DNA of 64,000 nucleotides from Octopus vulgaris (lineage: Eukaryota): contig OX597839.1 of the NCBI GenBank assembly GCA_951406725.2, positions 30,814,001 through 30,878,000 on the forward strand. Direction: 5' to 3'. How positions within the stretch are numbered: position 1 is the first letter of the stretch; each line of letters starts with the position of its first letter. Positions 1-64,000 of the stretch are shown in pieces. The notes beneath the pieces are model-generated. The model worked only from the letters and a program-made list of their open reading frames with translations. It had not been told where the DNA came from and did not search any database. The position numbers and the translations under genes were made by a program.

Positions 1-429
1 GGAGGAGGAGGAAGAGGAGGAGGGCCAACGGAACGGAATCCCTTAACAGACAGAATATGTCTTGTCAAAGAACTTCCTGATTCAATCTGTTAGGTTCTCC
101 GTTGAGAAATTACATCAATAATTTATTATTAAATAATACATAACAACAACAACAACAACAATAATAATAATGAGACGATGATTATTTTTTTTTATTTGCC
201 TCAAGAGTATCAGATGAAGAGAAACATTACAAGGATAGTTTACAATTTGTGGGTTTACATGAAAAAGACAGGGAAAAGAAATTGAGAAGAGTGGGTAGAT
301 GATGTTTAAAAAAAGGGATTCAAAATACGTGAACTTGTGGAAAATGGAGTTCTGATACGGGAAAACCTTCAACTAAGGTTAATGAAGGATTAGCCTGACC
401 CCCAAGGGCACAAGCCCTCGCCCAAATGT

Positions 430-975
430 GTTTCTGCAATCGACAAACGCCTCACTCTGACCCTTTTTATCACAGTCACCCAACCCTTGAAAACTTCGCC
501 AGAAGAGAAAACTTCCCTCTCCATTCTGACTTCCGTTTTGAAGTGGACCTCGAAAAAGTCGACAAAGGTTTGACTGAAGAAGGTGTCCTCAATCTTTTTA
601 GCCTCTTTTCAGCCACACAACCTCTTTTACCATTGTCACTAGACAGAGGAACACTGCTTTGTTAAAGGTGGCTATTGGCTCAGCGATCTTTGCAATGGAC
701 CTGACCGACGCTCGTGTTCTTTCTACACCTGACAATGGCTATTCAACTCCATAACTCAGTAATGAAATGTCTGGATACTGCCCAAATGCACGCAGATCAG
801 CTCTCACTGCTTTGCGAGTCTCGGACAGTTTCACCTGGTAGCACTTCCTCCGTACCTGTAGAGTTTCTCTCAAGCAGGGAGTGCCCCTCGGCAAAACTGC
901 TAGGCCAGGGATTTGTACGAGTTATTCACAATAGACCCCGGCCTGAAAGTCCTCCGAAACGGACTCCTTAGTTCG
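430..975 (-). mobile_element. Degenerate Tx1/L1-clade LINE ORF2 C-terminal fragment
   Basis: Minus-strand frames give FRRTFRPG..NSYKSLA*QFCRGALPA*EKLYRYG..CPR (zf-RVT-like) and MVKEVVW..FFEVHFKTEVRMEREVFS..GWV, with stops and frameshifts. Confidence 0.6.
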
Positions 976-1074
976 TCCTCCTCGTCGACGCCTTACACTC
1001 ACCCCAACATCGTCACCCCCCCCCCTGCTTCACCATCAGAGCTTCATATGTGGTGTCGTTAATTTAGTTACAAA

Positions 1075-1285
1075 AACCAGCAATTTCGGGGGCGGCGGGG
1101 GGGGGGGGGACTAGTCGATACTGTGGGCCCTGCCATTTGACTAGTAATTATTTCATCGACCCAGAAAGGATGAAAGACAAAATTAACCTTGGCGAAATTT
1201 GAACTCAGCATGAAAAGACGGACGAAAAAGTACTCAGCATGTTATCCGGCGTCCTAACAATTCTGCCAACTTACTGCTTCAATAA
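1075..1285 (-). mobile_element. tRNA-derived SINE, family B (core gttcaaattccgccgaggtcgactttgcctttcatcc)
   Basis: Reverse complement of the core seen as aaggatgaaagacaaaattaaccttggcgaaatttgaactc; more than 10 related copies in this window. Confidence 0.75.
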
Positions 1286-1335
1286 CAATAATAATATCTT
1301 TTTATTTGGCACCAAAACCTATTCATTCTTTGCAG

Positions 1336-1560
1336 AGGTGCGTGGAATAGTGGTTAGGGTGTTGGACTCATGATCGTAAGGTTGTGGTTTCGATTCCTGA
1401 ACCGCGTGATGTGTTGTGTTCTTGAGCAAGACACTTCATTTCTCGTTGCTCCAGTCCACTCAGTCAGCAAAGTGAATAATCCTGCGACGGATCGGCGTCC
1501 CATCCAGGGGGAATATATGCGCCACAGAAACCACAGACCTTATGACTAGAGAAGGATCTT
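1336..1560 (+). mobile_element. tRNA-headed SINE (family C) with ttcttgagcaagacactt central domain
   Basis: A-box-like gtggaatagtgg and B-box-like gtttcgattcc, followed by a central domain also present at 13480-13760 and 54790-54922. Confidence 0.7.
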
Positions 1561-2134
1561 TACCCTATTCATTCCTATAAAAACGTATAAGAAAGGTGTT
1601 GTGTGTGATAGTATGCACATTTAACCGTCCAAGTGGAATGAAGGTGGTGGGCGACGTAAAGACATCAAACCATTGGACGTAGGAGGGGCAGAGGAGAACT
1701 GTGGCTTCTTCTCTGCGAAATGAAGCCAGGAGAGAGAGAGCCATCTTCTCTTTTCGCTGCTTGGCCACCTTTGACAGACGCTGCACTTGGTTAAAAACGA
1801 ATGATTGGAACAGCATCACAACAACAGCAACAACAGCAACAATAAAAACTAGTTAAAAAGAAAAAAACACGAAATGAATGTTGTTCGTATTTAAAACCTA
1901 ACGAAAGTGAAAAGGTGTCAGCATCAGCAGCGCCATGATGCCCACCAAAACCTGAAGACGGGGTGGGGTGAAGGTGTAGTATAAGGAGTGTGGAGGAAGG
2001 AGGTGATGTGTAATAACAAGGAGAGGAAGATTGTCGGGTGATGGCGTGGGGGGGGAGGCATTAGGCACACAGCTGAACAGATTATACTACCACACACACA
2101 CACATACACTATATATATACACACACACACACAC

Positions 2135-2460
2135 CCAACCTCATGGTTGATGTAGGTTCAATCCCACAGTGTGCTACTTTTGAGGAGGGCCTTTTATAGC
2201 TCCTTGTCTGTCAAGACCTTGTGAGAGGATTGGTTGACGGAAACTGAAAGGAACCTGTCGTGTGTGTGTGTGTGTACTTGTCCCCACCACCGCTTGATAA
2301 CCGGTGATGGTGTGTTTACGTCCCTGTAACTGAGCAGTTTGGCAAAAGGTAATCAATAGAATAAGTACCAGACTGATTTAAAAAATAAGCCCTGGACTCG
2401 ATTGTCCAAGGTGTTGCCCCAGCATGGCCGCAATCTAATGGCTGAAACAACTGAAAGACA
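2135..2460 (+). mobile_element. tRNA-derived SINE, family A (…gacggaaactgaaagaagcccgtcg…ccagcatggccgca…ctgaaac)
   Basis: Shares diagnostic blocks with about 15 other copies in the window. Confidence 0.75.
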
Positions 2461-3423
2461 TGTATATCCATCCGTCTCCCCAGTTTTATTCCCCCACCCG
2501 GGACCCCCACTAACAGACATTTAGCAAGAGTTTCATCGACTGGGATCAAACTTGGACCCACGACCCTACAATGTAAACTTATTAACGAATTTGTCTGCTG
2601 CAGTGTTTGGGGTGGGGGGTGTTAATGGTGATAGGGGTGGCGGAGGTGGTTGTAGCAGTGGCGCTGGTGTTGGGGGTAGTGGTGGTGTTGGAGGGGAGGA
2701 GCACTTAACTTTTTTTTTAAATATTAAAATAATAGCTGTAAATCCCCACCCCATCCCCACCCGGCTAAAGATCTCCTACAAATAAAAACTATTTTAATGA
2801 GAGAACGGTGCCGGGTAGTTGAGGTGTGAAGTGGCGGGGTGGGGTAGTAGTAGAGATAGGGGTGGAGGGAGAGCGAGAGAGCGGAATGAGAGGGAGGTGT
2901 GATGTGTCGGATGGGGGAGGAGAGCGAGGTGTGATGTGGTTTACCCTGGGAGGAGCACTGCATTGTGGGTAGCTTTGTTTTGTGTCGAGGGTGGCGGCGG
3001 TGATGGTGTTGGTGGTGGGATGTCGTGGGGTGGATGGTTTTGTTGGTTGTTAAATGAGAATGTGTGTGTGTGTGTGTGTCCATGGGGGACGTGACGCGGT
3101 GTATTGTGGGATTGGGGTATGTGAGTGATGAAGATGGGGGAGGTGGGGGTGGAGACGGAGAGGAAGGCTATTATGAAATAGATATTGCAAAACTTGCTAC
3201 GTGTGTGTGTGTGTGTGTGTGTGTCCACATATTAATGAAAGTGAAATGGTGATGGTTGGGAGAAGAGAGGGGTGGGGGTTAGGGTGTGAAGATTATAATG
3301 GTGCGGTGTTCGTTAATGATGAGGATTTTTTTGTGATGAGGGGAGGTGATGATGATGATGATATTAGCAGAGACAATAATAATGGATAATGAATATATGT
3401 GCAATGGGAATTAAGATGAAATG

Positions 3424-3466
<43 letters not shown>

Positions 3467-3482
3467 ACACACACACACACTG

Positions 3483-3538
<56 letters not shown>

Positions 3539-4016
3539 ACACACACGCACACACACTGACACACACACACACTGACACACATACACACAGACACACAGAC
3601 ACATACACACACGCACACACACACACATTGTGTATGTTCCTGTGTTGGGAATGCAATGTGACCAAATTGGTTAAAAAGTTCGTTCAGCAACCAAGTGTTG
3701 GGTTCGCTCCCACCGCGTGGTGTCTTGTCCAAATGTCATTTACCCTGGTCTTGGGTCGACCCAAGTTTTCTGAATGAACGGAAACTGTCGAGTGGATCGT
3801 ACCCGTAATTCAAAGGTTAGACCTGTGTGCCACACTGATTACGTTAAGAGGACACATGTCTGTGGAATACTCGGCCACTTACACGTTAATTCGTTGAACA
3901 GGTCATTCGGGGGCAACTGAGAAATCATCGTCGATGTTGACGGATAGCCATTTACAAGAGGACAAAATGTTCCTCAACATCCACTCTTTCTGTCCCTCTC
4001 TTTCTCTGTCGCTCTC

Positions 4017-4065
<49 letters not shown>

Positions 4066-4229
4066 CTAATGAGTAACTATCTACCTAGTAACTTAGCCTG
4101 TTAGAAATAGTAGTCAAAATACCCATGCCCTGCTTATATCTCCAAGGTTTGGCTTTTTTGTGAGATTTGGAAACTGGTTCGATCCTAAATAGCTTCTGGT
4201 CCCTGTACAAGACACAGGTGCGCTCACAT

Positions 4230-4426
4230 TAGACTACATCTGGAAGCCATCTACTCGCAATACCAGAGGGCGCACACTCTCCTACCCTGATGTAATCTCC
4301 AGGGATACAGGCATCCAGCAACGGGACCTCCGTAATGCCATGATGGACCGTGAAGTCTGGCGTAGCATGGTAAATTCCATTGTCTCGACCACAGTCGAAC
4401 AATGATGAAGATGATAGACTACATCT
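4230..4426 (+). mobile_element. 5'-truncated RTE-like LINE 3' end with (TGA)n tail and 12-bp target-site duplication
   Basis: WKPSTRNTRGRTLSYPDVISRDTG..AMMDREVWRSMV..* (RTE-type DRxxWR end), tail tgatgaagatga, flanked by tagactacatct at 4230-4241 and 4415-4426. Confidence 0.8.
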
Positions 4427-6399
4427 ACATTGGAGTACTCTCCAGTAAACTAGAGAGTACAGCAACTAGAAACGCTAATCACAAAGTATTCCAAATTAAA
4501 GTTTTAAAGATGAAGTTTTAATTAACCAACGCAACTCACAACTTTGTGGTCGCTGACGATAACAGAAAGAACAGCTAAATCTCCCTCAAATCACACGTTA
4601 GTATTTTTGAGTAGTAAACTTCATTCATTGCCCGATTTAGCATCACCTCCTGGGACTTTGAGGGCTTAGAGTGGACCCAGTTCTAGGCCAATCCTCTGGT
4701 TTGAGGATCCCTTCTTCTTTTCTTCCCCGTCAGTGTCGCAGACCCCTGTTGAGGTTCACAGCGCTGCGCTTTCTCTTGACAAAAGAGAGACAGACAGACA
4801 GACAATGCATGAGATAACATAACGTGTTCTAAATACGCTGCTATGCCTAGAACAAAGACAACGACGAGATGGTTACGTCCGGAGCGTCTTTGTTTGTTGG
4901 ACTGCATCAATCTGGAGTTACATAGCCAACCAACCAACCAACCAGCCAGCCAGCCAGCCAACCATATATGGTGATCTGTTCTTTGCACAGAAATATGTCT
5001 ATTGACATTATTCGATTACGTGAACCGGTGTTGTTTAGCCCCAGGCTAACACTATTCCAGAGACCTATGATCATAGTGACCTATGAACACTAACATTCAA
5101 GCTGTGACCACCCGGTCTTTTTAGGGGTGTCCGGATCTATATTCTCTGTGTTTTGCCCATTGTTAATAGGGTAATAAGGGGTGGTTCTTAGTAGCTTATT
5201 GACACGACCAGGCCGGCCACATCTTATTGCTGGTATGGCTAGCCATGTCCTATCGACCCGGCTAGGCTAGACATGTCCTAGTGTTGGAAGTCCTATTGAC
5301 ACGCTTGAGCTACCCATAACCTGGAGATGCCTGTCCTATTGACACGGTTAGCTTCACCTCTCCAGTTTTATTGCTGTATTAACTAAACATTAGTGGGAAG
5401 TAATGGCCCCCTGATGCCCCTGATGTGGTCTGTAGATGCCAGCCCCCTCGCCGCCTTCCATGTCTCTGCTTTCTATAAAAGCACCGCTGTCACCCCCCTC
5501 ACCACCACTCCCTCATATGATCACACATTTACATCACCTCCTCCTTCCACTCTCACCGTCGCCACCGCCAACACCCACTCGCCACCATCATCCACATACA
5601 CACACACACACACACATACTCCCCCCCCCATATCCCGTTCGTTCAGCTTTTCATTGTCTTTTGTTGTTGTTGTTATCATTATAGTGATTTATGATTATTT
5701 TTATTATTATTTACCTCCCTCCCCCCTTCCTCTCTTTCTTCCTCTTCCCCTCCCATCCCCACCCCCACCCGCCTCCTTTCCCGTTTCCTTTCCATTCCTG
5801 GTGTTGTTGCTGTTGTTGTTGTCTCTAATGTCCATCCAATAGTTTTCCAGCTGCTAAATTATGTTTGTTTCTAACATTAGTGTTGTTGCTGTTGTTGTTG
5901 TTATTGTACTTGATGACGACGACGGCCACAGGACTAAATAATAATAACAATAATAATAATAATGATAATGTATTTTTAGTCATTTTATTATTATTCATGT
6001 TGTGTGCGTGTATGTATGTGTGTGTCTATATGTGTGTGTCTATATGTGTGTGCGTGTGTGTGTGTATGTGGTGCCAGTTAATTCAATTAAGCGACTGCTC
6101 CACCCAAAAATCACTTCAAAAACACAAACATTTCACACAAAAATAACGCGTGTCATTCGCTTTGTTAATCGACCGGAAGTTCGTTATTGCGCATGCCGAT
6201 GTTAGTTTTCTTTTGTAGGCTTTTTTTTTTTTCGTATATTTTCTCTATTTTATTTTATTTTATTTTATTTTATTTTATTTTCCAATATTGGATGTTGAAG
6301 TTAGACAGAGTGACGGAGATGGACGGACGGCAACGATGGTTGTCTGTCTGGCTGGCTGGCTGGATAGTTTCGCACAACGAACCATTAGCAGCATCAGCT

Positions 6400-6446
<47 letters not shown>

Positions 6447-7059
6447 ACCCACCTACACACATTTATCCACACATACACACACGCACAAAATTACACATGC
6501 GTACACGCACGCGCGCACTTTTGCTACGTCAGCAAAATAAGTAGATGGAAGATTTTGCAAAGAACTCAAATGTTTACGAGAAAAGTGGGAAAACTATTGA
6601 GACCTCTGTTCAGACTAAGAGAATCGATATCTTACGTATCGCTGCTCACACACGCACACTGAAAGATGGATGGATGGATAAGTAATAAACTACAAATCAT
6701 TGGCGGATGGACTACCAATGGTTTCATGTGAATAAATGCTCAATTATTCAATCGTAGATTAATGTTGACACTTCGGGTTGTATGTACGTAAGTTTATGCG
6801 TTTTGTATGAATGTATGAACGCAAACACACACATTATATATATGTAATTTGGGCAGTGGTGGGTACTAATGGATATATGTCAATTAGTGTGTTGAGTAAA
6901 GCACGTTCACAGCTGTGGCTCCCTGGTGACATCCACGGTTGTGGTCTATTTCCGCCGAATCTACTTCAAGATTTGCGCACTGTTAGCTGAGACAGTAGTA
7001 CTAAACGGAAGACAGATGTCTTTATTCAGGGCGACGATCGTTTCAACTTATCCTGAAAC

Positions 7060-7800
7060 TGTTCGTTATGGGCACGATTTTGTGCATCAAATTATGTTGC
7101 ATCAAGCTGTGTGCAGTTTTGTGTCACATCAGGTCCATGCATAAAGAAGGGGATGTCTCGTTAGATATATATATATATATGAGATGTCCCAGGCATGTTG
7201 TTCGTGACTGCTGTATCTTAGCTAAGATTATCAATCTGGATAAGCTTGGATTTCCAGAAAAAGAAATCAACCAACCAACTCACACATTACAAATACAATC
7301 TTGTAAGTGGAACAGTAAGACTCTGCAAGACTTTTCTCAAGTTTAATATGTGACGTTTTTTTCGTAATCTACATTTCAACGATGGAGCTTTGTATCTTTG
7401 TTAGAAAATAGCTCCTTCTTCTTAATTGAAAACAAAAAAGAACATTCCTACATACAAACAAGGCGAATTGGAGCGTTGGTTTGTTGCAACTCATTTCCAT
7501 CTGAGTTGAAATTCTGCGGTCGGCTTTGCTCTGTTGCGTGTAATGGAAGCCGCGTTACTCTTGTCATATTCAATGGCGACCACTTTTTGCCATAAGGTGC
7601 CTCTGGGTGGAGGCCTTTGTATTACATCTGGATTGGGCGCATTACCAGATTTGCACGCACTGTTTTTCGAGACATTGTGTATCTAGGACTACATTATGCA
7701 ATGTGCTTTTTCTTGGTTTAGCAGGGGCTGATTGAGGAAGATTTCTAGTTGGCCAACATGGATGTGGACTTGGGACAAAGTACGAAAACAAAAAAAGAAA
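7060..7800 (-). mobile_element. Possible very degraded Tc1/mariner transposase relic
   Basis: Scattered minus-strand peptides (KQCVQIW, DFFFW, LQQTNAP) resembling Tc1/mariner motifs; no intact frame. Confidence 0.3.
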
Positions 7801-9214
7801 ATTCAAAGAGATTGGAGGGTTCGGGTGATCTGGAAGTTGTGATATTAGTAATGTAAGGAAAAGGATTAGGGGCCATAAAGGAAGTGAAACAGTTTGTAGG
7901 CGTGATTCGAAACTGGTTTGGAGAGTTAACAAATGGTGAGTTTACGGCAATAATGGGGGTGGGGGAGGGATGGGGTTGTCTCGTTCCCCAGAGAGAAAAT
8001 AGATAAATAAATATAAATAAAAACAGCAGCGATGACAACAAAAACAACAACCAGAACAATAACAAGAAAAAAGTAAAAAACAAAAAAAAAAGAAGCGGGA
8101 AAAACAAGGAAACGAAAAAAGGATGAAAAAATGTGAGAGAAAGAGAAAAACGTGTAAAACAAAAGAAGGAGTACCGTGACCACCACGACGGGCGGATCTA
8201 AAAATAATATTTTTGAATAGAAAAAAAAAAGATAAACAAAAGAGGAAGCGGTGGGGGTGGGGAAGCATTGAAAGCTGAGTAAAATGTGAGGAAAACATTT
8301 TAACATGAATTTAAAATGGAATTATTTGATGCGAGCCATTTTAAGAGAAAGAATTTTCCATAAAACCACTCGGCGTTTCACGTGATTGAATGGGATTTCA
8401 CGGTTGGAACTAAATACATCAACACATCGGGAATAATAGCTTCACAATAAACACACACACACACACACTCTCCCCCGTAGTGTATTTGTGTGTAGGTGCA
8501 TATATGTGCACTATATATATATTTGCATATATATATATGTGTGTGTGTATATACTTCAATATGTAGATATATATGTAGGTATATGTATATATTTAATTAT
8601 TTCTGTGTGTGTGTGTATGTATGTATGGATATATATATATATTTGTATGAGCTTGTACATGTACTTTTTTATGAGTATGAATGTATATAGATTTGTATAT
8701 ATATATATATATATATGATATATATTTATATATTTGTTTGTGTGTATGTCTGTATATATGTATCATTGCATCCAGCCAATTCTCTCTTATATTGGTCTAA
8801 TTGCAATAAACTCTTTGATTTATGCATGTTTGATTGAGTCTCCACCGCTGGAACCACTGTTTACCATTTTAATGACAAACAGAAGAACCACGCGCCGGCG
8901 CACACACACACACACACACCTTCATCCAACCCTGAATGTGTTGGTGATGTCGTTTTAATTACCGTTCAGATATTTTGTTTGTTATGTAATAGCAATATTA
9001 TAAATGACGATAATGACTTGTCTCCATATCAGTGAGGCTGGTGTAGAGAAACGGAATACGAGTCACAAACAAACGAGGTTTCTCTCGATTAAAAAAAAAA
9101 GGCAAACATGAAGAAGATACGACAAAAAGTCACAAAAACAAAATTCCTCACCCCTCGATCGGCCTTCGCCTCCCTCTTCAAATATTTGAAAAGGTTTAAT
9201 AATATTTCTTTCCA

Positions 9215-10080
9215 ATTTTTGACACAGGGCCATACAGCTTGGCTGATACTTATTTTATCGGCCCCGAAAGGATGAAAGGCAAAATCGACCCCAGCGGCAT
9301 TTAAACTCAGAACGTAGCGACGGACTAAATGGCCCTAAGCATTTCGTCCGGCATGCTAACGATTCTGCCAGCTCACCGCCTTAATAATAATAATCCTTTC
9401 TACTGTAGGCACAAGGTCTGAAATTTGCGGGGAGGAGGTAAGTCGATAGCATCGCCCTCTGTAGTTTAGTGGTACTTAATTTATCGACCCCGAAAAGATG
9501 AAAGGTATATTAATAATGATAATAATAATAATAATAATGTGTACTGTAAGCAGAAGGCCTAAAATTTCGGTGGAGCGGTGTTAGTCGATTACATCGACTC
9601 CAGTGCTGAAGTGGATACCGAAAGGATGAAAGGCAAATTCGACCTCGGCGGAATTTGAACTCAGAACGTAGCGACGAGCGAAATACCGCTAAGCATCTCG
9701 CCCGTCGCTACGTTCTGAGTTCAAATTCCGCCGAGGTCGACTTTCGGGGTCGGCATCCCTCAATGGTGGGCCACGGGATGGCGAGCCTTCGGGCAAGCTC
9801 TCCTGCGTCTCTGACCCGCAGTGACTTGTGCCGCTTGGGTGCTCAGTGACAGACCTGAAAAGCCGAATTGTACAAGTCAGCCTTCCCTCGGATTCGGTCC
9901 CCCGGGAGCTCTCAGAGCCTCGCCTACCGGGGGGACCAGCATATCGCTCGTCGCTACGTTCTGAGTTCAAATTCCGCCGAGGTCCACTTCACTTTTCATT
10001 TTCGAGGTCGATAACCGACTCGTCCCCACCCCCTCAAATCTCAGGCCTTGTGCCTTTAGTAGAAAGGACTATTATTGCTT
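9215..10080. mobile_element. Cluster of family B SINE pieces in both orientations, including a fold-back at 9639-9740
   Basis: Repeated gaaaggatgaaaggcaaa..gacctcggcggaatttgaactcagaacgtagc and its reverse complement. Confidence 0.8.
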
Positions 10081-11040
10081 GAAGTGGGGGGAGCGGATTG
10101 CCAGAAAGCTTTGAACTAAAAAGTTCTGAGATGGGCGGGTGGGGTGGGGCGTTTGGCCAACATAGCTGTTTCTCGTGTTCTGGCACACTTCCAAAATTGG
10201 AAATTATTATTATTATTATTATGTCCTTCACAATGACAACTGGGCAGCCATTTGTCTGTGATAACTTTGCAACTTCATCATCAGTGTCATCACCACCACC
10301 ACCACCACCACTACCATCATCATCATCATCATCGTCTTCACTACCAACATCTACCATTATCATCATCACCTTCATCATTATCGCCACCACCACCACCATC
10401 ATCTCCATTACCGTCGTCTTCGTCTCATCATCATCATCATTATGAACATCAATAAACCCTTAATTATCATTATCGTTGTTGTTGTTGTTGTTGTTGTACA
10501 TTATATCACATAGTTTCGTAGGTGACAGTGTTAGTGCCCGGCTGGTTGGTCGGTCGGTCGGTCGGTGTCTCACTCTGAAAGTTTTTTTGTTTTCTTTGAG
10601 GTGAGGTGACAAGTTTCAACATGAGTTGATTATTATTTTTTCTTTTCAAAATACAGCAGTAAAAAGGGGACCAGAACTTCGGGTGTGAGAGAAGGGGACA
10701 CAGCACAATGGTGTGACATCAATTTTATTACATAAAAAAAAAAAAGAACCGAAAATCTGTGAAAATGCTTAATATTTTATTCAAGAAGTTTTATTAATAT
10801 TTTAGTAATGTTTTGTAATGTAGTGTAAATTAAATCCATAATGAATATATTATGTGATAAACAGAGATTTGTGGTGGTCGTCGTGGTGGGGGCGGGGATG
10901 AATTGCAGCGATATTCCTTTGAAATGCCTCTCTAATTGTCACCGCCAACGACATGAAAAAAAAACACAAAAAAAAAGACAAATCAAACTCCGCAAATCTA
11001 TAAACACACACACATACATAAATATAATGATTACATCAGT

Positions 11041-11102
<62 letters not shown>

Positions 11103-11544
11103 ATCAAAAGGAATACATTTCTAAACAATTAGACTGCATTCAATATTGTTGGTATAACAAAATCTTTGCTATTAATCGAACATGTATGAACCCCCCCCCC
11201 ACCTTCATTTCGATCCCCCCTCTCTCTATTTCTTTGCTTGCCCCCCTCCCCCTCATCACACCTATCGATCTGTCTGCATATTTTGTGTTGAGTTCGTTGA
11301 AGGGTTTCAACCATTGGACTGCGGCCATGCTGGAGCAGCGTCGCTAAGGGTTTCAGGCAATCATGTCGTCCCCAGTATTTATTGCATCGATCAATATTTG
11401 TTGAATGGCTAAGTCGCCATGTAATTAAGATACACATCATAATAAACAATGCATATGTACAGACATACATATATACTTGCACACTCAGAAACGCACACAC
11501 ACACACACACACACGTATTATACACATACATATATATTGCCAAA

Positions 11545-12200
11545 TCCGTCATGAACGTCTCTCGCCCGTCACAGTCACATCTTCAGGATGAAGTGGGGTC
11601 TTATAAGAAGCAGGGTCAATGTGGTTGGTGCCGGAACTTTAACAGTCGGACGTTTATTGTTGTTTATGATCGATGTTTGTGGTGTGTTTATATCTTCGTT
11701 TTGTTCAGTGTTCTAATTCTGCTCTTTTTATCCTATTTGTCTGGGAATAATACAGTATAACTGTATTATTTACTAATGTTTTCCTGTCTACTTTTGTTAT
11801 CCGCTGTGTGGAGTGATTGCTGACAGGAGAGTATCGCACTGGAAAGCCAATATAACAGTTGGAGTCGTTGAGTTTATAACTTTCAGATTAGCAATGCAAT
11901 TTACAAACCCCATCAGCCATCATTAGGTTTTTGCTGTTTAAAGACTTGTGGTTCGCTAAAGTTTTTTTTTTCCAATAAACTTAGATGCATTTCTAGTATA
12001 TTATTAGTTTAAAGTTAAACGTAAGAGATCTTGTGTTCTGTTTTATGATCTTTTGGTGTGTTCATCGGTTGCTTATTGTATGGTTTATGCATCCTTAATA
12101 ATAGATGTCGTATCTGATGTATATACTTCGTTGTACTTATATGTTTATATTGTTCCAGGAGTTGGTTTGTTTAGTTTATTAGAATATTTGTTGTTGCCAG
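11545..12200 (-). mobile_element. Degenerate Penelope-like element 3' part (GIY-YIG relic plus decayed hammerhead)
   Basis: Minus-strand KLIIY, GVCKLHC..NDSNCYIGF and KTLVNNTVIL resemble the PLE endonuclease. Downstream is atcCTGAAGAtgtgac…acgtt..ggat (~11545-11590). Confidence 0.5.
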
Positions 12201-13479
12201 TTTCATTTTATGCGACAGATTTATCTGGTTTCGTGTTTCGGCTTTTCCCACTCGAGATTTCCTCATGTTTCCGTGTCGTTGTCTCCATCGAACGATCGAC
12301 ATTCAGTTTTGTCTCAGCTGCAAACGAATGTAATATCTCTGTTGTTTTCTCTCTTGATTTTAACATTTTGAAATAGATGCGCTTTGTTGCCATCACTTTT
12401 ATCCGGAAAGATAAAAGCAAAGTTAACCTCGGAAAATATTGAATCCTGAACGTAAAAAACCCCAAACAAACAGAAACAAACACTACAAGAAGTGTTTTTA
12501 TCTGATATTCTAAAGATTCAGTGACTGAGTCTCTCATATACAGAAATATCTAAACACTAATGAAGCGCCATTGACTACAGCTGAGTTCAATGCCACACTC
12601 AATCTCTCTGTTAATTCTTTGAATAAAGAGGTGGCAATTGGTGAGAGGATGTTCGATATTGTGGAGCGAACAAAGAGAAAGGTTAAACTCTATCAATGTG
12701 TTGTTGCAAACGAAAACCTTAACATCATTCTGCATTCCGCATCTTCTCATAATGCTGTTGCCACAAAGTCCAAAATATTCCCTCGAAGTCTTTGAACCCA
12801 TGATTCTTCGTTTCAGGTGGTCACTTTTGGAGCAAACACTGTAATGACGGCGGCGTGGTGCTTGTGCATTTTGCACTAAGTTGCAAAAGATCACGAAAAT
12901 ATTGTTATAACTGGAAAAATCATCAACGCCGAATTTAAAGTTATTCTACTTGTGGTAGATTCCGTCGTTGATTTTAAGTGTTTTGTATTTTTCTGTTGAT
13001 AATGAGTTTGTCATTAAATATTAGTAAAGTTACCTTATTTAATAAACAAATGTTTAAAACATTCTATGTAGAGTGTTGTTACTGTTGTCAGACGAAAGTG
13101 CTTTCGCATCCAGTTTTATTTTTGCAGACTAATTTATAATTCATCGTAATGGCTCCTTGCTGTGAATGCGTGGACAACCAACGAGAAAGTGTTACACGTG
13201 TGTGTTCAATGTAAACAGATGAGATGTGAAGTTCACAACTTTACTGCGCACATCGAGATTTTGGTCTTACTTTGGCTGTCTGCAGTGCGTTCCGTACTTT
13301 ACTCAATGAAAAATCTTCTCATAATACACACACACACACACACACACATATGCTCACGTATCATATCTGCCGCCTGTCTGTATAGACAGACATACAAATA
13401 TGCTCAGGTACATACACACGCACGTAATGAGAACTTACATGAACACATGCATACATACAGATACAAACATATACAGACA

Positions 13480-13760
13480 GGCACTCCACCGGTTGCGACG
13501 ACGAGTGTTGCCGTTGAACCGATCGACAGAACAGCCAACTCATGAAACTCTGTTTCTTGTTCAAGTGGCTGAGTACTCCACAGATACGCAATACGCTTGT
13601 GGCTAGATTCGACGTGACGAGGTTGGCCTTTTGGAATACAGTACAACACGGACTGGAATAAAGTGCCCCTGCTCAAAGACACAACGCTCCGCTGGAAATC
13701 GAACCCACGAACTTACGATCGTGAGGCGAGTACTCTAACCACTCAGCCACGCGCCTTACA
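13480..13760 (-). mobile_element. tRNA-headed SINE (family C)
   Basis: Minus strand ggcgcgtggctgagtggttagagtactcgcc…gggttcgatttcc, then tgtgtctttgagcagg. Confidence 0.7.
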
Positions 13761-14338
13761 CACACACACACCACAAACCCATACTTACATATATTTACAT
13801 ATAAACACATGCATACATACATAAATGCATATATATACACACACACACACATAGACAGCTATGGATAAACCCACCACCCATCCATACGCATAAATATACA
13901 AACACACAGACGTAGATAGTACCAAGGACAAATTCTCTTTTTCCTTTTTCATGTTTGTTGTGTCGTTTCGGTTCACCCCCCCCCCCCCCGTTCCCCACTG
14001 AAATAGTTGGTTCCATTGTAACAACAATAACCCTGGCCCCTCCCCTCATAAATCTATCGACGTGACCTTGTGTTCACGCTAGAATTCAATAATCTTCAAA
14101 AACCGTTACTAAATGTCTACAATGGAGCAGAGATGTCAGGAATTTGTGCTTTATCAGCAGATTTTGTTAATTAAAAATTATTTTCAATTAATTGATTTCC
14201 CACTAAAATGAAAAACAAATGAAAAATATTCAAAAGAATTCCATTTATTAAAAATTGTTTAAAATTGTACCAAACCAACTCACCAAATGTTTCGCAAAAG
14301 GTTTCAGTTTTTATTTTCAAAATTGCAAAATATTAACC

Positions 14339-14378
<40 letters not shown>

Positions 14379-14486
14379 ATTTGAGCGTGTGTAAAGATAT
14401 GCTTTTGTGTCAGGAGCCAATCATACATCACGTGAACGATTATACGGGTGAATCTATGAATCTGTGTGTGTGTGTGTGTGTGTGTG

Positions 14487-14640
14487 TGGCTGTGGCTGAG
14501 AAGTTTGTATCCCAACCACATGGTTCTGAGTTCAACTCCACTAAATGGCACCTTTGGCAAGTGTCTTCTATTATAGTCCTGGGACAACCAAAGCCTGGTG
14601 GGGGATATGGCAGACGGAAACTGAAAGAAGCCCGTCGTAT
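14487..14640 (+). mobile_element. Family A SINE, 5' half
   Basis: ggctgtggctgagaagtttgtatcccaaccacatggttctgagttc…gacggaaactgaaagaagcccgtcg. Confidence 0.75.
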
Positions 14641-14963
14641 AACACACACACATTTACACTCATATACACATAAACATGTGTGTAGATGTGTATAAACCAG
14701 TTTTCCTGTATTTCAAGCTTTAATTAATCGTTCAAATAAATTACATGGGAAAATCTTTTATTCATCAAAATCCCTCCCATCATGTTCTGTTGTCATCGTT
14801 GTATCGCAAGTTCAATTCCAGGCTTATCCTGTCTGGCTGGTTAAGCGGCAAAACATTTCGCTGGCCTCATCTTCCAGAGCAGATCTCTTTCATCTTGGTT
14901 TGTCTTCATTTGAATATTTCTAAACCAAGATTTATACTGAAACCTATTACATTATTTACATTA

Positions 14964-15378
14964 TTTACATTCGACGGATATTTGTCCTCATCTTGTATGT
15001 TGTTAGCACAAAGTTTCGGCTGATATACCCTCCAGCCTTCATCAGGTGTCTTGGGGAAATGTCCAACCTGGGTTCTTATTCCTAAGGCATTTTTCGATAT
15101 TATTATTATTCAGGTCACTGCCTGGAATCGAACTCGGGCATATGGCATAGTGGTTAAGAGCGCGGGCTACTAACACCAAGATTCCGAGTTCGATTCCAGG
15201 CAGTGACATGAATAATAATAATATCGAAAAATACCTTAGGAATAAGAACCCAGATTGGAAATTTCCCCAAGACACCTGATGAAGGCTGGAGGGTATATCA
15301 GCCGAAACGTTGTGCTAACAACATACAAGATGAGGACAAATATCCGTCGAATGTAAAATAATTCCTCATCTCTTAAAC
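14964..15378. mobile_element. Short non-autonomous element: tRNA-like head plus hammerhead tail, preceded by an inverted copy (174-bp arms 14964-15137 / 15184-15357)
   Basis: Arms are near-perfect reverse complements. The loop holds the A-box TGGCATAGTGG (15143-53); B-box GTTCGATTCC at 15188-97. Confidence 0.85.
15271..15316 (+). ncRNA. Minimal type-I hammerhead ribozyme
   Basis: gacac-CTGATGA-a-ggctg(gagggtatat)cagcc-GAAA-cgtt-gtg: conserved core, 5-bp stem II, palindromic ACGU stem III as in dimeric PLE hammerheads, GUU triplet. The mirror copy at 15005-15050 (-) has a mutated stem III. Confidence 0.75.
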
Positions 15379-15774
15379 TGTGTTAAACTTATTTTAGTAA
15401 AATATTCTATTCACAACAAAATAACAAACAAATAACAATTCATTGGATACTTTCTATCCTTTAAGGTGGTTATTTTAACCTCTATTTAAATATGTGTGTG
15501 TGCGTCTTTGTATCTATGTTTATCCCCTACAAACGCTTGACAACCGGTATTCGTTTGTTTATGTCTATAAATTAGCGGTTCGGCAAAGGGGGGGGGATAG
15601 AATAAGTACCACGCTTTAAAAAGAAAATAAGTACTAGGGTCGATTCATTCGATCAAAAAATTCTTCAAGGCGGTGCCCCAGCATGGCCGCAGTCTAATGA
15701 CTGAAACTAGTAAAAGATTATGTGCCCCAGCATGGCCGCGGCTTTCGGGCTGAAACATTTTTAAGGATTTAAGG

Positions 15775-15826
<52 letters not shown>

Positions 15827-16699
15827 GTGTGTGTGTATATGGAAGTGTATATATATAAATATATATGTATGGGTGTGTGTATTTATTTATCGCACACGTA
15901 CACACACGCACGTTAATATATTTCTGCATATCCACATCCATCAAGCAATTTAATAAAACGTATCTAATTTATATTAATAAACTATATTGTATTTAATATC
16001 TCTATTCATAGACAATAAAATATTTCATTTATGCCTAATAAAAATTCAATCTATTTATACCGAATGCAATAGAAATCTCTCCTTTCACTATTCAACCGCC
16101 CACTCTCGACTCTTTATTAATTTTCTCGCCATCAAACTGCCATTTGTTTTTAGTTACCTTACACTATTCTAACCATGCCATTGTTGTCGTTGCTAATTCG
16201 CTATTTTCCTCATTGTTCTTCCTCCAACTCAATTCTTCACCGCTGCCCTACACACACACACACACACACTTTGATATTGTTCTTTAGTCCCATGCGTGTA
16301 CATATACATGTTTGCACGTGTAAACACACACACACACACACACGTACATTTCAGCATTCCTCGACCGTTCAATTCGGACACGTTTCTTTCTTTTTCACTC
16401 TCCTCTTCTATCCTTTCCGGAGAAGTGCTTATGCTCGAAACCTTAAACACTTCATCCATTTTTCCTAAGCGTCGACCTAAAACACTCCGTTTCTTGTTCT
16501 TTTACCTCATCTTTTTTTTGGGGGGGAGGGGGTAAACCATATCATCATTAAAATAATGGCCGGGTTGCAGCAACAAAGCCCACCCACCACACGGTCCACC
16601 ATCACTGCCTCCAGGTCCTAAATAAATTCCAGGCCAGTCTCTTACGATGAAGATGTCAATGTGTGTGTGTGATGATGTTTTCTTCTTCTTACATCACCA

Positions 16700-17220
16700 T
16701 GATGTGCGTTCCACTAGAGTAATTTTGGTGTTTCCAATCCAGGGTGGCCCACACACTGGCCAGAGAGCCGCAGTCGTCTTTACCTGATCTTCTCGTTAAC
16801 CTTTCGGCAGGTTTCCATAAAGGGATTCATTAGTCATATGTCGCTGCCGTTTCATATATTAAGGCCATTCGTAGCATCCTTGTGTAGCACCTATTCAGCC
16901 CGTTTTTTTAATTTCTTAATCAGCGTCCCCGTTTCACTCTGATGTGACAGTTGCAATGAACAACTTGACTTTGGTTTCCCTGGACAATTTGGAGTTCCAG
17001 ACCTTCTTTAGTTTGTGACAGGCTGTCTAATGCTTGTGCCTTCCTGGTCTTGATATCTACTTCCGAAATGTTCACCCAACCACCTAAGTACTTGAAGTCT
17101 TCAGTAACATTCAATTTGGAAACCGCTCAAAGCAAACAGTACAACATCACTTGATTGGTTGGAAGACATCTATTTCGTTCTCTTAACATTTGTGTGAAGT
17201 TCTATTTTAGCAGCTCATAT
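16700..17220 (-). mobile_element. Degenerate RTE-like LINE reverse transcriptase C-terminal fragment
   Basis: VTEDFKYLGGWVNISEVDIKTRKAQA (FKYLG motif) and downstream YTRMLRMALNI..HMTN. Confidence 0.7.
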
Positions 17221-17233
17221 TTCTACTATGGAT

Positions 17234-17270
<37 letters not shown>

Positions 17271-17417
17271 TAGATAGATATATATCGTTCGACGTAGCTC
17301 ACCATATACTATACACTTTTGAAAATCTAATGTGAAACTGGCAAAGTGTATTCCTATATTTGAAAACATAATTAAATTCTAATTAATTCTAATATATTCT
17401 CAGCACATTTTTCAACT

Positions 17418-17461
<44 letters not shown>

Positions 17462-17547
17462 AGTACATACATGTATGTGTATATATACATATACATATGT
17501 ATGTATGTATATATATATATATTTATTTATTTTTATTCTTTCGTCAG

Positions 17548-17886
17548 ATATAGATTTATCGGATGTCGACTCGGAACCGGGTTTCCACGTGAAACGGAAA
17601 CAACGACGAAGCCGGACCACCTTTACTGCTGACCAGCTGGAAGAACTGGAGAAAGCCTTCGAACGGACACACTACCCTGATATTTATACCCGCGAGGAAC
17701 TGGCCCAGAGAACCAAATTGACCGAGGCACGAGTCCAGGTTTGGTTCAGCAATCGCAGAGCACGATGGCGCAAGCAAGTAGGCAATAATCAACTAAGTAC
17801 CCTGAATGGCTTAATTCCACCCCAAACTGTACCTGGTTCTCATTACGTCCTACCAGATTCAAGTTATACGTTGTCAACAGCTCAAG
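17548..17886 (+). CDS. Pax3/7: Pax3/7-type homeobox gene, homeodomain-containing exon (internal, phase 1 to phase 1)
   Basis: Translates [78 protein letters not shown]... The homeodomain (17601-17780) has Ser50 (WFSNRR) and the Pax3/7-specific [15 protein letters not shown], and is preceded by the conserved 'SDVDSEP..KRK' linker. Acceptor ttctttcgtcag (AG 17546-47), donor AAG/gtaagt at 17887. Confidence 0.96.
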
Positions 17887-18514
17887 GTAAGTGAAGTATA
17901 TGCTTCGGTATGATGATAATAAAAACATAAATGTTGGTTGGTTGATGTCTTCAGTCATGCTTTACACCGTGTGGAGAGAGAGAGAGAGAGAGGTGTAGGA
18001 TGAGTGCTCATTCTAGGCTTGGTGGCAGACTCTGTGTAAAAAAACGCTACAAACGCATACACAAAGAGAAAGAGTAATAGAAATGAGAAATATGAAGCTG
18101 TTCGAATCTGCCGGAATGCATTAAAAATGAACGTCAGGTATTTGTTTTATCAATTTTATTTTAAAGTAATAAATATATATATTTCTTTTTTGAAAACACA
18201 TTTTTTATAAACACCAAAAACAGTTGATAGCATTTATGCCATGTTTTCTGATATTCTTCCGGGTGGCAAGACTGGATTTCCGAAGCGTCGTCGTGTGACG
18301 CATTACACTCAAGTCTCTGTTATTGCTGTTGTTTTACTTCTCAGAACGTTCGGTCTTGTTTGTTCTGGTAGATTCTGTGAGGGCGGACGGCAGGGGTCTG
18401 GCTGGGTCCCTTTTCGCATGTTAGAAGTTTTCATACACGTGACATTCAACACCCAAATACTAACCTCAAAATCTTTGTTGTCCCCAGCACAGCAGTTTTG
18501 GGGGTCTTGCTCTA

Positions 18515-19818
18515 CATACATACAAACACGCACATACATACATATTACACACGCACACACATACACACGCATATAGATACACACATACACGTATATACAC
18601 ACGCACGCACACATATACATACATACACACGCACCGACACATATACATACACACAAGCACATATATACATACACACGCACACACATTTATATATACATAC
18701 ACAAACACATACATAACATATACACGCATATACATACATACATATACACGCACACATACACATATACATGCATACACACGAACACATACATACATATATA
18801 CACACACACAAACACGCACACATACATACAAACAGATCCATACACACAGACGCGCATATTATCTACATATACATACACACACACACATATATATACATGC
18901 ACACATATACACACAGAGACACATATCCATACATGCAAACACAGACATACATGTACACATATAAAAAACATACATACAAACACACAGACACACATACATA
19001 CACACACATACATACACACGCACATACGTATACACAAACACATGCATATATACACACACATGCATATATATATGTACAACTACATACACATATGTACAGA
19101 CATATACACAATCACATATTATACACGCACATATATACGTACACACATACGTATACACACACATACGCATTCACACACATATACATATATACACACACAC
19201 ACACATATACACACATACATTCACACAATCGCATTCACACTCTCAGACATACATACATACACACACATCCATACATACACTCACATATACATCTATATAC
19301 ATACACCCACATATACACACATACATACACACACAAAAATACATACCAACAGATGCATCCATACACACACAGATACACACATACATACATACATACACAG
19401 ACACACAGACATGCATACATACATACATACAAATACAGATACACACATATACACACACATACAAATACAGACACATATACATACACACATGCATATATAT
19501 ACACACATTCATACATATGCATATACATCTATATATATACACAAACATATGCACACATACATACACACATATATAGATACATATATCCATACATACATAG
19601 ACACATATGCACACACAGACACATTTACACACACACATATACATAGATATATACACACCTACATATGCATACACATATGTACACAAATGCATACACACAT
19701 ATAAACAATCACATATACACACACATATGCATTCACACATATATATACACACATACATTCACACTCTCAGACATACATACACACACATATACGTACACAT
19801 ACATACATATACACACAC
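18515..19818 (+). repeat. ~1.3 kb degenerate (CA/TA)-rich microsatellite field
   Basis: Continuous acacatacatacac-type sequence; source of many spurious ORFs. Confidence 0.95.
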
Positions 19819-19819
19819 G

Positions 19820-19975
19820 GCATTTCGTCCATCTTTATGTTGTGAGTTCAAATTCCGCCGAGGTCAACTTTGCCTTTCATCCTTTCGGAGTCGATTAAAC
19901 AAGTACCAGTTACGCACTGGGGTCGATGTAATCGACTTAATCCCTTTGTCTGTCCTTGTTTGTCTCCTTGGGTAA
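19820..19975 (+). mobile_element. Family B SINE
   Basis: gagttcaaattccgccgaggtcaactttgcctttcatcctttcgg…gtaccagttacgcactggggtcgatg. Confidence 0.8.
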
Positions 19976-20103
19976 TAAACAAAAATGTGTGTATGTATGC
20001 ATGTCTATATCTCTATGTATGAATATATGTATCTATATACTTGTATGTATATATATGTGTATGTATGTATATGTACTTATGTACATATATGTACGTATGT
20101 ATA

Positions 20104-20136
<33 letters not shown>

Positions 20137-20254
20137 CTGTATATGTATGTATATTTCATTATGTAAATACATTGTGTGAGAGAATATTATACACTGAATT
20201 TTCGTGCTGTTTGTGTCAAAAATATTCATACTTTAAAGTCTTTCGACCTTTAAT

Positions 20255-20698
20255 ACGAGCCATTGTTTATTCTGTACTTTCATTAAATGTTAAGGGTTTA
20301 GCAAAAAAGTTTTTAAATAGTTAAGAAAGGCTTTCCTAGTAATCACAAATAATACCACCACATATTTAACAGATCATTAATTAAAATATCCTCGTCTACA
20401 ACACCAAACATAGGATCTATTATTGCCAGTTCTAATAGAAGAAAGATTAACAAGTTTTAGTTAATAACAGCAATAACAATCCTAATAATGAATTCAACAA
20501 TAGCAGTAATAAGACTGGAGATAATTAATGCTGAAGACACGGAGGAGCGAGGCTGATCGATGGCAACGGAATTCTAAGAAACCATAGATTTCACAATATA
20601 CAAATAGCACAAACTAATAGCAATAATAATAATAATAATTCACAAATATATTTGACTCCAAGATAAATAAGACTACAACGATAACATTAAGCGCCATA

Positions 20699-20769
<71 letters not shown>

Positions 20770-23430
20770 TAGATGAAAGAATCTTACTCTCACCCTGGTC
20801 TGTCTTGAACCCAGTACCAGATTATTCAGGATGTCCTATCACACTTTATCCATCTGCACCCTTACTCACCCCCCCCCCCATTAATTTAAGATAATTAAAT
20901 CCGCCACAGCATCAACTCAATAATAAAAATAGGTTTAAATATCTCATCTTTTCACTGCTTTACAAGGTGAGGTCTGGTGGCTTAGTGGGTAAATATCTCT
21001 ATAATCAAAAATATTTTAATTACTTTGTCAATTTATTTATAATTATTTCCTTATTTTGATATCTCTAAATGGTAAATAATAGACGCTAATGTCAATCTTT
21101 GTTGCATCTTTTATAATATTTCAAAGTTTTAGAGAATTTGTGTCTACATGTTGACAAATTATTAAGTTCTTTTGACTAAACAGTAGAATATAGAGGGACT
21201 CCTTTGTACAGAGACGGCAACTATTAGACTTATGTGTGTAAGGTGTAGCAGAATCTGTTATTGACCAATCTAATCTACAGGTAACTTGATTTTGGTTCAA
21301 TTTGTTTATACAGGTAGCTAACGAAGTAGTATTACTAGTGATGTAAGGCTCAAAGTAATGCAGGTGTGCTGGAAAGCTTTGCTTAAAATTAACAGAACTC
21401 CCTGTGTATACCATATTACTTAAATTATATAGATGTATACATATATATACACGTGTGTGTGTGTGTGTGTGTTCCAACTCCTGTTTGTCGACCAGCATTG
21501 GTGTGTTTGCATCTGCATAATGTAGTGGTTTGGAAAAAGAGACTGATGGAATAAGAACCAGGCTTTAAAAAGAAGTGTAGGTGCCCCAGCATGGCCACAG
21601 TCTGATGACAGATAAAGATAAAATATATAACTTATCATGATTTCAAAAAAAGGGATTGAAACCCTCATGCTAAATACTAAGTTATACCTTACCACTAAGC
21701 CACCCAAGCAACTCTTATTTCTAGCCTAAAAATAAAAGTATTTAAATCTATTTTTTTAATGATTGGACACAATTATAGATTTAAGTATCTCATCTGTGAC
21801 AGCAATTATTGGGGGGACCCGGTAGACTCGTGGGTAAAGGTGTGAGCAGTGCAAAGGGGGATGACAGCAACCTTGTCCTGGGGGGATCAAATCAGGGTGT
21901 AGGAGAGATTCTTTTATATTTTTTGTTTGTTTCAAGGATGCTAAAAAAAAAAAATATATAGTTGCAGACAGAGATTGAAACCTCTATCTCTACACAGGAT
22001 TAGTAATTAAATTACCAACCCTTTTACCCACTAAGCCACCAAACCTCACCTTGTGAAACAGTGAAAAAATGAGATATTTAAATCTATTTTTTTAATGATT
22101 GGACACAATTATAGATTTAAGTATCTCATCTTTGACAGCAATTATTGGGGGGACCCGGTAGACTCGTGGGTAAAGGTGTGAGCAGTGCGAAGGGGGATGT
22201 TGGCAACCTTGTCCTGGGGGGATCAAATCAGGGTGTAGGAGAGATTCTTTTATTTTTTTTTTTTGTTTCAAGGATGCTAAAAAAAATATAAAAGAATCTC
22301 TCCTACACCCTGATTTGATCCCCCCAGGACAAGGTTGCCAACATCGCACTACTCACCTATGTACACCTTTACCCACGAGTCTACCGGGTCCCCCCAATAA
22401 TTGCTGTCAAAGATGAGATACTTAAATCTATAATTGTGTCCAATCATTAAAAAAATAGATTTAAATATCTCATTTTTTCACTGTTTCACAAGGTGAGGTC
22501 TGGTGGCTTAGTGGGTAAAAGGGTTGGTAATTTAATTACTAATCCTGTGTAGAGATAGAGGTTTCAATCTCTGTCTGCAACTATATTTTTTTTTTTTTAG
22601 CATCCTTGAAACAAACAAAAAATATAAAAGAATCTCTCCTACACCCTGATTTGATCCCCCAGGACAAGGTTGCTGTCATCCCCCTTTGCACTGCTCACAC
22701 CTTTACCCACGAGTCTACCAGGTCCCCCAATAATTGCTGTCACAGATGAGATACTTAAATCTATAATTGTGTCCAATCATTAAAAAAATAGATTTAAATA
22801 CTTTTATTTTTAGGCTAGAAATAAGAGTTGCTTGGGTGGCTTAGTGGTAAGGTATAACTTAGTATTTAGCATGAGGGTTTCAATCCCTTTTTTGAAATCA
22901 TGATAAGTTATATATTTTATCTTTATCTGTCATCAGACTGTGGCCATGCTGGGGCACCTACACTTCTTTTTAAAGCCTGGTTCTTATTCCATCAGTCTCT
23001 TTTTCCAAACCACTACATTATGCAGATGCAAACACACCAATGCTGGTCGACAAACAGGAGTTGGAACACACACACACACGTGTATATATATATATATGTA
23101 TGTATATATACATATATATATAGTTTAAGTAATATGGTATACACAGGGAGTTCTGTTAATTTTAAGCAAAGCTTTCCAGCACACCTGCATTACTTTGAGC
23201 CTTACATCACTAGTAAGACTACTTCGTTAGCTACCTGTATAAACAAATTGAACCAAAATCAAGTTACCTGTAGATTAGATTGGTCAATAACAGATTCTGC
23301 TACACCTTACACACATAAGTCTAATAGTTGCCGTCTCTGTACAAAGGAGTCCCTCTATATTCTACTGTTTAGTCAAAAGAACTTAATAATTTGTCAACAT
23401 GTAGACACAAATTCTCTAAAACTTTGAAAT
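20255..23430 (+). mobile_element. Dead Penelope-like retroelement (RT-EN linker at ~20255-20460, GIY-YIG at ~23130-23427), disrupted by an inverted duplication
   Basis: SLNVKGLAKKFLN..KGFPSNHK..HIFNRSLIKISSSTTPNIGSIIASSNRRK matches the PLE linker (PFS..K..FL..HFP..H..KIFNR..IKISYS..PN). YTGSSVNFKQSF..TSLATCINKL..LDWSI..ATPY....CRLCTKESLYIL matches the PLE GIY-YIG C-terminus. Confidence 0.75.
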
Positions 23431-23559
23431 ATTATAAAAGATGCAACAAAGATTGACATTAGCGTCTATTATTTACCATTTAGAGATATCAAAATAAGGA
23501 AATAATTATAAATAAATCGATAAAGTAATTAAAATATTTTTGATTATAGAGATATTTAC
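20989..23559. repeat. ~2.57 kb inverted repeat (arms ~1.26 kb, A/T-rich spacer ~22253-22288)
   Basis: Mirror ORFs 21121-21498(-) and 22900-23427(+); ends gtaaatatctctataatc / gattatagagatatttac. Confidence 0.95.
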
Positions 23560-23825
23560 ACGACATATACTATACGTTAAACAATTGATGAATTGGTTTT
23601 CTTAGAATTTGAACCTGTACACATCTATCCTACAATAAATACACCTTTACAGTTGTAATTAAAGAAAGAAAAAAAATTTAAATGGTATCTTCCAGTTATA
23701 CAATAAAAAATATAACAGCAATATTTTGATCACCAAAATCTTTTTTGCCCATCTCAAACATGGAATGCAGGATAAGGTATGGCTTACACAAAATTCTCAG
23801 GGATTACCAACATGAACTTACCAAC

Positions 23826-23874
<49 letters not shown>

Positions 23875-24050
23875 ATAAATATTAGGGAATAAATCCAAAT
23901 TTACAGGGAAAAAAATCAGATTTAGGATTAAATCCAATTTTATAGTAAAATATAATAAAATATTATTAGAGACAAAACCACTATTTTGTAAAACAAACAA
24001 GGAAAGACTTAATCAATACATAAAATTTTAATAAATAGTCAAAAAAACCG

Positions 24051-24093
24051 CCACTACAATCGTTTCTTGTCTTGATCGACAATCTTCAGGTGG
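24051..24093 (-). ncRNA. Mirror copy of the same hammerhead ribozyme
   Basis: ccactacaatcgtttcttgtcttgatcgacaatcttcaggtgg is the exact reverse complement of 25096-25138. Confidence 0.72.
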
Positions 24094-24194
24094 ACTTCAA
24101 TCTTTTTGCTACAAAGAACTGACCATCAGACATAACAGCAACACTTGAGGGTTGACAGAAATGCTGTTTATCATTACCAGGACGGAAGCGTTCT

Positions 24195-24239
<45 letters not shown>

Positions 24240-24284
24240 CGAATCTATCTGTATATATATGACTGCGTATATATTTCGAGTCTC

Positions 24285-24323
<39 letters not shown>

Positions 24324-24871
24324 ATGGCGCTGCCCCAGCATGGCCACAGCTCGTGAGCTGAAACGATGTTAAATGGGAAGGTAGCCAAAGATCACTTCAC
24401 ACGTATCTTCATTATCATCATCATGGTGGAGACATCTCTAAAAGAATAATCTCCCGCTGTCTAGAATATTCGTGTCGCCCACAACACAGAGATAAAAAAT
24501 GAATATATAGTCAACCCAGCCAAAATATTAATACGATTATCATTAGTCCCCGAACTTAGGAGGCCTGCAGATTGCTTTTGCGGTTAGTTATACATCTGTA
24601 TGTATAACTAACCGCAAAAGCAATCTGCAGGCCTCCTAAGTTCGGGGACTAATGATAATCGTATTAATATTTTGGCTGGGTTGACTATATATTCATTTTT
24701 TATCTCTGTGTTGTGGGCGACACGAATATTCTAGACAGCGGGAGATTATTCTTTTAGAGATGTCTCCACCATGATGATGATAATGAAGATACGTGTGAAG
24801 TGATCTTTGGCTACCTTCCCATTTAACATCGTTTCAGCTCACGAGCTGTGGCCATGCTGGGGCAGCGCCAT

Positions 24872-24916
<45 letters not shown>

Positions 24917-24961
24917 GAGACTCGAAATATATACGCAGTCATATATATACAGATAGATTCG

Positions 24962-24994
<33 letters not shown>

Positions 24995-25095
24995 AGAACG
25001 CTTCCGTCCTGGTAATGATAAACAGCATTTCTGTCAACCCTCAAGTGTTGCTGTTATGTCTGATGGTCAGTTCTTTGTAGCAAAAAGATTGAAGT

Positions 25096-25138
25096 CCACC
25101 TGAAGATTGTCGATCAAGACAAGAAACGATTGTAGTGG
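25096..25138 (+). ncRNA. Minimal type-I hammerhead ribozyme
   Basis: ccac-CTGAAGA-ttgtc(gatcaa)gacaa-GAAA-cgattg-TA-gtgg: stem I ccac/gtgg, stem II 5 bp, near-palindromic stem III ACGAUUGU, GUA triplet. Confidence 0.75.
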
Positions 25139-27855
25139 CGGTTTTTTTGACTATTTATTAAAATTTTATGTATTGATTAAGTCTTTCCTTGTTTGTTTTA
25201 CAAAATAGTGTTTTTGTCTCTAATAATATTTTATATATATATATATATATATACACAAACTTTAAAATTTTCTTAGCAAAGTCTACCTACCTGAATCAAA
25301 ACCAGTAAATTTTAATTTATTTTTCAAAAATACTTTCTTATATATTTTTCTGATTTTTAAAAGAACATTCCAGATATTATACACCCTTTACCCTCTCCAT
25401 TTCTGACGAGCGGAAGTATAGTCTATCAATGTCTTTCAACAAAGGATTCCATTAGAATGACAAAACTTTCACGAAACCATCATAACATGTATTAATTACC
25501 AAACTTTTAAACAATCATCTTTCATATATTTACAGCAATTTTTTAATATAAAATACTATTTTAAACACACATCTTTGTGAGCAATTTTTTTTAATGAAAT
25601 TTCATGCTAATATTTCAAGATACAGTATATATCTATGTGTATATATGTGTGTGTGTGTGTGTGCATGCGTATTTGTACGTGTGTATGTATGTGTGTATAT
25701 GTATGTGTGTATGTATGTATTTGTGTGTATGTATGTGTGTGTGCGTGTATGTGTGTGCATGTGTGTGTATGTATATGTGCGTGTGTGTATATGTAGGTAT
25801 GTTTGTGTATGTGAGTGAGTGTATGTGAGTATGTGTGTGTGTGTGTGTGCATGTATGAATGTGTGCATGTATGCATGTGTACGGGTATGCATGTGCGTGT
25901 GTGTCTATGTATATGTGTATGTATGTATGTGTGTTGTCATAGATATTGTTTGGCCCCAGGGAACCTTTATTGACCAGCTACAGAATCAAAACTGTGACCA
26001 ACACGTCTCTGTGGTGTAGTCTAAGACTATAGCAACTCTGTCACACTTTGTCCCATTTTAGTAAGAAGAGAGAGAGAGAGATGTGACAGTTGTTTTGAGA
26101 CTACTGAATGACCACATAAAGACCCCACCCTCCACCACCGTTTTGATCGATATATCTCAGTAACTGAGAGATGTGGGTTCAAATTCCCCTGATGGCCCCA
26201 GAGATACACAGAACTGAGAAAGTTGCAACACAGGTCCTCATTATTTAAGACATTAGAGGCTGATTTGATTGTTATGTCTAGCAGTGTGAATGACCACAAA
26301 AACAAAATCGTAGTTTTTTCATCTGGGAAGGTTCTGGGAGTGGGGGCTATGCTTTTTTCCATCTGTGATAGGCGCAGGCATGGCTGCGTGGTAAGACGTT
26401 TGCTTCCTAACCACAAGGTTCTGGGTTCAGTCCCACTATCGTGTGTGTGTGTGTGCACGCCTCTTTGCTGTGACTTCACCTGTCAGTTGTAAACGAGTGT
26501 CACCCTCCTGCCTGTGGTGTCCTTCATGACCATCCCTGTGGAAGAGTGGACATCAAAACGATGATGATGATAATTTGTCTATTTGCACAGACACAAAGTT
26601 TTCATATTCAACAAACAGCAGCACCAGTCGTCCACATCGAAGCTAAAATCAATGGCTGTAAACAGAGTTTAACGATGGGTGCGTGTGTGTGTGCGTGCGT
26701 GTGTGTGTGATGTCAATCACCGATAAATATTGAACACAAGTAGAGCAAGAGACAAGAGAAAAAATGTAGGGCGTGTTATATAACTCGACAGGTGTTTCTT
26801 AAGAACAGTTTTTTGCTTTCCTTTTCTTTCTCAGACATGCTCTCCATAAATGTGTGCCTGTGCGTGTATATGTAGATATATATCTACATACATATGTATA
26901 TGTGTGTATGTGATACACACACACTCACATGCACACACGTATATAGTTAAATGGAGAAAAGAAAATGGAGAGTAGGAAATTAATAATTATTTATTATTAA
27001 CAAATTGGCCATTTCAATTAATGCTCAGTAATTTAATTAGAAATTTGTACATTACTTTTGGGTACCCACCCTCGTATTTATAGATACATACAGACAGTCT
27101 GGTGTAAAAGCTGAGCTTTCACGTGATTCCTGGTCATCTCGCTTTGGCCAGACACAAGCTACTTGACAAGGGGGTTCAGAGAGAGCTCCCCCTGTTGCAC
27201 AAGTGTTTATCTCTCTCTCCCATTACACAAGTGTGACTTTAGGACAACCTCCTTAGTCATTCCATCTACTCAAAGTCCCGTGGTGATGGAAAAGCAGCGA
27301 GATATGCAGACCTAACCGTTTGGACAGGGAGCATCTGTCACCTTTGCTTCAACTTGGGTTTGGGGTGGGGGAAGGTTCAGTCCCGTTGCAGATCTTCATG
27401 GTTTGAAGCATGACCCTGAGAGGCCATAAATGGGAAACCAGAAACACCACTGACAACAAGGAAGCACAATCAGACGTGTGTGTGTATATATGGAAAAAAA
27501 AGTCAAGGTAGAAAATGCTAAAATAATTGTATAAAAACCATTTCAGTATCGATTTCAGTCATTGAGACTTTTTCAATTGTTGTTAGTATGGAAAAGAATT
27601 AAAAGAAAAGTTTTATTAAAAGAATATTTGCATAGTATTCAAACACAAGGGTCATTTACCTTGTTTCTGCCAGTCTCTGTCTCTCTTGTGGGTTCAAGGT
27701 CGTTGTGAATTCTTGGTAGGGAAGAAGAAGAAGAATGCGGGAGTGCCATGATAGTCGTATGTCAAATGGTCATAGAAAGTAACTGGAAGAGATACCTGGA
27801 TGACCATTTCATTCTTTGGCATGAAGATATAGAGAAACTGAAAGAATTCCAAGTA

Positions 27856-28790
27856 CTCATAAACGGACTTGATGTAATTCATGATGGAATGTAGCCATCA
27901 ACAACTTCCCTTCCTCGACATCCTCATCAAGAAACGTAACAGACATATACTATAAGCCCACAAACTCCAAGCAATATCTACTGTTCAACTCCTGCCACCC
28001 CAGACACACCAGAATGAATATCCCCTTCAACCTAGCAAAAAGGATATGTGTTTCTGATGCAAACCCCAGAGACACACGACTACATGAGCTAAAGGATACA
28101 CTCATCACCAGGAACTACCCACCTTCACTAATTGACATATGCTTTCAACGTGCCCTTCTACTCAACATCCAGGAACTCAAACATCCCAAATTAAAGGATT
28201 TACAATCAAAAGCCCTACCACACATCTCCACAGCAACCCTCTTAACAATGGAACCTTCAACACCATCCTTCAATACATTCCCCTGCTAAAAAAGGACCAC
28301 AGAATGAACTTAATCAAAAAAAGCCCAAGAGAACCCTATTCTCGAATATGCTCAACAACAACACAGAAGCCGTCAGTAAAAAAATTGCAGAAGACTCAAC
28401 TGTGGAATATGAGTCAATTTAATTGAGGGATCAGAGTTCTCCTTCAAACAGGGACAACGTTTCACAGTGAAAAGCAACTTCACATGTGCTTCGGAGAACC
28501 TGATATATGCACTAACCTGCTCTGGGTGTCAAGATCAATACATAGGCCAAACAAAAAATGGTCTACGTAAAAGAATGGCTCTGCACAGATCCTAGATCAA
28601 AATCCCCCAAAACAGAAAAATGGCATTCAGCCAACACATTTGACATTTGTGCCAATAACAAAAATCTAAGCTTCCGAATTTTTCCCCTCTACCAATTCAG
28701 GGATGATACAACCTGTAACCAACGAATTAGTATAGAGTCTCTTTATTACAAAATACAGACCCCTTTTGAATGCATCTACAACGACATATT
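27856..28790 (+). mobile_element. Penelope-like element fragment (RT thumb, Cys-rich linker, GIY-YIG), frameshifted
   Basis: QLPFLDILIKK..TDIYYKPTNSKQYLLFNSCHPRHTRMNIPFNLAKRIC..TRNYP; NCRRLNCG; FTCASENLIYALTCSGCQDQYIGQTKNGLRKRM. The Cys linker suggests the Neptune-like clade. Confidence 0.88.
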
Positions 28791-28899
28791 GATCTGTTTA
28801 ATTTGATTATCCCCAACATTTGCTTTTCTCTCTCTCTATACACACACACACACACACATACACCTGTATACATATATTTTTCTTATTCTTTCCTCTTTC

Positions 28900-29205
28900 C
28901 CTCGTTTCAGTCATTCGACTGCGGCCATGCTGGAGCACTGCCTTGTAAAGTTTTTTTTTTAGTTGAACAAATCGACCCCAAAACTTACTTTTTAAAGCCT
29001 ACTATTATTCTATCGGTCTCTTTTGCCGAACCGCTACGTTACAGGGATGTAACCACACCAACATCAGTTGTGAAGCAGTGATAGGGGGAAGAAACACACA
29101 CAAAACACACATAGATGTACACGACGGGCTTCTTTCTGTTTCCGTCTACCAAATACACTCGGTCCGGGGCTAGAGTAGAAGACCCTTATCCAAGGGGCCA
29201 CGCAG
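28900..29205 (-). mobile_element. Family A SINE
   Basis: gtttcagtcattcgactgcggccatgctggagcac…gacgggcttctttctgtttccgtc. Confidence 0.8.
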
Positions 29206-29962
29206 CAGGACCACATATTCTGTGGAGACAGACGAGACAGAAAGCTAAATGTATCACAGTTCCTCTGTAAATCTCTTTTCCTCCGTCAAATCCTCCTGAT
29301 CAGACACTAAACTCTCCCTTCGTTGCCAGTCTGTCTCACACCCCACCTTTCCCCCCTCCCTCTAATCTTTATACCTCGCCGCCACCACAACCACCCCTGT
29401 CTGTGCAGTAACAGTGCGCAGCCCCTCATACTGGAGCCAGTGAGGGCTCAGAACCTCCGCTCGACCTATTGTCACAGGCAACACGCGCCCTTTCATCTTC
29501 GCCGACCTGTCGTACGCGATTTCGTCATCTCGCTTTGATGAGCATCCTGCAAAAAGTAAATAAAAAAACAGAAACAATGAAAATCAAATAAAAAATAAAT
29601 AAGAAATTTTTTAAAACAACAACAACCTATTTATGGCTTATATCCCCTAATGACCCTCACCCCCGATCCCCCTTTTCGCCATCAGACGCGTTCATTCATT
29701 TATTTTTACTATCTACTCTTTACACCTTTGCAACACACTACGCTCACTTCTGCTTCTCAAACACACACACACACACACGTTGCTGCTTATTAATGCAATT
29801 ACCTATCTGTGTGTATATATATGTATGTATGTATGCGTATGTTTAAATCAATAGATGTATATGTGTGTATATATATATACACACACACACACACGTATAT
29901 ATGTAAATACATATGTATTTATATATGTACACGCACACACGTGTGTGTGCGTGTGTGTGTGA

Positions 29963-30002
<40 letters not shown>

Positions 30003-30781
30003 CATAGACGTAAAGATTCATTACACATTGTGTGTGCGCGTATGTATTTGTGTTTGCCTGCCATTCCGTGTGTGTGTTCGTCTGAATGTCTTTGTGTGAG
30101 AGAGAGAGAGAGAGAGACAGTGTGGTGGTGGTGGTGGTGGTGGTACCAGCTATAAAACAGTTACACACAATCGATATGAAGAGGTACCACTCCCTCTTTC
30201 TAGCTGAGTGGTCGATGTTAAGAAAACGCTACATTGTCAATAATAATAATAATAAAAAGGTGACGCTACCGAGATGAATCGGGTGAGGAGGGGTGGGCGA
30301 GGGAAGCGCGGCGGTGGCGATGGTGGCTTTACAAATTGGTTAAAAGAAGAGAAACAACATTAAGAATGGTGGCGATGGTGGTGGTGGTGAAGATGAGGAG
30401 TGAGGGGCGGTTACGGAGAGACGGGGGGGGGGGGGGATTCAAGGAGAAGAAATGTTTAAAAGAAGCTAATATAATGTCGATTAGACAACAATGTGTTTAA
30501 CGAAAACATTTTAGCATAAAGAACAGGGCGCGAACACACACACACACACACACACACACGAGTATGTAAGTGTGCGATTATTTGTCGAATCTGTATATAT
30601 ATATACATACATGTAGTTTTATATATTTACGTATATATATAAATACACACACACACACACGTATGAAGATATATGTGAATGTACACACACACACACACAC
30701 GTAGATTTGATAAGTGCCAACGCACGAAACTATCGGTTCTTGAGTCACTAACTTCCGTCCATTATTGTCATTATTATAATA

Positions 30782-30970
30782 AAGGCGGCAGAAACGTTAG
30801 CACGCCGGGCGAAATGCGGAGCCGTATTTCGTCTGCCGTCACGTTATGGGTTCAAATTCCGCCGAGGTCGACTTTCGTGGTTGATAAGTACCAGTTGCGA
30901 ACTGGGGTCGATATAATCGACTAGCCCCCTCTCCAAAAATTTCGGGCCTTGGGCCTAGAATAGAAAAGAA
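30782..30970 (+). mobile_element. Family B SINE
   Basis: ggcagaaacgttagcacgccgggcgaaatgc…ggttcaaattccgccgaggtcgac. Confidence 0.8.
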
Positions 30971-31152
30971 CGTTATATGTGTGTGCATGAAAGAGAGATT
31001 TCTACATGAATCCCCCGGTAGCTGTTTCGAACTCGGCGTTGGGGTTTGCAAAAAGCATTTGAACGCTTAACCATTGTGAATGTCGGGTTCCAGACGAGCA
31101 GAAGGCGGAAACGTGGATGGGAACTAATAATATGAAATTGTCCTGATTTGTA

Positions 31153-31570
31153 TTCTTTTACTTGTTTCAGTCATTTGACTGTGGTCATGCTGGAGCACCA
31201 CCTTTAGTCGAAGGAATCGATCCCAGGACTTATTCTTCGTAAGCCTAGTATTTTTTCTATCGGTCTCCTTTGCCGAACTCTAGGTTACGGCAGGGACATA
31301 AGAGATCACAGGCATGGGGAGGAATATAGATGTTGCACGGATGGTAGTCGAACCAAGAAAGAAAGGTCGGGCTTGCGTTCTTGCCCCATTTTGGGGTATT
31401 CCTTTATATATATATATACGACGGGCTTCTTACGGTTTCCGTCTGCCAAATCCACTCACGGGGTTTCGGTCGGCCCGAGGCTATACTATACTAGAAGACA
31501 CTTGCCCAAGGTACCACACAGTGAGACCGAACCTTGAACCATGTGGTTGGGAAGCAAGCTTCTTACCACA
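31153..31570 (-). mobile_element. Family A SINE
   Basis: ttttacttgtttcagtcatttgactgtggtcatgctggagcac…ccatgtggttgggaagcaagcttcttaccacac. Confidence 0.8.
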
Positions 31571-33249
31571 CCTATACTTGCTCGTTCTATATATTTCCTT
31601 ACGAGTGAAACTTGTAAATTCACGAATAACTAAACCACTAAACCGGAAGCAGGCTGGACGATGATGACCTACGTGGAGCTCTTAACATAACAGTAGCAAT
31701 TACACATCTGTTTGTACGCTCAACACACACACACACACCATTGATGTCGCGAACGGGTCACCTTCTTCCACCAACCCTAAAACCATTTCGATGACGTTCC
31801 ATTTATTTCTTCAAAGTCCTGTTCATTATTGAGGGCTGAGAGACACAGATACCAGACGTAAAAATTTAGGGATCTAAGGAAATTATATCGATTACTTTGA
31901 TCCCTCCGCTTCGTGTATGGCCGCTACTTAAATTTATCGATCTGGGGGGGAAAAAAAACACACACCAGTAAAAATTGACCTCGTTTGGATTTGAACCGAA
32001 AACATACAAAGCCGGAAATAAAGGCGCAAGGTATTTTGCCCGATGCTCTAACGATTCGGCCAACCACCCCCATCCCTAACAACCCCAGTCGTAGTAATAG
32101 TAGAAAGATGAGAAGTAGCAGTAGTAGCAGCGGCAGCAGGAGTCGTGGCGTCAGTGATGCGATACAATTGAATTAGAAAAAGCAATGGAGTCGCATAAAA
32201 AGAGGCCGTGAAGGAAGGGCGTGGCTGAATTGAAAGATGGGAGGAGAAACAGAGTCACTTAAACTGGATTTGTTCAGCTTTTTACATGAGTGGCGGCGGC
32301 GGAGGCAACGTAATCGTTGTTCGCTTTGTTGTTGTAACGTTGTGGCTATAATTACTGTAAAGGACTAAGTTATAATGGCGGCGGCGGCGTGGTGGTGGTG
32401 GTGGTTTGGTGAGGGAGTTACGTGGTTGTGGATTTGGTTGTTCAGCCCCAGGTCATCCGTTACCACCTCGACTACATACCACTCTAGTATGACCTTTGCT
32501 TTAATCAGAGTACTGCGGTACTTGTCGTGTTCGGGTTTCATTTCCTACATTCCGACACTCACACAAACCCTGTGCATTTATAAAACCTAATCCAAGTTAT
32601 ATATATATGCCAGAAGAGTGGTGACAGTGAGTTCGAAGTCTCGTCCTGCTAGTCTTCGGTGTAGTTGAGTAGGGTTTCACCGTTTATCAACGTATAAAGG
32701 TTACCCAAATATTCCGTCCCGCATGGCCCGGGATTCAACCCCCCACAACAGTGGGCCAAGCGTTTCAGAAAAACCGTAGAGATGGCCGGAATGTGTCCAC
32801 AAATCGTCTCTTTGGACTTGTAATCGCGTTCTAAATCGTTTTAGATCCTCATGTGAAACTTGGTGTAGCAGCTAAGCCATCTTGAAACTCCTTTCTCTCT
32901 CTCTCCCTCCCCACCTGACACGAAGAAGGCCAGCCTCGTTGCCAGTAGAGCTTGTATCCTTCGGATCCTGACTGGGCTGAAACTCTCACAAATCATCAAA
33001 AATGGGACGTTTCACTTGTTCACATCTCTTCAGATCTACTGGGCTCAGCGGACGTCCGTTTCTTCACGTCGTACATACGTGCATACATACACACGTGCAT
33101 ATATACGAGCATACATACACATATATACATACATTCGTACATACATACACACATAAACACGTGTGTGTGTGTGTGTGTGTACAGTGTTGAAGCAAAATTT
33201 GACAGTTTGCATAAAAGGAAAACAAAATGTCCCATACAAAAGTAAAATC

Positions 33250-33830
33250 ATGTTAAGAAAGCAAAGAATCTCAACTGGACGAGGTTGGCAGGAGGAGATA
33301 ACAGTTTGGTCAACCCGACCGCCCACGGCTTCCAGAACCTGGCGCATGCATTTGCCACTGTATCCCTTAGGAAGATCTTCGATCACTTCCCCGATCTTGG
33401 CCACAGGTTCAGCCTTGGTGTTGCAGGTAGGGCCGATGGAGTCTATGTCAACCGCATCCCACACATGGGGATTACAACCGGAGCCGGGGAAGCAGCCGCA
33501 GAAATTCTCTGAAAACCATTTCAAACTCTTTCCGCGTGTGTATGGCCAAGAGTCAAATCCTACTGTCACAGAACATGGCCTGGCAGCAGCTTCACACAGC
33601 CGTTTGAATATAACCTAAAGGGGTTGTTGGATGAATTCCGGCCATACCGACACAATCGGAACGCCTGCTGTGTCCCTTCTTGCTGGCCACGGCCGGCTTC
33701 CAAGTCTCTGTTGCAGCTGTCCATGTCACGTCTTGAGTTCGCAGAGTGCAATGAGCAGCAGTCATGAATGTCGGTAGTTTGACACTCGCCACCAATCATC
33801 GTGATACAAGTAACTCCCTCACAATATTCA
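33250..33830 (-). mobile_element. Internally deleted Tc1/mariner-superfamily transposase relic
   Basis: KSLKWFSENF..PGSGCNP..VWDAV..CNTKAE..KIGEVIEDLP..CMR..LEAV, a decayed form of W..ENF..SPDCNP..VW..CNTK. Confidence 0.7.
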
Positions 33831-34140
33831 GACGGGTTCCAATCCTTTCAGGTCAGCTAAGTTCTTCTCAGTTACAACTTTAATCTTTATGCTCTCCAAC
33901 GCCGTTGACTTTACCAATACACTCAGCTATTCTTGAAAGGAGACAAAAGAAAATCGACTAATTTAGCCCGGACACACTGTGTGTGTGCGTGTGTGTATCC
34001 CCTCTGTGGCCAATAAAGAAATTATATATATATGAGAGGTATTGGTATTCAGAAGACCCAAAATGGCAGCTAAGACTATATAAATGATATCGGTTCCATA
34101 ATAATACGAGCGAGGAGTCTCATGCAGGTCTTGAGGCAAG

Positions 34141-34350
34141 AAAGCCAAGGCTGTGTGGAATTTTCGGGACACTTATAAAGAGAAAGTTAGTCTTACAGCT
34201 GTTTCTGGGATATTAAGGATATCCCAGGATCAGAGACGAAATCCTCTCACATCGTCTCTGATGAAGGGATATCCCTAATATACCAGAAACAACTGTAAGA
34301 CTAACTTTCTCTTTATAAGTGTCCCGAATATTCCACACAGCCTTCGCTTT
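34141..34350. repeat. ~100-bp-arm inverted repeat (loop 34240-34251) carrying hammerhead copies
   Basis: aaggctgtgtggaa…cagagacga / tcgtctctg…ttccacacagcctt. Confidence 0.9.
34254..34301 (+). ncRNA. Minimal type-I hammerhead ribozyme (partly decayed)
   Basis: gtct-CTGATGA-agggatat…atatacca-GAAA-caactg-TA-agac. The mirror copy shows stem II tgggatat/atatccca and palindromic stem III ACAGCUGU. Confidence 0.65.
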
Positions 34351-35754
34351 GTTGTCTCATTTTATTTAACACTCACACATACATATATTAATGTATGCAT
34401 TACACACGCGCACACGCACTTTAATCGGCAGAAATTTACAAAAGTGACTCAGGGGCCGAGAGTTCCTTTGCTACTTCTTTCGGCCAACTGAAAAGAGAGA
34501 AAGAAATAGTACACACACCAGATGCACATATACAAACATGTATGTATGTATATATATATATATATATATATGAATAATATTCGCGCGCATATATGCGTGT
34601 GTGTATGCTTTTTTGTATGTAATTATGTGAGGGTGGGGTGCTAGGGGGAGGCGAGAGAGAGATCGCAGTCAACAAACGGGAAGCCATTGCGACTAAAGCA
34701 GCAACACCGTCTTCAGTTGTTGTCAGCAAATCAGGCGTGACGGGTCGGCGCCTCTCTCGCACGTTCAACGCTTTTAATAACACACACACAAATGCGCGTG
34801 CGCGCTCGTCATTGTCGCAGTGGTACGAGCAATGGCGGCATCAGCTGTTCTACAGAAGAATTTACGAGAAAACAGACGGATATTGTTTAACCGAAGTAAA
34901 ACCCTGAGTGATCAGATCTATAATCAAATAAGATTCCAGCCGTGACACCCACTTCTGTTATTCTATAGCCTCGGGCCGGCCAAAGCCTTGTGCGTGGATT
35001 TCGCAGACGGAAACTGAAAGAAGCCCGTCGCGTGTGTGTGCGAGGAGTGGGGTCGATTCATTCGACAAAAAATTCTTCGGGGCAGTGCCCCAGCATGGCC
35101 GCACTCTAATGACTGAATCAGATAAAAGACAAATATACCCGTACATTCAAGCATATATAACCGTATATCGTGGTGGTGGCCAGTGTAGGAATGGATACGG
35201 TGAAGTCTGATAGAAGACAACATTTGCTGTTTCTCTGCATTTTGTAGCCAGTTGTGTGCCTCGTTGCACCGCGTTTGGTGCCAGGGGTGTCACAACTATT
35301 TCAGTGGGTAGAAATGCTTATAATTTGTCTGGGTGGAGAGCGGGGTGGCTGTTGTAGCAATTGATCCCGGGTGTTTGAAGAAGTTTTTCATTATAGTAAC
35401 AAGGACCACGAATGGATTTGAATTCTGTTGGGGACAACCACCTCAACCCGTCCCACACCCGGTTCTGTTTCAGTTGAGCTTATTTCTGTCTCGTTGTGTC
35501 CAGTTGGGAACGGGGGGGGGGACGGTCTCTGCACGATCTGCTGTGATATGGAGGCCGTTGTTTTGTGGAGTTCGTGGTTTCCTGCGTAGGGATTTGAACC
35601 CAGGTAGGAGGGCTTGGAGAGTCCAGAACAGATCCAACATTTATACAACCACCGTTGCGGTTTCTGTTGGCCAAACTGTGTCGGTTCCGCATCGTTTGAG
35701 TCTCTTGGTAAATGGCGGATGCTCCGCATGGGGGGGGGGATTGTAGTATTTCGG

Positions 35755-38700
35755 GTTGTATGGTGTGTGTGTGCGCGTATTGTGTGTGTGTGTGATGTGC
35801 GTGTATGGTGTGTGGGTGTATGGTGTGTGTGGTGTGCGTGTATGGTGTGTGTGTGTGGTGTGCGTGTATGGTGTGTGTGTATGGTGTGTGTGGTATGCGT
35901 GTATGGTGTGTGTGGTGTGCGTGTATGGTGTGTGTGTGTGTGGTGTGCGTGGTATGCGTGTATGGTGTGTGTGGTGTGCGTGTATGGTGTGTGTGTGTGT
36001 GGTGTGCGTGTATGGTGTGTGTGTGTGTGGTGTGCGTGTATGGTGTGTGTGTGTGTGGTGTGCATGTATGGTGTGTGCGTGTATAGTGTGTGTGCATGTA
36101 TGGTGTGTGTGTGTGTAGTGTAAGTGGTGTGCGTGTATGGTGTGTTTGGTGTGCGTGTATGGTATGTGTGTGGTGTGCGTGTATGGTGTGTGTGTGTAGT
36201 GTGCGTGTGTGTGATGAGCGTGTATGGTGTGTGTGTGTATGTGTGGTGTGCGTGTATGGTGTGTGTGTGGTGTGCGTGTATGGTGTGTGTGGTGTGTATT
36301 GTATGTGTGTGTGTGGTGTGTGTGTGTGTGATGAGCGTGTATGGTGTGTGGGTGTATGGTGTGTGTGGTGTGCGTGTATGGTGTGTGTGTATGGTGTGTG
36401 TGTGTGTGTGTGGTGTGCGTGTATGGTGTGTGTGTATGTATAATGTGTGTGGTGTACGTGCATGGTGTGTGTGTGTGTGGTGTGCGTGTATGGTGTGTGT
36501 ATGTGTGGTGTGCGTGTATGGTGTGTGTGTGGTGTGCGTGTATGGTGTGTGTGTGGTGTGCGTGTATGGTGTGTGTGTGGTGTGCGTGTATGGTGTGTGT
36601 GGTGTGCGTGTATGGTGTTTGTGTGTGTGTAGTGTGCATGTGCATGTATGGTATGTGTGCGAGGTGTGCTCGTATGGTGTGTATGTGTGCGTGTATGGTG
36701 TGTGTGTGCGTGTGGTGTGTGTATGGTGTGGTGTGCGTGTATGGTGTGGTGTGCGTGTATGGTGTGGTGTGCGTGTATGGTGTGTGTGTGTGGTGTGCGT
36801 GTATGGTGTGTGTGTGTCTGGTGTGCGTGTGTGGTGTGTGTGGTGTGCGTGTGGGTGTGTGTGTGGTGTGCGTGTATGGTGTGTGTGTATGGTGTGTGTG
36901 GTGTGCGTGTATGGTGTGTGTGTATGGTGTGTGTGGTATGCGTGTATGGTGTGTGTGGTGTGCGTGTATGGTGTGTGTGTGTGTGTGGTGTGCGTGTATG
37001 GTGTGTGTGATATGCGTGTATGGTGTGTGTGTGTGTGGTGTGCGTGTATGGTGTGTGTATGTGTGGTGTGCGTGTATGGTGTGTGTGTGGTGTGCGTGTA
37101 TGGTGTGTGTGTGTGTGGTGTGCGTGTATGGTGTGTGTGGTGTGCGTGTATGGTGTGTGTGTGTGTGTGGTGTGCGTGTATGGTGTGTGTGGTGTGCGTG
37201 TATGGTGTGTGTGTGTGTGGTGTGCGTGTATAATGTGTGTGGTGTACGTGCATGGTGTGTGTGTGTGTGGTGTGCGTGTATGGTGTGTGTATGTGTGGTG
37301 TGCGTGTATGGTGTGTGTGTGGTGTGCGTGTATGGTGTGTGTGGTGTGCGTGTATGGTGTGTGTGTGTGTGTGTGTGTGTATGGTGTGTGTGGTGTGCGT
37401 GTATGGTGTGTGTGTGTGTGGTGTGCGTGTATGGTGTGTGTGGTGTGCGTGTATGGTGTGTGTGTGGTGTGCGTGTATGTGTGTGTGTGTGTGTGTGTGT
37501 GCGTGTATGGTGTGTGTGTGTGTGGTGTGCGTGTATGGTGTGTGTGGTGTGCGTGTATGGTGTGTGTGGTGTGCGTGTATGGTGTGTGTGTGTGTGTGTG
37601 TATGTGTGTGTGGTATGCGTGTATGGTGTGTGTGGTGTGCGTGTATGGTGTGTGTGTGTGTGGTGTGTATGTGTGTGTGTGTGTGTGTGTGTGGTGCGTG
37701 TATGGTGTGTGTGTGTGTGTGGTGTGCATGTATGGTGTGTGCGTGTATAGTGTGTGTGCATGTATGGTGTGTGTGTGTGTGTGTAAGTGTGTGCGTGTAT
37801 GGTGTGTGTGGTGTGCGTGTATGGTGTGTGTGTGGTGTGCGTGTATGGTGTGTGTGTGTGGTGTGCGTGTATGGTGTGTGCGTGTGGTGTGCGTGTATGG
37901 TGTGTGTGGTATGCGTGTATGGTGAGTGTGTGTGGTGTGCGTGTATGGTGTGTGTGTATGGCGTGTGTGTGGTGTGCGTGTATGGTGTGTGTGTGTGGTG
38001 TGTGTATGGTGTGTGTGTGTGTGTTCTTGTGTGGTGTGCGTGTGTGTGTGGTGTGCGTGTATGGTGTGTGTGTGTGGTGTGCGTGTATGGTGTGTGTGTG
38101 TGTGTGCGTGTATGGTGTGTGTGTGTGTGGTGTGTATGGTGTGTGTGTGTGTGTTCTTGTGTGGTGTGCGTGTGTGTGTGGTGTGCGTGTATGGTGTGTG
38201 TGTGTGTGTGGTGTGCGGTGTGTGTGTGGTGTGCGTGTATGGTGTGTGTGTGTGTGCGTGTATGGTGTGTGTGTGTGTGTGCGTGTATGGTGTGTGTGTG
38301 GTGTGCGTGTGTGTGTGTGTGTGTGTGGTGTGCGTGTATGGTGTGTGTGTGTGCGTGTTGTGTGTGTGTGGTGTGTGTGTATGGTGTGTGGTGTGCGTGT
38401 ATGGTGTGTGTGTGGTGTGTGTGGTGTGTGTGTGTATGGTGTGTGTGTGGTGTGCGTGTATGGTGTGTGTGTGTGGTGTGTGTGTGTGTGTGTGTGTGTG
38501 TGGTGTGCGTGTATGGTGTGTGTGGTGTGCGTGTATGGCGTGTGTGTGTATGGTGTGTGTGTGTGTGTGCGTGTATGGTGCGTGTATGGTGTGTGTGTGG
38601 TGTGCGTGTATGGTGTATGTGTGTGGTGTGCGTGTATGGTGTGTGTGTGTGTGTGCGTGTATGGTGTGTGTGGTGTGCGTGTATGGCGTGTATGGTGTGT

Positions 38701-40011
38701 GTGTTTGTATGGTGTGTGTGTGTGTGCGTGTATGGTGTGTGTGTGTGTGTGGTGTGCGTGTATGGTGTGTGTGTGTGTGGTGTGCGTGTATGGTGTGTGT
38801 GTGTGTGCGTGTATGGTGTATGTGTGTGTGGTGTGCGTGTATGGTGTGTGTGGTGTGCGTGTATGGTGTGTGTGTGTGTGGTGTGCGTGTATGGTGTGTG
38901 TGTGTGTGGTGTGCGTGTATGGTGTGTGTGCGTGTATGGTGTGTGTGGTGTGCGTGTATGGTGTGTGCGTGTATGTTGTGTGTGTGTGGGGTGCGTGTAT
39001 GGTGTGTGTGTGTGGTGTGCGTGTATGGTGTGTGTGTGGTGTGCGTGTATGGTGTCTGTGTGTGTGGTGTGCGTGTATGATGTGTGTGTGTGTGTGGTGT
39101 GCGTGTATGGTGTGTGTGTGGTGTGCGGTGTGTGTGTGTGTGTGTGTGTGCGTGTATGGTGTGTGTGTGGTGTCCGTGTCTGGTGTGTGTGGTGTGCGTG
39201 TATGCTGTGTGTGTGTGGTGTGCGTGTATGCTGTGTGTGTGGTGTCCGTGTCTGGTGTGTGTGGTGTGCGTGTATGGTGTGTGTGTGGTGTGCGTGTATG
39301 GTGTGTGTGTGTGTGGTGTGCGTGTATGGTGTGTGTGTGCTGTGCGTGTGTGGTGTGCGTGTATGGTGTGTGTAGCTGTGCGTGTATGGTGTGTGTGTGG
39401 TGTGCGTGTATATGGTGTGCGTGTATGTTGTGCGTATGGTGTGTGTGTGTGGTGTGCGTGTATGGTGTGTGTGGTGTGCGTGTATGGTGTGTGTGTGTGG
39501 TGTGCGTGTATGGTGTGTGTGTGTGGTGTGCGTGTATGGTGTGTGTGTGTGTGTGTGTGTGGTGTGTGTGTGTGTGTGTGTGGTGTGCGTGTATGGTGTG
39601 TGTGTGTGTGCGTGTATGGTGTGTGTGTGGTGTGCGTGTATGGTGTGTGTGGTGTGCGTGTATGGTGTGTGTGTGGTGTGCGTGTATGGTGTGTGTGTGC
39701 GGTGTGCGTGTGTGGTGTGTGTGTGTGTGTGTGTATGTGTGTGTGTGTGTGGTGTGCGTGTATGGTGTGTGTGTGGTGTGCGTGTATGGTGTGTGTGGTG
39801 TGCGTGTTTGGTGTGTGTGTGTGTGCGTGTATGGTGTGTGTGGTGTGCGTGTATGGTGTGTGTGTGTATGGTGTGTGTGTGTGGGTGTGCGTGTATGGTG
39901 TGTGTGGTGTGCGTGTATGGTGTATGTGTGTGGTGTGCGTGTATGGTGTGTGTGTGTGGTGTGCGTGTATGGTGTGTGTGTGGTGTGCGTGTATGGTGTG
40001 TGTGCGTGTAT

Positions 40012-40050
<39 letters not shown>

Positions 40051-40503
40051 ATTGTGTGTGTGTGTGTGTGTATGGTGTGTGTGTGTATGGTGTGTGTGTG
40101 TATGGTGTGTGTGTGTATGGTGTGTGTGTGGTGTGCGTGTATGGTGTGTGTGGTGTGTGTGGCGTGCGTGTATGGTGTGCGTGTATGGTGTGTGTGTGTT
40201 GTGCGTGTATGGTGTGTATGTGCGTGTATGGTGTGTGTGTGGTGTGCGTGTATGGTGTGTGTGGTGTGCGTGTATGGTGTGTGTGTGTGTGGTGTGCGTG
40301 TATGGTGTGCGTGTATGTGTGTGTGGTGTGCGTGTATGGTGTGTGTGTGTGTATGGTGTGTGTGCGTGTATGGTGTGTGCGTGTATGGTGTGTGTGTGTG
40401 TGGTGTGCGTGTATGGTGTGTGTGCGTGTATGGTGTGTGTGTGGTGTGCGTGTATGGTGTATGTGTGTGTGGTTTGCGTGTATGGTGTGTGGCGTGCGTG
40501 TAT

Positions 40504-40539
<36 letters not shown>

Positions 40540-41637
40540 GTGTATGGTGTGTGTGTGTGTGTGTGTGGTGTGCGTGTATGGTGTGTGTGTGTGTGTGTGG
40601 TGTGTGTGTGTGGGTGCGTGTATGGTGTGTGTGTGTGGTGTGTGTGTGTGGTGTCCGTGTATGGTGTGTGTGTGGTGTGCGTGTATGGTGTGTGTGTGTG
40701 CGTGTATGGTGTGTGTGTGTGTGTGTGGTGTGCGTGTATGGTGTGTGTGTGTGGTGTGCGTGTATGGTGTGTGTGTGGTGTGCGTGTATGGTGTGTGTGT
40801 GTGTGTGCGTGTATGGTGTGTGTGTGTGTGCGTGTATTGTGTGTGTGTGGTGTGCGTGTATGGTGTGTGTGTGTGTGGTGTGTGTGTGTGTGTGTGTGGT
40901 GTGCGTGTGTGTGTGTATGGTGTGTGTGTGGTGTGCGTGTATGGTGTGTGTGGTGTGCGTGTATATGGTGTGCGTGTATGTTGTGCGTGTATGGTGTGTG
41001 TGTGTGGTGTGCGTGTATGTGTGTGTGGTGTGCGTGTGTGGTGTGTGTGTGTGGTGTGTGTATGTATGGTGTGTGTGGTGTGCGTGTATGGTGTGTGTGT
41101 GTGGTGTGCGTGTATGGTGTATGTGTGTGGTGTGCGTGTATGGTGTGTGTGTGCGGTGTGCGTGTATGGTGTGTGTGTGGTGTGCGTGTATGGTGTGTGT
41201 GGTGTGCGTGTATGGTGTATGTGTGTGGTGTGCGTGTATGGTGTGTGTGTGCGGTGTGCGTGTATGGTGTGTGTGTGTGGTGTGCGTGTATAGTGTGTGT
41301 GGTGTGCGTGTATGGTGTGTGTGTGGTGTGCGTGTATGGTATGTGTGTGTGGTGTGCGTGTATTGTGTGTGTGTGTGCGTGTATGGTGTATGTGTGTGGT
41401 GTGCGTGTGCGGTGTGCGTGTATGGTGTGTGTGTGGTGTGCGTGTATGGTGTGTGTGGTGTGCGTGTATGGTGTGTGTGTGTGGTGTGCGTGTATGTGTG
41501 TGTGTGTGTGTATGGTGTGTGTGTGTGTGTGTGTGCGTGTATAGTGTGTGTGGTGTGCGTGTATGGTGTGTGTGTGGTGTGCGTGTATGGTATGTGTGTG
41601 TGGTGTGCGTGTATTGTGTGTGTGTGTGTGTGTATGG

Positions 41638-41668
<31 letters not shown>

Positions 41669-44600
41669 TGTGGTGTGCGTGTATGGTGTGTGTGGTGTGT
41701 GTGGCGTGCGTGTATGGTGTGCGTGTATGGTGTGTGTGTGTTGTGCGTGTATGGTGTGTATGTGCGTATGTGTGTGTGTGGTGTGCGTGTATGGTGTATG
41801 TGGTGTGCGTGTATGGTGTGTGTGTGTGTGGTGTGCATGTATGGTGTGCGTGTATGTGTGTGTGGTGTGCGTGTATAGTGTGTGTGTCGTGTGCGTGTAT
41901 GGTGTGTGTGTGGTGTGCGTGTATGGTGTGTGTGTGTGGTGTGCGTGTATGTTGTGTGCGTGTATGGTGTGTGTGTGGTGTGCGTGTATGGTGTGTATTT
42001 GTGGTGTGCGTGTATGGTGTGTGTTGTGCGTGTATGGTGTGTGTGTTGTGCGTGTATGGTGTGTGTGCGTGTATGGTGTGTATGTGCGTGTGTGTGGTGT
42101 GCGTGTATGGTGTGTGTGGTGTGCGTGTATGGTGTCTGTGTGTGGGTGCGTGTATGGTGTGTGTGTGTGTGTGTGTGTGTGTGGTGTGCGTGTATGGTGT
42201 GTGTGTGGTGTGCGTGTATGGTGTCTGTGTGTGGGTGCGTGTATGGTGTGTGTGTGTGGTGTGTGTGTGTGGTGTGCGTGTATGGTGTGTGTGTGGTGTG
42301 CGTGTATGGTGTGTGTGTGGTGTGTGTGTGGTGTGTGTGGTGTGCGTGTATGGAGTGTGTGTGGTGTGCGTGTATGGTGTGTGTGTGGTGTGCGTGTATG
42401 GTGTGTGTGTGTGTGCGTGTATGGTGTGTGTGTGTGTGTGGTGTGCGTGTATGGGGTGCGTGTATGGCGTGTGTGCGTGTATGGTGTGTGTTTGTATGGT
42501 GTGTGTGTGCATGTATGGTGTGCGTGTATGGTGTGTGTGGTGTGCGCGTGTGTGTGTGTGTGTGTGTGTGTATGGTGTGTGTGTGGTGTGCGTGTATGGT
42601 GTGTATGTGGTGTGCGTGTATGGTGTGTATCGTGTGTGTGTGTGCTGTGCGTGTATGGTGTGTGTGTGTGTGTGTGCGTGTATGGTGTGCGTGTATGGTG
42701 TGTGTGTGTGCGTGTATGGTGTGTGTGTGTGCGTGTATGGTGTGTGTGGTGTGTGTGTGTGCTGTGCGTGTATGGTGTGTTTGTGGTGTGCGTGTATTAT
42801 GTGTGTGGTGTGCGTGTATGGTGTGTGGTGTGCGTGTATGGTGTGTGTGGTGTGTGTGTATGGTGTGCGTGTGGTGTGCGTGTATGGTGTGTGTGGTGTG
42901 CGTGTCTGGTGTGCGTGTGTATGTGCGTGTGTGTGGTGTGTGTGTATGGCGTGTGTGTGGTGTGCGTGTATGGTGTGTGTGTGGTGTGCGTGTATGGTGT
43001 GTGTGTGGTGTGCGTGTATGGTGTGTGTGGTGTGCGTGTATGGTGTGTATGTGCGTGTGTGTGGTGTGCGTGTATGGCGTGTGTGTGGTGTGCGTGTGTA
43101 TGTGCGTGTGTGTGGTGTGCGTGTATGGCGTGTGTGTGGTGTGCGTGTATGGTGTGTGTGTGGTGTGCGTGTATGGTGTGTGTGGTGTGCGTGTATGGTG
43201 TGTATGGCGTGTGTGTGGTGTGCGTGTATGGTGTGCGTGTGGTGTGCGTGTATGGTGTGTGTGGCGTGCGTGTATGGTGTGTGTGGTGTGCGTGTATGGA
43301 GTGTGTGTGGGGTGCGTGTATGGTGTGTGTGTGGTGTGCGTGTATGGTGTGTGTGGTGTGCGTGTATGGAGTGTGTGTGGTGTGTGGTGTGCGTGTATGG
43401 AGTGTGTGTGGTGTGCGTGTATGGTGTGTGTGTGGTGTGCGTGTATGTGTGTGTGTGGTGTGCGTGTATGGAGTGTGTGTGGTGTGCGTGTATGGAGTGT
43501 GTGTGGTGTGCGTGTATGGTGTGTGTGGTGTGCGTGTATGGAGTGTGTGTGGTGTGCGTGTATGGAGTGTGTGTGGTGTGCGTGTATGGTGTGTGTGTGG
43601 TGTGCGTGTATGGTGTGTGTTGCGCGTGTATGGTGTGTGCGTGTATGGTGTGTGCGTGTATGGTGTGTGTGTGGTGTGCGTGCATGGTGTGTATGTGGTG
43701 TGCGTGTATGGTGTGTATCGTGTGTGTGTGTGGTGTGCGTGTATGGTGTGTGTGTGTGTGTGTGTGCGTGTATGGTGTGTGTGTGTGTGTGTGCGTGTAT
43801 GGTGTGTGTGTGTGCGTGTATGGTGTGTGTGTGTGCGTGTATGGTGTGTGTGTGTGTGTGTGTGTGCTGTGCGTGTATGGTGTGTTTGTGGTGTGCGTGT
43901 ATTATGTGTGGTGTGCGTGTATGGTGTGTGGTGTGCGTGTATGGTGTGTGTGGTGTGTGTGTATGGTGTGTGTGTGTATGCGTGTATGGTGTGTGTGTGG
44001 TGTGCGTGTATGGTGTGTGTGTGTGGTGTGCGTGTATGGTGTGTGTGGTGTGTGTGTGTGCTGTGCGTGTATGGTGTGTTTGTGGTGTGCGTGTATTATG
44101 TGTGGTGTGCGTGTATGGTGTGTGGTGTGCGTGTATGGTGTGTGGTGTGCGTGTATGGTGTGTGGTGTGCGTGTATGGTGTGTGTGTATGGTGTGTGTGT
44201 GTATGCGTGTATGGTGTGTGTGTGGTGTGCGTGTATGGTGTGTGTGTGTGGTGTGCGTGTATGGTGTGTGTGGTGTGTGTGTATGGTGTGTGTGTGTATG
44301 CGTGTATGGTGTGCGTGTGGTGTGCGTGTATGGTGTGTGTGGTGTGCGTGTATGGTGTGTGTGTGTATGCGTGTATGGTGTGTGTGTGGTGTGCGTGTAT
44401 GGTGTGTGTGTGTGGTGTGCGTGTATGGTGTGTGTGGTGTGCGTGTATGGTGTGTGTGTGTGCGTGTATGGTGTGAGTGTGTGGTGTGCGTGTATAGTGT
44501 GCGTGTATGGTGTGTGTGGTGTGCGTGTATCGTGTGTGTGTGGTTTGCGTGTATGGTGTGTGTGTGTGTATGGTGTGTGTGCATGGTGTGTGTGTGGTGT

Positions 44601-44698
44601 GCGTGTGTGGTGTGCGTATATGGTGTGTGTGTGTTTATGGTGTGTGTGTGGTGTGCGTGTGTGGTGTGTGTGTGTGGTGTGCGTGTGTAGTGTGCGTG

Positions 44699-44733
<35 letters not shown>

Positions 44734-44745
44734 CTGGTGTGCGTG
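35755..44745 (+). repeat. ~9 kb GT-rich satellite: core GGTGTGCGTGTAT followed by GG(TG)n of variable length
   Basis: Hundreds of tandem units; strongly strand-asymmetric; generates the 700-2764 aa spurious ORFs. Confidence 0.97.
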
Positions 44746-45080
44746 CCGAAGTCGACTTTGCCTTTCATCCTTTCGGGGTCGATAAATTACGTACCAGTTA
44801 CGCACGGAGTCGATGTAATCGACTGAATCCGTTTTCTGTCCTTGTTTGTCCTCTCTGTGTTTGGCTCCTTGTGGCTAGTAAAGAAATAGGTATTTCGTCT
44901 GTCTTCTCATTTTGAGTTCAAATTCCGCCGAGGTTGACTTCGCTTTTCATCATTTCGGGGTCGATAAATTAAGTACCAGTTATACACTGGGATCGATATA
45001 ATCGACTAGTCTCTTCCTCCAAAATGTCATGCCTTGTGCCTATAATAAGAAGGATTATTTTGATTATTATTGTTGTTGTT
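44745..45080 (+). mobile_element. Tandem family B SINE pieces abutting the exon acceptor
   Basis: Two gtcgactttgcctttcatcctttcggggtcgataaatta blocks ending in a (TTA/TTG)n tail. Confidence 0.8.
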
Positions 45081-45087
45081 ATTTCAG

Positions 45088-45311
45088 ATTCGTTTTGGCA
45101 CCGGTCCTCGCAGGCCACGGCTCCTTCATTCCCTGCACCATTCCATAGTCAAACCCCTTTGAAAGCCGACGTTACAGCACATTACCCAGGCCTTGTTCGA
45201 CCAGACAACTATCCAAGTCTACCGAAATCCGAGAGTTCCTACACCCCTTTTATCAAAGCTGACGGACCTTACTCCGCCTTGGTCGACTCTTATTTCCCAC
45301 ATGCAAACCAG
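45088..45311 (+). CDS. Pax3/7: Pax3/7 C-terminal exon (Pro/Ser/Tyr-rich transactivation region)
   Basis: Acceptor atttcag; phase 1 matches the previous donor. Reads DSFWHRSSQATAPSFPAPFHSQTPLKADVTAHYPGLVRPDNYPSLPKSESSYTPFIKADGPYSALVDSYFPHANQ. Donor CAG/gtacag, phase 0. Unique sequence amid repeats. Confidence 0.8.
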
Positions 45312-46412
45312 GTACAGTTCAAACTGAAGACCCTCAATGGGGGCTTTTTCGGTCTCATTCTTTCTTTCTTTCATTACTAAGTTGGGGAGAGGTGGGAAGG
45401 AGAGAGGGTGGTGTCTTCATCGAATTCTTGCCACGGCGCAGACTCGAGGGTTACAGGGAGCAGGGAGTGGCGTTAAACCGGGCAATGTTCACTTCTTCAC
45501 TCACAGAAGTCAATGGGTACCGGCTGGCTGAGTGGACCTTCTGTGAAGATTCACACAATCTCCACGCAAGACATTCGATGCATTAGAAATATCCTATTAT
45601 ATTTTTTAAATAATTATTAGGAATTGTATGAACAAAAATTAAAACATTTGGTGTTTTGAAGAATTATAAACTAGTTGATTGCAAAGTTTTCTGTGGACCC
45701 TGTTTGAGGACCCCTATAAATGGAGCGGGGAAACTTTACCTCCACTAGGAATGAAATGGAAGAAAAGTGTGTGGAATGATCTGGTGGGGGAGGGACCAAA
45801 TGGGGGGGGGAGTGAAAGTTGGAGTTGAAGGGGTGAAAATACAGCCGGACCTTAGAGAGCAGGACCTTATAGACCCCCCCCTTTCACTTCCCCGTCCAGA
45901 TCTATCATTAACACATAAAAGCGCGACAGCCCACGATCGTGGCCCAGATACATGCATTTAATTTATGGGCTTTTGTTGGGGGTCTAATGTCACTCAAACA
46001 CTCCGATACCCCCCAGAATGCAAGAGAACTAATAGTTCAACGAATGGCTTTTCAGATGATGTAGAACTTGCCACCATTATATAATACTAAGAGGATATTT
46101 TAAGTATTTTTCGTTTTTTATGTGTGCATGGGAGTCTCATTTTATATAGAATGGGCTCAGAAGTCCATGCTATGTAAGTGCAAATCCCAATGCTTTAGGG
46201 GTTAAAAGTTCTCCAGCCATTAATTACTATCTCCCCAGACTAGCATCAATTAACTCCCTTCCCCTCAAATTTGCTCTTCTTGGGTCCAAATTAGAAATCC
46301 CTTCGGGCATTATTCGTTCTTTCCTTCTTTTACCATTTTTCAAAAAATACAAAAAACAACCCCCATCGTCTTCAAATGAATTAATTATTGTTTTGTTTTT
46401 TGTCTTAATTAG

Positions 46413-46593
46413 ATGCCAGGATTCCAGAGTCTCTCGACGGCCGACAGTATGCATTCCTCCACTTGGTCGCCACCGACCGCCACAGCTACAACCACCATCG
46501 CCAGCTTGAGCGCCACCTATCCGTCGAGCAGCCATTATCCTTACACAGACATGAAGACCAGCTTTCCTTACAATCCTCACCACATCACAACAG
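46413..46593 (+). CDS. Pax3/7: Pax3/7 C-terminal exon (Ser/Thr-rich)
   Basis: T-rich acceptor ttttgttttttgtcttaattag, phase 0. Reads MPGFQSLSTADSMHSSTWSPPTATATTTIASLSATYPSSSHYPYTDMKTSFPYNPHHITT. Donor CAG/gtcagt, phase 1. Confidence 0.8.
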
Positions 46594-46649
46594 GTCAGTG
46601 CATTGCGTTGCAGTAGAAACTCATTTAAATCATGTATCTATGTGGGTTT

Positions 46650-46835
46650 CAAATTTTGACACAAGGCCAGCAATTTCGGGGATTAAATCGGCCCCAGTAA
46701 TCAACGGGTACTTACTTTATCGACCCCAATAGTGTGAAAGGCAAAGTCGACCTCAGCAGAATTTGAACTCAGAACATGAAGGCGGACGAAATGCCGCTAA
46801 GCATTTTGTCCGGCATGCTAACGGTTCTGCCAGAT
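46650..46835 (-). mobile_element. Family B SINE in the last intron
   Basis: gaaaggcaaagtcgacctcagcagaatttgaactcagaac…gctaacggttctgccag. Confidence 0.8.
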
Positions 46836-47124
46836 GATAATTCTCTCTCTCAGTAAATGGATTGAGAAACCCTTCTCTCTCTCCATTACTTCATCTACCG
46901 ACCAGGCAATACGACCTGCTAGAAAGAGAAACTATTAACCAACTCTCTCTAAAACCAGATAACCATTGGAGAATATGCTTCCTGGCCTACTAAATGACAC
47001 ACTTGGTCACGCTTGGTACAATTCTGATCCCACGAAAGCAAAACAGCTACACATATTTTGTAACACACCTTTCTATGTATGGAATATCTAATTAGCAAGT
47101 TATCTCCTCTTCTATTTCCTACAG

Positions 47125-47249
47125 GTGCGCCGAATGTCGACAGGTGTACGGCAGATGAAAGCCTTGCAGCATTGCGCATGCGCTCCCGTGAACACGCTGC
47201 AGCTCTCGGATTGGTCGGCGAGATCACGAGGGTCCCCAACAGCTTTTGA
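47125..47249 (+). CDS. Pax3/7: Pax3/7 terminal coding exon with OAR/paired-tail motif
   Basis: Strong acceptor ctcctcttctatttcctacag, phase 1. Reads (G)APNVDRCTADESLAALRMRSREHAAALGLVGEITRVPNSF*; SLAALRMRSREH matches the OAR consensus SIAxLRxKAKEH. TGA at 47247-47249. Not in the ORF track (too short). The four exons total 869 nt in one open frame. Confidence 0.88.
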
Positions 47250-47989
47250 AAACTGGACGCAACAAAGTGATGCCACGAGATTCTTAACGGAATGACACCG
47301 AAACGAAGAATTTAGGAAAGAAATTCTTTAAGATATAAAGAAATGGAATTAATTATAAGGAGGAGGGGGGGGAGAAAGAAATATGTAACAGAAATACGAA
47401 CAGAGGTGAAAATTTGAGACGATAACAAAGACGATGATGGTGGTGGTGATGATGATGATGGTTAACGAAAATAAAATTATAGAAACATATTTGAAGATGA
47501 ACCAAATGAAAAAAAAAATTAACTGAAAATTTAGAATTCCTCACACACACCCATTCGTGCGTTTGCATTTCGAAACGAGGAGATAAAAATACTCAATCGA
47601 ATTGAATTTTATATTTATTTAAAGACGAAAAAACTTCCAGCTGTCGCCACTCCAAGTCTCGAAATTTCTTCTCCATGTTTTTTGAGAAGCGAGAACGAGA
47701 AGCAACGGAGAGAAACCCTCCGTTTCACACACACACCCACGCGTGATTGCGTTTCCTTAACAATGACTGATCACCGACATTCCCATAAAAGTGATTATTA
47801 TTATCCACCCCCCCCCCCCCCCCACAAACACCACCCTCACACTCACACACGTCACCACCACCACCACCCTACATCACTGATCTTATTGCTGTTCTTTGAT
47901 TTTATTGTGATTGTGGCGTTGTTACTCTTTTGGTGGGTTTACCTTTCATTTAGTCTACTCCTCTTTCTATTACATTACCTGTATGTATG

Positions 47990-48052
<63 letters not shown>

Positions 48053-49010
48053 GTATTGGAGACAACAACAAGAGGAAGGACAAAGAGTACTCAATATTAA
48101 AAAAGAAAATCGTGATGTAATTTATTGGAATCTGTCACTTTAGAAATTCTTGCTCCGCGTTTCTCTTTGTTGATCGTCGGATGATTGAGTAAAATGAAGC
48201 CTGAACTTTGGGATATAACGAACAACACAGAGCGAAAATGGTTTGGGTTGGATGACATGAAATGACGTAACCTTGTTAGCAAACGAAACGACCATTTTTT
48301 TCTTTTAAACGAAGGAGGAGCGATTGGCATAAACATAGCGATAAGAATAAATTATACAATATAGAGGACATAAGGACATTTGTAAATATGTGTGTGTGTG
48401 TACAATTAAAAAAATGTAAAAAATATCAACAAAACCCTGTCAAATTTAAAACGTAGCAAAGAAAATTACCGGAAGTGTCTCGGTGTCTTTAAATATTTCA
48501 AATCGGATGTAATAAGTATGAATGCAAGTTTTCTGAAATTTCCCCTGTATGAGATACAAATCGCTGCTTGAATCAGCCATTTGGAAGTACAAAATTGATA
48601 AGTACTTCGGGATATGTCTACAATAACCTAATTTTTTTGATCATTTCTATAAACCTTTGTTGTCTTGTAGTAATATAACGTCTCCCTTAAAGTTTACAGT
48701 GTAAATTTGACCGAAAAATCGCCATAGACATGTCGGGTGTCATTGCAGAGAACTGACTTTTTTCAATTGCCAATGTTGTTCCTTTGAAAACAAAATGCAA
48801 TTCAAAGGCTTTTGGACATTTTTTCTTGTTCCTTAAATGTGTTGATAAAAGCAAACTTTACAATGGTTCTCAATCAAACCAATTTAGTTTCTACGAATTG
48901 AATTGTCTAATTAGACTTTATGGTTTACTGAGTTTGCAAAATTAGTTTCCTTTCATAGAATTTCTAAAAATCTGATTGTGTCTATGATTCACTGGAAATT
49001 CAAAAATAAA
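47250..49010 (+). other. Probable Pax3/7 3' UTR with candidate AATAAA signals (47470, 48346, 49005)
   Basis: AT-rich, SINE-free stretch after the stop codon with three AATAAA hexamers. The true end cannot be determined from sequence. Confidence 0.45.
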
Positions 49011-49432
49011 ATTTAAGAAGTCTCTGACAACATGTGGACATACGTACACGTACTCTCATTATATATATATATATGTGCGCGTGTGTGTGTATATATATTT
49101 ATGTGTTATAAATAGCATATGTGTGTGTGCGTGTGTGTGTTATAAATATATATACATCTGTACACAATTCTGTGCCAAATTATTTCCAAAACCGTCAAGT
49201 TCCGTAAATGACAATGAAACAACAGCAAAATCAATCTAGAATGCCATAAACTCGATGCTTCTGGGATCCTTTGAAAACTGAATAACTTTTCTTTTAAAAG
49301 TAGATCCCAAAACTCGAACCTATGAACCGACGTTTTAAATGCTCATCTGAAGTTGTGAATATGAAACTCTACTAAATCTGCATTAAAGACTTAACTTTCC
49401 AAAACACATGACCCTTATGAACGCATTGCGAC

Positions 49433-49482
<50 letters not shown>

Positions 49483-49484
49483 GA

Positions 49485-50960
49485 TAGGTGAATTGACAGA
49501 ATCGTTCGAGCGTTGGGCAAAATGCTTTGCGATATTTGTTCCGACTCTTTGCGTTCTGAGTTCAAATCCAACCAAGGTCGACTTTATCTTTCATCCCGCC
49601 GCGAGTGAGAAAATATAGTACCGGTTATGTACTGGGGACGATGTAATGAACCAGCCCCCCCACCACACCAATATTTCAGGGTTGGTGCCTACAGTAGAAA
49701 TAAATTATTATTATTATTATTGTTGTTAGTTTTGGAATTTAATGTGATTCGATTCTCTTAGGAGGAGGAGGCGGAGTTGGCGCCGTGTGCCACCCTCAAG
49801 CTGATGAAAGCAATAAGTTTACATCGATAACCAATGAGTCTAAACAACCAAACAAAACAAACATTCCCCGAAGTCACACAACCCTTCCCCCTTCCCCCCA
49901 CAAACATTCCCTAAAGTAATTAACCAGTCAGATAATAAAGGATGCATACAACCAGTTGATTAGGCAACGAAAGTATTGATTCTCCAAGCAACCAGGCGAC
50001 CAACCATCTTCTTAAAGAAGTAATGTCGTATCGGGACAATTTTATTAGGAAGAGATGAAAAAATAGAACGAAAGAAGTCTTCGTTTGCTAGAAATAGAGC
50101 ACAAATCTCTCCCTCCCTCTCTCTCTCCCTCTCTCATATTGGGTTCAAATTTTAACGCAAAGCCAGCAATTTTCTTTTTCGGGGTAGGGAGTAAGTCGAT
50201 TATCTCGACCCCCGAAAGGATGAAAGACAAAGTCGACCTCAGGGGTTGACAGACGAACTGCATTTCGCCCGGCGTTCTCATGGTTCTGTCAGTTCCCTGT
50301 CTTAGTAATAAAAATGGCTTTAAATTTTGGAAAAAAGGCCAGAAAGTTCGGTGGAGGAGGTAAGTCGATTATATCGGCCCCAGTGCGTAACAGGTACTTA
50401 TTTTATCGACTCCGAAAGGATGAAAGGCAAAGTCAACCTCGGCGGAATTTGAACTCAGAACGTAGCGACAGACAAAATACCTATTTCTTTACTACTCACA
50501 AGGGGCTAAACACAAAGGGGACAGACAAACGGTTTAAGTCGATTATATCTACCCAGTGCGTAACTGGTACTTATTTAATCGACGCCGAAAGGATGAAAGG
50601 CAAAGTCGACCTCGGCGGAATTTGAACTCAGTACGTAGCGGCAGACGAAAAACCGCTAAGCATTTCGCCTGGTGTGCTAACCATTCTGCCAGCTCGCCGC
50701 CTTGGTACAAACATTAATAATCATTTCTGCAATAGACACAAGTCTTCAAATTTGTGGGGGGGGGGGGGAGGGGGAGGGCTAATCGACTTATTCGATACCA
50801 GGGCTCAACTGTTACTTATTCTATTGACCCCGGAAGAATAAAAAGGTGAAGTCGGCTTCGATGGAATTTGACCCAATGATAATTTGTGCATAAGGCCAGC
50901 AATTTGAGGAATGGGGAAAGTTGATTATATCGACCCCAGTATTCAACTGGTATGTAATAA
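49485..50960. mobile_element. Cluster of family B SINE copies (+ at ~49485-49700, several - copies ~50140-50960)
   Basis: Repeated ccgaaaggatgaaaggcaaagtcgacctcggcggaatttgaactcag. Confidence 0.8.
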
Positions 50961-51869
50961 TATATTTTGCCCGGGAACATTAAAATGCTGTTGTGTAATC
51001 GTCTGGATTGACCCCGGTATATCATTGGGTAAGACGAACCTATTATGGTGTCAACCTACAATTCTGATGACATTTACTCCAGAGCTAAAGCCCTTTTTAA
51101 AATTTTTAATCAACCTCCGTTAATGACTTATTGTTATTGACAACAGCAGCAGCAGCTGCAGCAGTAGTGTTAGTAACAGGAGCCCCTAAACTCCCGAGTC
51201 CCACGATAGTCTACAAGTTTACATGAAAACCATTAGAGCCGCTGAATGGACAATGGGTCAGTGTTTTCAGTCTTTAAAGAGTTCGATGTTGGTTTCTGTG
51301 AAACGGGAAAACATTGCAGCGCTACTCCAGTTGTGGAGGCACGAAACCGAACAAGCCTGCTTCAGGCAAATGCCTCGGCTCTCATTCAAAAGTAACGAAA
51401 CTATTGTTATAGAAAGCCAAGCAGGGTTCCACTTTGACGATCGAGAATTCACCGCTAACGTCCAGCTCTAGTTTCATTATTTCAATCTGGATAGGGCCAC
51501 GGTTTATCGCCGGATAACAAACCTTTCTGAACTAGTAGTACCTTGGATAGGGCCCCTGATTCATCGCTGCTTAAACACGCGAAGTAATACCGATTTCAGG
51601 GACGGTGAGGTTCATATGAAGCGGGATGGAAGCCCGCTCACTTCGTCTCTTTTTTCACAAGAAGTGGTAAAGGGTTCAACGAAGGACCCACTTTTAACCC
51701 CTTGTCAAAGGAAGGAATCCACGAACAGCACAGGCAGAAATAAAGATGAATATATCACAATACAACACACACACACACATAATACGTATATGTATATATG
51801 TACACTCACACATATATAATATATATATTATATACATATAATATATACGTGTGCGTGTGTGTGAATATA

Positions 51870-51902
<33 letters not shown>

Positions 51903-52936
51903 CACCCATATATATGTGTGTGTGTCTCCGTACCAATGTTTGACCTTTTTGCCCAAGTTAGAAGTCAGTATTGATACACATCCATGGGGGTGATCCCTTC
52001 TATCAGAGTTGGCCCCCAATCACCAGACAAAGAAAGGGACATGTCATCCCAACAAAATTACATTTTTTTCTATTTCTTTTTAGAATTATTGTGGGGTTTT
52101 TTTCGTGTATTTTCTTTTTCCAATGACATTTATTTAAGAAGAGTAAAACTAATAACAAAAACAATATTATATATACATACATACGTGTGTATATATGTGT
52201 ATGTATATATGTGTGTGTATGTATGTATATATATATTTATATATATAATTTGTCACCACACTCACTTGTAACATTATCATACACTATCAGAAATAATGTG
52301 TGTTTATCTTAGAGACGTTCAATGTTTGTTAGGCCGAGCCGCAAGACTTGGTCTCGGTGGTCTGTGAAAACACAAACCTAAAGGTAAAGTGTATATATAT
52401 ATGTATGCATGTATGTATATGCATGTGTATGTATGTAGAAACGTTTCTGAATACACAAAGAAAATAAAATAAATTAAATGCTGATAATGTTTTTATGTTT
52501 TTCCTCCGTCGGTGATCGATAAAATATGAACGAGATGGGGAATGGGGATCGATGTAATCGCTAGGTGAGACCACAGCCCCGAAGACATTCAAAATTCCAT
52601 TTACATCAGAGCCGTCTTATAGGAATAGAAACCGACCCCAATAGTTTACAGGTACTTTTCAGCTTCTTGCCACACATCCACGCCTGCGTATTTCGACATA
52701 TTCTCCCTAAATTCATGAAAGGGTCTTAAACTAAAGATTTCTAATTGAAACCCAAGGTTTTTGAGGGGAGCCGTTGGTCAATTACGGTAACGAAATACTT
52801 GTTTCATACTTTATTTGACTCCGAAAGGATGAAAGGCAAAGTCGACCTCGGCGGCATTTGAACTCAGAACGTAGAGAACCGAAATAAATACCACCTGTCC
52901 TGTGCCGCCACATTGGCAGATAGGGTTCCTTTGCAC

Positions 52937-53363
52937 CTACGTCTGCGGACCCGGCTCCCTCAGAAACTCATTCACCGGCATTTTTAATCTTTTCTCGCAA
53001 TCACAAACTTTTAAATTGAACATTAAACATCTTACAATGCTCCCTCTCATTCCACTCACGACATTCTCCAGTTGAGAAGCGGGAGTGGGGGATCTAAAGG
53101 ACACTGCTATTTTTTTTATCAAAACCCTCAACATTTCTCCACAGTTGCCCAATCCCCGTATTGCTTCAAATGGAGAATACTTTGAAGGAGACAGAAGTGT
53201 AAACATTTAAAACCAAGAGAATAAAAAAATAACATTGCAGAATTGGGTTTCCCCCCTCGTTGGCTGAGGGTAGACATCTACAAAGTACCTCGGTAGAAAG
53301 ATTAGCTTTTAAGGTAGGAACTCGATACAACATAGCTTCGAAGCAGGAGAAACAGGGGTGCAT
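52937..53363 (-). mobile_element. Possible degraded Tx1/L1 ORF2 C-terminal relic
   Basis: VPTLKANL..CRCL..E..ILQC and FNLKV..EKRLK..F resemble the zf-RVT region; weak. Confidence 0.3.
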
Positions 53364-53572
53364 CGCTGTGTGAAGAAGACTAAGAGAAGAGGCTTAGAAA
53401 TGGTACCCAGAAACAAGATGTCAGGAATAGGGAGAGACAGGTGGGTAATTCAAAAAAGTACATGTGTACTTTTAAGACAAAAATAAGGTAGGCACATAGT
53501 ACAGAGATACACAGGAAGGAAAGGGGTATATATTTATATGGGTACAACGTACACAGCGTATCTAAGTTGCGG

Positions 53573-53930
53573 GTGGCCGTGTGGTAAGAAGTCTACTTCC
53601 CAAGCGCACGGTTCCGAGTTCAGTCCTACTACATGGCACCTTCGGCAAGCGTCTTCTATTATAGCCTCGAGCTGACCAAAGCCTTATGAATGCATTTGGT
53701 AGATGGAAACCGAAAGAAGCCCGTCATACAGATATGAGTGTGTATTTGTCCCTTACCACTGCTTGACAACCTGTGTTGGTGTGTTTACGTCCCCGTAACT
53801 TAGTGGTTCAGCATAAGAGACTGATAGAATAAGTACCAGGTATTTAAGAAATAGTACTGGGGTCGATCCATGCGAAAGAAAACTCTTCAAGGCGGTGCCC
53901 CTGCATGGCCGGCTGAAACAAGTAAAAAAA
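53573..53930 (+). mobile_element. Full-length family A SINE
   Basis: gtggccgtgtggtaagaagtctacttccc…gagttcagtcc…gcatggcc…ctgaaacaagtaaaa. Confidence 0.8.
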
Positions 53931-54506
53931 AAAACTAAACAATACAGAAACCTTTTCCCTTGTCTTTCGACCTGCTAGAAATGGCAGCCAAATCTTACTT
54001 TTATCACACACCGATCGTTTAAAAAACGGGAGGGACGCATTAAATAATGTAAGTCTAGATACACTAAACAGCGAGGGCACGGCTGGAATACCTTTGATCT
54101 CTGCTCCATTAAAGCTTGACTTGGAACTAAATAGCAATTTTCAACAGTCTCTAATTAACGATAATTAATTTAATGCTTATTTGATTACGGAAATATTTAC
54201 CCAAGTAATTAGCATAACAAACATAACTCTCATATTTGTAATTAACACAAATGGTGACAACACAATTTTAGAAGAATAACAGATCATCGTTTAACGTCCG
54301 CTTTTCTATGCTTGCATGGGTCAGATGGAATGTGATGAGGTAGATTTCGTACAGACGGACGTCCCTTCCGTTGCCAACCCTCATGGCCAGACATGTTTTC
54401 ACAGAAGACTGGAAACAAAAAGCTTGTATGACGGTGGTGCTCATATACAGCCAGCACGTGATGTCAAGACAAAGGTACACACACATAACACACACGTGTA
54501 TGTATG

Positions 54507-54549
<43 letters not shown>

Positions 54550-54789
54550 CCCCCACTTAAAAGTGGTTGTCGTGTTCGAACACCGAACACTGCAATTGTG
54601 ACGAAGATAGTTATCGTTTGCGGGAGACTGCCATCGCCGCCGCCAGGACAACCTGATCACGTGATTTCGGCCTCCCTTGACCTTGTGAATGGCTGACCGC
54701 TACCGATATCAGTGTTTGAATGATGCCACCCCACTGGGTGGGTAGGTAGGATAACGTTCACCCTGATCAGAAAGCTAGTTTGTCACATT

Positions 54790-54922
54790 TACAGCTGAAT
54801 GGAAGGGAGCTGTGTGAAATGAAGTGTTTTGCTCAAGAATACAATGTGCTACTGGTCTGGGAATCGAACCCATGATCACTAAGATCATGAGTACCACACC
54901 CTAACCACTAGGTCGCGCGCCT
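54790..54922 (-). mobile_element. tRNA-headed SINE (family C)
   Basis: gtgttttgctcaagaa…gggaatcgaaccc…ccctaaccacta. Confidence 0.65.
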
Positions 54923-56061
54923 TCACACACACACACACACAGAAAGGGCTTCCTCCAGTTTCCATCTATAAAATCCACTCACAATGTTTTGCTCGGCCCG
55001 AGGCTATATTAGAAAACATTTGCCCAAGGTGTCACGCCGAGGGATTGAACCAGGAACCGTATGGTTGGTAAGTAAATTTCTCAACAGCACAGCCTCGGCT
55101 GCGTCTTTTATGATTTTCTTTCCCGGTTTAGAGCCGAGTTCTTTCAACCCGATTTCCCCCCCCCCCTTCTTTTGGGCGAAGTTCATTTGTTGTCAGCAGT
55201 TTCCATCTTTGGGCTGCGGTCATCCAACACCCTCTTCTCCCCCCCCCTGTTACATCCTAAGATATTTAGGTTGTCGACCTCGGAAGCCGAAAAGGAAAAA
55301 TCCACGTAGACCGGATTTGAACTCAGAACGTGCAGGGACTTCACCAAATACAAACCAAATACTGTGTCGGATGCTCTACCGATTCTGCCAACTAGAAACC
55401 CTTTTATGAATAAATAATGTATCGGCGTCGGGGCCATCAGTTTGGGGAGGGGGGGGGGGGTTGACTTGGGTGAGATCAGATGCGAAATGAGGGGGGCTGG
55501 GGAGGAAAGAAACCTGAGAAAGAGTGATGAGTGATGGGGATTAAGAAAGATGCTTGACATTATTAAACGGACTCGTTGTGCTTTCTGTTATTTGCTTCGC
55601 AACGTAGAAGATTTCCTCCTGAATTACCAACTTTTCATTCCCATAATTGCTGTGTATGGAGGGGGCGGAGAGGTGGCGTGGATCGAATGTCTTCCCTTGG
55701 CATCGTCCCGAATTATTTATAATTACACTTAATTAATCACCGAGACCATTTGTAGGTTAAACTTCGGTTATGAAGGGTCGAGTGGGACTCTATTGTTTTT
55801 ATAGCAGACAGACAGACAGACAGACAGACTGATGGGCAGTAACAGAGAGGGGGGGGGGGTAGAGTTCGATCAGATGATCGGAGTAATTAATATCCACAAT
55901 AAAAAAAAAAAGAAAATCTCACCGGTCGTCCTACTGCAATGGCCCCATGGCCCCATGGTTCGATTGTCGTCTCAAACCGCGTCGTTTTCTGGCAGCCTTG
56001 TAAGAAAACAATGAACACCGCGCGTGCGTGTGTCTGTGTGTCTCCAGCACACTTCTTTTAC

Positions 56062-56430
56062 ACTTTTACTTGTTTCAGTCATTTGACTGCGGCCATGCTG
56101 GAGCAACGCCTTTAGTCGAGCAAATCGACCCCAGGACCTATTCTTTGTAAGCCCAGTACTTATTCTATCGGTCTCTTTTCCCGAACTGCTCGGTTACGCG
56201 GACGTAAACACACCAGCATTGGTTGTCAAGGGATGTTGGGGGGGGGACAAACACAAACACACACATATATATATATATATATACGAGGGGCTTCTTTCAG
56301 TTTCCGTCTACCAAATCCACTCACAGGGCTTTGGTTGGCCCGAGGCTATAGTAGAAAACACTTGCCCAAGGTGCCACGCAGTGGGACTGAACCCGGAACC
56401 ATGTGGTTCGTAAGCAAGCAACTTACCACA
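56062..56430 (-). mobile_element. Full-length family A SINE
   Basis: Near-consensus copy: ttttacttgtttcagtcatttgactgcggccatgctggagc…gtgggactgaacccggaaccatgtgg. Confidence 0.85.
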
Positions 56431-57834
56431 CATCCACTCCAGCGCCTCTTCACAGCCTCATAATATGACAGCGGCAGAAAGGCAAACTAACAAAGAGCAC
56501 GTGGATTAGCATTTCATAAAGTTAACAGCCAACTGGCGAAGAAGTTCGCTGTAATTTCAAGGTCCGGGGTTCGTATACAACTTGGTCGCTAAGGCAAGTT
56601 TCTTCTGCTCAAATCTCGAGTCGACTCCTCCATCGTCAAACCATTTGTGTCAGCTCACCGGGTGTACTGTTTGGATAACTGCCGCGTCACAGTGCCACAC
56701 CAATTGAAACAGAGACTTACGTAAAGGGGACAAGTGTCTACAGGATACTCAACCACTAATGTCAATGTGTTGAGAGAACAATTAGATTAGTCATCGTCGA
56801 AACCGATGAAAATCCATAAATTTTATGTATGTGTATATCTATATCGCCATATATATATTATATATATAAATATACACATACACACCTCACACATACCCCT
56901 ATACACGTCTTTGTGTGTGTGTGTGTGTGTGTGTGTAAATATATATATATATATACACACACATACAAACACATATACACACAGCAGTAAAATAGCAGGA
57001 GCAACAGACATGCATACATGTGTATTAGTGTGTGTGTGTGTGTGTGTGTGTGTACACAACAACAGTAAAGCAACTGTAGCGATCTCGACTTGTGTCTACG
57101 GAGAGCAGCGATGCGTGTCTAAAGGAATAATGTATTATAAACTCATAATAAATACGCAAACACTCCTGTTTGGGCCGATTCACACGGTGTTGCTGGTTGC
57201 TCTAGCTGCCAGGCCGGTTGGTCGGTTGGCAGATTGCTAGGATGTCTGTCTGTCTGTCATTGTTGGGTCGACTAGCTGGTTGGGTGGTTAGTCGGTTGGT
57301 TTCTGGAAGTTCTTCACGAAAACTCATTTCCCACCACCACCACCACCACCACCCCACCTCGAAAGGAAAGCCCAACTTTAATTGCTTTAATACTGGCCCT
57401 AAAAAAGACTGAACCAGTCACTGCTGGTTAAGCAGAAGACAGGGAACAAGTAAGAGACGCCCCTGTTAGGAAGCTCACCGAGTGGAAGAGACTGCATACA
57501 CATATTACTTATGAATATGGTTAAGTTAATACCGTCTCGAAACAGCTGTCGAGATAAGTTAATGCCGTCTTGAAACAGGTGTCGAGATAAGACTTTACAT
57601 AATTCTCCTCGTTTTCTTTTTTCTTCATTTTTTAATCTGTAATTTTTGCTTCATGTAAATATACGGCTCAAGTCTGCCTGTACTCATCTGCCTTTCAACC
57701 CCCATATTAGCTCGACGGGGATTGTTCATACAGCTAACGTTCGATGCACAGGTGCTGTCCCTGGAGGGAGAAGTTGGAGTTTAAGTTCCATTCATTTTGT
57801 GTTATGTGAATTATGCTTAGTTTGCTTTTACCTA

Positions 57835-57884
<50 letters not shown>

Positions 57885-59409
57885 ATGTATGTATGAAAAT
57901 AGGAGATTGGAAATTTTTTTGTATTATCTGCCATTGCTAGTGTTTCATTTGCTAATAGGAGCCACTCTTACTTGTTTCCTATATTCTTTTTAGGGCCAGT
58001 ATTAATGCAATTAAACTCGGGCTTTTCTTTCGAGGGGGAGGGGACTGGGAAATGAGTTTTCATGAAGAACTTCCACAAACCAATTTATGCATACCTCACA
58101 CACATATAGCATCTACACACGGATTTGGAATTCTGGAATAAGCAGATGCGCTTCAAGAGGACACGGCTTGGGTTTTAACCCTGTCCATATAGCACACACA
58201 ACCATCAAGAATGCTGTCGGGGAAGCAGATGGTGAGATATAGAGAGGGAAAGGAAGAAAGGGTGAGAAAGATAGTGAGAGAGAAAGCGATTAAGAGTGAT
58301 GAGGTGGAAAGAAATATGTAACTGTCAGCGGTGGGATCACGAGCCTAAAGATGTGGGTCGTTTTACGGCTCGACTAAGGGGCACTCAGTTTGTAGAAGAT
58401 GGTCAGAGCGAAGGGTGGTCCGAAGTCCTGGGAGTATCCCGATCCTACCGAGATGGTGGTTTCCCAACACCATTTGTGAATAGATTGGTTTTTTCTCTTT
58501 TCTTTTCTTTTGCGTACCATATTTCTTACCTTCCTTCAAATTATTTCCCCCTGTATATAATTCTTGAGATGATTTCCCCTTCTCAGACGGAGTTTGCCTT
58601 TCAGCTGCCACCCGGCGATTGTTTTACCTTCTCTGAAAGTGAAACTAGTTTCAATAAATCGAGAATCTACTTCGATAACTAAAACGCTTTCACTTCTCCC
58701 TCTTACTACATTGCCAGTGACTTATCTCTTCGCCCAGTTGATAGGAGGGTGTGGGTGTAAATAAATCACTTGTACAGGTGTAAGCATTGTTTTGTGGCTA
58801 AGAAACTGGCAGCCACGTGGTTCCGAGTTCAGTCTCATTGCGTGACACCTTGGCCAGGTATCTTCTGCGATAGTCTCAGACCGACCAATGCCTTGTCAAT
58901 GGAAGACTGGCATCTGGAATGTAAGGTTATCGATAAAGGATTAATGGATGGCGTGAGCAAAGATGTTCTTGGGGGAGATTCTGGATACTGATGAGGAGGA
59001 ATAGAGCCGTCTTTCCCGCATGATTTTTCATCCTAGAGTCTATGGATAACTTTCGGTAGAGCTACAAGGGGAAACAGTCGGTTCAGAATTAACCCTAGAA
59101 ATACGAAAGTGCAGCCAAGTGCACAGTTTGAAAACCGTCCTAAAACCGTGCCACAAGCACACGTTTTGAAGTTATGTGAAACTAGTTACCGCAATGCATG
59201 GTGGGTCCTGTTATCAGTCAAGTCTCTCCATAAACATTCGTCGCTTTCCTTTTCGTCAGAAAAAAGCAGGAGATTATCCTCTGTCGGGTGACTGGGGCTG
59301 AGGACTTATTCTTAGAACAGATGAAAGAGAAAAGGTTGAGGAGAAACACTACACTTTTCCAAGAAAGATGATGGGTGGTGCTGGGCTTTAGTAAATTTAC
59401 TGAAAGGTG

Positions 59410-59765
59410 CGTCGAACAAAATGCTTAACGACAATTCTTAACGTTTTGAGCTCAAATTCTGTCGCTGTCGATTTAGCCTTTCATCATTTCGGGGTCGATT
59501 AACTATGAACGAGTTAAGCATTGAGGGTGATACACGAGATTTAACCGTCCCATGAAATTGCTCACCTTCGGCCAAAGCTTGCTACCATTACTACTACTAC
59601 GACCATTGCTACATTGACCCCAGTGCGTAACTGGTACTTAATTTATCGACCCCAAAAGGATGAAAGGCAAAGTCGACCTCGGCGGAATTTGAACTCAGAG
59701 CCTAAAGACGGACAAAATGTCGCTAAGCATTTTGTCCGGTATGCAAACGATTCTCCTAGCTCGCT
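59410..59765. mobile_element. Two family B SINE pieces in opposite orientation
   Basis: + piece gcctttcatcatttcggggtcg; - piece aaggatgaaaggcaaagtcgacctcggcgg. Confidence 0.75.
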
Positions 59766-60664
59766 TTAAATTAATATTAATTCTATTTTGCTTACAACAG
59801 ACATCATTATGTTTCATTATTATTATTTGCAATCTGGTCGCCATATCTCCTCCCAGAATTGACTACAAACCGGTAAGGTGAGGGTAGTAGACCGGGTGAG
59901 ACCCGGGTGGGTCGAGAGGGGAGGAAAGAGAGAGAGAGAGAAGGAGAGGTGAAGGGGAATGATCACAGTTTGGAGGTGAGATTTCTCGCACGGCTGCCTC
60001 TCCTCGCACCATTTCCCATTTGGCACAGCCAGACATGTTCCATTAACTAGACCGTCCTCCCTCGTAAACCAACACACGCCTGCGCACACACACACACACA
60101 CACACACACACTAATGCACATACATCTTCGCACAGCCGGGTGTGTGAGTGTGTGTTGTAGCTATTAGAAATATGCACAAACGAACACAAACACATTTCCA
60201 CATGTAAATACGTTAACACACACACATACACACACACGCACACACACACACACGCACACACACACACACCTTCATTCGTCCCCCGTAGCGACTTAAGTGA
60301 AGCGCAGATTGTCAGTCGGATCCACAGCTCATGAGCCACCCGAACACACAACCGGGTGCTTCACGGTCAGCGACCTCACCTCATGTGTGGTCACTCAAAC
60401 TACAAGAAACAACAGCCAAATCTCTCTAAAATTAAACCATTTCGTGTTGAAATCAGAAAGTAACCAACGGGATTCTGGAGTGTATTAATCAGGAGGTAAT
60501 AATAGAAAACAGACGGTATTGTCACGGTTGGAGAGTCTTATCATACGTCTGCTGGATCAGAGTTGATTTAAAGCGAAGTAGTTTCCGAATCTATGAGAAA
60601 AACGTCGTCGGTGTGGTTGCTTGAAATGCTAGAAATAGCAGGTAAATACCAGTCAGATCATACC

Positions 60665-61020
60665 GTGGGCAGTTTGGTTAGAAGTTTGCTTCCCAACCAC
60701 ACGGTTCTGGGTTCAGTCCCACTGCGTGGCACCTTGAGCAAGTCTCTCCTACTTTAGCCACGGGTCGACCAAAGACTTGTGAGTGGATTTGCTAGACGGA
60801 AAACGAAAGAATCCCATTGTGTGTATGTGTGAGTGTGCACCACTACCGTCTGACAACCGGTGTTGGTTTGTATACGTCTCCGTAATTTAGTGGTTCAGCA
60901 AAAGAGACCGGCAAAATTAAGGACCAGGCTTAACAATAGAAAATAAATCCTGAGGTCGATTCATTCGACTTAAATTCTTCAAGGTATTGCCCCAGCATGA
61001 CCGCAGTCTTACGACAAACA
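60665..61020 (+). mobile_element. Family A SINE
   Basis: gaagtttgcttcccaaccacacggttctgggttcagtcccactgcgtggcacc…ccccagcatgaccgcag. Confidence 0.8.
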
Positions 61021-62134
61021 ACTATTTGGATTAAATGAAGATGTAGTCTACAGTATCCTATGATTGAAAAACAAACTACGGAATGGTCACGGTTGGAATG
61101 CATATGTAGTGAGATATGAATGAACTATTTTGTTGCCGTGGCATAGCACAGTCGTGCTCTGCCCATTTCATCCATTTTACTGCCGAGACATGCGGCAACT
61201 TCCGCCCGGCAGTAATTAGTTGCAGCTTCGACAGCGAGGAAGCGACACCATCTTCTCCTGTACGACACCTATTCTATAATTTTTACATTTTGGATTGATG
61301 GAGTTGTAGAACCGGTAGAGTGCCGGATTAAATGGATTTACTCTAAGCTTTGGGTTCAAATTTCGATGGAAATCGAATCCCATCCTGGGCCATCAAGGGT
61401 TTCCTCTCTTTTCTGTATCTATTGCCCTTTGGGCCATCACAGCTTCAGAATCTGGAGGTCCCGAGAAAGATCCTAATTGAACTGGGGCACTGAAAACCTT
61501 GTCACCATATTTAGCTTTTGTTTCAGTCATTTGGCAGCGACCATGCTGGGGCACCACCTTTAAGGATTCTAATCGAATAACGAAACGTTACTTAACAGAC
61601 GTCACAGCCATGGTGTCGGACGTCCTTCGTGGGTCGACCACTAAGTAGATTTCTCTCTACACCTACGTCTGGTTATTGTCGTTTAGCCCAAGGTTAGCTC
61701 TGACGATAACCGAAAGGATCACGAATGAATTCGTCTGGAGATGCGGGTCTTGCAAATGGCTGGCACATCAATGTGATTAAAAGCAGGGTGCGAGTCCAGC
61801 TTTCAAGCCTGAAAGATATTTCACCACAACAAGGGGCTCACTCACATAGCAAGGATAAAATGGGAAAGTTTACGACAAAGTGCTAAACAAAGGGAACAGC
61901 ACCTGTCGCATCCATTACACTAAAACGTCAGAGCCTCACAGAAACTGACTTCAACCAACAGAAGCTGAGCGAGACCCCTAAAGCCTATCGTAGTTAATAG
62001 CGGCCCCTCATAAACCTGGCAACAAGTTCACGGCTGTTATTTACCAAATACCTTTGCATTATATCTACATCTCTGTGTTACGGGACAATTTTTGATATTC
62101 TTTCTGACAATATTTACAAGTATGACACAAGCGA

Positions 62135-62250
62135 GTGTGGCTGGGCGGTAAGAAGTTTGTGTCCCAACCACAGGATTCCGGGTTCAGTCCCACACTGCGA
62201 CCAATTGGACGTTTGAGTGAATTTAGTAGATGGAAACTGAAAGAAGCCCA

Positions 62251-62284
<34 letters not shown>

Positions 62285-62480
62285 GATGGGGTATCACCAT
62301 CACTTGGCAACTGGTGTTGGTTTGTTTACGTCCTCGTAACCTAGCAGTTCGGCAAAGTAACCGATAGAAGAAGTAGCAAGCTTAAATGAATTAAGGCGCT
62401 CGATTTATTCGACTAGAAATTCTTCCATGCGGTGCTCTAGTATGGCCGCAGTCTAATGACCCAAACAAGTAAAGAATAGA
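62135..62480 (+). mobile_element. Family A SINE
   Basis: gtggctgggcggtaagaagtttgtgtcccaacc…tatggccgcagtctaatgac. Confidence 0.75.
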
Positions 62481-62684
62481 AGATGTTACAAACAGGACTC
62501 GAGTGCAATGACTGCTAACATTTGTAGAACGGAAGTTGCGCTGAAGAGCCACCCGCGGGTACATAGTTGCGCTGAAGAGCCACCCACTCTAACACGGGAC
62601 CCCTCTGCTCCGAACAGGGGAAGATCCTCACTTCTGAAATCCCATAATCTGCCACCTCACCCCTCCCTATTCCAATGAAGGTTG

Positions 62685-62764
<80 letters not shown>

Positions 62765-63319
62765 CAAGTGTGTGTGTGTGTGTGTGCATGTGTGCAAGTG
62801 TGTGTGTGTGTTTGCACCTGTATTTATGCAATGTCCAGTGTCCCCCATTCGTATGTGTGTGTGTATACACGTGTAAATATATATATGTACACACGCACAC
62901 ACGCGCGCACGTGCGTGTGAGTGTGTTTACATTCTGCACTTTTCCTAAGGATGTTTTAAAAACAGACAGAATAGCCCCACCACCACCACAACCCCCGAAA
63001 GCTAGAGGTCACTCGGTGCACTTTCGCTGATCGTCTGGCAGGGGTCACTGGGTGCAGACAGCAGCAACAACGACTGCCGCCACGCCGTCCCTTCCTCCCC
63101 CTTAACTCCACCCTCCGGCGCCCTAAGGACTTTTATTCTGATGACGTGTAACTTATTATTGTGTGGCCCTGTATTCCACCCCGACCAACACATGCTCCCC
63201 TCATAATTGTTGCTATGGAAGCAGTACTACTGATGATGATGATGATGATGATGGTGATGTTGTTGCTATGGCTGCAACGCGTGACACCAAACGCCATCAT
63301 CTGAGGTCGTTTACGGGTT

Positions 63320-63690
63320 TCAGTCATCCGACTGCGACCATGCTGGGGCACCACGTTGAAGGGTTTCGGTCGAACAGATCGAACTTAGTTCTTAAGTTTG
63401 CTACATTTTCTACTGATTTCATTTTGCCGAACCGCTACGTTACGGGAACGTAAACAAACGAACACCGGTTATCTAGCAGTGGGGAGAGAGAGAGAGAGAG
63501 ACACACACACACACACACACATATACATATATACGACAGCTTCCAAATTTTACCAAATCCACTCACAAAGCTTTGGTCGGCCCAAGGGTGTAGTAGAAGA
63601 CACTTGCCCAAGGTACCAGGCAGTGGGACTGAACCCGGAGCCATGTGGTTTCGAAGCGAGGTTGTTAACCAGAGGACCATACCAGCGTCT
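63320..63690 (-). mobile_element. Family A SINE
   Basis: cagtcatccgactgcgaccatgctggggcac…cagtgggactgaacccggagccatgtgg. Confidence 0.75.
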
Positions 63691-64000
63691 GTGCCATGCC
63701 TCCATATTTTAAAGGATTTCTCACAGAAATTGATAACAGAAGAGTTATTGATGTGGAAACACACAAGTTTGGGAAGGAAATTTGCTTCGGAATGAAAAGA
63801 CAATCGTTTTAGTGTTGAATATACGAAAAAAAACGGGGTGGTCACGACTGGAGTCAGAAATGAATAAGAACAACGGCCTGTCATACCACACCATCCACTT
63901 GCTCTGCGGGGGATGGGGTGGGGGAGAATCTATCAAGTCGCTCAGTTTACTAGAAGCAGCAGCTAAATCTTCACTCAATATCTAGCGTCTTAAGAAAAAA

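Follow-up and report, generated by a model that had tools for sequence, protein, structure and literature searches.

Inverted repeats in a Pax3/7 locus

The window analyzed here is a stretch of 64,000 nt from Octopus vulgaris (GCA_951406725.2, OX597839.1, positions 30,814,001 to 30,878,000, forward strand). It carries the homeobox exon of Pax3/7 on the plus strand (17547..17888) and the next exons of the gene at 45087-45314, 46413-46592, and 47115-47246; no paired-box exon was found within the 64-kb window. Three inverted repeats (IRs) listed in a preliminary description were recovered at 14964-15357 (IR1), 23955-25234 (IR2), and about 34132-34359 (IR3, previously given as 34141-34350). IR1 is located 5' of the homeobox exon. 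IR2 and IR3 do sit, as had been proposed, in the Pax3/7 intron between exons 17547-17888 and 45087-45314. The three are also unrelated in sequence, as described, their sole match being one 17-nt stretch at chance level. A fourth, larger inverted repeat at 20989-23559 was absent from that list. It doubles one of the Penelope-like element (PLE) protein relics, which had been counted as three; relics are present, but two are distinct.

The left arm of IR1 (14964..15137, minus strand) is a 5'-truncated, inverted copy of an element that we call F1, covering unit positions 46-219 with a mutated stem III and no tail, and the right arm (15139..15357, plus) is a complete F1 unit, representing the pLTR of a PLE probably of Penelope/Poseidon type, followed by a shortened one-sided tail (15358..15378, plus). 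IR2 is flanked by the one-sided tail of a second element, F2, of about 85 nt (23871..23954, minus) that leads into (TA)n, and its left arm (23955..24595, minus) mirrors the chimera of host exons and PLE discussed below. In IR3, a one-sided F3 tail (34021..34131, minus) again leads into (TA)n, the left arm (34132..34239, minus) is a truncated F3 end, and the right arm (34245..34359, plus) is the 3' end, truncated on its 5' side, of a long PLE likely of Hydra type. The arms of IR1 are 97% and those of IR3 about 90% identical, while those of IR2 are ~99% complementary outside microsatellites. The three IRs are the 3' ends (pLTRs) of three different PLEs and are ordinary insertions.

Hammerhead motifs

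The window contains 10 matches to the pattern CUGANGA..GAAA; shuffled versions averaged 1.73, and 0 of 100 reached 10. A scan that takes the stems into account found 3 hammerheads, with an average of 0.07 and a maximum of 1 in shuffles. Motifs of the family type, with stems I and II and a palindromic stem III, were found for all three families, and the reversed control gave 0. A hammerhead and its mirror had been ascribed to every IR; the type I motifs are real, but both arms are intact in IR2 only. There, the motif at 25096..25138 (plus) has stem III ACGAUUGU and a predicted cut after 25134, and the left arm holds an intact copy at 24051-24093 (minus). The type I minimal hammerhead of F1 (15271..15316, plus) has the palindromic stem III ACGU and a predicted cut after 15311; stem I is weakened by a substitution at 15315 (family majority 39/46), and stem III is broken in the left arm. 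The F3 motif in the right arm of IR3 (34254-34301, plus) has substitutions in stem II at 34282 and in stem III, ACAACUGU, at 34292. The palindromic stem III previously reported for IR3, ACAGCUGU, exists, but on the left arm, where the core is destroyed (CUGAUCC), the two arms having been merged in that reading. The IR1 and IR3 motifs are decaying. Monomer fold stability showed no excess over shuffles for 4 of 5 arms, and no hammerhead appeared among the 150 of 160 Rfam matches listed. Minimal PLE hammerheads in the literature are inactive as monomers or require protein.

Three PLE families

Exact cores number 5,595 (F1), 352 (F2), and 201 (F3) genome-wide. The preliminary description proposed a tally of tandem and inverted copies, and among the first 100 listed cores of each family, this gave 13, 25, and 4 head-to-head pairs for F1, F2, and F3, one tandem pair each for F1 and F3 and none for F2, and 0 tail-to-tail pairs for any family. 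The retrozyme-type arrangement of head-to-tail tandem repeats, each with a hammerhead, is not the pattern of these samples. The tail is confined to one arm in 25 of 26 F2 pairs, in 16 of 18 F1 pairs, and, for F3, in the window copy. This arrangement, in which paired head-to-head copies bear a tail on one side, is how PLEs are known from the literature to insert, and it recurs here genome-wide; Craig et al. (2021, PMC8557442) treat the one-sided tail and the inverted, 5'-truncated copy as regular features of canonical EN+ PLE insertions, and opposite-strand pairs of PLE hammerheads appear as early as 2014 in Cervera and de la Pena (PMC4209133).

Parents could be traced for each family. Those of F2 (L105, L107/L108) carry an ORF for RT with C-terminal GIY-YIG upstream of the hammerhead-bearing end. 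This ORF has DKT, a CxCX5C linker, and CxxC/CxH around E/N, with no CCHH, and the element targets (TA)n; the set agrees with the Hydra features given in Craig 2021 (PMC8557442), except that RWK is IWK. F2 is the last exon of a young PLE, which motifs and BLAST, rather than a tree, assign to the Hydra clade. An EN C-terminus lies directly upstream of F1 in 4 of 30 loci (e.g., L002, L005, and L020), and an RT thumb was traced via P0131; P0131 and the L020/L002 fragments, which are only degraded C-terminal pieces, are compatible with the published description of the Penelope/Poseidon clade. For F3, an EN C-terminus only precedes the element in L070 and L068, and its parent is likely a long PLE of Hydra type. 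No intact ORF was seen in the parents, the RT-EN junction of L108 is frameshifted, and Pfam named neither RT nor EN on L108. The earlier proposal of a mobilized non-autonomous set survives in part. The hammerheads belong to PLE pLTRs moved by PLE RT/GIY-YIG, and each family has an endonuclease-coding parent, but they are not three independent non-autonomous families: IR3 is the 5'-truncated end of a long PLE, and spliced host RNA accounts for some three quarters of either IR2 arm.

F1 begins with a tRNA-like head (15143..15197, plus), in which 15143-15153 and 15188-15197 match the consensus of the Pol III A-box and B-box. Among 30 best-scoring loci, which are biased to full length, the A box is present in 18, the B box in 24, and 26 are without the upstream sequence of the parent. 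F1 shares with tRNA-derived SINEs a 5' end bearing both boxes, at which most of these copies start. ARAGORN made 0 tRNA calls in the 30 loci, and Rfam gave no tRNA match to the head at E<=10.

Spliced host exons in IR2 and other F2 insertions

The right arm of IR2 opens with a captured host exon, exon A (24596..24831, plus), of which 24596-24599 form the fold-back loop. It is identical at 236 of 236 positions to G000:C20:31638605-31638840(-) and ends at a GT donor. Exon B (24832..25087, plus) derives from G000:C20:31597728-31597994(-), 40.6 kb from exon A in the donor locus, where it has an AG acceptor and a GTAAGT donor. The captured copy shows 0 substitutions relative to that source and includes part of a repeat, runs of (TA)n, and, at 24993-25082, a copied PAM/PAL (NHL repeat) exon. 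The 147-nt terminal exon of F2 follows (25088..25234, plus), beginning at the splice acceptor of the element, 12 nt upstream of the ribozyme core. An IR2 arm therefore consists of 147 nt of element and, for the remaining ~490 nt, of two exons from another chromosome. All exon-exon and exon-PLE joins lie at GT-AG sites, so that host exons run onto an element acceptor as in exon-trap 5' transduction. IR2 is a spliced host transcript joined to the last exon of a PLE, the capture probably being due to exon trapping, with insertion at a new site thereafter.

AG|ATTGAAG marks the start of the F2 terminal exon, the base at which the donor and the intron of the element itself, as well as host donors, all end. 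Of 100 F2 sites sampled by position, 41 keep the element's intron, 51 are joined to its own upstream donor, and 8 are of other kinds; about half of the sampled copies are spliced mini-elements made from the PLE's own RNA. No spliced copy reaches more than 23 nt beyond the junction on its upstream side, and 6 of 60 reach exactly 23. A targeted pattern search gave 10 matches in 7 insertions, 5 of which are host chimeras, so that there are five, IR2 included, among 352 F2 cores. The others join F2 to exons 1-2 of kinesin-3, to an ARM-repeat-like gene, to a CENP-E-like kinesin, and to five exons spread across 0.9 Mb of C28. The donor of the CENP-E-like chimera was not located; in the 4 chimeras with located donors, 11 of 11 junctions are GT-AG when verified at the donor. 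All four chimeras searched are single-locus. The L178 chimera contains jumps and an inverted 5' part.

A cis copy of the F2 acceptor was found in 0 of the 3 donor loci examined (IR2, kinesin-3, and ARM) in one haplotype. For IR2, none lies in the 100 kb downstream of exon B, which include a 100-N gap 474 nt past the donor. The entire 80-kb intron 2 of kinesin-3 (one 100-N gap) has no matching acceptor and holds one older fragment without it, and the ARM donor has none in the 29 gap-free kb after the exon and no exact F2 core across 4 Mb among the positions listed. No public contig spans the IR2 arm.

Proposed mechanism and alternatives

We consider it probable that the window holds three head-to-head insertions of PLE 3' ends and that IR2 gained its host exons at the element's acceptor through trapping and retrotransposition. 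Splicing was likely trapped by an F2 copy lying in a host intron, with the enzyme of the element then probably reverse-transcribing the hybrid RNA. The joining of own or host donors to the F2 last exon is seen directly, as is the presence of host sequence in five insertions, with introns removed at GT-AG in the four whose donors are located. The RT/GIY-YIG protein would bind the terminal exon and tail and nick (TA)n, and one RNA molecule would be copied twice, via two start sites or by snap-back, giving two arms and a one-sided tail. A single template is indicated because the same single-copy chimera is present in both arms. In the PLE literature, the tail is delimited by two start sites for RT, which works on uncleaved RNA. 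Promoters within the pLTR may yield the short RNAs behind the commonest copies, the initiator-like start of F2 giving a 23-nt first exon and F1 using its tRNA-like Pol III head. Ribozyme cleavage would be unnecessary, and the hairpins in Pax3/7 introns are likely neutral by-products.

More likely than not, the acceptor came from an intronic cis F2 copy missing from the assembly rather than by trans-splicing. That a free F2 RNA with an unpaired acceptor was instead spliced onto donors of long-intron host pre-mRNAs, with no cis source ever present, is a serious contender, though an unlikely one. It would account for the lack of a cis copy at the three donor loci and accords with donor introns of 12-358 kb, with the single-locus chimeras, and with the unsubstituted IR2 cargo, which marks a recent event. 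However, insertions that are young and trap exons would presumably be uncommon and deleterious, and a single haploid assembly would often lack them; two donor loci contain assembly gaps, the cis check covered the IR2, kinesin-3, and ARM donors, and large fold-backs are described as difficult to assemble in Craig 2021 (PMC8557442). A further-reaching version is also unlikely: in octopus, a ribozyme-bearing PLE RNA would trans-splice onto the 5' exons of unlinked host pre-mRNAs and retrotranspose them as hairpin-forming palindromes, generating retrocopies and gene-specific dsRNA loci with no need of a source copy. That host mRNA was fused to a PLE end with no splicing involving the element, either because the RT switched templates or through recombination at the DNA level, is very improbable and largely refuted: the L178 rearrangements show that this RT switches templates, but in 4 of 4 located donors the host part ends precisely at the GT donor and F2 begins precisely at its own acceptor base. 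Least credible of all is that the palindromes are fold-back artefacts of assembly or sequencing. The near-perfect IR2 arms, unspanned by public contigs, might suggest this, but arms differ in substitutions, repeat lengths, and 5' ends, the tail is one-sided, the arms of IR1 and IR3 are more diverged, and a DNA fold-back cannot produce spliced junctions.

It had also been proposed that the antisense arm, transcribed first, could shield the Pax3/7 transcript from the ribozyme. This is unsupported, since a head-to-head repeat puts the antisense arm first on either strand, making the order a by-product of geometry that recurs in the sampled pairs of all three families. The broader reading, in which three independent retrozyme-like non-autonomous families keep an inverted arm to mask the ribozyme and protect the pre-mRNA, is improbable. 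The repeats do sit in Pax3/7 introns, long hairpins are predicted (IR1 -317 kcal/mol, IR3 -163), and short, non-coding copies are numerous in F1 and among spliced F2. Yet all three families are tied to ORF-bearing PLEs, the geometry is symmetric and genome-wide, tandem pairs are scarce, the IR1 and IR3 motifs have decayed, and the monomeric minimal form is the one reported as inactive.

Relation to known systems

In 5' truncation, adjacent inverted copy, one-sided tail, pLTR hammerhead, and microsatellite targets, the octopus insertions resemble EN+ PLEs (Penelope/Poseidon, Neptune, Nematis, and Hydra) as portrayed in PMC8557442, and they share with D. virilis Penelope and Chlamys-3, as described there, a 5'-UTR intron and, as proposed, a promoter within the pLTR. 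The same source describes EN+ PLEs as intron-retaining, as a tendency rather than a strict criterion, unlike the 51 of 100 sampled F2 copies that are spliced, and F2 is far longer than the Hydra elements it describes (<3 kb, tail of 30-40 nt), with 1.74-kb tandem units, an Asn-rich stretch, and the longer tail. The short stem I, palindromic stem III, and solo copies or opposite-strand pairs 100-700 bp apart match the minimal PLE hammerheads of PMC4209133, where the D. virilis intron also has its 3' end at helix I, as the F2 acceptor is beside the ribozyme. The octopus motifs differ in that the extra base and the G10.1-C11.1 pair are missing from F2 and that F3 carries one more A ahead of GAAA, and the passages of that paper on these hammerheads make no mention of host exons spliced to the acceptor.

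Host gene capture by pLTRs in Adineta vaga (Arkhipova et al. 2013, PMC3846280) likewise involves inverted pLTRs and Asn-rich ORF segments, and pLTR cis sequences are reported as enough to move host sequence in trans. The NRPS cargo described there keeps all introns and lies between pLTRs, unlike the octopus cargo, which is spliced, joined at the element acceptor, and duplicated as a fold-back. Exon trapping by primate SVA, as outlined in PMC9148063, also splices an upstream host exon to an element acceptor before retrotransposition; SVA is L1-dependent and uses cryptic acceptors, unlike the PLE with its own functional acceptor beside the ribozyme, fold-back products, and no source element found. 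F1 resembles the SINE-like Sm-alpha/Sj-alpha elements of schistosomes and animal non-LTR retrozymes (PMC2770079, PMC7229834, bioRxiv 10.64898/2026.07.22.740005) in being short, high-copy, hammerhead-bearing, and, as for Sm-alpha, tRNA-related; an origin from PLE pLTRs has been proposed for the retrozymes. Unlike the tandem arrays of these elements, F1 copies are dispersed and inverted, and its tRNA-like head follows directly after the parent EN stop codon, within the pLTR.

Significance

The flagged inverted-repeat architecture is known PLE behavior, and any novelty may lie in IR2. It indicates that PLEs, through their own acceptor, can turn host exons into processed, spliced retrocopies, whereas published PLE cargo keeps its introns. 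The single-copy chimeras serve as natural barcodes: they trace the two arms to one RNA species, with only one arm carrying the tail, and so bear on how PLEs make inverted copies. F1 and spliced F2 provide two routes from a pLTR to short non-autonomous hammerhead elements. If transcribed, the fold-back retrocopies would give long dsRNA matching host genes (kinesin-3, the CENP-E-like kinesin, and the PAL exon), a possible route to gene-specific silencing or to editing substrates.

Inverted repeats and hammerhead motifs at the Pax3/7 locus

The window lies at G000:C26:30814001-30878000 of the 2.8-Gb source assembly (G000), in which C numbers denote chromosome-scale contigs and L numbers extracted loci. 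The homeobox exon in it matches a protein labelled Octopus vulgaris Pax-7-like at 100% identity, and sequence mapping placed Pax3/7 exons at 17547-17888, 45087-45314, 46413-46592, and 47115-47246. Because of these positions, IR2 (23955-25234) and IR3 (about 34132-34359) are located inside a 27-kb intron, with IR1 (14964-15357) upstream of the homeobox exon. The three inverted repeats of the preliminary description were borne out, as was the absence of sequence similarity among them. Hammerhead cores are more frequent in the window than in shuffles. The description had placed a hammerhead in both arms of each repeat; this holds for IR2, whose arms are both intact, and fails for IR1, where each arm carries one stem mutation, and for IR3, with two stem mutations in the right arm and the core lost from the left. 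The mutated left-arm core of IR3 (34225-34236) makes stem II perfectly complementary, the pattern that a local template-switch mutation would be expected to leave. The window's other five CUGANGA..GAAA matches lack hammerhead stems and were discarded. An Rfam scan returned zero hammerheads among the matches listed, only microsatellite-driven miRNA matches, and a sequence alignment of the five hammerhead motifs was uninformative.

Element families and their parents

The Penelope-like element (PLE) 3' end (pLTR) families of IR1, IR2, and IR3, here F1, F2, and F3, have 5,595, 352, and 201 exact 24-nt cores genome-wide, against 0 for reversed controls, and within a family the copies descend from a single master and decay neutrally. 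The first 100 listed cores of each family include 13 head-to-head pairs in F1 (counted by eye, no more than 1 kb apart), 25 in F2 (up to 20 kb apart), and 4 in F3 (up to 1.5 kb apart); tail-to-tail pairs number 0 in all three, and F1 and F3 have one tandem pair each. The family-specific tail is present on one arm only in 25/26 F2 pairs and 16/18 F1 pairs, and IR1, IR2, and IR3 all share this one-sided tail. An inverted 5'-truncated copy and a one-sided tail are described as general PLE features in the available part of Craig et al. 2021 (PMC8557442), and hammerhead pairs on opposite strands, 100-700 bp apart, in that of Cervera and de la Pena 2014 (PMC4209133). The architecture flagged in the preliminary description is genome-wide and already known. 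A duplicated C2H2 zinc-finger gene segment at L039/L040 (C28 22.59-22.61 Mb) has the same F2 fold-back in both copies.

The proposed link of the hammerheads to PLEs was upheld, as the ends of F1, F2, and F3 were each traced to PLE sequence coding for RT and GIY-YIG endonuclease (EN) or for EN. F2 is the end of long elements that carry an RT ORF plus a GIY-YIG at the C-terminus. In its predicted motifs (DKT, CxCX5C, CxxC, and CxH) and (TA)n targets, the F2 parent matches the Hydra clade; the motifs ruled out Neptune and Naiad. An F2 RT query found homologues 34-39% identical across most of its length, and a Pfam search of the parent ORF returned no name. The ORF, UTR, units, and terminal exon are all in sense in L105, L106, and L226, and L108 is rearranged. 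An ORF antisense to its hammerhead, as first read from L107/L108, was ruled out by mapping 11 loci. L107/L108 (G000:C1:166.322-166.338 Mb) is a 14.6-kb F2 fold-back that contains tandem units of 1.74 kb and, internally, an inverted 5' piece of the ORF, and its ORF contains an Asn-rich stretch reminiscent of Adineta Penelopes.

F3 copies show variable 5' truncation and share at most about 1.45 kb upstream, reaching an EN C-terminus of the F2-parent type. In F1, a tRNA-like head with A and B boxes follows closely on the parent's EN stop codon; searches gave no confirmation of a tRNA origin for this head. Parent sequence is found upstream in 4/30 F1 loci, three with PLE coding matches, the sample being best-scoring copies and so biased to full length. 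The other 26 have no such upstream sequence, so F1 acts in the manner of a SINE built from the pLTR of its own parent. An earlier reading of F1 as a stand-alone SINE was revised once EN sequence turned up directly upstream.

IR2 and recurrent capture of host exons

F2 family homology within the IR2 right arm is limited to 25088-25234. The inner 236 nt (exon A, 24596-24831) correspond to C20:31638605-31638840 with zero differences and end at a GT donor. The next 256 nt (exon B, 24832-25087) correspond to C20:31597728-31597994, on the same strand and 40.6 kb from exon A; in the donor locus an AG acceptor precedes exon B and a GTAAGT donor follows it, and besides (TA)n length differences there are 0 substitutions. 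The join between host and F2 sequence is the base that follows the T-rich AG in full F2 elements. Exon B includes a PAM/PAL exon copy, and the functional gene of that exon is likely on C12. The C20 copy (L097 / L114) is a partial duplicate of the C12 PAL exon and intron, 93% over 471 nt, and is exonised via an upstream repeat-derived acceptor. In four runs of public contigs, neither the A-B nor the B-F2 junction was bridged and no contig spanned the IR2 arm, which weighs neither way; contigs of about 2.8 kb run on as normal PAL message.

IR2 (donor C20) is one of five host chimeras. A pattern search for exon-like ends before the F2 acceptor base, which is a lower bound as exons with other endings are missed, gave 10 matches in 7 insertions, the remaining two being an own-acceptor variant and a truncated copy. 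The other chimeras contain kinesin-3 exons 1-2 (a 1.65-kb palindrome on C22, donor C20), an ARM-repeat-like gene (C1, with an inverted spliced 5' part; donor C2), a CENP-E-like kinesin (a palindrome on C14, with no donor located), and five exons on C29 with donors across 0.9 Mb of C28. GT-AG was found at 11/11 junctions checked in donors (2+2+2+5). Host chimeras are estimated at no less than about 2% of roughly 260 F2 insertions, a total scaled up from the 75 insertions that 100 sites represent. Kinesins account for 2/5 captured genes (kinesin-3 and CENP-E-like; L038, L241), which may reflect germline expression or chance.

Judged from sequence, the F2 splice acceptor is used. The 100 F2 sites sampled in order of genome position comprise 41 with the element's intron retained, 51 joined to the GTAAGT donor of the element itself, about 1.8 kb upstream of the acceptor, and 8 others (by eye, 6 own-exon variants or fold-back joints, 1 truncated, and 1 host chimera). 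Sixty distinct F2 contexts lack the acceptor end; 55 match at least 8 bases of the element's own exon, with a maximum of 23 and exactly 23 in 6. Position 23 upstream of the junction is the A of an initiator-like TCACTT motif, which suggests a first exon of 23 nt. A putative fixed start site is the preferred cause of the 23-nt limit; a block by the exon-junction complex is disfavoured, since several junctions are crossed in host chimeras.

Origin of the chimeras and palindromes

No matching F2 acceptor copy was found in the 100 kb downstream of exon B, where a 100-N gap lies 474 nt past the donor, or in the 29 gap-free kb past the ARM exon, and exact F2 cores are absent for 4 Mb near that exon among the positions listed. 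The 80-kb kinesin intron 2 gave no match; it holds one gap and one older fragment without the acceptor. An older relative with acceptor and hammerhead is present 0.8 kb from exon B, though upstream, the wrong side, and it is only 80% alike. The absence of a matching acceptor copy from these three donor loci, two of them with gaps, is what trans-splicing of host donors onto F2 with no cis copy would predict, the less likely origin of the two. The simplest reading is still that cis source alleles were lost or are unassembled, a situation comparable to SVA exon trapping as outlined in PMC9148063.

In the three palindromic chimeras, host RNA from a single locus is identical in kind in both arms, so both arms likely derive from one template. 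One RNA template copied twice from two RT start sites would leave a tail on one arm only; published extracts on an anole PLE in vitro describe two RT start sites, cutting and extension of both strands, and use of uncleaved RNA. Alternatively, a single cDNA may snap back, and the 4-nt loop of IR2 fits either route. The suggestion that the antisense arm masks the ribozyme and protects Pax3/7 pre-mRNA was not sustained: the geometry is symmetric and genome-wide, 2/3 window motifs are decaying, and minimal PLE hammerheads are inactive as monomers or protein-dependent in the literature extracts.

Other elements in and near the window

A fourth head-to-head repeat (20989-23559; 2.6 kb, 96.5%) has a relic of a Hydra-like GIY-YIG C-terminus in both arms and nested 223-nt units at its centre; a core search, even when loosened, found no hammerhead in it. 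A degraded PLE relic at 27885-28760 (+), unrelated to IR1-IR3, retains pieces of GIY-YIG (Pfam E=0.0036) and others that are RT-thumb-like. Degenerate minisatellite rich in CA/TG also takes up about 9 kb of the Pax3/7 intron (35400-44800), with stop-free frames of up to 2,997 codons. An open frame of 131 codons with Cys/His at 12553-12945 (-) has no Pfam match, and a small palindrome at 9635-9744 is assembled from pieces of a further abundant dispersed repeat. On C20 (31.50-31.67 Mb), L121-L137 carry more hammerhead-like motifs whose stem III is palindromic (ACGUACGU, ACAUGCAUGU, ACAUGU), some clustered and with copies on both strands, which are probably further PLE families. L131, at about 700-1200 (-), holds an older F2 subfamily that shares the F2 tail; its AG acceptor precedes the core by 14 nt, and its stems differ from those of F2 (stem III ACGAUCGU).

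Relation to known PLEs

The published sources, each represented in part, were PMC4209133, PMC11167929, PMC3846280, PMC8557442, PMC2770079, PMC7229834, PMC9148063, PMC6431247, PMC10886601, and bioRxiv 10.64898/2026.07.22.740005. A literature search, mostly title-level and with Repbase and the Craig 2021 supplements outside its scope, found no PLE splice-mediated host-exon capture with retrotransposition, no PLE family with a majority of spliced copies, and no octopus PLE hammerheads or tRNA-headed PLE ends; octopus Hydra families may be included in files S1/S2 of Craig 2021. The PLE cargo described in the published extracts retains its introns, whereas the host cargo of F2 is spliced. The flagged architecture was already known; what may be new is a PLE that captures and retrotransposes host exons through splicing, and PLE copies that are mostly spliced.
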